DNA of 42,433 nt from a virus (lineage: Duplodnaviria; Caudoviricetes). The stretch spans positions 1 to 42,433 of IMG/VR virus record IMGVR_UViG_3300017647_000148; one strand, written 5' to 3'. The notes beneath the pieces were generated by a model. The model was not told where the DNA came from. It worked only from the letters and a program-made list of their open reading frames with translations, and made no database searches. The position numbers and the translations under genes are program-made. This document shows, piece by piece, positions 1-42,433 of this stretch. Positions within the stretch are counted from its first letter, which is position 1. Each line of letters begins with the position of its first letter.

Positions 1-155
1 AGGGTCCGCCGGGCTGGACGATCTGCCGGGTCTGGGTCAACGGCGGCTACCAGCATGAGTTGTGGCTCAGCCGCGGCGACACCTGCCGGCTGGTCGGTTC
101 TCGGTCGTCATTGGCGGCCGACGTCGAGCAATTCGAACAGCAGCCGAAGGGCTAG
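1..155 (+). CDS. 3' part of small phage hypothetical protein (copy of 41790-41987)
   Basis: Reads ...GPPGWTICRVWVNGGYQHELW...QQPKG-stop; 4 mismatches in 155 nt versus 41833-41987. Confidence 0.7.
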   Translation, partial: GPPGWTICRVWVNGGYQHELWLSRGDTCRLVGSRSSLAADVEQFEQQPKG

Positions 156-157
156 CG

Positions 158-850
158 CTACTTGGGCTCGGGCGTGGCCACCAGCGCGTCGGCCGGGTAG
201 GGCTGCAGGAAATCCCGGGTGTCTTCCGGGCCGGCCTCCAGCCAGTCCTTGTAGGATTCGTCCGACAAAATGACCACCATGCGCTTTTCCTTGCCGGGCT
301 GGTGGTATTCCTTGAACAGCGGGTGCGCGTCGGCGTTGATGGTCAGCATGGTGTAGGACAGCTGCCAGTTGCCGGCGGCGTCCTTGTAGCGATCCCACAG
401 GCCGGCGATACCCATGGGCGCGCCGTCGGCTCGCGTGAAGCGGGTGGGGATCGCGTATTCGGTCTCGAACTGCGCTTTCATCTCCGGCCGGTGGTCGGGT
501 TCATAGATGGCTTCGGCCGGGATGATGCAATGGTTGCCCTTGTGCCAGGCGTTCCGGAATGTCCAAAGCTTGTCTGCGGTCTCGGCTCGCGCGTTGTAGG
601 TTCTTTTCTTTTCTGCTTCGGCCAATTTCGCTGCATGGGTGCCAGGCGGAATCATCCCCCAGCGCCCGATCTCGACCACACGTTCCGGCACGGCCTCATC
701 GCCCGAATCCCACTCGGGCGGCCGCCGCACGAATTCGCCCAGCCGGCGGGGCCACATGTCCCATTCGGCCGGGGGTACGGGCAGGCCGCGCGACCGGAAA
801 TATTTCTCCAGCTGCTCGCGCTTTTTCAGGGCTACGTAGTGGCTGCACAT
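158..850 (-). CDS. SOS response-associated peptidase (SRAP/YedK/HMCES family)
   Basis: True start MCSHY gives the catalytic Cys2; WGMIP, YNARAET, CIIPA-YEP, GIAGLW, TMLTINA and KRMVVIL motifs. Confidence 0.9.
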   Translation of the reverse strand: MCSHYVALKKREQLEKYFRSRGLPVPPAEWDMWPRRLGEFVRRPPEWDSGDEAVPERVVEIGRWGMIPPGTHAAKLAEAEKKRTYNARAETADKLWTFRNAWHKGNHCIIPAEAIYEPDHRPEMKAQFETEYAIPTRFTRADGAPMGIAGLWDRYKDAAGNWQLSYTMLTINADAHPLFKEYHQPGKEKRMVVILSDESYKDWLEAGPEDTRDFLQPYPADALVATPEPK

Positions 851-999
851 GGGTCGATTCGCTGTGACCAAAACGTGTCCACAATACCCGAAAAATGGGC
901 GAAAATAATGGGAAAGCCGCCGCTGTTGAAGGGTTGGCTACACCTGCAAGTCATTGATGTAGCGGGGCTTTCCGACTTCATCTATTTATGGCCGCCCGT

Positions 1000-1044
1000 C
1001 TGTTAATCCGCAGGTCGCAGGTTCGAGCCCTGCTCGGGGAGCCA
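1000..1044 (+). pseudogene. 3' half of tRNA-Asn(GTT), the att core
   Basis: CTGTTAA anticodon loop, GCAGG-TTCGAGC-CCTGC T-arm, TCGGGGA-G-CCA end; no D-arm or 5' acceptor strand upstream. Confidence 0.85.
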
Positions 1045-1059
1045 AAATTGCTAAAGAAA

Positions 1060-2142
1060 TCAAGTGCTTGAAACCGCCTCCAGGGGCGGTTTTTCTTTTT
1101 GCGCGTCCGGCTGTGACCAAAACGTGACCGCGTTGGCATGGGTCGCCAGGTGGTCCGGCGCCAGGTGCGCGTACTTCAGCACCATCTCCAGTTTCTTCCA
1201 GCCGCCCAGCTCCTTGAGCACTAGCAGCGGCGTGCCGCTTTGCACGTGCCAAGAGGCCCAGGTGTGCCGGAAGTCATGAAAGTGGAAATCCTGGATCCCG
1301 ACCACGGCGCATGCCCTGGCGAGCACACGCCGGTCAACCTCCTGTATAGGGATGGCCTCGCGGTCAGGCACCGATGACCGAGTAAAAACCAGGGTCGGGT
1401 GTAGTCCGCGGCGCTGCCGCAGCACCTCCATCGCATCGGCATTGAGCGGCACGGCACGGGCCTTTTTTGATTTCGCGCCTGGCGCCGTGACGTAGGCGTG
1501 CCGCTTGGCCATATCGACCTGTGCCCATGTCAGCGATGTGATTTCACCCTGCCGCATGCCTGTGGCGACGGCAAAGAGGCTGAGCTCCTGCATCCAGCGC
1601 ACCGTCATGGCTTTGATCAGGCGCACGATCACCGGACGCGGCTCCCACCGAACCCGCGTTTCCGGCTCTTCGTGGGTGGTCAGCTTTGGGGCCTTCCTGA
1701 TCCATCCCCATTCGCCACACAATGACAGGATGCGGCCCATGGTGGCCACGTAGCGGTTGATCGTCGCGGGCGCGAGCGGGACCGCCGGCCGGCCGGAACG
1801 AAGTTTATGTGTGGGCGCCGCATCCATCACGTCGCCAGCGGTTAAAGAACGAACCGTCCGATTGCGGAACTGCTCGCGCCAATAGGCCACATGCCGCACC
1901 TTGTTGCGGTAGTCGCGTGCATTGGCGTACAGCTTCAGAAAGCGCAGAGCGGCCTCGTCGAAGGTCCGGTCCGGCTCTTCTCCCAATCTGTCCTGCCGCC
2001 ACAACTCGGCCTTCAGCCGGTCGTGGTACTCCTGCGCGGCTTGGCGGTCTTTCGTTCCAGTAGAGCGTCTAATTCTTTCGCCGCCTGGCGCGCGGAGGTC
2101 AAGCCGGTAAATGCCGGAGATTGGGTCTTTGCGGATTGGCAT
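1060..2142 (-). CDS. int: Tyrosine integrase
   Basis: TGMRQGEI, HDFRHTWASW, LGGW and YAHL catalytic motifs; adjacent to att. Confidence 0.95.
   Translation of the reverse strand: MPIRKDPISGIYRLDLRAPGGERIRRSTGTKDRQAAQEYHDRLKAELWRQDRLGEEPDRTFDEAALRFLKLYANARDYRNKVRHVAYWREQFRNRTVRSLTAGDVMDAAPTHKLRSGRPAVPLAPATINRYVATMGRILSLCGEWGWIRKAPKLTTHEEPETRVRWEPRPVIVRLIKAMTVRWMQELSLFAVATGMRQGEITSLTWAQVDMAKRHAYVTAPGAKSKKARAVPLNADAMEVLRQRRGLHPTLVFTRSSVPDREAIPIQEVDRRVLARACAVVGIQDFHFHDFRHTWASWHVQSGTPLLVLKELGGWKKLEMVLKYAHLAPDHLATHANAVTFWSQPDAQKEKPPLEAVSST
1071..1100 (+). terminator. Rho-independent terminator after the tRNA 3' half
   Basis: AACCGCCTC-CA-GGGGCGGTT hairpin followed by a T-tract; overlaps the integrase 3' end. 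Confidence 0.7.
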
Positions 2143-2348
2143 TCTCTGTCCTCGCCGACCCGCAGGTGTAGCCGGGTCACATTTGAGCGTTTTTCGGTCA
2201 GCTCAGCAAGTCGGGATGGCCATACCCGCCAGACGCGGGAGCCGGGCAGCCGGAAGCCGATCTGTTTGCGCTTGGCGAATACCGTGCTGTAGGCGAGGTG
2301 CAGCCGGTCGGCCGCCTCTTGAAGGGTGAGGGCGCGCTCGTCGATCAT
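2013..2348 (-). CDS. Excisionase-like HTH DNA-binding protein
   Basis: MIDERALTLQEAADRLHLAYSTV HTH; directly upstream of and overlapping int. Confidence 0.7.
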   Translation of the reverse strand: MIDERALTLQEAADRLHLAYSTVFAKRKQIGFRLPGSRVWRVWPSRLAELTEKRSNVTRLHLRVGEDRECQSAKTQSPAFTGLTSARQAAKELDALLERKTAKPRRSTTTG

Positions 2349-4129
2349 GCGACCCTCCTGAGTATCTGATCTTGGGGCGCGTTGGCCGCGATCAATGCAA
2401 TCGCCGGCGGAGGGCTGACGCTGTTGCCTACCATGTGCACCTGCTGGGATTTGGTGAAAACCCGGCCGTCGTGGCCGTGGCCGATGATGTAGTCCTTGGG
2501 GAAGCCCTGCAGGTCGTACAGCTCGGCCGGCGTGAGCATGCGCAGGCGGATGTCGACGACCACGTAGGGGTTGCCCTGGATGTAGACGGTGACCAGCGCC
2601 AAGCGGTCCTTGGTGGTCAAAGTGCTGGCCGGGTCGCGCAGGTCGCCCCACTGGCCGCCCTCGCCGTAGTAGCGCATCAGGAATGCTGCGACCTGAAGGG
2701 CACCGGCCTCATCGTCGGGCGACAGGTCGTACTCCAGTAGGCCATATCGGGCAGCGCCGGCCAGGATCGTCTGCGCGGGTTCGCGCAGGTCAGAGCCGAC
2801 TACGTTCTGGCTCATGGCGGTTAGGTGCGCCGTGATGAGCTGCTGCTGGCTGCCGCTGTTCGTGATGGTGGACGCCGCCCGGCGCAGATCGTGAGCCGGC
2901 GTGGCGTTGTAGCCCCCGTTGGCTTGCACCATGAATCCCATGGCCAGGGCATGCTTGATGCCGCCGGCGGTGACGGTCCCCAGCGGCTGCTGGTGATCGA
3001 GGCAGCGCGGGGCTTGGCCGTCTCGCTCGCCATAGCCGGCCTGGACCAGGACCGGCGCGATGACGGCGCTATCCCCCTTTCGGGTGATGGTGTAGTGCGG
3101 CTCACGGGCTGGCCTGGGCTCGCTCTGGCCAGCGCGGCCACCCACGCCCGCCAGCACCGGGGCGACCACGGCATGTGATCCGCCGCGCGGTTTCGCCGTG
3201 ACCGTGCTGATGGGTTGCCGCGTCGAATGCGAGGCGTCGCGGCTCCAGTTGGCGATGGGCACAATGAACGGATCCGCGGAATCCAGCAGATACCGTTTCA
3301 TGCCGCGGGCGATGCGCCGCATGGTGGCGTCGGCCAGCGGGCGAGGGCGGTTGAAAATGCTGCGCCCCTCGATGGTCCAGTCGATCCCGTCAGCAGCTGC
3401 GCGCCAGCGCTGCTGGCCCTTGGCCGGGTTCTTGAAGTGGGTGGCCTCGGGCCAGACGATGGGCTGGCCGTCTCGGCGGGCCATCATGAATAGGCGCGTG
3501 CGCGTGGTGCCGGCGCCGTAGTCGGCGGCATTCAGCTCCCGCCATTCGACGATGTACCCCATGCCGCGCAGGATGGTCACCAAGCGCCGCCAGTGTTTGC
3601 CCTGCTGCTTCGGGTCGGGCACCAGGTATTGGTCCTGCACACGCACGCGCTCGCCAGGCTCGGCCACGCTCCCGTCCAGCTTGACCACGCGGCCGGTGGC
3701 CCGGTCGCGCTTGGCGATCAGGCGGCCCCATTTCAGGATCTGGACGACGTTCTCCAGGCTGATGATGTCTGGCTTGACCGTGCCGGCCCAGCGGACAGTC
3801 ACCCAGGCCAGGGCCCGGATGTTCTTGCGCCGCGGCTGGCCGCCCTTGGCCTGGCTGTGGTCGGTGCAGTCGGGCGACAGGTGCAGCCAGCCTACGGGGC
3901 GACCGTCCGCGATTCGATACGGACAAACCTCCCACACGTCGGAGATGTGATGCCTCGTCTGCGGGTGATTCACGGCGTGCATGCTCAAGGCATTGGCGTC
4001 GTGATTAATGGAGTCGTGGACGTGTTGGCCGGTGGCTATCTCGTAGGCAGTCGACCAACCTCCGCCGCCGGCGAAGATGTCCACGACCAGCTTGGCGGGC
4101 AGGCCCAGGACGAGTTGCGGGGTCAGCAT
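2345..4129 (-). CDS. C5 DNA cytosine methyltransferase (orphan)
   Basis: DIFAGGGG, SPDC, ENV, RTRLF and GNSV motifs; likely start MLTPQL at 4129. Confidence 0.92.
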   Translation of the reverse strand: MLTPQLVLGLPAKLVVDIFAGGGGWSTAYEIATGQHVHDSINHDANALSMHAVNHPQTRHHISDVWEVCPYRIADGRPVGWLHLSPDCTDHSQAKGGQPRRKNIRALAWVTVRWAGTVKPDIISLENVVQILKWGRLIAKRDRATGRVVKLDGSVAEPGERVRVQDQYLVPDPKQQGKHWRRLVTILRGMGYIVEWRELNAADYGAGTTRTRLFMMARRDGQPIVWPEATHFKNPAKGQQRWRAAADGIDWTIEGRSIFNRPRPLADATMRRIARGMKRYLLDSADPFIVPIANWSRDASHSTRQPISTVTAKPRGGSHAVVAPVLAGVGGRAGQSEPRPAREPHYTITRKGDSAVIAPVLVQAGYGERDGQAPRCLDHQQPLGTVTAGGIKHALAMGFMVQANGGYNATPAHDLRRAASTITNSGSQQQLITAHLTAMSQNVVGSDLREPAQTILAGAARYGLLEYDLSPDDEAGALQVAAFLMRYYGEGGQWGDLRDPASTLTTKDRLALVTVYIQGNPYVVVDIRLRMLTPAELYDLQGFPKDYIIGHGHDGRVFTKSQQVHMVGNSVSPPPAIALIAANAPQDQILRRVA

Positions 4130-4293
4130 TACACCTCTCCGCCGCTCGGTTGCCTCGCAGCCAGCGCGGCCGTGACTTCCGTCTTCAGCTCCGTCAGCAG
4201 ACGGCCGGCGCGCACCGGGTCGCGAGGACTCGACTCCAGCGCCTCGGCGATCTTGGCGAACAGGGTATTGATCTTCTCTTGGGCATACGTCAT
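4129..4293 (-). CDS. Small hypothetical protein
   Basis: MTYAQEK start overlaps the upstream stop; fills the gap in a tightly packed operon. Confidence 0.55.
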   Translation of the reverse strand: MTYAQEKINTLFAKIAEALESSPRDPVRAGRLLTELKTEVTAALAARQPSGGEV

Positions 4294-4730
4294 GGCTGCT
4301 CTCCAATGCGGCGAGCGGCGACCATCGCCACCGCCAGTTGTTCGGATAGGAAAAGCCGCGACATGTCGATGCGCGGCAGGATGTCGTCGATGGCGCTGAC
4401 GGCCAGGGCCAGCGACGCGGTTTCGTGATCGCGCAGCGCCAGCCCGGCTTCGCACTTCGAGCCGATCTGGATCATGGTCCTCGCGCCGCCCGCGATCAGT
4501 GCGGCCTCACGGCTTACCTTGGCGTCGTCACTGATCGCGAGGCTGACCATGTTGAAGATGCCGGCGAGCGCGTCGAAAGCTTCGGCATTGGGTGCCAGCC
4601 GCAATGCGGCCAGGGCGCCGTGCATGTGCGTAGCGATCAGATCGCGCAGGCCTGCGGTGATGGGTATCCTCACCAAGCGCTTGCGGTAGGCCTTGCGGCG
4701 GGGTGGGCGGGCGCGGGACATGGCTGTCAC
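4290..4730 (-). CDS. Phage hypothetical protein
   Basis: 146 aa; 4-nt overlaps with both neighbours. Confidence 0.65.
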   Translation of the reverse strand: MTAMSRARPPRRKAYRKRLVRIPITAGLRDLIATHMHGALAALRLAPNAEAFDALAGIFNMVSLAISDDAKVSREAALIAGGARTMIQIGSKCEAGLALRDHETASLALAVSAIDDILPRIDMSRLFLSEQLAVAMVAARRIGEQP

Positions 4731-4981
4731 TCGGTCGCAGCGCCCGATACGATTCGGATCAGGTCCGGCTTGCTGGCGTGGCGCTGCAGCTTGCCGCGCA
4801 GCTCCAGGTAGCGGATCGCGCGCTCGACAATCTCGCGGTCGGTAGTCCAGGACCTGGGGCGGGTGGTGTCCAACCAGTGCTGGCCACCGCTCATCGTGGG
4901 CGTGCAGTAGGCGCCCAAGTCCATGGCGGCCGCCTCGTCGGCGATGTCCGCCATCAGGGCGTGAAGTTCATCATCGGGCAT
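4727..4981 (-). CDS. Hypothetical protein
   Basis: 84 aa; GGAGG Shine-Dalgarno inside the RT 3' end. Confidence 0.65.
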   Translation of the reverse strand: MPDDELHALMADIADEAAAMDLGAYCTPTMSGGQHWLDTTRPRSWTTDREIVERAIRYLELRGKLQRHASKPDLIRIVSGAATE

Positions 4982-6068
4982 GGTGGCCTCCTACGATCTT
5001 GGTAAAGGTTCCGGTCACGGTGCAGCCGCGATAGCGCAGCGCCTTGGCCAGACGTGCGCGGTCCTTGTGGCTGTGCGACGCCTGGCTGAGCAGCCCGAAA
5101 TAGCTGTTGGCGCGTGAGGCGATATCGGCGGTGGGCATCGCCTCGATGCGGTCGAGGGCAGCGCCGGCTGTGCGGCGACGGGGGATGCGGCGCCAGGGCT
5201 TGATGACCTGGCCTACGAAGTCGATTCCACGGGCGACCGGCTGGATAATCGTCTTGTGTGGGTTGAGCCGCGCGCCGAGGCGCTCCGGCAGGAACGTGTT
5301 GATGTCGCGCAGGGCCGCGCTGAGCCACGCGGGCGACTCGTGCAGCAGCACGAAGTCATCCACGTAGCGGCAGTAGAATCGCGCCCTGATCTGATGCTTG
5401 GCGTGTTGGTCCAGGGCGTCGAGGTGGACGTTGGCAAAGAATTGGCTGCTGAGGTTGCCGATGGGCAGCCCGGTGTCCGATGGGGCGTTGAATAGGCTCT
5501 TGTGGCGCGGCACCAGACCCAGCAGTTTCGGGCTCGTCCTTACATCCACGTCCTCGCGCGGATCGTGGAAGAGGATTGTGGCGGTCAGCGCCAGCCACCA
5601 GGGTTCGGTAACCCGGTGCGCCAGCTGGTCGAAAAGGATGCGCTTGTCTATCGCCACGAAGAAGTTGGCGAGGTCGCATTTCAGGTACCAGGCAGGACGC
5701 GTCCAGCCGTGCGTGACGCGGCGGGCGTGGCGTTCCACGCGCTGGGCGGCGTACAGCGTGCCGCGCCCCGGGATGCAGGCGCAGCTGTCCGCCACGAAGG
5801 CGCGGTGGAACCGCTCGGCGATTTGGTTGTACAGAAGGTGATGAACCACGCGGTCGCGAAAGTCCGCCGCCCACACCTCGCGAGGCTTGGGGTGGGTGAC
5901 CACGAAGCAAATCGAGCGCCCAGGGCGATACGCGCCACTGATGAGCTCGTCGTAGAGGCTGCAAAGGTTGTGCTCCATGTGGCGCTCGAACGCGATGGCG
6001 CTCGCGCTGTTACGCTTGGAGCGCCGGCAATCGAGGTAGGCTGTGACCAGGTCCTCGAAGGCCGGCAT
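4971..6068 (-). CDS. DGR reverse transcriptase
   Basis: KPREV-AADFRDRVVHH, YLKCDLANFF, GLPIGNLSSQFFAN (DGR-type GxxxSQ), RYVDDF and GIDFVG; flanked by TR and avd; start may lie upstream at 6353. Confidence 0.95.
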   Translation of the reverse strand: MPAFEDLVTAYLDCRRSKRNSASAIAFERHMEHNLCSLYDELISGAYRPGRSICFVVTHPKPREVWAADFRDRVVHHLLYNQIAERFHRAFVADSCACIPGRGTLYAAQRVERHARRVTHGWTRPAWYLKCDLANFFVAIDKRILFDQLAHRVTEPWWLALTATILFHDPREDVDVRTSPKLLGLVPRHKSLFNAPSDTGLPIGNLSSQFFANVHLDALDQHAKHQIRARFYCRYVDDFVLLHESPAWLSAALRDINTFLPERLGARLNPHKTIIQPVARGIDFVGQVIKPWRRIPRRRTAGAALDRIEAMPTADIASRANSYFGLLSQASHSHKDRARLAKALRYRGCTVTGTFTKIVGGHHAR

Positions 6069-6073
6069 CGTTG

Positions 6074-6177
6074 AATCTGCGGACAGCACGGGCCCGGTAC
6101 TCGTTGTCCTTGTCGTTGATGTTCTGGTTGCCATCGTCGAAGTTCTGGATCCAGGCGTTGTTGGCGGAGTACTGCGT
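6074..6177 (-). repeat. DGR template repeat (TR), 104 bp
   Basis: Ungapped match to 6755-6858 and 10940-11043, with mismatches only at TR adenines; 7 AAC codons in the VR frame (TQYSANNAWIQNFDDGNQNINDKDNEYRARAVRR). Confidence 0.97.
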
Positions 6178-6349
6178 CGCATCGCGCTATTCACGCCGGC
6201 CGGGCGAAGGCGAGAGCCGATCACCTGGGCGGCTGCACGGGACCGATGCCAGCCGCGGCTGGTGGTATCCCTGGCGTGCTTGACGGTGGCCTTGTGGGCC
6301 AGCGGCGCGACCAGATTCAAGAGGCGTACGGGCATGATCGCCATGACGG
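6178..6349 (-). ncRNA. Putative structured 5' part of the DGR RNA (avd-TR spacer)
   Basis: Several stems on the sense strand: TGGCC-CACAA-GGCCA, palindrome CCAGCCGCGGCTGG enclosed by GGGA..TCCC, AGCCG..CGGCT. Confidence 0.5.
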
Positions 6350-6709
6350 TCATGCGGCAGACGCGGTTCGTGCGGAGTGGCGGCGCCAGCCACCGACCTG
6401 CTGGCCGACTCGGTCGCACAAGCGAGCCACGCGCGCGTACTGCTTGGGCGCGATGTACTTCTTGTTGAGGGCGAGCCGGAGCAGGAACGCCATGACATCC
6501 TTGCGCTCCAGCAGCTCGTCCAGGTACGGGACCTTGTCGCGGGCAGCGTTGGCCCGGCCGATCAGGACCAGAATCTCGATGCACTCGTCGTTGATGCGAC
6601 CGCCGAAGGAGCGGGCGAAGTGACGAGGCATGTTGAGCGTCAGGTCCGATACGGTGTCGAGCAGGTCGCAAGCCAGCTTGTAGACGGGCAGGTCGGTGTG
6701 GAGTGCCAT
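6350..6709 (-). CDS. avd: DGR accessory variability determinant (four-helix bundle)
   Basis: 119 aa, basic and helical; LPVYK, MPR, LLRLA and VGQQVGGW motifs; lies between target and TR. Confidence 0.88.
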   Translation of the reverse strand: MALHTDLPVYKLACDLLDTVSDLTLNMPRHFARSFGGRINDECIEILVLIGRANAARDKVPYLDELLERKDVMAFLLRLALNKKYIAPKQYARVARLCDRVGQQVGGWRRHSARTASAA

Positions 6710-6716
6710 GGCGTCA

Positions 6717-6754
6717 AGGCGCTGCGCGCCGAATGGTCAAAGGGTCAAATGATC
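6717..6754 (-). other. IMH region and downstream DNA hairpin of VR1
   Basis: After the shared CGCAGATT the VR diverges from TR: GATCA-TTTGACCC-TTTGACCA-TTC, then GGCGC-GCA-GCGCC hairpin. Confidence 0.55.
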
Positions 6755-7350
6755 AATCTGCGGACAGCACGGGCCCGGTACTCGCCGTCCTTGGCGCCGA
6801 TGCCCTGGTAGCCATCGCCGAAGCTCTGGACCCAGGCGTTGTTGGCGGAGCACTGCGTGCTGCTCCAGTACCAGCCGGGCTCGAAGAGCTCGGGGACGTT
6901 GGTCCACATCAGGCGCAGTTCGCGGCGCGAGGGCAGATAGAAGTCGTTGTGGCCGTCGATGTCGAGGCCATAGGCCCATTCGGCGGCGGGGTGATCGCGG
7001 CCATCGCTGTAAAGGGCAAAGGTATTGGCTCGACCGTCCCATTCGCACTTCGCGCCCTCGATATCCCGGCCGCGAGGGCCCCAGGTGATGCCGTCGGTGT
7101 ACGCAGCCGGGTCGGCGGGGACGATCAGGTGATAGTCGGGCTTGCCGTCGTGGCCGCGCATGATGCCGGCGTACACACCGCCCTGGCCGGGCCAGGGCTG
7201 GCCGATCCGGGGTGCCGTGGTGACGCGTACCTTGACGGCCGACTGCCCCGGGTCTTGGGCAACCTGGCCGAGAAGCTGGGACAACAGACGCGTGGCCGTG
7301 GTCTCGGGAATCTCGACCTCGGTCGAGTGGCGAACTTGAATCATGGACAT
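6745..7350 (-). CDS. DGR target 1, DUF1566/Lcl C-type-lectin-like protein
   Basis: DFYLPSRRELRL, YWSSTQ, AW and RARAVRR motifs; C-terminal VR. Confidence 0.9.
   Translation of the reverse strand: MSMIQVRHSTEVEIPETTATRLLSQLLGQVAQDPGQSAVKVRVTTAPRIGQPWPGQGGVYAGIMRGHDGKPDYHLIVPADPAAYTDGITWGPRGRDIEGAKCEWDGRANTFALYSDGRDHPAAEWAYGLDIDGHNDFYLPSRRELRLMWTNVPELFEPGWYWSSTQCSANNAWVQSFGDGYQGIGAKDGEYRARAVRRLII
6755..6858 (-). repeat. Variable region VR1
   Basis: 12 mismatches to TR, all at TR A (10 A>G, 1 A>C, 1 A>T). Confidence 0.97.
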
Positions 7351-7399
7351 GAGGGCTCCTAGTGGCGGCGCACCGCCAGGCGTAAAAGAGGGGGAGAGG

Positions 7400-8257
7400 T
7401 CAGCGGACGTTGACGAATGGCAGGGCGGCGCCAGGGATCATCGTGGCCGGCAGCTTGCCGTCCCAGCGTTCCACGGCGTTCAGGTTGACCAGGTTGGTGT
7501 TGGCAGCCAGCGCCTCGGCGCGGGCGCGGATGGCTTCGGCCTCGGCGGCTCCCCGCAACTTGATGCCGTCAGCCTCGGCCGTGAACCGCTCGCGTTGCGC
7601 ATCGGCCTCGGCCTTCGCCTTCACGACCTGGATTTCGGCGTTGATCGTGGCGGTCTCTTTCTGCTGGCGGGTGGTCTCGATCTGCACCTGGGCCAGCATC
7701 CGCTGCTCGATGGACTGCTCGTAGGCCTGGGAGAACCCCACCTCTTCGATCTGCACGCCCACGATGGTCACGGGCGCGTCGCCCATGGCGTTGCGGACCG
7801 ACGCATTCACATCGATGCCCAGCTTTTCCCGCTCCTGGATGGCGCGCACGGCGGTAAATTTGCCGAAGACGTTCTTGACGGCATCGAAGGTGCGCCGTTC
7901 CAGGATGCGCGCCTGCAGGTTCGCGAGGCTCCCGTACTCGGAGTACAGCTCGGCGACCCGCTCGGCAGGGATGCGGTAGGTGACCGATACGCGCAGCGTT
8001 GCGGGCTGCTGGTCGAAGCTGTAGGCTTCCAACTGGTCGAAGGCGAAAGTATGATCGCGCACCGAGATCTCCTGGACGCTCTCGATGAAGGGCGTCTTGA
8101 AGCCGAGGCCTGGGTCGGCCACGCGTACGATCTTGCCGTTGCGTAGCACGACACCCCGCTCGCCCTGGTCGATCTGGTAAAAGGACCCGAAGGCGCAGAA
8201 GATCAGCAACAGGAAGGTGACGACGGCGGTGGTGAGATAGAAGACGGCCTTGTTCAT
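7400..8257 (-). CDS. SPFH/prohibitin/Band 7 membrane protein
   Basis: N-terminal TM segment, GERGVVLRNG, PGLGFKTPF, coiled-coil AEADA repeats, WDGKLP. Confidence 0.9.
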   Translation of the reverse strand: MNKAVFYLTTAVVTFLLLIFCAFGSFYQIDQGERGVVLRNGKIVRVADPGLGFKTPFIESVQEISVRDHTFAFDQLEAYSFDQQPATLRVSVTYRIPAERVAELYSEYGSLANLQARILERRTFDAVKNVFGKFTAVRAIQEREKLGIDVNASVRNAMGDAPVTIVGVQIEEVGFSQAYEQSIEQRMLAQVQIETTRQQKETATINAEIQVVKAKAEADAQRERFTAEADGIKLRGAAEAEAIRARAEALAANTNLVNLNAVERWDGKLPATMIPGAALPFVNVR

Positions 8258-8367
8258 TTCTTGGTTCTCCGTGGTTGACGCGATTGCTGGGCAATGAAGG
8301 CTCGAATGCCCAGGGTGATGAGGTAGGCGACGACAGCGGCGCCTATGAGGATCAGGGTCATGCGCAT
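8254..8367 (-). CDS. Small single-TM protein
   Basis: MRMTLILIGAAVVAYLITLGIRAF; GGAG SD; stop overlaps the SPFH start. Confidence 0.5.
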   Translation of the reverse strand: MRMTLILIGAAVVAYLITLGIRAFIAQQSRQPRRTKK

Positions 8368-8384
8368 GACGGTCTCCGAGGTGG

Positions 8385-9506
8385 CTAGACGGCGTTCTTG
8401 GGGAAGGGCCATTCCTCGGGGGTGGCGATGACTGGCTTGGGCCGCTCGTGCTCGATGGCCTTGTCCGGGTCGCACTCGCGCCAATCGGGCCAGCTGCGGG
8501 ACTCGTTGTGGACCTGCTTGTCGCGCAGCGCTTGGGCGACCTGTTCCGCGGTGGCGCCGGTGCGCCATGCGCCGTCCAGCGCGAGCAGGGCGACGTCGAT
8601 CCATTCGGTAGGGCTCTCGGGCTGCTCCAGGATCTCGATCAGTTCCTTGCGGATGTGATCGACGATGCCCTGGGTGCGCGCGCCAGGGCCGAAGGTCTCG
8701 GCGGAGAACTCCATCTGCCGCTTGAGGTGCTTCACCAGGTCATAGCTGCGCAGGGCCTCGTCGGCTTTGGGCGGCCGGGCCTGGGCGATGTGCTTGGCCG
8801 TGGCACGGGTCTTGCCGGCCTTGGCGGCGATCTGGACGGCGTCGGCCAGTACCGCGGCGGTCTGGGTGCCGTGCTGCTTGAGCGCTTTGCGCGCCTCCGT
8901 GGCGGAGACCTTGCCGCTGCGCACCAGATCCCGGACTTCACGCGGCGATCCGATGAGGTCCAGCAGCTCGCCCACGTAATTGACGGCCTTGAAGTTGAGC
9001 CGCTTGGCGATGGTCGCGTCGTCCAGGCCCATGGACTGCAGGCGCTTGCACACCACGGCAATCTCCAGCGGCGTGAGCGGCTTGCCTGTGTTGCCGGTCA
9101 CCAGGGCGACCGTGAGGTCTTCCAGATTCGTGCCTCGCGGCTTGATCACCACTGGCAGGACGGTGCCCTCGTAGCCTTCTTCCACCGCCAGGTCAAAAGC
9201 AGCAAGGCGGCAGTGGCCGTCGGTCAGGCAAATCTCTTCCCTGCCTTCGTCGTTCTTGGCGACGAAGCCGACCAGCGGCTTGTCGTAAAAGAAACCGTCG
9301 GCCTTGATCGAGTCGGCTATCCAGCGGACGTGCGCCTTGGTCGTGTCGTCCTCGGGGTCGCGTACGTTGAAGCCCGGCATGACGACGATGTGCTGCCGGG
9401 GCACTTTCCAGAGGTCGGCGGAAATCGCGCCGGCGGCGGCCATCGCGGCTTTGACGTTGCCGTTGACCAACTGGCGGTCGAACTGCGTAGGCAGGGTAGT
9501 GGTCAT
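8385..9506 (-). CDS. ParB-like domain fused to DUF550-like dATP/dGTP pyrophosphohydrolase domain
   Basis: N-terminal GFNVR, DGHCRL and HTH; C-terminal FSAETFGP, HIRKELIE, EWIDV and N-xx-RSWPDWR. Confidence 0.8.
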   Translation of the reverse strand: MTTTLPTQFDRQLVNGNVKAAMAAAGAISADLWKVPRQHIVVMPGFNVRDPEDDTTKAHVRWIADSIKADGFFYDKPLVGFVAKNDEGREEICLTDGHCRLAAFDLAVEEGYEGTVLPVVIKPRGTNLEDLTVALVTGNTGKPLTPLEIAVVCKRLQSMGLDDATIAKRLNFKAVNYVGELLDLIGSPREVRDLVRSGKVSATEARKALKQHGTQTAAVLADAVQIAAKAGKTRATAKHIAQARPPKADEALRSYDLVKHLKRQMEFSAETFGPGARTQGIVDHIRKELIEILEQPESPTEWIDVALLALDGAWRTGATAEQVAQALRDKQVHNESRSWPDWRECDPDKAIEHERPKPVIATPEEWPFPKNAV

Positions 9507-9514
9507 GATCGAGG

Positions 9515-9706
9515 TCAGTCCTGGACGTTGCTGCAGATGTTGATCAGGCGCGGCTGGAACTGCGCACGCGCGGCGGCCTGGCGCATCAGCGCAGACAGGC
9601 GGTACTCCCGGCCGGTGCTCGCGATCTGACGCGGGGTAGCAACGGCGGGAATGGAGTAGTCCGGCGCGGCAGCCGGCTTAGGGGTGCGGGGCTTTGGCAT
9701 GGTCAT
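9515..9706 (-). CDS. Small hypothetical protein
   Basis: GAGG SD before MTMPKPR; fills an operon gap. Confidence 0.4.
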   Translation of the reverse strand: MTMPKPRTPKPAAAPDYSIPAVATPRQIASTGREYRLSALMRQAAARAQFQPRLINICSNVQD

Positions 9707-10373
9707 CCTCACGGAGGCGGGATGCGACGGCGTCGCGGAATGCCACCAGGGCGTCGTAAACGAGGGCGCTAGTGGTGGAGTCGTTGTGCAGGGTGCGGTC
9801 GGCCGGAATGTCGCCAACCCCCAGTTCGCTGACATGGTTGGCGCTGGCTTCGTCGGCCAGCTGGCGGCGGATGCGCCAGACCTCGCCGCCCAGCCCCTTG
9901 ATGAAGGCCGCCTCGTTCAAGAAACGGACATCGGTGATCACGATGCGGCGCCAGCCATCGCGGTGCAGCTGCTCAATGGTCTCGTGCGCGCGGTACAGCC
10001 AGTAGTCCTGGCCGTCCTGCCAGCGCCGGTACTCGGTGCCCCACCAGCGCATCGCCCACCGAGGGCTGATGGCTTTGTCGTAAGGCACACCGAGCCGACC
10101 CATCAGCTCGACAAATCGGGCGTCGTTGCAGCGCGATAGCGCCAGCGCGGGCGTGGGCGCTTCCTTCTGGCTTCGGTCTGTGAAAAGGCGCAGATCAACG
10201 CCGTAGGCTGCGACCAGCTCGCGACGCACGGCGTCGGCAAAGGCGAAGGGATGGAACGCATGCGCGTCGGCCAGGATGTTGGCGCAGGTATCCTTGCCTG
10301 CGCCGGCCCGGCCGGCCATGCCGACGATGAGATACGGGCCCGTGCGGGCCTTCGCGGGGATGGTCGCTGTCAT
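9678..10373 (-). CDS. Deoxynucleoside monophosphate kinase-like P-loop protein
   Basis: GRAGAGKDT, AFADAVR, WGTEYRR, ITDVRFLNEA and HVSE motifs. Confidence 0.85.
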   Translation of the reverse strand: MTATIPAKARTGPYLIVGMAGRAGAGKDTCANILADAHAFHPFAFADAVRRELVAAYGVDLRLFTDRSQKEAPTPALALSRCNDARFVELMGRLGVPYDKAISPRWAMRWWGTEYRRWQDGQDYWLYRAHETIEQLHRDGWRRIVITDVRFLNEAAFIKGLGGEVWRIRRQLADEASANHVSELGVGDIPADRTLHNDSTTSALVYDALVAFRDAVASRLREDDHAKAPHP

Positions 10374-10600
10374 TGGTCGAGGTCGGTGTCGAAGTCGCCG
10401 GCCGCTGCGCGGCGGGCGTCAAACTTAGTTTTGAGAGGGCGAGTGGCGCGATGGGCCTCGGCCAGCGCGAGGGCAGTGTTGGTCAGCGCGATGCGCAGGG
10501 CGATGCCGACGGGGCTGGCCAGGATCGTGTCCAGGTCCCCGTGGCAGCGGGCCGCGCGCATCGCGCTTTCCAGTTGCTGGCGGCTGACTTCGGCTCGCAT
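10370..10600 (-). CDS. Hypothetical protein
   Basis: 76 aa ending FDARRAAAGD; 4-nt overlap with the kinase gene. Confidence 0.65.
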   Translation of the reverse strand: MRAEVSRQQLESAMRAARCHGDLDTILASPVGIALRIALTNTALALAEAHRATRPLKTKFDARRAAAGDFDTDLDQ

Positions 10601-10609
10601 CGCCGCCGC

Positions 10610-10888
10610 CTAGCGCTGGACCGTCAGCAATGGGGCGTCGCTGACGTGCTGCATGAGCAGGGCGCCGTCCGGATTGACGTAGACGCACGCATAGCGGCCT
10701 GTCTGCGGCTCGTGCCAGAGCTCGCCCTGCGAGCCGCAAGCCCGCGCGATCATGCGCGTACGTCGCTCGTCTTCGGCCTTGAACAGCCGGGCGTCGTTGC
10801 CGGCGACGTGGAGGCCGTACGCGAAGATCGCGGCCGGGACGAGGGCGGCGGCAACAACCACCGCCGAGTTGCTGAGAATCCGCTTCAT
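10610..10888 (-). CDS. Small membrane-anchored hypothetical protein
   Basis: Hydrophobic N-terminus, two Cys, GGAG SD. Confidence 0.65.
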   Translation of the reverse strand: MKRILSNSAVVVAAALVPAAIFAYGLHVAGNDARLFKAEDERRTRMIARACGSQGELWHEPQTGRYACVYVNPDGALLMQHVSDAPLLTVQR

Positions 10889-10926
10889 GGGGCTCTCCCG
10901 TGCTTGCCTAGGGGTGAATGGCCGAA

Positions 10927-11412
10927 TTACTCAATGACCAATCTGCGGACAGCACGGGCCCGGTACTCGCCGCCCTTGTCGTCGATGTCCTGGGTGCCAT
11001 CGCCGAAGCCCTGGAACCAGGCGGTGTGGGCGGAGTACTGCGTGCTGCTCCAGTACCAGTCTTTCTGGAAGAGGTGGGGGACCGTGGCCCAGCACAGCGC
11101 CAGTTCACGCTGGGCCGGCAGGTACCAGTCGCCGCGGCCATCGACCTCGGTGGTCGCGACCTTGTCGGCAGCGGGGTGCTCCGGGGCGGCCGCGTTCAGC
11201 GCCTGCGTGTTGGCCTTGCCGTCCCAGGTTGACGACGCCCCGGTCTGGCGCTTGCCGTAGCCGCCCCAGGCGAGGTTGCTGAAATCGCCTTCCTCGCCGG
11301 AGACGATCAGGTGGTACAGGGTGCCGTCGTCGCCGCGCATGATGCCGGCGTAGGTGCCGCCCTGCTCGGGCCAGAGTTCGCCGACACGCGGCGGGGTGGG
11401 GATGGTGGTCAA
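10927..11412 (-). CDS. DGR target 2 (distal), DUF1566-like protein
   Basis: Paralogue of target 1 (QGG-YAGIMRG-DG, WDG-ANT, HPAA, YLP-xx-REL, WYWSSTQ); TTG start with GGAG SD. Confidence 0.9.
   Translation of the reverse strand: MTTIPTPPRVGELWPEQGGTYAGIMRGDDGTLYHLIVSGEEGDFSNLAWGGYGKRQTGASSTWDGKANTQALNAAAPEHPAADKVATTEVDGRGDWYLPAQRELALCWATVPHLFQKDWYWSSTQYSAHTAWFQGFGDGTQDIDDKGGEYRARAVRRLVIE
10940..11043 (-). repeat. Variable region VR2
   Basis: 12 mismatches to TR, all at TR A (8 A>G, 3 A>C, 1 A>T). Confidence 0.97.
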
Positions 11413-11452
11413 GGTGGTCTCCCGTAGTGGCCCGGAATGGGCTTGCGGGAGA

Positions 11453-11495
11453 ATGCTAGCGCAGCGCTAATCTCTATGTCAATAGCGCAGCGCTA
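11453..11495 (-). promoter_or_regulatory. PL-like promoter with two repressor operators
   Basis: TTGACA (11482-11477), 18 bp, TAGCAT (11458-11453); palindromes TAGCGCAGCGCTA at 11457-11469 and 11483-11495. Confidence 0.85.
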
Positions 11496-11516
11496 ATCTT
11501 TTGACTTGAGGAAGTC

Positions 11517-11885
11517 CTAGTATGCGATCGTGATGCTCACGCGGGGATGTTCAAGGTCGTCAGGTGCCCAGAAGCTAGCTACTGTGCTGGCAATTTCAGT
11601 GCCATCGTCCATGATCGGAGCGAGCCGCTTTGCAAGCGTGCGGTCAATGTACCCAATCTGCACTTCAGTCTTAAAAACCCACGCAACCCGCGCTAGGAGA
11701 TATACGCCGATGGCATTGCTATCGTGGGGGTTGGTGGGCTCCCTTTTGAGGATAATCTTCGCCCCATTGCGGCAGTATCGTCGAATCAGGCCGGCGCGCG
11801 GGATTCCGTTGCTATTTCTAAATCCGGTTCCTACGATGATTGTGTTTCGGCGCTGCTTCATTTGGGCCTCTATGGTCGCCGTCAT
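11517..11885 (-). CDS. HIRAN domain protein
   Basis: IVGTGFRN, LKREPTNPHDSNAIGV and IGYI motifs; lower GC. Confidence 0.85.
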   Translation of the reverse strand: MTATIEAQMKQRRNTIIVGTGFRNSNGIPRAGLIRRYCRNGAKIILKREPTNPHDSNAIGVYLLARVAWVFKTEVQIGYIDRTLAKRLAPIMDDGTEIASTVASFWAPDDLEHPRVSITIAY

Positions 11886-12023
11886 GCAGACGAATCTTGT
11901 TTCTCAAGAATCATCATGTTACTGGAGGGAAAAATTTTTTTGATGCGGATGGAAGCCAAATAATCCGCCCGTCATCGGAACGAAGAAGATGGGAATACTT
12001 AGGCACACTGTCGTCCGATCCGG

Positions 12024-12431
12024 CTATGCCGCTTTGCCATTCTGGTTGCCAGGTTTCGGCTGGGCCTTTTTTGCATCGAGCCTCTCCAATTCGCTATCAA
12101 TTTTCCCTTCTAGGAAGCTCAAATCGTCGGGACTCAACGAGGTAATGCGTTCGCGACTAATCCGACCGAACGGCCAAATGTTCTTCTCCAGATCTGGGTC
12201 CGTGTCCATCCAGCCGCGCGGCTTGTTGAGTGCTGATTCAAGAGCTCGCGCCATGGGAGACCCCATCTCTTTCGGCTTACCAGTTTTACTGCCGGCTGAT
12301 CGGTTCAATATCTGGCTGTACGTTGAGTCGCGATCAACCTTGCCAGTAGCACGATTCAACTCGGCAGCGGACCCAACTTCTGCAATAAGTTGCTTGAGCC
12401 GCACAAGGCGGACCTCTTCCACGGTTTTCAT
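12024..12431 (-). CDS. CI-like repressor (135 aa, no S24 peptidase domain)
   Basis: MKTVEEVRLVRLKQL, SQIL, MG-xx-MARALE and PRGWMD HTH signature; divergent from cro. Confidence 0.85.
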   Translation of the reverse strand: MKTVEEVRLVRLKQLIAEVGSAAELNRATGKVDRDSTYSQILNRSAGSKTGKPKEMGSPMARALESALNKPRGWMDTDPDLEKNIWPFGRISRERITSLSPDDLSFLEGKIDSELERLDAKKAQPKPGNQNGKAA

Positions 12432-12444
12432 GTTGATAATTTGA

Positions 12445-12511
12445 TAGCGCTCCGCTAATTGTGTGGCGTAGCGCAGCGCTGTTGACGATTCAATTAGCGC
12501 TGCGCTAAGAT
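12445..12511. promoter_or_regulatory. OR region: three operators and PR
   Basis: TAGCGCTCCGCTA 12445-57, TAGCGCAGCGCTG 12469-81, TAGCGCTGCGCTA 12495-507; TTGACG (12482), 18 bp, TAAGAT (12506). Confidence 0.85.
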
Positions 12512-12517
12512 TGCGAC

Positions 12518-12793
12518 ATGCGCCTATCCGACCTCTATCCCACGTTGACCCCGCCCGAGCGCGCGACCCTTGCACGGCGGGCGGGAACTGACGCGGGCTA
12601 CCTCTGGCAGCTAGCAACTCGTTGGCGAGGGAAGCGGGCAAGCCTGAAGATGATCCAACGTTTGTGCTCAGCGGACGCCCGTCTGACGGTCGTTGACTTG
12701 GTGAGCGAATTTGCAGAGCCGAGCAGTGAGCGCGCGGACGGCAATGGCGCAGACGTTTGTAAATCTCTCGGCCAGGAGTTCCCCAATGCTTAA
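12518..12793 (+). CDS. Cro-like repressor
   Basis: LARRAGTDAGYLWQLA HTH; first gene from PR. Confidence 0.8.
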   Translation: MRLSDLYPTLTPPERATLARRAGTDAGYLWQLATRWRGKRASLKMIQRLCSADARLTVVDLVSEFAEPSSERADGNGADVCKSLGQEFPNA

Positions 12794-13001
12794 GTGGCTT
12801 CGCAACCTCATGCGCCCGTCGGTGGATGTGACGGTCACCAACCTGACGCCCGATGATTTGGAAATATCCGTCGAGCGAGATAGTGCGGGGGTTCGCATCA
12901 TTGTGTCTCGTCGGGAAACCGCGCAGATGAGATTGCGCAGAGAACAACGCGTGCGAGCCATTGTTCATCAGGAAGTCGCCCTCGCGCGTAGGAGGAAGTG
13001 A
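12786..13001 (+). CDS. Hypothetical protein
   Basis: MLKWLRNL start with AGGAG SD; overlaps cro end. Confidence 0.5.
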   Translation: MLKWLRNLMRPSVDVTVTNLTPDDLEISVERDSAGVRIIVSRRETAQMRLRREQRVRAIVHQEVALARRRK

Positions 13002-13258
13002 TGGCGCACTCAATCGCCGACCAAGTGGCGCGTCGAGCACAGGCCTGGGCGCTGGCTGCCGGCTCGACCTTGAAGATTCGCGGCCGCATATCCCCAACCA
13101 TGATGGCGATACGTGGAAGCCAACGAACGGCAGAGCAGCAAGCCTTGCTGGCTGCTGCCTGCGAGTTGTTCGATCTGCTGCGATCAACTCCCGAGGGTCG
13201 GCAGGCCCTTGCTGATCTCGGCCTTGAGCCACTCCCTGAGCAGCGAAAAGCTGAATGA
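13001..13258 (+). CDS. Hypothetical protein
   Basis: AGGAGG SD; coupled to the previous stop. Confidence 0.5.
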   Translation: MAHSIADQVARRAQAWALAAGSTLKIRGRISPTMMAIRGSQRTAEQQALLAAACELFDLLRSTPEGRQALADLGLEPLPEQRKAE

Positions 13259-13546
13259 AGCTGAGGGCTTGATGACACTCTCTTTCGCCTTTCTCCACAG
13301 CGTATCGCTTCGTATCTGGTCGGCGAATTCCTGGCCGTCCCATGTAAGGCGCCGGATGGCCATCTCGGTTCCGGCGTCGCCATACTCGGTCACGGTGGCG
13401 TCTACCAGCCCGGCTTCCTGCATGAGCACCACGTGTTCGGAGAAGACGGTAGTGTCTACCCCGTCTATTTCTTCCAGCCACTTCCCGGGTGGCAATTCCG
13501 TTGCCGCGAGCGTGATGCGGCGCACGATGTCCATATCGCGTTTCAT
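13184..13546 (-). CDS. DUF2513-like winged-helix protein, antisense moron
   Basis: MKRDMDIVRRI, HV-LM-EAGLV and RLTWDGQEFADQIRSDTLW. Confidence 0.8.
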   Translation of the reverse strand: MKRDMDIVRRITLAATELPPGKWLEEIDGVDTTVFSEHVVLMQEAGLVDATVTEYGDAGTEMAIRRLTWDGQEFADQIRSDTLWRKAKESVIKPSASFSFSLLREWLKAEISKGLPTLGS

Positions 13547-13711
13547 GGTCAGCCCCTCCTCGAAGGGTTTCGTGTGTGAGAGCCGAAATCATAGTAGGTT
13601 GGGGCTGACCTCCCATTTCAAATCCTTTGTGCAGTGCGGAAACAGGCCTGCATCGTATGGCCGCGGGATCCCGCCGTCCACGAGAATCGCCGGCCATTTT
13701 CGGGAGGCACG

Positions 13712-14266
13712 ATGACCAAGCGTTACGCCGAGACCCATTGGAGGGGCGCCCTGTACAACGCGTTGCGGGCGGCGCCCGATGGCGTGGCAGGCTTCTGCGC
13801 CTGGGCGGCCGAGTTCCGGGACCGCCGCATCGCGCCCAAGACGCTCTACAAGCGGCTGGACGGGTCCGACCCGGCCGAGCGCATGACCGTCGAGGACGCC
13901 GAGCTCATCACGGAGTACCTGAAGCGGCATTGCGCGACGCGGGACCGTTCGCGCTCCTGGATCGTCGCGCTGGCCGCCGCGCACGACCTGGCTGCCATCG
14001 AGCTGGACGCTCCGCCGCCGGCAGGCGGCTGGCCGTGCGAACTCACGGCCATCATGGAGAAGGGGTTCACGCTGTCCGAGCAGGGCGGGATTCTGTCGGG
14101 CATGCTGGCCGGCGCACTGCGTGACCGCCATATCACGATGCGCGAGGCCGAAGAGATTCGCGGGCAGTGCCATGCCGAGATTCGGCTACTTCTGCGCCTG
14201 ATGCGCAATGTGGAGCGGGCGGCCGAGCAGGGCGCAACGCTGGCCTCCCTCGGGAGCGAGGAATGA
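13712..14266 (+). CDS. Phage CII-family regulator
   Basis: ALYNALR, GVAGF, TLYKRL and ALRDRHIT-xx-EAEEI pattern; position after cro. Confidence 0.65.
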   Translation: MTKRYAETHWRGALYNALRAAPDGVAGFCAWAAEFRDRRIAPKTLYKRLDGSDPAERMTVEDAELITEYLKRHCATRDRSRSWIVALAAAHDLAAIELDAPPPAGGWPCELTAIMEKGFTLSEQGGILSGMLAGALRDRHITMREAEEIRGQCHAEIRLLLRLMRNVERAAEQGATLASLGSEE

Positions 14267-14526
14267 AGGCCGGGCGCAAGTCAAGGGGCCGGCCATTGGG
14301 CCCCGTCGCGCGTGCCGTCCTGGAGGTCCTGGGTGACGATGCGCTGACCGCGCGGCAGATCGGCGTACTGCTGTGCTTGTCGCACGTCGCGGCGAAGAAG
14401 ACATGCAGCCGTCTGGCGAGCTATGGCCTTCTGAGGGTGGTTGAGCGTGTCCCGGTCAGCGGCGCACACAAGCCCGTCGCTCGGTACACGTGCGCCACCA
14501 CGCCTGAGTCTGCTTCGCTGCAATGA
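14263..14526 (+). CDS. Small winged-HTH protein
   Basis: LTARQIGVLL...CSRLASYGLLRVV; ATGA-coupled to cII. Confidence 0.6.
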   Translation: MKAGRKSRGRPLGPVARAVLEVLGDDALTARQIGVLLCLSHVAAKKTCSRLASYGLLRVVERVPVSGAHKPVARYTCATTPESASLQ

Positions 14527-14589
14527 CGAATTCGCATCAACCTGCATGGCGGCATAGCGACCGCCAGGCCCAACCGTCGGCGGTGGCCT

Positions 14590-16947
14590 ATGGCTGAGCG
14601 GATAGACTTTGCCGCGATTGCCGATGCCGCCCTGGCGCGTGCGTCGGTCCTGGTGCCGCAATGGTTGCCCGGCGGGCGGCGCGAGGGCCACGAATGGCGC
14701 TGTGGCAGCATCCGCGGCGAACCCGGCACATCGTTCGCCGTCAACCTCAATACGGGCGCATGGGCCGATTTCGCGAGCGATTCGGACAGAGGCGGCGATC
14801 TCATCGCCCTGTATGCGGCAATCTTTACCGACGGGGACCAGGGCAAGGCCGCTCGCGAGCTCGCTCAATCCCTGGCCATGGAGCCGCGCACGAGCCCGGC
14901 GCCGGCTCGCAAGTCCGCTCCCAAGCGCACGCCCTGGCAACCCGTTCTGCCCGTGCCGGCCGATGCGCCTGCGCCGCCAGTCGCGCACCCGGTGCGCGGT
15001 CGGCCTGAGCTGCGCTGGGAGTACCGCGCCTGCGCTGGAGAACTGCTGGGCCTGGTGTATCGCTTTCGCACGTCAGACGGCGGCAAAGAGGTCTTGCCCT
15101 GCGTGTGGGCGACCAATCCGGAGCGTGGGCAGGCTGAATGGCGCTGGATCAGCTTCCCGGAGCCACGGCCACTCTATGGGCTGGAACACCTACGCGTTGC
15201 GAAGACCGTCCTTGTGGTGGAGGGCGAGAAGTGCGTCGACGCGGCCAGGGCCGAACTGTCGGAATGGTTCGATGTGGTGTCCTGGCCTGGTGGCGGCAGG
15301 GCAGTGGATAAGGCGGACTGGTCGCCGCTACGCGGGCGCAAGGTCGTTATATGGCCCGACTGCGACAGCAAGCGGGAAAAGGGGGATGCGCCCGAGCATG
15401 AGCGCCCGTTCCTGCCGCAGGAGAAGCAGCCCGGGGTGCTGGCGGCGAAGGCCGTGCTCGCGCAGCTGCTCGCCCAGGACTGCCAGGTGCGCCTGGTCGA
15501 GATTCCCGCCATCGGCGAGAAGCCCGACGGCTGGGATGTGGCCGACGCCATAGCCGACGGCATTACCGGGCGAGCGCTGCGCGACTGGATCGTCGAACGC
15601 CTGCGCGAGCCAGTGAGTGACGTGCGGCCTTCGGCGGCCGATGACGCGCCGGCGGAAGGGGCTTCTACCCCTCAACGCGCTGGCGCGGGCCGTGATCATT
15701 GGACACGCCGACTGCTGCGCAAGCCCCGGGGCGGCTGGGAAGACTGCAAAGAGAACGTGGCCATCGCGCTGGAGGATCACCCGGCGCTGAGGGGGGTGCT
15801 CGCCTACAACGAGTTCTCGGGCCGCATCGAGAAGCGAAAAGCGCCGCCCTGGCCGACCCGTGAGGGCGAGTGGACCGAGGACGATGATCGCGAGCTCGGC
15901 ATGTGGCTGGGCGTGACTTGCGAGCTGCTCATCCGCAGCACTCGGACTGTAGGCGAGGGCGTGCAGATCGTCGCCAACCGCAACCGTCATCACCCGGTGC
16001 GCGAGTGGCTGGAGTCGCTGGTGTGGGACGGCAAGGACCGCAACAGCACCTGGCTACGGGACTGCCTGGGCGTCGAGGGCAGCGAGTACGCGGCCCTGGT
16101 CGGCACGCTCTGGCTCCGGCAGGCCGTCAACCGCATCATGCGGCCCGGCTCGAAGGGGGACTACGCGCTCATCCTGGAGGGGCCTCAGGGTCTACGGAAA
16201 TCGACGGCGCTCAAGCGCCTGGGCGGCGAATGGTTCTCTGACGCGCCTCTGGACCTGAACAGCAAGGACGCCATGATGTCCATCGCCGGCGTCTGGATAT
16301 ACGAGATTGCCGAGCTGGATGCCTTCAACCGGGCGGAATCGACGCGCATCAAGGCGTTCATGACCATGACCGAGGACCGTTACCGGCCGCCGTACGGGTC
16401 GCGGTTCATCACGCAGCCTAGGCAGACCGTGTTCGCCGCGACGACAAACAACGACGAGTACCACAAGGACCCGACCGGCAATCGGCGGTTCTGGTCGGTG
16501 CTCTGCCGCAAGGTCGATCTGGACCTCGTCGAGCGCCAGCGCGAGCAAATGTTCGCGCAAGCCATGGCTGAGGTTCTGGAGGGCAAGCCCTGCTACCCGA
16601 CGCGAGAAGAGGAACGCCGTCTCATCGCGCCCGAGCAGGAGAAGCGCGAAATTGTCGACCCGTGGATGGAATACATCATCCGCTGGACAGGCGACCCGGA
16701 GCGGGCCTTCCAGCAGGAATTCAGCACGGCCGACATTCTCAAGGGGGCTATCCAGATGGCCGCCGACCGCATGGACGGCCAGCGCAGCGCAGCGACCCGC
16801 GTGGGCAACTGCATGAAGAAGCTGGGCTGGGGCAAGCGCCGCGGCGGCAAGGGCGACTATCGGCCATGGGTCTATGTGCGTCCGGAATCGGCTTCGCCGG
16901 GCGGCAGCTCGAATAACGGGGTAGAGGACGATGCTCTGCCCATTTGA
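14590..16947 (+). CDS. Primase (TOPRIM)-VapE/VirE helicase fusion
   Basis: GAWADFA, VVEGEKCVD, IWPDCD and GWDVAD; Walker A GPQGLRKST, EIAEL, YRPPYG, DPTGNRRFW. Confidence 0.9.
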   Translation: MAERIDFAAIADAALARASVLVPQWLPGGRREGHEWRCGSIRGEPGTSFAVNLNTGAWADFASDSDRGGDLIALYAAIFTDGDQGKAARELAQSLAMEPRTSPAPARKSAPKRTPWQPVLPVPADAPAPPVAHPVRGRPELRWEYRACAGELLGLVYRFRTSDGGKEVLPCVWATNPERGQAEWRWISFPEPRPLYGLEHLRVAKTVLVVEGEKCVDAARAELSEWFDVVSWPGGGRAVDKADWSPLRGRKVVIWPDCDSKREKGDAPEHERPFLPQEKQPGVLAAKAVLAQLLAQDCQVRLVEIPAIGEKPDGWDVADAIADGITGRALRDWIVERLREPVSDVRPSAADDAPAEGASTPQRAGAGRDHWTRRLLRKPRGGWEDCKENVAIALEDHPALRGVLAYNEFSGRIEKRKAPPWPTREGEWTEDDDRELGMWLGVTCELLIRSTRTVGEGVQIVANRNRHHPVREWLESLVWDGKDRNSTWLRDCLGVEGSEYAALVGTLWLRQAVNRIMRPGSKGDYALILEGPQGLRKSTALKRLGGEWFSDAPLDLNSKDAMMSIAGVWIYEIAELDAFNRAESTRIKAFMTMTEDRYRPPYGSRFITQPRQTVFAATTNNDEYHKDPTGNRRFWSVLCRKVDLDLVERQREQMFAQAMAEVLEGKPCYPTREEERRLIAPEQEKREIVDPWMEYIIRWTGDPERAFQQEFSTADILKGAIQMAADRMDGQRSAATRVGNCMKKLGWGKRRGGKGDYRPWVYVRPESASPGGSSNNGVEDDALPI

Positions 16948-17023
16948 CCTCGTCATGGGCCTTCGGCCCGTTCACCTTCGCCACTTCCAGGGATGGGTGG
17001 GCACGGTGCGCATGCGCGCGCTG

Positions 17024-17283
17024 CGTCCAACCCGAAAAGGTTGGGCAGAAGGTTGGACGGCTGAAGACCCGCATAAACACTGGGTTTGTCCAACCGTCCA
17101 ACCTGTCCAACCTAGTTTCTACGCATGCACGGGCGCGCACGCACGCGAGACGTGCGCAATGTTGCGGGATTCCACTTTGAAACTGGAATTCAGGTTGGAC
17201 AGGTTGGACGGTTGGACAAAGCTAGGAAAGACGCGGCTTCTGAGGCGTCCAACCCCTGTCCAACCTTGAGCGAGGTTGGACGG
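17024..17283. repeat. Putative replication origin with GTCCAACC iterons
   Basis: Perfect 29-bp inverted repeat 17085-17113/17192-17220, each arm with three GTCCAACC units; further copies on both sides. Confidence 0.7.
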
Positions 17284-17511
17284 ATGAGTAAAGGACTTCG
17301 AGACCAGATGCCAGAGGTGGCGGCCTTCGTCGATTCCTTGCGCGATGTTTTCGGCAAGGCGTCCATCGACGGGCAGATTCGGCGAGGGATCGCCGGCGAG
17401 CCGGTGTTTTACGCGAGCGAGAACGGGCACGAGATTGGCACGCCGCTGCCAGGGATGGAGCGGTTCAAGACAGCAGCGAGGGATGACGATGGAACGGATA
17501 GGCTGGGTTGA
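17284..17511 (+). CDS. Phage hypothetical protein
   Basis: LRDQMPEVAAFVDSLRDVFG...FYASENGHEIG. Confidence 0.7.
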   Translation: MSKGLRDQMPEVAAFVDSLRDVFGKASIDGQIRRGIAGEPVFYASENGHEIGTPLPGMERFKTAARDDDGTDRLG

Positions 17512-17893
17512 CCAGCGGCTGAAGGAATGGGCCAGCTGGGTGGAAAGCGGCGGCGGCGGGTATGGGTGCCCGGCCGTCTATGACGAGAACCGTGTCGATC
17601 AGACGGCCGACGTGAGGGCAGGGTTGCGCAACACCGATCCCGCGGTGGACGCATCGGCCCTGGACACCGACCGCGCCGTCGCGGCGCTCCCGCCCGATGT
17701 GAAGCGTACGGTGATCGCTGCGTACCGCTGGGAAGGTGGCCAGCAGGCGATAGCGGACAAGCTGGGCATCACCCGGGCCACGCTGCACCGTCGGCTGTGC
17801 CATGCCGACCGGCGTATCGCCGAGTGGTTCGAGATGAGGCGGCAGCGTGCGGCCGATATCCGTAACAACTTGAATTATGCGACTTATACATGA
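17483..17893 (+). CDS. Antitermination Q-like late regulator
   Basis: RLKEWASW, TDRAVAALP and C-terminal HTH IADKLGITRATLHRRL; precedes the late operon. Confidence 0.75.
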   Translation: MTMERIGWVDQRLKEWASWVESGGGGYGCPAVYDENRVDQTADVRAGLRNTDPAVDASALDTDRAVAALPPDVKRTVIAAYRWEGGQQAIADKLGITRATLHRRLCHADRRIAEWFEMRRQRAADIRNNLNYATYT

Positions 17894-17950
17894 GCGCGCA
17901 TAATCCGGTACATTCCAGCGGAGCTTGCGACACTAGCACGCTGAAACCGA

Positions 17951-17983
17951 AGGCCCGGCCCACACAGCCGGGCCTTTTCTTTT
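17951..17983 (+). terminator. Terminator at the start of the late operon (tR'-like)
   Basis: AGGCCCGGC-CCACACA-GCCGGGCCT followed by a T-tract. Confidence 0.75.
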
Positions 17984-17985
17984 GC

Positions 17986-18061
17986 GGTGGGGTAGCGCAG
18001 TTGGCAGCGCGTCGGGCCCATAACCCGAAGGTCGCAGGTTCGAATCCTGCCCCCGCAACCA
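17986..18061 (+). tRNA. tRNA-Met(CAT), initiator-like and atypical
   Basis: 76-nt cloverleaf: GGTGGGG / GCGC D-stem / TCGGG-CCCATAA-CCCGA / GCAGG-TTCGAAT-CCTGC / CCCCGCA-A-CCA. Confidence 0.85.
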
Positions 18062-18161
18062 TTCTTGGCAGCCCCCGTAGCTGGGATCGGTCTGGCGCAA
18101 AGTCATCGCCTCCCTCCGCGTTGTGGCCCGCATCGTAATTCCAGCAGGGCAGAAGTACTCC

Positions 18162-18527
18162 ATGGCTACCGCATCGCCCAAGCCTTGCCGTCATGCCGGG
18201 TGTCCGGCACTCGTCTATGACGGCTCGGGCTGGTGTGACCGCCACCGGCCGGCGGCCTGGTCGGAGAAGCGCGGCGGATCGACGAAGCGCATCACTGGCC
18301 GCAAGCTGCAGCGCATGCGCGCTGAGCTGTTCGCCAGCGAGCCGTTGTGCGCGGAGTGCCTGCGCCAGGGACGCGTGAGATTGGCGACCCAGCGGGACCA
18401 CATCCGGCCGCTCTTCGAGGGTGGCACGGAAGACCCGTCGAACGTGCAGGGCCTGTGCGACGCCTGCCACGACGTGAAGAGCCTGGCCGAGCGGCAGCGG
18501 GCCCAGGGTAGGACGACGTACAGATGA
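18162..18527 (+). CDS. Terminase-associated HNH endonuclease (HK97 gp74-like)
   Basis: PLCAEC, DHIRP, GGT and NVQGLCDACH. Confidence 0.88.
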   Translation: MATASPKPCRHAGCPALVYDGSGWCDRHRPAAWSEKRGGSTKRITGRKLQRMRAELFASEPLCAECLRQGRVRLATQRDHIRPLFEGGTEDPSNVQGLCDACHDVKSLAERQRAQGRTTYR

Positions 18528-19030
18528 AGCCAATCCCGAAACTTCACGGCTACTTCGCGACAGAGGAAGGAGCCATTATCTCGATGCGTTCAGGGCAGCC
18601 CCGGGCTATCCGTCAGCGCCTGAACGATGGCTACCAGGTCGTGACGTTGAGCGTCTGTGGGCACGGCAAGGCAAAGCGCAGGCACCGATTTGACGTGCAC
18701 CGTCTGGTCCTGCTGGCCTATGCGGGTGAACCGGCGTCACCAGGGATGCAGGCTCGGCACCTGAATGGTGTGCGAGCTGACAACCGACCCAGCAATCTGT
18801 CTTGGGGCACGCCTCAACAGAATGCCGCCGACGCGATTGCGCACGGCACACTCGGGCCGGGCATGAGAGCACGTCATCGACGATTGAGCGAGCACGAGGT
18901 TCAGCGGATCGTGGAACGAAGGCTCGCCGGCGAAGCGGTCGCCGTCCTGGCATCCGAGTTCAACGTGAGCAAGGGATACATCCCGAAGCTGGTGAGCGGC
19001 GCTCGGTGGGCGTGCATCGGCCGACCGTGA
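18524..19030 (+). CDS. HNH homing-type endonuclease with C-terminal HTH
   Basis: VHRLVLLAY, RHLNGVRADNRPSNLSWGT-xx-QN. Confidence 0.85.
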   Translation: MKPIPKLHGYFATEEGAIISMRSGQPRAIRQRLNDGYQVVTLSVCGHGKAKRRHRFDVHRLVLLAYAGEPASPGMQARHLNGVRADNRPSNLSWGTPQQNAADAIAHGTLGPGMRARHRRLSEHEVQRIVERRLAGEAVAVLASEFNVSKGYIPKLVSGARWACIGRP

Positions 19031-19153
19031 TCGAGTGACAGGAGGGGTGGCCAGAAACTTCACTGGCTCTAGACGGAAACCGGCCGCCCAGTCTTCTTTT
19101 TCGCACGCTTCATTTTTGGAATAGGGGGGGGGTTAGCCGCCCTCCCGACGATC

Positions 19154-19663
19154 ATGGCAGCACAACATCCATATCCCGTACCTGCAGCAGGGGCCGGGCC
19201 GGGGACAGTTGCGCCCGACGCGAACGTTGTCCCGGTGGAAACGCCGGATCCCGCGGCCAAGCTGAGCGCGAAGGAGAAGCGCGTATGGGACCACGTGACG
19301 GCCGCCTTGCGCGACTGCGGTCTGATCCACCGCACCGACGCGATCATGCTGACGGTCATCTGCCGGACGTTCATTCGGTGGGTGGATGCCGAGGAAGAAC
19401 TGAGCAAGCTGATCAAGGACAACAAGGGCTCGTACCTGGTGACGACGCCGAAAGGGTACGAGCAGCCGCACCAGCTGTTCTACCTGACGCGCACGCTCAA
19501 GCGCGAGCTGTTGCAGTGGCTGCCTGAGGCGGCGCTCACCATCCCCTCGTTCCAGAAGGTGATGGGCGAGCGCGCGCTGCCGGGCCAGGGTGACCTGTTC
19601 GGCGACGACCCCGTGGAGAGCCACCGCCGCCGCCGGACGGCCGCGGGGATGCGCGCGGTATGA
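19154..19663 (+). CDS. Terminase small subunit (P27-like)
   Basis: Position before terL; AKEKRVW, GLI-x-RTD pattern. Confidence 0.8.
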   Translation: MAAQHPYPVPAAGAGPGTVAPDANVVPVETPDPAAKLSAKEKRVWDHVTAALRDCGLIHRTDAIMLTVICRTFIRWVDAEEELSKLIKDNKGSYLVTTPKGYEQPHQLFYLTRTLKRELLQWLPEAALTIPSFQKVMGERALPGQGDLFGDDPVESHRRRRTAAGMRAV

Positions 19664-21333
19664 CGCCGGTCCAGTCGTATGACTGGGAGTGGTACGGCCG
19701 TGAGGTCATGGCTGGGCGCATCCCGGTTTGCCGTCTGACGCGGCTGGCTGTGGAGCGCCACTATCGTGATCTGGAGACCGGTGCGGAGCGCGGCCTGTGG
19801 TTCTCCGAGGCGCTGGCGCAGCACGCGCTGGAGTCGTTCCTGTTCCTGCGGCATTCGAAGGGAGAGTGGGCAGGCCGCCAGTTCGAGCTGGCGCCATGGC
19901 AGCAGTTCTGGATCGCGCTGGCGTTCGGCTGGATGCGCCTCGACGGCACGCGGCGGTTCCGGGAGGTGTGGGAAGAGGTCCCGCGCAAGAACGGCAAGTC
20001 GACCAAGCTGGCCGGCATCGGCCTGTACCTGTTCACCTTCGACGGTGAGGGTGGCGCGGAGGTGTACAGCGCGGCGACCAAGATGGAGCAGGCCAAGATC
20101 ACGCACAGCGAAGCCGTGCGCATGGTCGAGGCCTCGCCCCACCTCAGGCGAAGTCTGGCGATCCGGCTGAACGAGATCTACGACCCTCGGCCGGGGCGGG
20201 CGGACAAGTTCATGCCCCTGGGGCGTGATGCCAAGAGCCTGGACGGCCTGAACCCGCATGGCGGCATCTTGGACGAGGTGCATGCGCACCCGACGCGCGA
20301 GATCTACGACGTGATCAAGTCCGGCATGGGCTCGCGCAAGCAGCCGATGATCTGGCAGATCACGACGGCTGGTTTCGATCTTTCGTCGTTCGGTTACCAG
20401 CAGCATGAGTATGCCGAGAAGGTGCTGGAAGGCATATTCGAAGACGACGAGCTACTGGTCATCATCTACACCGTCGATCACCCAGACCGCTGGGACGACC
20501 CGGTGGAGATGGCCAAGGCCAACCCGAACCTCGGGGTGTCGGTGTACGAAGAGCAGCTGCGGGCGATGGTGGAGCGGGCCAAGCGCCAGCCCAGCGAGCT
20601 GCCGAACGTGCTGACCAAGCGGCTGAACATCTGGCTGCGTGGGGGTTCGCGCTGGGTGCCGGCTGACTCCTGGAAGGCGTGCGGCGACAGCAGCCTGAGC
20701 ATCGAGGACTTCGCGGGCGAGCCCTGCTGGGTCGGGCTGGACCTCGCCGAGAAGAAGGACGTGGCGGCGCTGTGCATCGTTTTCAAGCGCGACGGCAGGT
20801 ACTACGCGTTCTTCAGGCTGTACCTGAACGAGGAACAGGTGCAGGCGCCCGAGAACCGGCACTACTTTGCCTGGGAACAGTCGGGACACCTGATCATGAC
20901 GCCGGGCAACGCCACGGACTTTGATGTGATCCGGCGCGATCTGGTGGACCTGTCGAAGCAGGTCTCGGTGCAGGAGGTCGTGTACGACCCGAAGTTCGCC
21001 ACGTATTTCGCAGCGAAGCTGCGCGATGAGGACGGGTTGCTCATGGTCGAGATGCCCCAGACCTCCAGCCGGTTCACGTTGCCGATTGTGTCGGTCGAAA
21101 ACTTGGTTTTGACGAAGGACCTGCAGCACGACGCCAATCCAGCCGTGGCCTGGATGATCAGCAATGTGGTGATGCGGGAGTCGAAATTCTCCGGCCTGAA
21201 GCATCCGACCAAAGAGAAACCCGAGAACAAGATCGACGCCGCCATCGCGCTCATCCAGGCCATGAGCCGGGCGCTCAGCTCGGATGGCGAACCCGATATG
21301 TCCGATTATTTCAAGAACCCGGTGGTGGGATGA
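19660..21333 (+). CDS. Terminase large subunit
   Basis: PRKNGKST, LDEVHAH, ITTAG, GLDLA and KIDAA. Confidence 0.95.
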   Translation: MTPVQSYDWEWYGREVMAGRIPVCRLTRLAVERHYRDLETGAERGLWFSEALAQHALESFLFLRHSKGEWAGRQFELAPWQQFWIALAFGWMRLDGTRRFREVWEEVPRKNGKSTKLAGIGLYLFTFDGEGGAEVYSAATKMEQAKITHSEAVRMVEASPHLRRSLAIRLNEIYDPRPGRADKFMPLGRDAKSLDGLNPHGGILDEVHAHPTREIYDVIKSGMGSRKQPMIWQITTAGFDLSSFGYQQHEYAEKVLEGIFEDDELLVIIYTVDHPDRWDDPVEMAKANPNLGVSVYEEQLRAMVERAKRQPSELPNVLTKRLNIWLRGGSRWVPADSWKACGDSSLSIEDFAGEPCWVGLDLAEKKDVAALCIVFKRDGRYYAFFRLYLNEEQVQAPENRHYFAWEQSGHLIMTPGNATDFDVIRRDLVDLSKQVSVQEVVYDPKFATYFAAKLRDEDGLLMVEMPQTSSRFTLPIVSVENLVLTKDLQHDANPAVAWMISNVVMRESKFSGLKHPTKEKPENKIDAAIALIQAMSRALSSDGEPDMSDYFKNPVVG

Positions 21334-22625
21334 AACCAAAGACCAAGCGAGTGGGCCGGGTACGAGCGGCGATCCTGGGGTGGCTCGGGGCACCGTTCGG
21401 ACTGACCGACGCGGATGCCTGGGCCCGCCTGGGGGTGTCGTCTTCGGCCGGCATCAATGTCAACAACACGAATGTGCTGACGCTGTCGGCCGCATGGGCC
21501 TGCGGGCGCTTGATCTCGGAGACCATTGGCACGCTGCCGCTCGGCATGTACGAGAAAACCCGCGACGGGCGGCGCCCGGCGCCGCAGCATCCGCTGGACT
21601 TCATTCTGGGGACCCAGCCGAACAGCGACACGGTGTCGTCAGTCCACTGGGAAGCGGTGATCGCCGCCATGCTGTTCCGGGGCGCGGCCCGGTGCGAGAG
21701 GTTGATGGTCGGCGACCGGCTGGTGGGCCTCGAATTCCTGAACCCGGATCGGCTCACCATCACCCGCGGCGCGGACGGTAACAAGGAATACCGGTACACC
21801 GACGACAGCGGGCGGCAGCGCAAGATCCCGGCCTCGCGCATCTGGACCATTCCGGGGTTCTCGCTGGATGGCAAGAACGGTGTCTCAGTCATCCGGTATG
21901 GGGCGAACGTTTTCGGAGCCGCCCTGGCGACAGACCAGGCCGCCACCGGCACCTTCAAACGTGGCCTGATGCCGACCGTCTGGTTCAAGTATCCCCAGCT
22001 CCTGAAGAAGGAGCAGCGCGAAGAAGCCCGGGAGATGATCGAGAACCGGCTGTCTGGCGCCATCAACGCCGGCAAGCCCGCCATCCTGGAGAACGGGATG
22101 GAGGTCGGAAATCTGGGCATCAACCCGGACGACGCGCAGCTGCTGGAGTCTCGCCGGTTTTCTGTCGAGGAGATCTGCCGCTGGTTCCGGGTTCCGCCGT
22201 GGATGGTGGGCCACACCGACAAGAGCACCAGCTGGGGTACCGGCATCGAGCAACAGATGATCGGGTTCTTGACCTTCACGCTGGCGCCCTGGCTCAAGCG
22301 GATCGAGCAGTACATCGTCAAGGACCTGATGAGCCCGGCCGAGCGCGGCCGGTACTACCCCAAGTTCGCGGTCGAGGGCCTTCTGCGTGCCGATAGCGCT
22401 GCTCGTGCTTCCTTCTACAGCGTCATGGTGAACAACGGCATCCTTACCCGCGACGAGGTTCGCGAGCTGGAAGACCGCGCACCGATGGGTGGCAATGCTG
22501 CCGTCCTGACCGTTCAGACTGCTCTGGCGCCGCTGGACACCATCGGCGAGACCACGGCCGATCAGCAAGCCCGCGCAGCGCTCGCTGCGTGGCTCAAGGA
22601 TTCCCTCGCGGAACCGACTACCTGA
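21330..22625 (+). CDS. Portal protein (HK97 family)
   Basis: DAQLLESRRFSVEEICRWFRVPP, GILTRDEVR. Confidence 0.95.
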   Translation: MKPKTKRVGRVRAAILGWLGAPFGLTDADAWARLGVSSSAGINVNNTNVLTLSAAWACGRLISETIGTLPLGMYEKTRDGRRPAPQHPLDFILGTQPNSDTVSSVHWEAVIAAMLFRGAARCERLMVGDRLVGLEFLNPDRLTITRGADGNKEYRYTDDSGRQRKIPASRIWTIPGFSLDGKNGVSVIRYGANVFGAALATDQAATGTFKRGLMPTVWFKYPQLLKKEQREEAREMIENRLSGAINAGKPAILENGMEVGNLGINPDDAQLLESRRFSVEEICRWFRVPPWMVGHTDKSTSWGTGIEQQMIGFLTFTLAPWLKRIEQYIVKDLMSPAERGRYYPKFAVEGLLRADSAARASFYSVMVNNGILTRDEVRELEDRAPMGGNAAVLTVQTALAPLDTIGETTADQQARAALAAWLKDSLAEPTT

Positions 22626-22636
22626 GGTAATTCCCC

Positions 22637-23512
22637 ATGAGCATGAAATCCCTTCCGCGTGCAGCGGAGGGCCGCCCCTGCGCGGCCATTGCGAGCCACC
22701 TGTCGCCGCGGGCGCTGGAACGTTGGGACGCCGGCCTGCGTGCCGCCGCCGACGACGACGAGGACCGCTCCATCAGCATCTATGACGTGATCGGCTACGA
22801 CTGGTGGACCGGCGAGGGCGTGACGATGAAGCGCGTCGCTGGGGCGCTGCGGAGCCTCGGCGCGGGCCCGGTGACCGTCAACATCAACAGCCCCGGCGGC
22901 GACATGTTCGAAGGGCTGGCGATCTACAACCTGCTGCGCGAGCACAAGGGGGAGGTCACCGTCAAGGTTCTGGGCCTGGCGGCGAGCGCCGCCTCGATCA
23001 TCGCCATGGCCGGGGACAAGCGCCAGATCGCCCGCGCGGGCTTCTTCATGATTCACAACTGCTGGGTGGTCGCCTCCGGCAACCGCCATGACCTGCGCGA
23101 GATCGCCGACTGGATGGAGCCGTTCGACGCGTCGATGGCTGACATCTACCTGGCACGCACCGGCCTGAAGTTGGCGGAAGTCCAGAAGCAGATGGACGGC
23201 GAGACCTGGATCGGCGGTTCCAGCGCCGTCGAGCAGGGCTTCGCGGACGAGCTGCTGGCTTCCGACCAGGTCGGCAAGTCCGAATCCAAGGCTTCGGCCA
23301 GCGCGGTGCGCCGAGTCGAGGCTGCCATCCGGGCGGCTGGCCTGCCGCGCAGCGAGGCCCAGCGCCTGATCCACGAATTCAAGTCCAGCCTGAGCGACTC
23401 GGCTGGCAGCGGTGAGCGCGATGCCACCGAACGCAGCCTGAGAGACTCGGCTGCATTGAGCACCACCGCCTCCCTGGCGGCATCTCTCACCAACATCATC
23501 CCAACGAGGTAA
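22637..23512 (+). CDS. ClpP-type head maturation protease
   Basis: INSPGGDMFEG, GLAASAAS, MIHN and ETW. Confidence 0.93.
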   Translation: MSMKSLPRAAEGRPCAAIASHLSPRALERWDAGLRAAADDDEDRSISIYDVIGYDWWTGEGVTMKRVAGALRSLGAGPVTVNINSPGGDMFEGLAIYNLLREHKGEVTVKVLGLAASAASIIAMAGDKRQIARAGFFMIHNCWVVASGNRHDLREIADWMEPFDASMADIYLARTGLKLAEVQKQMDGETWIGGSSAVEQGFADELLASDQVGKSESKASASAVRRVEAAIRAAGLPRSEAQRLIHEFKSSLSDSAGSGERDATERSLRDSAALSTTASLAASLTNIIPTR

Positions 23513-23514
23513 TC

Positions 23515-24720
23515 ATGTCTCATCCCGAAAAAGACATCGAGAATATCAACGCCAGCCTGAAGGAAATCGGCGACCAGCTCAAGTCGTACGCCGACCGCGC
23601 CGACAAGGAAATCAAGGCCCACCAGAAGCTGTCCGAGGAAACCCGGGCCAACGTGGACAAGCTGCTGACCCAGCAGGGTGAGCTGCAGGCTCGACTGGCC
23701 ACCGCGGAGCAACTGCTGGCGAAGGTGCAGAACGGCGGCGGCGATGCGGCCGGACCGCGCACCGTCGGCGAGCAGATCACCGAGAGCGACGAGTTCAAGG
23801 CCTTCGCTGCCAACCCCCGCGGCAGCTTCCGCATGGGCGTGCAGGCTGCGATCACCACCGGTGCGGGCTCGGCCGGCGATCTGGTGGTGCCGGACCGTAT
23901 CCCGGGCATTCAGGCGCCCGCGCTGCGCCGTCTGACGATCCGCGACCTGATCAGCTGGGGCCGCACGACCTCGAACAGCATCGAGTATGCCCGCGAGCTG
24001 GTCTTCACCAACAATGCGGATGTCGTGTCCGAGAATCCGTCGGGCGGCAAGCCCCAGTCGAACATCACGTTCGAGGCCGACAGCGCGCCCATCGTGACCA
24101 TCGCGCACTGGGTGCCGGCATCCAAGCAGGTGCTGTCCGACGTGCCGATGCTGCAGAGCTACGTCGATGGCCGCCTACGCTACGGTCTGAAGTTCAAGGA
24201 AGAAGCGCAACTGCTCAAGGGCAGTGGCGTGGGCCTGAACATCGACGGCATCTACACGCAGGCGTCCTCGTACGCCAACCCGGGCGTGGCCGTGCAGGCG
24301 GAAACCCGCATCGACCGGCTGCGCCTGGCGCTGCTGCAGGTGGAGCTGTCCGAATACTGGGCCGACGGCATCGTGATCAGCCCGCTCGACTGGGCTGCCA
24401 TCGAACTGACCAAGACCACGGACAACGCCTACCTGTTCGCCAACCCGCGCGCCCAAAACCTGCCCGGGCTCTGGGGTCGCAACGTCGTGCCAACGCAGGC
24501 CATGGATGCGGGCGACTTCCTGGTCGGTGCGTTCGGCGGCGGCCTGGCCGTGGAAGGCTGGGACCGCGAGGATGTCAGCGTCACCATCTCGCTGGAAGAC
24601 CGCGACAACTTCATCAAGAACATGGCCACCATCCTCTGCGAAGAGCGCGTGGGCCTGACCGTGTATCGGCCCCAGGCCTTCGTGAAGGGCGATTTCACCG
24701 GGCTCGAAGTCGCGTCGTAA
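23515..24720 (+). CDS. Major capsid protein (HK97 fold)
   Basis: Coiled-coil delta domain, RLTIRDL, TIAHW, LWGRNVV and EERVGL. Confidence 0.95.
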   Translation: MSHPEKDIENINASLKEIGDQLKSYADRADKEIKAHQKLSEETRANVDKLLTQQGELQARLATAEQLLAKVQNGGGDAAGPRTVGEQITESDEFKAFAANPRGSFRMGVQAAITTGAGSAGDLVVPDRIPGIQAPALRRLTIRDLISWGRTTSNSIEYARELVFTNNADVVSENPSGGKPQSNITFEADSAPIVTIAHWVPASKQVLSDVPMLQSYVDGRLRYGLKFKEEAQLLKGSGVGLNIDGIYTQASSYANPGVAVQAETRIDRLRLALLQVELSEYWADGIVISPLDWAAIELTKTTDNAYLFANPRAQNLPGLWGRNVVPTQAMDAGDFLVGAFGGGLAVEGWDREDVSVTISLEDRDNFIKNMATILCEERVGLTVYRPQAFVKGDFTGLEVAS

Positions 24721-24773
24721 GCAGTTGAGGCTGGCGGCGGTGCCGCCAGCTTCTCTTCTCGATGGGGAATCAA

Positions 24774-25040
24774 ATGGAGCAGGAAGTTATCCCGGTGCAG
24801 TCGTTCGACCACGGCGGCACCCGTCGGCGGGGCGAGGCGTTTCTCGTCTCGCGGAAAGTGGCCGAGCAGCTGCGCCGCAACGGCCTGGTGGTCTTCGGGC
24901 GGGAGGCTGATCCCAGCGTCCCTTCGCCGGCCGCTGGCAAACCGTCGTCTGCCTCGCCAGCGGCCCCAGCCTCACGCCGGCAGACTGCGCGGCGGTCCGC
25001 GCCTGGCGCGAAGGGGGGCCAGGGCGAGGCGTCTTCGTAA
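24774..25040 (+). CDS. Small capsid-associated protein with Ser/Pro/Ala-rich tail
   Basis: MEQEVIP...GEAF...AEQLRRNGLV, then a low-complexity tail; directly after the capsid gene. Confidence 0.65.
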   Translation: MEQEVIPVQSFDHGGTRRRGEAFLVSRKVAEQLRRNGLVVFGREADPSVPSPAAGKPSSASPAAPASRRQTARRSAPGAKGGQGEASS

Positions 25041-25474
25041 CAAACTCGACGTTCCTGGCCGCGCCCTGGGCAGATGTGCTCTATGCGATGGACCGGGACT
25101 GGTGGGGGAAATACGTCGAACAGGCCCGGCGTCAGTTTGCCGGAGAGCTGGTGTGTCCCCTGATGAATTGCCATGGCGTGCGTCACGCCAAATTCGACCA
25201 CGGGTCGAACTCCGGCGCCGGCGCGATATCGCTGGCAGCCCATACGGGCGCCCGGCGCATCGTACTGGTGGGCTACGACTGCCAGCTGACGGGCGGGCGG
25301 TCGCATTGGCATGGCGACCATCCGAAGGGCCTGGGCAACGCCGGCTCGCTGCCGCAGTGGGCCGCCCAGTTTGGCAGTCTTGCGCGGCGGCTACGCGGCA
25401 TCGAGGTCATCAACTGCAGCCGGGAGACGGCGCTGACGTGCTTCCCGCGGGCGGCACTGGAGGACGTTCTGTGA
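24911..25474 (+). CDS. Glycosyltransferase/MptE-like Rossmann-fold protein (N-terminus lacks a start codon)
   Basis: Frame opens after TGA at 24910: TVVCLASGPSL, VTNST, ADVLYAMD, NSGAGAISLA, IVLVGYDC, HWHGDH, VINCS. Confidence 0.7.
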   Translation, partial: SQRPFAGRWQTVVCLASGPSLTPADCAAVRAWREGGPGRGVFVTNSTFLAAPWADVLYAMDRDWWGKYVEQARRQFAGELVCPLMNCHGVRHAKFDHGSNSGAGAISLAAHTGARRIVLVGYDCQLTGGRSHWHGDHPKGLGNAGSLPQWAAQFGSLARRLRGIEVINCSRETALTCFPRAALEDVL

Positions 25475-26370
25475 TCGTGCGAGGCATGCGGGGGCTGGGC
25501 GACAACATCTACCAGCGGGGCTTCGTCAGAAACCTGCAGGGGCCAGTCTGGGTGGATACGCCCTGGCCCGAGTTGTATGCGGACCTGCCCCATGTGCAGT
25601 GCCTCCGTGCCGAAACCCAGCTCCGCACGCAGAAGCGGAACGTGGAGCGCACCAGCTATTCATGGGCGAAGGCGCCAGCCGGGCAGCGCGAGATCCGAGT
25701 CGCCTACGGCCATGCCGACCTGGCGCGAGGCTCGATTGTCGACGCGATGCGCCGCGCGTTCCGGGTGGCGGCGATGTTCGACTTGCCGGATCTTGGGCCA
25801 TCCCCCTTGGCGGCCGGCGCCGAAAGGCGGCCGGTCGCGATTGTCCGCCCAGTGACGGTGCGGTCGGAGTGGCGCAACGAGGCTCGCGCACCGCTGCCGG
25901 CGTATGTGGCAGCGGCCGCGGCCGAGCTGCGCCGCCGGGGCTATCACGTGGTGTCGCTGGCGGACCTGGCACCGGGTCAGGAATGGCTGGTAGGCGAAGC
26001 GCCGCCCGTGGACCTGGCGCTGCACCAGGGCGAGCTGGCGGTGACGCAGCTGCTCGCCGCCGTCGCGCAGGCCGCCGTGGTGGTCGGCGGGGTGGGTTGG
26101 ATCGTTCCGGCCTGCATCGCGGCGGGAACGCCGCTTTACACGATCCTGGGCGGCAACCTCGCCCACAACGCGCCGGACCGCATTACTGATGCCGGCGCCA
26201 TGGACCTGAGCCGGACCGGCTGGGCGTGGCCTGATAGGCCCTGCGTCTGCGCAATGAAGGCCCACAACTGCAATAAGGTGATCAGTGGATTCGATGAGCA
26301 TTTCAGCGCCTGGCTGGACGGACAAGGCCTTTTCGGCCTGGGCGTCGAGCGGCCTGGTCTGGCTGCCTGA
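25471..26370 (+). CDS. GT-B glycosyltransferase (GT9/heptosyltransferase-like)
   Basis: GTGA-coupled start MIVRGMRGLGDNIYQ; LLAAVAQAAVVVGG-x-G C-terminal lobe; terminal Cys cluster. Confidence 0.7.
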   Translation: MIVRGMRGLGDNIYQRGFVRNLQGPVWVDTPWPELYADLPHVQCLRAETQLRTQKRNVERTSYSWAKAPAGQREIRVAYGHADLARGSIVDAMRRAFRVAAMFDLPDLGPSPLAAGAERRPVAIVRPVTVRSEWRNEARAPLPAYVAAAAAELRRRGYHVVSLADLAPGQEWLVGEAPPVDLALHQGELAVTQLLAAVAQAAVVVGGVGWIVPACIAAGTPLYTILGGNLAHNAPDRITDAGAMDLSRTGWAWPDRPCVCAMKAHNCNKVISGFDEHFSAWLDGQGLFGLGVERPGLAA

Positions 26371-26947
26371 GATCGGCATCGGGTACTACCCGGTGCGGCC
26401 GCAGGATATGCCATACGACGATGGCTACTTCGAGCGCTACCAGCGCCAGGCCGACACCGCCATCGGCCGTGCGCTGACCGAGGCGCGTGCAGCTCTGGTC
26501 GCCCGCCACTACGCCGGGTGGCTGCTCGACGTGGGCATTGGTTGCGGGCAGTTCGTCCAGGCGCGCCCGCAGACCTGCGGCTACGACATCAACCCGGCGG
26601 GCGTACGCTGGCTGCGCGAGCGCGGCCTGTACATGGATCTGTACGGGCAGAGCTACCCGGCGCTCACGTTCTGGGACAGCCTGGAGCATATCCCGGATCC
26701 GGCGGCAGCCGTGGCCCGGGCGCGGGAATGGGTGTTTGTGTCGCTGCCCATCTATGAATCGGCCGAGCATGTGCTGCGCAGCAAGCACTTCCGGCGAGAC
26801 GAGCATATCTGGTACCACACCGACGCAGGTCTACGGCGCTGGTTCGAGTTGCAGGGGTTCGCCTGCGTCGAATGCAATGCGGCAGAGACCACCATCGGGC
26901 GCGAGGGTATCGGCAGCTACGCATTCCGGAGAGTGCAATGTCCGTAA
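26294..26947 (+). CDS. Class I SAM-dependent methyltransferase
   Basis: YDDGYF, LLDVGIGCGQF, GYDIN, FWDSLEHIPDP and EHIWY; start uncertain. Confidence 0.85.
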   Translation: MSISAPGWTDKAFSAWASSGLVWLPEIGIGYYPVRPQDMPYDDGYFERYQRQADTAIGRALTEARAALVARHYAGWLLDVGIGCGQFVQARPQTCGYDINPAGVRWLRERGLYMDLYGQSYPALTFWDSLEHIPDPAAAVARAREWVFVSLPIYESAEHVLRSKHFRRDEHIWYHTDAGLRRWFELQGFACVECNAAETTIGREGIGSYAFRRVQCP

Positions 26948-27282
26948 TCGACCTGGAGACCGCCAAGAGCTTTCTGGACGTGATCCATAGCGCGGATGAC
27001 CCGAAGCTGCAGTTGCTGCTCGATGCGGCCGAGGACGAGGCGCTGCAGTACATGGACCGCCCGGATTTCGACGGCCCCTGGAGCCGTAGCACGGGATGCG
27101 AGTCGAACAGCGAGCAGCCCAGCGAGCCGGCCAGCGAAGCGCCGGCGATCCCGAAGAGTGTCGTCCTCGGGGTCATGCTCTTCCTGCAGGCAGCGTACGA
27201 GGCGGGGCCTGACGACATCGAGAAGTACCGCCGGGCCGGCGAGGTGAAGCTGGCCCCTTACCGCCTGTGCTTGGGGGCTTGA
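26938..27282 (+). CDS. Head-tail connector (gp6-like)
   Basis: IDLETAKSFL, DD-x-KL and LAPYR. Confidence 0.85.
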   Translation: MSVIDLETAKSFLDVIHSADDPKLQLLLDAAEDEALQYMDRPDFDGPWSRSTGCESNSEQPSEPASEAPAIPKSVVLGVMLFLQAAYEAGPDDIEKYRRAGEVKLAPYRLCLGA

Positions 27283-27645
27283 ATGCTTGCGTATCGACTG
27301 CGCCATCGCATCGCCTTCCAGCAGCTGGTGACCGAGCAGGACAGCGAGGGGCGCCGGACCGAGGTCTGGCGCAATGTCTGGCTGGATTCGAACACCGAGC
27401 TGGTCGATGTGCCGGCCGAGGTCCTGACGGGCCCAGGGCGGGAGTTCCAGGCGGCCGGGGCCACGCAGGCCGAGACCTCGGCGCGCATCAACCTGCGCTG
27501 GTTTCCCGCCTCCGAGTTCGACATGGCGAAGTGGCGGATCCTGTGGGACGGCCGACAGTACGGCATCGGTTCCATCGAGACTGACAAGACCGGCCGGCGC
27601 GAATGGCGTTTGCGCTGCACGGCCGGACCTTCCGAGGGCAGGTAG
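27283..27645 (+). CDS. Head closure/head-tail adaptor
   Basis: LRHRIAFQ, GREF and RILWDGRQYGI. Confidence 0.85.
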   Translation: MLAYRLRHRIAFQQLVTEQDSEGRRTEVWRNVWLDSNTELVDVPAEVLTGPGREFQAAGATQAETSARINLRWFPASEFDMAKWRILWDGRQYGIGSIETDKTGRREWRLRCTAGPSEGR

Positions 27646-27647
27646 GC

Positions 27648-27821
27648 ATGACTCAAGATGATGAGCGGCTGGCCCGCATAGAGGCAGTCGTGGCTCGCGT
27701 CGAAGCGAAGCTCGACGCCTTGATCGAGGCGCTTGCCGAGGAAGACCCCGACGACAGCCCGGGCGAGAGCCTGGACGGCGAAACCCTGACACAAGACCGC
27801 GATCAGCTGAGCCCGTTATGA
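27648..27821 (+). CDS. Small acidic hypothetical protein
   Basis: LARIE...EAKLDALIEALAEE; stop coupled to the next gene. Confidence 0.6.
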   Translation: MTQDDERLARIEAVVARVEAKLDALIEALAEEDPDDSPGESLDGETLTQDRDQLSPL

Positions 27822-28318
27822 GAGTCGAGATGAACCTGCAGGGCGTGGACGGCGTCCTGAAGACGCTGCAGAGCCTGCCGCCCGAGGTGGTGGCCAAGCG
27901 CGGCGGCCCGGTCAAGTTGGCGCTCGCCAAGGGCGCGCGCATTCTCCGCGACCAGGTCAAGGTCAACCTGCAAGCCGCCATTGCAGCGGACGGTGACAAC
28001 TCCACCGGGTTGCTGCTGGAGAACGTCATCGCCAGCCGCGGCAAGCCGCCCTTCGGCGGCAAAGGGGAACGGTATCTCGTGCGCGTGCGGCGCAAGGCCT
28101 ATCCCAACCGCAAGGCCGAGAAACGTGGTGGCGTTCCCACGGTGCGCAAGAGTGCGGCCCTGTTGGAGTATGGCTCCAGCAAGCAGGTCGCGCGCCCCTC
28201 GATCCGTCCGGCGGTTCGCCAGAAGGGGGCCGAGGTGATTTCGGTGGTGACGAGCGACCTGTTGCGCCGGATCGACCTGGTGGTGACCAAGCTCGCCGCG
28301 CAGAACAAGGGGCGCTGA
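27818..28318 (+). CDS. HK97 gp10-like tail completion protein
   Basis: LEYGSSKQVARPSIRPA. Confidence 0.85.
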   Translation: MRVEMNLQGVDGVLKTLQSLPPEVVAKRGGPVKLALAKGARILRDQVKVNLQAAIAADGDNSTGLLLENVIASRGKPPFGGKGERYLVRVRRKAYPNRKAEKRGGVPTVRKSAALLEYGSSKQVARPSIRPAVRQKGAEVISVVTSDLLRRIDLVVTKLAAQNKGR

Positions 28319-28689
28319 TGTTCGCCGACGTTTACAAGACACTCTCCACGCCGGCCGTCCTGGCGCTGGTGGGCGCCGACCCGCGCATCTTCGGTTCGGA
28401 CAACGCGCCGCAGAACACGCCCACGCCATACATCACGTGGTTCGTGGTGGTGGGGGATCCCCACGTGCAGCTGAGCGGTGCCCCACCTTCGGATGCGGAC
28501 ACTGTCCAGATCGACTGTTACGCCGGCCCAGACGGGGCGGCCGAGGCTCAGGTAGAGCAGCTGGCCCAGGCCGTGCGCGCCGCGCTCGACGATGCTGGGA
28601 TTGTTAACCGAATCATCATCGATACCCGCGAACCCGACACAGGTCTGTATCGAATCGCGCTGCAAGCCGATTTCATTCACAACCGCTAA
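28318..28689 (+). CDS. Tail terminator (DUF3168-like)
   Basis: APQNTPTPYITW, VQIDCYA and EPDTGLYR. Confidence 0.8.
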   Translation: MFADVYKTLSTPAVLALVGADPRIFGSDNAPQNTPTPYITWFVVVGDPHVQLSGAPPSDADTVQIDCYAGPDGAAEAQVEQLAQAVRAALDDAGIVNRIIIDTREPDTGLYRIALQADFIHNR

Positions 28690-28709
28690 CCCCCCTGAAC
28701 TTAGTTTCG

Positions 28710-28738
28710 AGCCCGCCTTCCCGGCGGGCTTTTTTATT
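28710..28738 (+). terminator. Rho-independent terminator
   Basis: AGCCCGCC-TTCCC-GGCGGGCT followed by T-tract. Confidence 0.75.
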
Positions 28739-28748
28739 GGAGCCCGCC

Positions 28749-29231
28749 ATGAGCGTGAAAACCCAAGGCACCCATCTGTTCCTGATCGACCCGACCACCA
28801 GCAATCTGGCGGTGATGAAGATGCAATGCCCGACGGGCATTCAGGGCGTGACGAGCGGCGCCCGTGACCAGATCGACAGCACTTGCCTCGATGCCACCGA
28901 CGACCGCAGCTTTACCGCCGGTCTGGGCAACCCGGGGACCGTGACGGTGCCGTTCATCCTGGACCCGCAAGCGGCCAGCCACCAGGCGCTCTTCGATCTG
29001 AAGGCAACCGGCGACAAAGTGCAGTGGCTGGTGGGTCTTTCCGATGGCACGGGCGTGCCGGATGTCACCAGCGAAGGCGGCTTCGACATCGCCGCCATCG
29101 ACCGCACCACCATCGAGTTCACCGCCTACGTGGCCGACCTGAACATCGATATCGCCACGAACGAGGTGGTGCGGGGGACGCTCACGCTGCAGCGTTCGGG
29201 CGCCTACAAGTTCACTCCGAAGGCGGTGTAA
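28749..29231 (+). CDS. Major tail tube protein
   Basis: KTQGTHL, IDSTCL, GLGNPG and LQRSG. Confidence 0.85.
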   Translation: MSVKTQGTHLFLIDPTTSNLAVMKMQCPTGIQGVTSGARDQIDSTCLDATDDRSFTAGLGNPGTVTVPFILDPQAASHQALFDLKATGDKVQWLVGLSDGTGVPDVTSEGGFDIAAIDRTTIEFTAYVADLNIDIATNEVVRGTLTLQRSGAYKFTPKAV

Positions 29232-29234
29232 GCC

Positions 29235-29857
29235 ATGCTGGACGCCAAGTTCTTCGTCTCCGCCCAGGTCCACGCCCGCGAGGTCAAGCTGCCGGACGGC
29301 AGCACGCACACCTTGCATTTCAAGGAAGTGCCGCATACCGAGTTTCGCCGCTTCAAGCTGGCCGAGGAATCGCGCGACGAGAAGGAACGCTTGCGCTGCG
29401 TGGCGCAGCTCATCGCGGCCAGCCTCTGCACCGAGGCCGGCAAGCCCGTGCTGACCGTCGAGAAGGCCGCGACCCTTTCAACGGCTGGCGCGAACGCGCT
29501 CATGGCCGCGGTGATGAGCGTGAACGCGCCGACCAAGGAAGAAGTCTCGGGAAAGTCGTAGCGGCCCAGGGAGAGGACTACCTATGGCACGTCCTTGCCT
29601 TGGCGCTTGGCGGCCGGACGATTGCCGAGTGGCAGGCCACGATGACGCACGTGGAGTTCCTTGGCTGGGCCGACTTCTTCGAGCGGCATCCGTTTGACGA
29701 CAAGCATCGCTTTCACCGGCCGGCCACCGCCATCGCCGCGAGTATCCAGGGCGGCGCCGACGCCGTCTACGACTGGCTGACCCAGCCGCTCAACGACAAC
29801 TACTCCAACGCCGACCTGAGAACGCTGGCCGCGTTCGGGTTGAAACCACCCAGGTGA
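29235..29857 (+). CDS. Tail assembly chaperones G (29235-29561) and GT via -1 frameshift
   Basis: Lambda-type slippery site G GGA AAG at 29549-29555; -1 frame continues LALALGGRTIAEW to the stop at 29857. Confidence 0.85.
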
Positions 29858-29860
29858 TCC

Positions 29861-32029
29861 ATGGCAACTGCCGGTTCGATTGTCATTGACCTGCTCATGA
29901 AGACGGGCGCCTTCGAGACAGACTCGAAGCGCGCGGAGAAGCGCCTGAAGGAAATGGAGGCGACCGCCAAGAAGTGGGGCGCCACCATTGCGACGGCCAC
30001 CGTCGCGGCCGGCGCCGCCTTCGCGGCCTGGACCGTCAAGATGGCCGAGCAGGGCAAAGAGCTGGACCGGCTTTCCCGCCTGGCGAACACCTCGGCCGAG
30101 ACGTTCCAGGGATTGGCCTATGGTGCTCAGACAGTCGGCATCGAAAACGAGAAGCTCGCCGACATCCTGAAGGACGTGCAGGACCGCGTGGGAGATTTCA
30201 TCACGACGGGCGGCGGCCCGATGAAGGACTTCTTCGAGCAGATCGCGCCGAAGATCGGTGTCACGGCGGAGCAGTTCCGCAACCTGTCCGGTTCCGACGC
30301 GCTGCAGCTCTTCTTCCAGAGCCTGGAGAAGGCCAATCTCTCGCAAAGCGAGATGATCTTCTACATGGAGGCGATGGCCGGCGACGCATCGCTACTCATC
30401 CCGCTGCTGCGCAACAACTCGGCCGAGTTCAACCGTCTGACCAAGGAAGCCCGAGATCTGGGTGCGGTCATGAGCAACGAGACCGTGGCAGCCGCGCGCG
30501 AGATGGACCGCAACCTGGACCGCCTGAGCGCCATGATCAAGGGCGTCAGCGTGCAGTTCGCGAACAGCCTGCTGCCCACCCTGAGTGCGTTCGTCGGCAA
30601 CGCCATCACGGCCGCCACGAAGACCGACGATCTGCGAGATGCGGCCAGTGAGCTCGCAGGAGATAAGGCGCTGCCGGATTGGATCAAGGCGACCGGCGCC
30701 GGCCTCGCGCGGCTGATCGATGTGGCGGTTGGGCTCGCGAAGGCGTTGAACGTAGCGCAGCTGAGCGTGCGATCCGTGGCCTCGGATGTCGAGCTGTGGA
30801 TCGCTTCATCGGCGGTGGACAAATCGGGCATCACCGACCTAATCAACCCGGAGGCCGCCAAGAAGCAACGCGACGAGCTGGCCAAGATGGAGGCTCAACG
30901 CGACGCGCTGGTCGAGCGGGCGAACAAGGCCCTCAGCGATCTATGGACCTACAAGGGCGACGCGTTCTACCAGGCATGGAACGACGCGGTCAACGCTCCG
31001 ACGATGCCTCCGACGACGGTCTATGGGGATTCGCCTGGCGGTCGCGGTGGGCGCGGTGGCGGCGGTGGTGGCTCAAGGAAAACTCAGCTTGACGAGGGGC
31101 AGCGCCTGATCGATCAGATGAACGAGCGCATTGCGCTGATCGGCAAGGAAACCGAGTACGAAAAGCTCTTGGCTCAAATCGCCGTGGGGAGCATCACCTT
31201 TCGTACGCAGGCGCAGCAGGACGAAGCGCTGGCCCAAGCGCAAGTTCTGGATTTTCTAGCCGAGCAGGAAAAGGCGTACGAGGACACTCAGGCACAACTA
31301 CAAAAGCTCACGAAGGTCACCCAAGATTCCTACGAGCGCCTGGGAGAGTTTGGCGTGGAGGCGGCTCGCAACATCCAGGACGCCTTCGGCGACACGCTCT
31401 ACAGCGCGATCACAGGCAACTTCGAAGGGATCGGCACTTCCTTTGCGCAAATGCTGGCCCGAATGGGCGCCGAGCTGGCAGCGTCTGAAGTGGCGCGCTT
31501 TCTGTTGGGGGATTACGGCAAGACCGGCAGCATCGGCGGTCTCTTCGGCAGCCTGTTGGGTAGCTTGTTCCCATCAGTGTCGGGGGTGTCATCCAACTTC
31601 GTGGGCGGCGGGTCCCTGTTGGGCAGTCTGGACGGGCTGAGCCTCTTCGCTAGCGGCGGATACACCGGGGCTGGTGCCAAGCATGACGTGGCCGGCGTGG
31701 TTCATGCTGGCGAGTACGTCATCAACGCCGAATCCACCAAGCGGCTGGGACGGGCCTTCCTGGACCGCCTTAACGGCTATGCCAGCGGGGGATACGTGGG
31801 GTTGCCGCCCCCCGTACCAGAAGGCGGCGGCCTCGCGCCCGTAATCGAATTCGAAACCCATGGTGTCGACATCGAGGTAGCGGAGGCTCGCGATAGGCGA
31901 TACCGATTCATCGCCCGTCAAGAAATCGAGGAGCGTGTCCCGGGCTTGATGGCCCGAGAGCAGGCGCGTCCCAACAGCCAGTTCTCGCGCCAGCAAAGCC
32001 GCAGCACCCTTACTCAGCGTAGACGATGA
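29861..32029 (+). CDS. Tape measure protein
   Basis: 722 aa, Ala-rich and helical; C-terminal FASGGYTG, AGVVHAGEYV. Confidence 0.9.
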   Translation: MATAGSIVIDLLMKTGAFETDSKRAEKRLKEMEATAKKWGATIATATVAAGAAFAAWTVKMAEQGKELDRLSRLANTSAETFQGLAYGAQTVGIENEKLADILKDVQDRVGDFITTGGGPMKDFFEQIAPKIGVTAEQFRNLSGSDALQLFFQSLEKANLSQSEMIFYMEAMAGDASLLIPLLRNNSAEFNRLTKEARDLGAVMSNETVAAAREMDRNLDRLSAMIKGVSVQFANSLLPTLSAFVGNAITAATKTDDLRDAASELAGDKALPDWIKATGAGLARLIDVAVGLAKALNVAQLSVRSVASDVELWIASSAVDKSGITDLINPEAAKKQRDELAKMEAQRDALVERANKALSDLWTYKGDAFYQAWNDAVNAPTMPPTTVYGDSPGGRGGRGGGGGGSRKTQLDEGQRLIDQMNERIALIGKETEYEKLLAQIAVGSITFRTQAQQDEALAQAQVLDFLAEQEKAYEDTQAQLQKLTKVTQDSYERLGEFGVEAARNIQDAFGDTLYSAITGNFEGIGTSFAQMLARMGAELAASEVARFLLGDYGKTGSIGGLFGSLLGSLFPSVSGVSSNFVGGGSLLGSLDGLSLFASGGYTGAGAKHDVAGVVHAGEYVINAESTKRLGRAFLDRLNGYASGGYVGLPPPVPEGGGLAPVIEFETHGVDIEVAEARDRRYRFIARQEIEERVPGLMAREQARPNSQFSRQQSRSTLTQRRR

Positions 32030-32520
32030 ATAAGTCGAAGATTCCATTTTGCCCGACGCAGGCGGGCTACTCGGCGACCTTCGGCGACGGGACGAAGCGC
32101 ATTCAGCTCGACGGCGGCTCGGGTCGGTATCGGGCCGGCGTGCGGGGGAATTCCGACACAGTCGAAGCCACCTGGGTGCTGCGCGGCGAGGATTACTCCG
32201 CGTTCATGGGGTTCGCGCGCAAGAACGAGCGGGAGGGCGGTCAGTCCTTCTACATCGACCTGTCTCTGGATTCTCACGAGATGGTGCAGTACGAGGCCCA
32301 CTTCATCCCGGGCACGCTCAAGCTGGTCAGCCGTCGAGGCGCGGTCTTCACCGTGGCGGCCACCCTGGAGGTCTTGGCGCTCGACGAGTTTGATGGCGGC
32401 GACCTGGACTATTGGGCGACGCTCATCATGCTGCTGGCCATCTACGGCAGCATCCCGGCCGCCCGGGAGATCCTGAATCTGCTCGCCAAGCTGGTCAATG
32501 AGGATTTGCCCCATGGCTGA
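32026..32520 (+). CDS. Distal tail/minor tail protein
   Basis: LDGGSGRYR motif; follows the tape measure gene. Confidence 0.7.
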   Translation: MNKSKIPFCPTQAGYSATFGDGTKRIQLDGGSGRYRAGVRGNSDTVEATWVLRGEDYSAFMGFARKNEREGGQSFYIDLSLDSHEMVQYEAHFIPGTLKLVSRRGAVFTVAATLEVLALDEFDGGDLDYWATLIMLLAIYGSIPAAREILNLLAKLVNEDLPHG

Positions 32521-33022
32521 CGATCCGTACATCGAGTTCTTCTTCGGCGCCGGCCAGGACGTGCCGCAGCTGGAGACGCTGGAGATCCGGCAGGTGAGCT
32601 TCTCGCAAGTCTGGTATCTCCAGTCGCATTACCGCGAGGGCTTCTGGGCTCGCCTGGAGACGGGCGAGCAGGCGTTCTTCATCTATGCGCCCATGGCCAT
32701 GCGTGCCCTGGCGGAGCGCGGCAATCTTGATTTCGGCCTGGCGGTGACCCTGGGTGACCTTGGGGAGATTCTCCCGGACGAGATCCAGCGGGCGCGCGAG
32801 GCCGGCACCTGGCGAAGCAGTCCGCCGCGGGTCACCTACCGGTCGTACCGCGGCGACGATCTGGAGCGACCGATGTTCGGTCCCATCGTTCTGCAGGCCA
32901 GGGAGATCACGCGCAACGATGATGGCGCCCAGTTCAATGCCACCGCGCCTGAGCTGAATGTCAGCAAGACGGGCGAGCTGTATCGGATTGACCGCTTTCC
33001 CATGCTGGCGGGGTTCCTGTGA
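32513..33022 (+). CDS. Minor tail protein (DUF1833-like)
   Basis: LETLEI, YRSY and KTGELY-xxx-RFPML. Confidence 0.7.
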   Translation: MADDPYIEFFFGAGQDVPQLETLEIRQVSFSQVWYLQSHYREGFWARLETGEQAFFIYAPMAMRALAERGNLDFGLAVTLGDLGEILPDEIQRAREAGTWRSSPPRVTYRSYRGDDLERPMFGPIVLQAREITRNDDGAQFNATAPELNVSKTGELYRIDRFPMLAGFL

Positions 33023-33366
33023 GCGCCATCGACGAACTGCTCGGCCGCGAGTACGACCGGCAGTCCAGTAACTGTCTGCATTTCGCCGCCGAGGCTTGGG
33101 AGGTTTTGACCGGCGACAGCCGTCTGCGCCAAGTGCGGGAAGACGATTTCAAGGCGGGGAAGTTGGCAGCGCTCTTTCGCGGTTACCGGCGCGTGCCCGG
33201 CCCAACCGTCACTCCCTCCATCGTGCTGATGCAAACACTGGAGCGCGAGGCGCATATCGCGATTTGCTACCGCCGCCGAATGCTGCATAGCAGCGAGATG
33301 GGGCCGACGAATCTGCCCTTCGATGCCATGGCACCGTTGTATCGGAACATGAGGTTTTACGCATGA
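33019..33366 (+). CDS. NlpC/P60-like tail assembly protein
   Basis: GREYD, NCLHF, HIAI and LH. Confidence 0.7.
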   Translation: MSAIDELLGREYDRQSSNCLHFAAEAWEVLTGDSRLRQVREDDFKAGKLAALFRGYRRVPGPTVTPSIVLMQTLEREAHIAICYRRRMLHSSEMGPTNLPFDAMAPLYRNMRFYA

Positions 33367-36269
33367 GCGTGCTGATCTATCTGTATCGAGCACCGGACCA
33401 GAAGCGCGAAGATCGCTTCGTGGAGGATGTGCCTGCCTTCCTGCGTCAAGAGTTCGGCCGCCGGTTTCCGGCTGGTGGTCGCATCATGGACGTGACCACC
33501 GGCAACGTGGTTACGCCGCGCGTTCCTGCCGACATCGAGCGGCTTCGTTCGCTGCCGGGGCCCCTGGTTGTAGAGGTCTTTCCGCGAGGACCGGAGACGT
33601 GGACGGCGCTTGCCGTGTCCCTCGCGCTTTCGACGGCGTCAATGATCTTGACGGCCATTCTGGCGCCCACGCCTCCGTCGGCGACCGCCCGGAATGTCCA
33701 ACAGGAAAGCCCCAACAACGGCCTCTCGGAGCGTACGAACGAGGCTCGTGTCAACGGCCGCATCCCGGATATCTACGGTACCGTGCGGTCCACGCCGGAC
33801 CTGCTCGCACCCACCTACAAGATCTTTCAGAACCATGTGGAGAAGGAAGTCGCGTACATGTGCGTCGGCCGGGGAGCCTATCAGGTCCACGACGCACGGG
33901 ACGATACGACGGACGCCGGGCAGATCGCTGGAATGTCGGTCGAGGTTTATGGGCCGAACACGTCCCCGAACAGTGGCGATCCGCCACAGCTGCGCATCGG
34001 CGACCCGATTGGCATCCCGCTGCTCGCGCCCAAGCGGGTAGGGGCCGTCAATGGGCAAACGCTGCTACCCCAAGATGCGGGGCGCGTCGTGCGTGCGCTC
34101 ACGCGCTTCGAATCGCCGAACGTGGTTCGGCTGCTCGGCACGGGCGCTGACTATGCTGATCTGTTCGTGCCGGGTGACACAGTGGTCATCACCGAGGCTG
34201 CGCAGACCCAAGGGACGTTCACCTACTCGCTGGGCCCGGACGAGGCTCGGTTCAGGGCTGACGCGGGATTGGAGCCCGAGTGGGGCGAGGTGATCTTCCC
34301 CGGGGATCACAGCGCCGACTGGGGTGGCGGCATGGTGATGACCGTCACGAACGGGACGATCCATTGGACGCAGAATACCGGCGGGGAGGCCAGCGAGGAC
34401 TATGAGGTCTACGGCAATGTCAATGGCGTTTATCCAGTGCTGTACTCGGCCTTCGACTCTGTCCTGGCCGAGACCACCGTCCGGCTCGACATCACAAGCA
34501 ACAGCGGCGCCTGGAGCGCCTTCCGCAACCGGGTGTCGGAGGTGCGGGGCGGCCCGACACTGAGCCGCCCGTCCGGCGTGGTTCAGTTCGACCTGTCCGG
34601 CACGTACGTGGTGAACACCGTCACTTCGACCACGCTGACCCTGAACAACCCCGCGGCCGTCAACCCCGGCTGGGATGTCATGCAGAACGACTATGGCGGC
34701 CAGTCACAGGCGTTGCGTCCGGTGATCGTCACTACCGGTGAGCGGTGGATCGGTTGGTTCACCATGACCTCGATCAAGCCCATTGACGAGATCATTTCCA
34801 ACGTCGTCGCCCTGAACGGCCTGTATGCCGACAATGGCGAAGCGCAGAGCCGTCGGGACGTGTCGTATCGCATCGAGGCGCAGCGCCTGGATGCGAACAA
34901 CCAGCCGGTCGGCGCAATCCAGACTTACGACCGCACCATCAATGGGTCCGCCACGACGAAGTCCACGCGCGCCGATACGCTGCGGGTGGCGCTAGGGGGC
35001 ACCGCCAGCACCCGGTGGCGCTTCCGCGCCCGGCGGCTCACCGCCACCGATGACGACTTCGAAGGCTCCGTGGTGGACGAAATCAAGTGGCGGGACCTCT
35101 ACGTGGCGTCGCATGTGGCGCAATCCCATTTCGGGGATATCACCACCGTGCAGGCGGTGACGTTCGCCACCGATGGCGCCCTGGCAATAAAGGAGCGCAA
35201 GCTCAATATGCTGGTCACCCGCATGCTGCCTCGGCGCAACCCGGACGGCAGTTTCACGCCCGAGCTCTACCCGACGAACGATGTGGCTGACATCCTGTCG
35301 GCCATCTGCCTGGACCCCAAGATCGGCAACCGCTCGGCCGCCGAGGTCGATTTCGACAACTTCTACCAGACAGCGCAGGAGATCCGCGACTACTTCGGCG
35401 TGGACGTGGCGCAGTTCAACTACACCATCGATTCGGACAATCTTAGTTTCGAAGAGACGCTGACGATGATTGCCGAGGCGGTGTATTGCAAGCCATATAG
35501 GCGGGGGAGCGTTATCCGCCTGTTCTTCGAGCGGGAGACGGAGGATAGCGCGATCCTCTTCAACCACCGCAACAAGGTGCCGGGTAGCGAGCAGCGCACG
35601 GACCAATGCGGGCCGCCCGAAGGGTATGACGGCGTCGAGTACCAGTGGATCGATCCCGACAACGATGCGCCCACGACCATCTATCTGCCGGAGGACCGCA
35701 CGGCGGTCAATCCCAAGCGTGTCGAGTCGGTCGGGGTGCGAATCTATGAGCAGGCCTACCTGCATGCGCATCGCATCTGGAACAAGATCCAGCACCAGGA
35801 CGAAGTGGCCGAGTTCGACGCGTTGCCGGAGGCCAATCTACTGACCGTCAGCGAGCGCATCCTCTGTGCCGACAATACGCGCGGCTATCAGCAGGATGGC
35901 GAAATCGTCGAGGTGGCTGAGGGCAACCCGCGCCTGGTCCGGCTCTCGCAGCCCTTCGAATGGCAAGACGGCGTCGCGTACCAGATATTCATCCAAAACA
36001 GCGACCGCCGTGTCGAATCGATGGGTGTGGAGAGCGGGGGTAGTCCGCGCTGGGCGTTGCTGGAGCGCGTGCCTCGCACCCCGATCATCCTGCGCAACGA
36101 GGGCTACAACCCGACCGGCTACATCATTGGGCTCGGTGCCAGCTCGCGGCCGGCGCGGCCCTTCCTGGTCGATGAGAAGGGCCAGCCGAACGACGACGAG
36201 ACCATCCCCATCAAGGCTATCAACTACGACGCCAGGTACTACGCAAACGACCTGGATTTTCACGCCTGA
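33363..36269 (+). CDS. Central tail hub / host-specificity protein
   Basis: RIPDIYGTVRSTPDL, ERKLN, LFNHRNK and AINYDARYY; 968 aa. Confidence 0.8.
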   Translation: MSVLIYLYRAPDQKREDRFVEDVPAFLRQEFGRRFPAGGRIMDVTTGNVVTPRVPADIERLRSLPGPLVVEVFPRGPETWTALAVSLALSTASMILTAILAPTPPSATARNVQQESPNNGLSERTNEARVNGRIPDIYGTVRSTPDLLAPTYKIFQNHVEKEVAYMCVGRGAYQVHDARDDTTDAGQIAGMSVEVYGPNTSPNSGDPPQLRIGDPIGIPLLAPKRVGAVNGQTLLPQDAGRVVRALTRFESPNVVRLLGTGADYADLFVPGDTVVITEAAQTQGTFTYSLGPDEARFRADAGLEPEWGEVIFPGDHSADWGGGMVMTVTNGTIHWTQNTGGEASEDYEVYGNVNGVYPVLYSAFDSVLAETTVRLDITSNSGAWSAFRNRVSEVRGGPTLSRPSGVVQFDLSGTYVVNTVTSTTLTLNNPAAVNPGWDVMQNDYGGQSQALRPVIVTTGERWIGWFTMTSIKPIDEIISNVVALNGLYADNGEAQSRRDVSYRIEAQRLDANNQPVGAIQTYDRTINGSATTKSTRADTLRVALGGTASTRWRFRARRLTATDDDFEGSVVDEIKWRDLYVASHVAQSHFGDITTVQAVTFATDGALAIKERKLNMLVTRMLPRRNPDGSFTPELYPTNDVADILSAICLDPKIGNRSAAEVDFDNFYQTAQEIRDYFGVDVAQFNYTIDSDNLSFEETLTMIAEAVYCKPYRRGSVIRLFFERETEDSAILFNHRNKVPGSEQRTDQCGPPEGYDGVEYQWIDPDNDAPTTIYLPEDRTAVNPKRVESVGVRIYEQAYLHAHRIWNKIQHQDEVAEFDALPEANLLTVSERILCADNTRGYQQDGEIVEVAEGNPRLVRLSQPFEWQDGVAYQIFIQNSDRRVESMGVESGGSPRWALLERVPRTPIILRNEGYNPTGYIIGLGASSRPARPFLVDEKGQPNDDETIPIKAINYDARYYANDLDFHA

Positions 36270-36291
36270 GCGCACACCACTTTGACCAATC

Positions 36292-36319
36292 GCCCCGCCT
36301 TCGAGCGGGGCTTTTTATT
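36292..36319 (+). terminator. Rho-independent terminator
   Basis: GCCCCGC-CTTCGA-GCGGGGC followed by TTTTT. Confidence 0.75.
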
Positions 36320-36330
36320 GCGAGTCTTAC

Positions 36331-38586
36331 ATGGCTTACATCACCGCGAAAGAGCTGGAAGAAGCCAGCCAGGATGCTGGGACGCTGGACAAGTTCGCCA
36401 ATGATCCGGCGGGCGTTCCGAACATCAACCGGGTGGGGAATGACGTCGAAAACATGATGACGTTGCGCAAGCGGATGCTGGATGCTGCGGCTGACGTGGC
36501 TAACCGCAAGGTGTACCTGACCGAGGCGGAAATGCTGGCTGACACCTCTCAGCCCATCAATACGCCCGCGCGCGTGGAGACCGGATCGGGGGCTGGCGAC
36601 TACATCATGACAGCGGAAGGATGGGTGTGGTCGGATGTACAGCCGGCTAATGCGGAGCAAGTGGCGCGGATCGAGCAGACGGTACAGGACATCCCCGTGT
36701 ACACCAGCCCTCGCCAGTTCATCCCTGGCATGCGCGGTGTGTTCGTCGATTCGTCGAGCAAGTCGCCGGCAGCCTTCGATGACAGCGGCAAATTCTGGGC
36801 TGCCATGCGCGTGATGCCGTGGGGCGCGAATGGAAAGGCGTTCGAAGGCGGCCCGAACTTCTCAATCGGCAACGATTGGTCGGTAACGATGGCCCCCTTT
36901 GCAACTGTCACCATTCCGCCGATTGGCTATCGGTGGTTTATCGGCGACGGGCGTGGCGCGATGGCCATCGGCCTGAAGGATAACGGCAATGTATTCATCG
37001 GCAAGTTGGAAGGTTATCCGACTCCCGCCGAGTTTTCGGCGCTGCAGCAGGCCGTTGACGTGATTGAACAGCAGATCGACAGTTCGTCGTCGCCGGTAGA
37101 GCAACAAGAGGCGCCGTTCGCTGAAGACAACAAGATCAAACTGTTCAGCGCGGAGGGCACGCAGGAGCTTTTCGATGCTACGCCGCTCACGATACAGGCG
37201 CAGGCGACGCCGTACTGGCATCAAAAGGGCATCGTGGTCGCGCTCAACAAGCCGTTGATGGCCCCGGTCGCACCTTACGTGATTACGAAGCGCCGCACCG
37301 GCGTCAATACCATCGGCAACATGCTTGTGCCCGGCGGCAAGTATATGTTCATCTGGCCGAGCACTGGCCAATCAAACGACATGGGTGCACTGGGTCAGCC
37401 CCTGATCCCCCCGTTCGATCAGCCGTTCGAGCCCAACGCATTCATGCTCAACGGGACTGGTACGCCTCAGCACAACACCGGCGTGCGACTGGTGCCAGAC
37501 ACCGGCACCGTCGGCAATGAACCGGTCTATGACCCGGCCACCGCTACCGACTTCATCCCCCTGGTGAGCACGGCGTTCGGCAGCCGTGGCGTCTCCCACA
37601 TGGAAGGGTTCGCCGCCCAGATGCACCGCATCTATCGTGAACGCCTCGGCTTCGATGTGCCCAGTGTCTACGTCACAGGCGGATTTGGTGGGCGTCTGCA
37701 GGTGGATCTTGCCGAAGGCACGATTCCGTTCGAGAACCTCATCAAAGGCATTCAGCGCGCCTGCGAAATTGCCCGCGCGAAGGGATATATCCCCATCGTG
37801 CCGGCGGTCCTGGTCGTTCATGGCGAATCTGACTCGGCCCGGGCTGTCTACATGGACGGAATCGTTTCCTGGCAGACGAGCTACGAGGCACGAATCAAGG
37901 CCATCACGGGCCAACTGGGAAGCATCCCGTTCATTTGCAGCCAGGCCAGCACCTTCAGCGTGACCACCGGAACGCCCATCCAGAACCGCGCACGCTATGG
38001 CGTGCTCGCGCCGTTCGCAGCGTCGCGGCTCCATCCCGGGAAGTTCTATGTGGCCGGGTCGTACTACACGCTGCCAATGAACAGCGATTACCTGCATCTG
38101 ACCAATGTTGGCCATTTCAAGAATGGCGAGAATCTGGCCTTCGCCGCAGAGGCTGCGGTATTCGGGCAGCGCGAAATGGGCGGATTCGAGCCTACGGTGG
38201 CAGCGCCGCTGAGCATCATCGATTCGCAGACGGTGAGGCTTAGCTCGCTGCCAATGGTCGGCTCCCCTGTGCTGGATGATACCCATCCGCTGAATCCGCC
38301 CAACCCCGACGGCGGCCATGGGTTCGAGTTCTTCGACGGCGAAACTGGGGAGACCGTGCCCGTCATCGATTTCGACATCGATGGCCGCGACTTGATCATT
38401 CGCGCCGAGACCGCGATACCCGAAGGCCAGTATCGCGGCCTGGGCTATGCGCTGAAGGGATACAACAACCCGAAAGCGGCCGGAGAGCAAGGCCGTGGGC
38501 AGATACGCGATGAGCGAGGCACGCTGTCCGTGTTGGATGGGCAGCCGCTGCATACCTGGATGCCACATTTTCTGATCAGTTTCTAA
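36331..38586 (+). CDS. Tail spike/fibre with SGNH (O-acetylesterase-like) domain
   Basis: N-terminal virion anchor; GQSN, HGESD and DYLH blocks. Confidence 0.75.
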   Translation: MAYITAKELEEASQDAGTLDKFANDPAGVPNINRVGNDVENMMTLRKRMLDAAADVANRKVYLTEAEMLADTSQPINTPARVETGSGAGDYIMTAEGWVWSDVQPANAEQVARIEQTVQDIPVYTSPRQFIPGMRGVFVDSSSKSPAAFDDSGKFWAAMRVMPWGANGKAFEGGPNFSIGNDWSVTMAPFATVTIPPIGYRWFIGDGRGAMAIGLKDNGNVFIGKLEGYPTPAEFSALQQAVDVIEQQIDSSSSPVEQQEAPFAEDNKIKLFSAEGTQELFDATPLTIQAQATPYWHQKGIVVALNKPLMAPVAPYVITKRRTGVNTIGNMLVPGGKYMFIWPSTGQSNDMGALGQPLIPPFDQPFEPNAFMLNGTGTPQHNTGVRLVPDTGTVGNEPVYDPATATDFIPLVSTAFGSRGVSHMEGFAAQMHRIYRERLGFDVPSVYVTGGFGGRLQVDLAEGTIPFENLIKGIQRACEIARAKGYIPIVPAVLVVHGESDSARAVYMDGIVSWQTSYEARIKAITGQLGSIPFICSQASTFSVTTGTPIQNRARYGVLAPFAASRLHPGKFYVAGSYYTLPMNSDYLHLTNVGHFKNGENLAFAAEAAVFGQREMGGFEPTVAAPLSIIDSQTVRLSSLPMVGSPVLDDTHPLNPPNPDGGHGFEFFDGETGETVPVIDFDIDGRDLIIRAETAIPEGQYRGLGYALKGYNNPKAAGEQGRGQIRDERGTLSVLDGQPLHTWMPHFLISF

Positions 38587-38596
38587 GGAGCACATT

Positions 38597-39409
38597 ATGC
38601 CCACCGCATGGCTTGTGACTGGCCCCCCGTTCGACAATCCTCTTTTGCCGGTAGCGCCGATCTTTGTCGCCGATGGCTTGGAAGCGGCCTTCCGCATCCG
38701 TGATAGCCAGGATTCGCTGGTTGATCTCAGCGGCAATGGCACCACGCTGACACAGGTGGGTGCGCCGGCGCCGGTCCTCGGGAGTCTCGGGCCGCTCGTC
38801 GGCAACCCCATGGGCTGGAGGCTCAGCAAAACCGAAACGCCATCGTTCACCCTCGTGGCGGCCTTTCGCACCGAGTACGAGCTGGCCACACCGGCCGGCG
38901 GCACGATGCAGGTCGTTGGCTCGCTCAGCACCACGGACACGAGCGGGATGGGGTTGCAACAGGGGGTGTATTCCGGCACTACGGAAGACCCCACGGCACG
39001 GCTGCAGATGTCCGCGTCGTACTACAACTCGGCCAACTCGATTGTCAATCCCCGGGGTAGCCGCATCGCGCTGCCGGTGCCCGGCTTCCCGTATGCCAGT
39101 CCGTGGCAATGGGTGGCGATCACGTACGACGATGCAACCCGGTCGATTCGTATCTACGAGCCGAAGAAAGGGCTGAACACCGGCCATACCGCGCAAACCA
39201 ACTGGCGGCGAGGCGGCAACTGGCACATCGGATATCGCATTGGCCAAGGTGATGTGAATGGGCCGATGCGCGCTCGTGTACCCGAAGCGCTCTTCTATAG
39301 CCGCGTGCTGACCGAGCTGGAAGTGATGCAACAGTTCGCTCTCAGCGAAGGCTACCTGAACTCCATCGGCATCACGCTCGCTGATCAGCCCGCCATCGCT
39401 GATATGTGA
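38597..39409 (+). CDS. LamG/concanavalin A-like tail-associated protein
   Basis: DLSGNG, WQWVAITYD, IRIY and FYSRVLT. Confidence 0.6.
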   Translation: MPTAWLVTGPPFDNPLLPVAPIFVADGLEAAFRIRDSQDSLVDLSGNGTTLTQVGAPAPVLGSLGPLVGNPMGWRLSKTETPSFTLVAAFRTEYELATPAGGTMQVVGSLSTTDTSGMGLQQGVYSGTTEDPTARLQMSASYYNSANSIVNPRGSRIALPVPGFPYASPWQWVAITYDDATRSIRIYEPKKGLNTGHTAQTNWRRGGNWHIGYRIGQGDVNGPMRARVPEALFYSRVLTELEVMQQFALSEGYLNSIGITLADQPAIADM

Positions 39410-39427
39410 TTTGACGGCCAAGCCATA

Positions 39428-39451
39428 GCCCGCTTCGGCGGGCATTTTTTT
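39428..39451 (+). terminator. Rho-independent terminator
   Basis: GCCCGC-TTCG-GCGGGC followed by ATTTTTTT. Confidence 0.8.
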
Positions 39452-39460
39452 GGAGCATTC

Positions 39461-40006
39461 ATGCTGCAGAAGGATTTCGAGAGAGCAGCGATGCTCTCTC
39501 CTGCGCGCGCGGCCAAATGGTACGACGCCGTCGAGCGTTCGATGATGGAGTTCGCCATCGTTTCGCCTCTGCGGGCGGCCATGTTCATCGCGACGTTGGG
39601 CCATGAGTCGTCCGGCTTTGTCCACACCAGGGAGCTGTGGGGGCCGACGCCCGCGCAACTGCGGTACGAGGGCCGGAAGGACCTGGGCAACACGGAGCCC
39701 GGCGACGGCTTCAGGTTTCGTGGGCGCGGCCTGATCCAGGTCACGGGCCGGGCCAATTACCAGGCCCTGTCCAATGGCCTGGGGGTGGATTACGTAGGTC
39801 ACCCCGAGTGGCTGGAGCGGCCCGTAGATGCTGCGAGGGGAAGCGGCTGGTGGTGGCTCAGCAATGGCTGTAACGAGATCGCCGATACCGGCGATTTTTT
39901 ACGCCTGTCGATCAAGGTCAACGGCCGCAACGCCAATGGCCTGCCGAACGGCTGGGAAGACCGGCAACGCAGATTCGAGGCGGCACGCGCTGCATTGGGG
40001 GCTTGA
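39461..40006 (+). CDS. Endolysin, glycoside hydrolase family 19
   Basis: HESSGF, GDGFRFRGRGLIQVTGRANY and NGWEDR. Confidence 0.93.
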   Translation: MLQKDFERAAMLSPARAAKWYDAVERSMMEFAIVSPLRAAMFIATLGHESSGFVHTRELWGPTPAQLRYEGRKDLGNTEPGDGFRFRGRGLIQVTGRANYQALSNGLGVDYVGHPEWLERPVDAARGSGWWWLSNGCNEIADTGDFLRLSIKVNGRNANGLPNGWEDRQRRFEAARAALGA

Positions 40007-40359
40007 TGGACGACTTCCTGGCCAACACCGTGAAGTACCTCTTCGGCGGCGGTCTGGCCGGCTCGGTCGCCGCTCTGGGGATCTGGCTCGCCCGCAAGAT
40101 GTGGCGGGGCGACCAGATAGCGAATGCCGACGCGACTGGGAATATCACCGCCGTCGATAGACTCCTGCGGATCCTCGACGAGCGCCAGGAAGAGTCGGCC
40201 GCCCTGCGGGCCGCGCTGGTCGAGGCCAACGCGCGCGTGGACCGCGCCTACAAGGAACGCAACGAGATGCTGCTGGAGCTGGGGAAGGTCAAGGCCGAGT
40301 TGGCCGAATTGAAGGCCGAGATTCGGCTGCTGCGAGGGTCCCATGTCCCGACTGCGTAA
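40006..40359 (+). CDS. Holin-like protein (single TM plus coiled coil)
   Basis: Gly-rich TM segment then heptad coil; within the lysis cassette. Confidence 0.55.
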   Translation: MDDFLANTVKYLFGGGLAGSVAALGIWLARKMWRGDQIANADATGNITAVDRLLRILDERQEESAALRAALVEANARVDRAYKERNEMLLELGKVKAELAELKAEIRLLRGSHVPTA

Positions 40360-40801
40360 ATGGTTCTACCGCAACTTCGACCTGGTGATGAACTGCCGGC
40401 GATGGGCGGTCCTGCTGCTGATTGTCATCAGCTCGGGCGTCGCCGGCGCCATGTTCGCGAACTTCATGACGGCTTCATACCTGGCGCAGCAGCGCCAGGA
40501 CCAGCTGGCCGAGGTCCAGCGCCTGCAGGACATCAACCGGCAGTTGATGCTGATCATCCAGGAGCGATTGCCGGCAATCGCCGGAACCGCTGACAGCGCC
40601 GCGCAGACGGCCAGAGAGGCGGCGGATGTGGCGAAGGGCGCGGCCCAGGCCGCATCCGGGGCAGGGGCCACCGCCCGATCCGCGTCGGCCAAGGCGCAGC
40701 GTGCCGCCTCGACAGCGGAGAAGGCAGCAAACACCCTGAACGACGCCCTGGAGCCGCCTGCAGCGCCCAGGGAGGCCCCGAAATGGCTGGACGGACCATG
40801 A
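40343..40801 (+). CDS. Membrane protein of the lysis cassette
   Basis: TM segment plus Ala-rich coil. Confidence 0.55.
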   Translation: MSRLRKWFYRNFDLVMNCRRWAVLLLIVISSGVAGAMFANFMTASYLAQQRQDQLAEVQRLQDINRQLMLIIQERLPAIAGTADSAAQTAREAADVAKGAAQAASGAGATARSASAKAQRAASTAEKAANTLNDALEPPAAPREAPKWLDGP

Positions 40802-41325
40802 CCATGCAAGTCATCAATGCCCTGACGGGGTGGAAGGGCTACCTCGCGGCGGCCGCAATAGGGGCGGCCCTGATCGTGGCCGGGGCCGTCGCCTGGAGTT
40901 GGCGATGGTCGTCGGGATACGACGCTGGCCATGCGGCGGCATTGGCGGAGGTACAGATCCAACAGGCCGCCATCGAGCGCGGCATCGAATCGGAGAGAGC
41001 ACGTGCTGACGCTCAATATCGCGGCCAAGTCCTGGCCCGCCAACAATTGGAAAAGAACCTTGCGGAGGCTGAGCGTCAGCGCGTTGCTGCCGCTACTCGT
41101 CTGCGCGGGCTGCTCAAACGCTATTCCGACCGTACCACGCATCCCGCCACCGGCGCAGGACCTCATGCGGCCGGTCCCGACTGGATCGGAATATTTGGAG
41201 AGTGTGTCGCCCGAGCTGAAAGCCTTGGACGACGACTTGGCCAGGTGGGAGCGGATGCTGCAGAATTCGCTGACACCGTGAACGGTTTACAGGGGTACGC
41301 CAGGGCTATCCAGCGGGCGCGCTAG
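40798..41325 (+). CDS. i-spanin (Rz-like)
   Basis: N-terminal TM, coiled coil, C-terminal GLQGYAR. Confidence 0.7.
   Translation: MTMQVINALTGWKGYLAAAAIGAALIVAGAVAWSWRWSSGYDAGHAAALAEVQIQQAAIERGIESERARADAQYRGQVLARQQLEKNLAEAERQRVAAATRLRGLLKRYSDRTTHPATGAGPHAAGPDWIGIFGECVARAESLGRRLGQVGADAAEFADTVNGLQGYARAIQRAR
41003..41281 (+). CDS. Embedded o-spanin lipoprotein (Rz1-like)
   Basis: Alternate frame inside Rz; lipobox LLVCAG-C then Pro-rich PRIPPPAQDLMRP; start uncertain. Confidence 0.65.
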   Translation: MLTLNIAAKSWPANNWKRTLRRLSVSALLPLLVCAGCSNAIPTVPRIPPPAQDLMRPVPTGSEYLESVSPELKALDDDLARWERMLQNSLTP

Positions 41326-41696
41326 CGCTTCCTGGCCTTCCTCTTCGGCACCTTGATCGGCTCGGGCGGCCCGACGAATGTGCCATATTCCTTGAAGTGG
41401 GCCTTGAATCCCTCCGCGCTGGGATACTTCCGCCGTTCCTTTTCCGCCATCACCCTAGCCCAGCGCACGGCCGGCTCTTCGTTCAGGACCAGCATGCAGC
41501 TGTTATGTGCCAGCGTCCCCCGGTAGCTGAGATCTTCGGGCGCGTGATTGACGTACCCAAGGTGAAGGTCGAATGACTCCAGCACCCGATGCAGCCGCCG
41601 GATCTCCCAAAGCAATCGCACGACGACCGGGTTTCCTCGGTTGGCTTCCTGGATGGCTCTCAGTTCGCCGATGGTTAGGGCGGGACGCAGGGGCAT
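41322..41696 (-). CDS. LexA-controlled small protein
   Basis: MPLRPALTIGELRAIQ...LLWEIRRLH; SOS box 15 nt upstream of the ATG. Confidence 0.7.
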   Translation of the reverse strand: MPLRPALTIGELRAIQEANRGNPVVVRLLWEIRRLHRVLESFDLHLGYVNHAPEDLSYRGTLAHNSCMLVLNEEPAVRWARVMAEKERRKYPSAEGFKAHFKEYGTFVGPPEPIKVPKRKARKR

Positions 41697-41711
41697 GGCA
41701 ACGCAATATAA

Positions 41712-41727
41712 CTGTATAGACATACAG
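41712..41727. promoter_or_regulatory. LexA (SOS) box
   Basis: CTGTATAGACATACAG matches CTG-N10-CAG with an AT-alternating spacer. Confidence 0.9.
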
Positions 41728-41789
41728 TATAGGCGCGCCTAAAATCGGTGCCAGATTCGGGGTGTAGTTACATTTCCGGGGTGGCGACG

Positions 41790-41987
41790 ATGAGCGAATC
41801 CGAGTGGCGGCAGGTCGACGATTACTACTGGCAGGGTCCGCCGGGCTGGACGATCTGCCGGGTCTGGGTCAACGGCGGCTACCAGCATGAGTTGTGGCTG
41901 AGCCGCGGCGACACCTGCCGGCTGGTCGGTTCTCGGTCGTCATTGGCGGCCGCCGTCGAGCTATTCGAACAGCAGCCGAAGGGGTAG
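41790..41987 (+). CDS. Small Trp-rich hypothetical protein
   Basis: MSESEWRQVDDYYW; a second copy is conserved at the window start. Confidence 0.65.
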   Translation: MSESEWRQVDDYYWQGPPGWTICRVWVNGGYQHELWLSRGDTCRLVGSRSSLAAAVELFEQQPKG

Positions 41988-41989
41988 CG

Positions 41990-42433
41990 TTACCTGGGCT
42001 CGGGCGTGGCCACGAGCGCGTCGGCCGGGTAGGGTTGCAGGAAGTCGCGGGTGTCCGCAGGACCGGCCTCCAGCCAGTCCTTGTAGGACTCGTCCGACAA
42101 AATGACCACCATGCGCTTTTCCTTGCCTGCCTGGTGGTAGTCCTTGAACAGCGGGTGCGCGTCGGCGTTGATGGTCAGCATGGTGTAGGAGAGCTGCCAG
42201 TTGCCGGCGGCGTCCTTGTAGCGATCCCACAGGCCGGCAATACCCATGGGCGCGCCGTCGGCCCGCGTGAAGCGGGTGGCCACGGCTTTCCCCGACCGCC
42301 AGTCGGGCTCGTAGATCGCCTCAGCCGGGATGATGCAGTGCTGGCCCTTGCGCCAGGCGTTGCCGAAGGTGAACGATTTGTGGGCCGTTTCCGACCGGGC
42401 GTTGAACGTGGACAGCTTCTCAGCCTTGGCCAG
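41990..42433 (-). CDS. SRAP peptidase, second allele (5' end beyond the window)
   Basis: FNARSET, CIIPAEAIYEPDWRSGKAVATRF and KRMVVIL. Confidence 0.88.
   Translation of the reverse strand: MAKAEKLSTFNARSETAHKSFTFGNAWRKGQHCIIPAEAIYEPDWRSGKAVATRFTRADGAPMGIAGLWDRYKDAAGNWQLSYTMLTINADAHPLFKDYHQAGKEKRMVVILSDESYKDWLEAGPADTRDFLQPYPADALVATPEPR

Follow-up and report, generated by a model that had tools for sequence, protein, structure and literature searches.

An intact phage DGR with two small C-type-lectin-fold targets encoded in a probable early arm

The cassette and its recent activity

The window (the whole stretch of DNA analysed, 42,433 nucleotides of a temperate phage) carries a DGR on its minus strand, arranged as target 1, avd, RT-15 RNA, TR and reverse transcriptase (RT), with a second target gene 4,866 bp from TR. 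The features are as follows.

4971..6068, minus strand: DGR reverse transcriptase, 365 aa, intact, with its ATG at 6068 and YVDD at residue 235
6074..6177, minus strand: TR, 104 nt with 31 adenines, mostly within AAC/GAC codons
6175..6366, minus strand: structured RT-15 RNA, which forms the spacer between avd and TR in the DGR RNA; Rfam RF03018, full length
6350..6709, minus strand: avd accessory gene, 119 aa; PF22296, phrog_3206
6745..7350, minus strand: target 1, 201 aa; a short beta-beta-alpha N-terminal piece, a flexible linker and a CLec (Lcl_C) domain; PF07603
6755..6858, minus strand: VR1, inside target 1; 12 A-to-N substitutions in 104 nt
10927..11412, minus strand: target 2, 161 aa; a bare CLec (Lcl_C) domain; PF07603; first in order after a PL-like promoter
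10940..11043, minus strand: VR2, inside target 2; 12 A-to-N substitutions in 104 nt

An earlier note, made from the sequence alone, had described a full target1-avd-spacer-TR-RT cassette with a remote target about 4.8 kb away. Its components, their order and the remote target all stand; two details do not. The RT does not begin at the start of the 566-aa open reading frame 4971-6671, which we discarded as the RT gene because it spans avd, the RNA and TR, and the 'spacer' is the Rfam RT-15 RNA, matched at 166 bits against a cut-off of 82 (E 3e-40). The RT matches PF00078 and phrog_1423 (E 2e-112) and is 60-66% identical to the RTs of Cruim01, Magia, QDWS and Haboob. The match of avd to NF033474 falls under that model's cut-off.

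In a DGR, the RT and Avd copy the TR RNA, erring at adenines, and the cDNA then replaces either VR. The alignment of TR with the two VRs carries this signature, as the earlier note had read it: all 24 substitutions, 12 per VR, face TR adenines, the two substitution patterns are not alike, and the non-A positions of TR are identical in both VRs (73/73). The best further TR-like site on either strand of the whole window matches 56% of the non-A positions. A GC-rich invariant 3' end is followed by divergence of VR and TR; the DNA 3' of the VRs folds into weak hairpins (-6.6 and -3.2 kcal/mol), and weak or absent stem-loops are recorded for some members in the DGR entries of Wu 2018 (PMC5758913). 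Three features by which a DGR is recognised are present together: TR/VR differences confined to adenines, an intact YxDD RT, and avd with a structured RNA flanking TR.

We are close to certain that this DGR is real and recently active. The ENA proteins P0010 and P0254, from other assemblies, match targets 1 and 2 exactly except in the VR, where 7 and 10 residues differ, and all 17 differences are reachable from the window's TR by A-to-N change. We call the element recently active because the same proteins occur elsewhere with identical scaffolds and 17 VR-only, TR-reachable changes. In a relative from runs X3/X5 (one other study), 14 of the 15 differences listed in VR1 coordinates face TR adenines. 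No VR variants were seen in contigs from the likely source sample (X1, X2), and contigs lose rare variants.

In a set of up to 196 distinct VRs, the codons exposed to mutagenesis fare very differently: CAG, although mutable, is retained in 448 of 449 cases and GAG in 137 of 139, AAC in only 189 of 1582. The outcomes at AAY codons, although RT context bias could account for part of such biases, are rich in Tyr (335 observed, 221 expected) and Gly (256, 144) and poor in Cys (12, 116) and Arg (21, 54). This strong selection also bears on the reading of the cassette as a neutral passenger or an inactive relic, the latter an outcome that the earlier note had named as counting against it. Relatives have lost the cassette: VR-like targets survive in Aurca01 and Medea1, which have no RT of this clade, and in one X3 contig 5006 is joined to 7345, with the entire cassette skipped. 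The target genes nevertheless outlast this loss, all its open reading frames are intact, TR and the VRs show no drift outside adenines, and the 17/17 VR-only differences separate near-identical phages. A relic or passenger is therefore extremely improbable.

The two target proteins

The earlier note had proposed HMM searches and structure prediction for the targets; both proteins score over the Pfam cut-off for Lcl_C/DUF1566 (PF07603), and AlphaFold predicts a CLec fold with pLDDT 92 for target 1 and 95.8 for target 2. The target 2 model superposes on the Lcl C-terminal domain (8q4e) with Z 14.3 and rmsd 2.3 over 117 aligned residues. The solved structures that match best come from surface adhesins (Lcl, a Bacteroides pilin and Bd2740), and among the viral Foldseek matches many are long proteins of tail or collagen type. 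In a related locus, L040, a 643-aa tail-fibre-like DGR target carries this CLec subfamily at its tip. Because of this fibre-like target and the tail- and collagen-type matches, the fold itself says nothing on cellular location. Further searches named no function: PADLOC, which covers defence proteins, matched neither target, NCBIfam gave no informative family for either, and the ESM Atlas returned for target 2 only DUF1566 clusters without names. A viral-contig scan with the single target 1 protein gave no matches; alignment-based and RT scans did find relatives.

Fusions in relatives join the domain to cytoplasmic enzymes, namely an exoribonuclease (P0164) and a DHH phosphoesterase (L075, with a VR), and the fusion partner in P0161 has a weak beta-clamp-like match. 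The enzyme fusions retain an internal Met and may have arisen recently by read-through. Longer homologues are chiefly multi-domain surface- or tail-like proteins with few enzyme fusions, a mix that points to no one location for the targets. In the targets themselves, a simple Kyte-Doolittle and regex test, used in place of SignalP, gave best 19-residue hydropathy windows of 0.34 and 0.49 and no lipobox, in keeping with the claim that the 201- and 161-aa proteins lack a signal peptide or transmembrane segment.

The CLec fold and the nearest solved structure, the Lcl C-terminal domain, would suit soluble lectins that are freed when the cell lyses and act as decoys or modify biofilms by binding LPS or exopolysaccharide. 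We regard this as very unlikely: the proteins have no export signal, their genes lie among early rather than late ones (see below), and the depletion of Arg with enrichment of Tyr and Gly at variable codons would seem better suited to protein ligands.

Position in the probable early arm and lack of TR likeness in the tail genes

Four further features define the genomic context of the two targets.

1060..2142, minus strand: integrase, PF00589; closes the leftward early arm
11453..11495, minus strand: PL-like promoter TTGACA-18-TAGCAT, with two palindromic operator-like repeats (11457-11469, 11483-11495) overlapping and flanking it; consensus matches with a putative function
12024..12431 (start approximate), minus strand: CI-like repressor, phrog_12107 (E 9e-16)
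12445..12511, plus strand: OR-like triplet of the operator repeat, surrounding a PR-like promoter at 12482-12511

Target 2 is the first open reading frame downstream of the PL-like promoter. The operator repeat has five sites in the window, all at the PL-like and PR-like promoters (10 strand matches against 0.32 expected). Two sigma-70-like sites were found in 900-15000 against 2.1 expected by chance, and together they bear all five repeats; these putative promoters and operators are pattern matches, and the one unusual point is how promoters and operators coincide. The layout recurs in relatives. Among 94 IMG/VR loci with this RT, which are related and partly redundant, a repressor homologue is present in 48 and lies upstream on the same strand in 47 of them, and an integrase is present in 46, always downstream. 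The DGR falls between repressor and integrase in all 25 related loci having both markers. Shared neighbour families (48, hand-picked and scanned) include repressors, SSB, RecT/ERF/YqaJ, methylases and a dNMP kinase, and no virion families were found among them.

In lambda, the gene slot behind PL is filled by N, cIII or kil. By analogy, the targets could sense or regulate the choice between lysis and lysogeny by binding a host metabolite, protease or regulator, and the leading place of target 2, shared by Magia gp57 and the target of locus L060 at the start of their arms, fits such a role. However, the distance of targets from the repressor varies from 0.8 to 9 kb among loci, a close homologue is carried by a lytic jumbo phage, and hypervariation is hard to reconcile with a conserved regulator, so that this role appears quite improbable.

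The lytic jumbo phage is PA5oct, whose EST35_0104 (gp104) is 81% identical to Haboob's VR-bearing target and 34-35% identical to the window's two. The homologues of D3 and PA5oct, a temperate and a lytic phage of one host, are likewise 81% identical; the supported PA5oct/Haboob/D3 group is the only part used of a quick target tree with many open forks. EST35_0104 sits in the gp34-gp105 block, termed early, and is absent from the 93-protein virion list (PMC7318152). Read from its start to EST35_0210, that virion table follows locus order and passes directly from 0051 to 0123; a tag search of the supplements returned no EST35_0104. As a proxy, PA5oct should be read with care, given the 34-35% identity, the lack of a demonstrated DGR in PA5oct and the chance that small proteins escape mass spectrometry.

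With adenines masked, the best local TR scores in the tail genes (33363-39409) are 10 and 9 on the two strands, of a maximum of 73, and 15 shuffles give 9-18; across the whole late region (19154-41325) the scores are 13 and 11. No TR likeness was thus found in the late region, tail genes included, as the earlier note had claimed for the tail. The phage encodes its own tail fibre (phrog_4201) and a TipJ-type tail, and its DGR lacks the VR in a late-module tail-fibre or receptor-binding gene that defines a BPP-1-type element.

These observations bear on a reading in which the targets, as Mtd does in BPP-1, modulate host attachment as detachable adhesins or decorations of the virion, with genes that lie away from the late operon. 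The tail-fibre-like target in L040 and the adhesins among the structural neighbours speak for such a role; Baykov 2023 (PMC10743442), in its discussion of short gut-phage tgt2 proteins, proposes it, and a supplementary note of Roux 2021 (PMC8144416) allows for unrecognised structural roles. Against it stand the early-arm placement in 25/25 informative loci, the bare, anchorless domain of target 2, and the early PA5oct homologue missing from the virion list. In addition, the target family occurs with unrelated tail types (TipJ-type in the window, sheath and baseplate in Magia and QDWS, and the jumbo phage PA5oct), and the phage has a separate tail fibre. Virion adhesins are, in our judgement, improbable. 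That the targets are early and non-virion, as the earlier note had held, is instead highly probable, supported by the promoter and operator layout, the repressor-integrase position, the absence of an anchor domain and the PA5oct gp104 proteome.

Related systems and a proposed role

The DGR family is already in print, and the locus is not unique: short targets, remote targets and the label 'non-structural/unknown' were all published earlier (Wu 2018, Roux 2021, Magia 2021). A close counterpart is the DGR of Burkholderia phage Magia (NC_070954; RT 63% identical), in which avd, the RT and short targets of lectin fold likewise lie between a repressor and an integrase, with a remote target at the arm start, 7 kb upstream; unlike the window, it has three VRs and a myovirus tail. 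Gafford-Gaby 2021 (PMC7883833) names this DGR and its short targets gp47 and gp57 and suggests only adaptation or host range, leaving early intracellular action undiscussed. In Wu 2018 (PMC5758913), the entries for CLec2/DUF1566 (d1) architecture B1, from Ralstonia, Burkholderia and Pseudomonas, show the same TG-(TG)-AVD-TR-RT order and short DUF1566-only targets, with non-adjacent targets 3-10 kb off and, in Ralstonia CMR15, an adjacent one as well; these entries assign no function and do not mention a repressor or PL context. The window DGR has the traits of this group: short DUF1566-only targets, a C-terminal VR, the TG-AVD-TR-RT order and a non-adjacent target. Its probable placement in clade 3, PC_00009, of Roux 2021 (PMC8144416) comes via relatives, since five of six related loci looked up in the data of that study (RT 59-67% identical to the window's) fall in cluster REF_DGR_[t046]NC_016002.1, given there as 790 sequences, mostly viral and from Proteobacteria. 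PC_00009 is classed there as 'non-structural/unknown' and additionally holds membrane-bound cellular targets, such as Legionella's.

More distant systems differ in where the diversity is displayed. The DGR of Bordetella phage BPP-1 (mtd-avd-TR-brt; RT 30% identical) shares the component set and an A-specific C-terminal VR in a CLec fold, but its one target is borne on the tail and switches tropism, whereas the window's two targets are small and lie in the early arm, and its tail genes carry no VR. The tgt2 proteins of gut myophages nd4 and nd12, as described in Baykov 2023 (PMC10743442), are likewise short second targets that consist of one CLec domain and lack an Mtd anchor; they belong to DUF6273 and are paired with a virion target, and receptor binding is favoured there.

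Since the targets are encoded in a repressor-controlled early arm and not with the tail, they likely act inside the infected cell. We propose that the RT rewrites adenine positions in the genes of a pair of small soluble proteins with a C-type-lectin fold, both probably expressed from the early promoter under repressor control. In the lysogen the whole arm would be silent, the RT gene with it, which would tie mutagenesis to infection or induction. The variable hairpin may form an antibody-like patch for protein binding, with a ligand that would be a host protein differing between strains rather than a surface receptor; each burst would therefore hold a small library of binders, to be selected in the next host. 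A hypervariable binder acting inside the cell, as the earlier note had it, is a reasonable inference. On balance, we favour an intact, recently active DGR that rewrites two soluble CLec-fold proteins, likely early-expressed and likely binding variable cytoplasmic host proteins, most plausibly defence components. Taken singly, a host cytoplasmic protein is the ligand we lean towards, and a defence protein specifically is a tentative assignment.

The earlier note had also suggested action against competing phages. During lytic growth the targets might bind repressor, replication or defence proteins of resident prophages or of phages infecting the same cell; in the lysogen, they might keep superinfecting phages out. 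Phages are fast-changing ligands, and the gene is common to temperate D3 and lytic PA5oct of one host, but the targets have no membrane anchor, and exclusion in the lysogen is disfavoured because the target genes follow an operator-flanked, repressor-controlled PL-type promoter. We consider action against other phages unlikely.

Returning to host proteins as ligands, a speculative extension is that, across a widespread proteobacterial clade of temperate phages, a PL-coupled DGR makes a small-binder library at each induction or infection and so neutralises strain-specific defence proteins of the host or its prophages. The literature outside subscription journals yielded no test of these targets or of an anti-defence proposal for them. 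The usual description of a phage DGR is a tropism switch in the tail fibre; this large clade diversifies small proteins. If these bind defence proteins inside the cell, phages would have adaptive counter-immunity, a somatically diversified counter-defence instead of a tropism switch, and the host target of each VR could be probed with that VR as it stands. Carriers are available in culture, namely Haboob, Cruim01, QDWS and Magia and the RT-less D3 and PA5oct, and the role of the targets is therefore directly testable.

Cassette anatomy and precedent

The window record (42,433 nt, estimated completeness 86%) is arranged in lambdoid order. The integrase comes first, followed by the leftward early arm, the repressor and the replication genes, which read rightward; terminase, portal, capsid, tail and lysis genes complete it. 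A 104-nt repeat is present in three copies, all on the minus strand, consisting of one template repeat (TR) and two variable repeats (VR1, VR2). Repeat analysis placed these three; the parts of the diversity-generating retroelement (DGR) are as follows.

6074-6177 (-), TR
6755-6858 (-), VR1, in target 1 (6745-7350, 201 aa)
10940-11043 (-), VR2, in target 2 (10927-11412, 161 aa)
start at 6068 (-), RT, 365 aa, YVDD at residue 235
6350-6709 (-), Avd
spacer, full RT-15 RNA (Rfam match)

Each VR carries 12 substitutions, and all 24 fall at TR adenines, while the other positions are identical (73/73). The earlier note had described a complete cassette with two targets and adenine-specific VRs, and did so accurately. 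It had also seen no TR homology in the tail genes, which we uphold: scores are at shuffle level throughout the late region, tail genes included, and no further TR-like site in the window exceeds a 56% match. Both targets belong to the Lcl_C/DUF1566 family.

The DGR belongs to an already described kind. Wu 2018 (PMC5758913) reports the architecture seen in the window, with short and non-adjacent DUF1566 targets, in Ralstonia, Burkholderia and Pseudomonas. Five of six related loci looked up in Roux 2021 (PMC8144416) are assigned to clade 3, PC_00009, class non-structural/unknown. The Magia announcement (PMC7883833) names the same DGR, whose targets are short as in the window. No published test of these targets, and no published anti-defence proposal, was found in the accessible literature. 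Besides natural VR alleles that are matched to those of the window and a proxy from proteomics, the locus adds a clear, pattern-based promoter-like site, flanked by operator-like repeats, directly ahead of a target.

A gene of unknown function, phrog_1599, is present in related copies at the two window ends (1-624 and 41833-42433; 94% identity across 300 nt, ~70% beyond), which may reflect prophages in tandem or an overlap in the assembly. Positions 1004-1044 resemble a tRNA 3' half adjoining the integrase (att-like), a 63-nt inverted repeat (17051-17254) lies 3' of the primase/VapE gene, and a tRNA-Met (17986-18061) precedes the packaging genes.

Putative early control and genomic neighbourhood

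Only two sigma-70-like sites were detected in 900-15000, a count not above chance. The window contains five copies of a 13-bp palindrome, against 0.32 strand matches expected, with two copies around the leftward site (11482-11453) and three around the rightward site (12482-12511); a CI-like gene lies between the two sites. This pattern suggests an OL/OR-like layout. Target 2 is the first ORF downstream of the putative PL-like promoter. No other promoter-like site was found in the arm, and therefore target 1, avd, TR and RT would be transcribed from the same promoter, silent in the lysogen. Most likely, PL firing upon infection or induction would yield the mutator together with the two binders; either VR would be recoded by RT and Avd using the single TR; progeny would bear new binding patches, and selection would occur in the next host.

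The gene at 8385-9506(-) encodes a ParB-like protein that carries a fused dATP/dGTP pyrophosphohydrolase domain (PF04447); a dNMP kinase (PF21448) is its neighbour, and a C5 methylase lies downstream of it. A stand-alone HIRAN gene (11517-11885(-); weak PADLOC match PDC-M03B, E 7e-5) lies behind the repressor, and a DUF2513 gene (13184-13546(-)) opposes the rightward operon; both are possible lysogen-expressed accessory genes.

Scans with the RT and the targets gave 109 IMG/VR loci, the second scan contributing the best 80 of 569 matches. A near-complete RT is present in 94 of the 109, and four cultured phages bring the set to 98. In this set, drawn in part from those best 80 of 569 matches, 93 loci carry one VR or more and 87 carry two or more. 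Across 206 VR segments, 2,693 mismatches fall at A versus 81 elsewhere, under scoring that favours A mismatches and with some loci redundant. A repressor homologue occurs in 48 of 94 loci (47 times upstream and on the same strand); 46 have an integrase, always downstream. Where both are present, the DGR sits between the two (25/25 loci), again among loci drawn in part from the best 80 of 569 matches. A role of the targets as a lysis-lysogeny sensor is improbable. From the 170 largest neighbour clusters, 48 representatives chosen by hand were scanned; the functions recognized were early-arm, regulatory or replicative, plus a single lysis-type peptidase, and no virion families. Related RTs also occur at 21 loci in GTDB genomes, including Cupriavidus, Polaromonas, Janthinobacterium, Duganella and Castellaniella; among named target homologues, that of Achromobacter pestifer is the nearest (68-77%).

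Predicted target fold, apparent selection and recent variation

Structure prediction, proposed in the earlier note, gave confident AlphaFold models (pLDDT 95.8 for target 2, 92 for target 1). Target 2 is modeled as a CLec domain with nothing added; its nearest structural match is the C-terminal domain of Legionella Lcl (Z 14.3, rmsd 2.3, 117 aligned), and it is also near a Bacteroides pilin (Z 13.0). Target 1 has an extra 30-residue beta-beta-alpha piece borne on a flexible linker. The VR spans the final five strands along with the associated loops. A released lectin would fit such neighbors in fold, and is very improbable; a simple test found a hydrophobic segment or lipobox in 0 of 120 target homologues.

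Codons were surveyed in up to 196 distinct VRs, excluding the related locus L051 and segments with >3 non-A mismatches. Mutable scaffold codons are retained (CAG 448/449, GAG 137/139), AAC is altered in 88% of cases, Tyr, Gly, Leu and Thr are over-represented, and Cys, Ala, Pro and Arg are under-represented. The pattern resembles what would be expected if selection favoured a folded protein that presents a paratope-like surface, on counts uncorrected for shared ancestry and for RT context bias.

Other assemblies represented in a protein collection encode copies of the two targets that are identical outside the VR, bar the start residue, and differ within it at 7 (target 1) and 10 (target 2) residues; all 17 changes are obtainable from the window TR through adenine changes. 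A relative present in two sequencing runs of one other study (X3, X5) has 47-53 differing sites over 1.5-1.9 kb, with a cluster in the VR; 14 of 15 differences listed against VR1 coordinates lie opposite TR adenines, as do 9 among the 10 listed against VR2. That the cassette is a relic is scarcely credible. Loss does seem to have occurred in a close relative: in a single contig from X3, 5006 abuts 7345, which removes target1-avd-TR-RT exactly and keeps target 2. Targets of Pseudomonas phages Aurca01 and Medea1 match the TR of the cultured phage Cruim01 at 69-73 of 73 non-A sites, and no RT of the window's clade was found in the stretch examined or among the top RT matches. From these cases, the cassette is therefore sometimes lost and the targets retained. 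In L051, the TR has only 15-17 adenines and differs from the three VRs by 10-12 non-A mismatches, which looks like overwriting or decay of the template itself.

The virion question and candidate ligands

The best outside evidence on virion association comes, by proxy, from EST35_0104 of phage PA5oct, which is only 34-35% identical to the window targets. It is 81% identical to a VR-bearing target of the cultured phage Haboob, and likewise to a gene of D3; in the target tree it clusters with these two (97% support). PMC7318152 describes genes gp34-gp105 as mostly early and non-structural, and the EST35_0104 tag is not in the 93-protein virion table. The target family is also found alongside unrelated tail types. 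In a few relatives, the target domain is fused to cytoplasmic enzymes: in L075 (8237-9820) a CLec target with a VR continues the frame of a DHH/DHHA1 phosphoesterase, and P0164 has a similar fusion to an exoribonuclease. P0161 has one to a domain with a weak beta-clamp-like match. These fusions may be read-throughs. Counter to a non-virion reading, the same domain sits at the tip of tail-like proteins elsewhere. One exception among the related loci, L040 (RT 48% identical), has a 643-aa tail-fibre-like target (7444-9375) behind a tape-measure-like gene, ending in the same CLec subfamily as the window targets; it may link tail DGRs with early-arm DGRs. A virion accessory role is distinctly unlikely for the window targets.

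We lean, by a little, toward a host cytoplasmic protein of some kind as the ligand. For a ligand that would reward variation early and inside the cell, a host protein that varies between strains is the most plausible candidate; that it would be a defence component is somewhat less likely than not. Proteins of other phages are an unlikely ligand.

Three genes sit in the head operon directly after the major capsid gene (25076-26947), and they may modify the virion: phrog_4603 is sialyltransferase-like, phrog_6804 (unknown function) is possibly a glycosyltransferase, and phrog_6564 is a methyltransferase.
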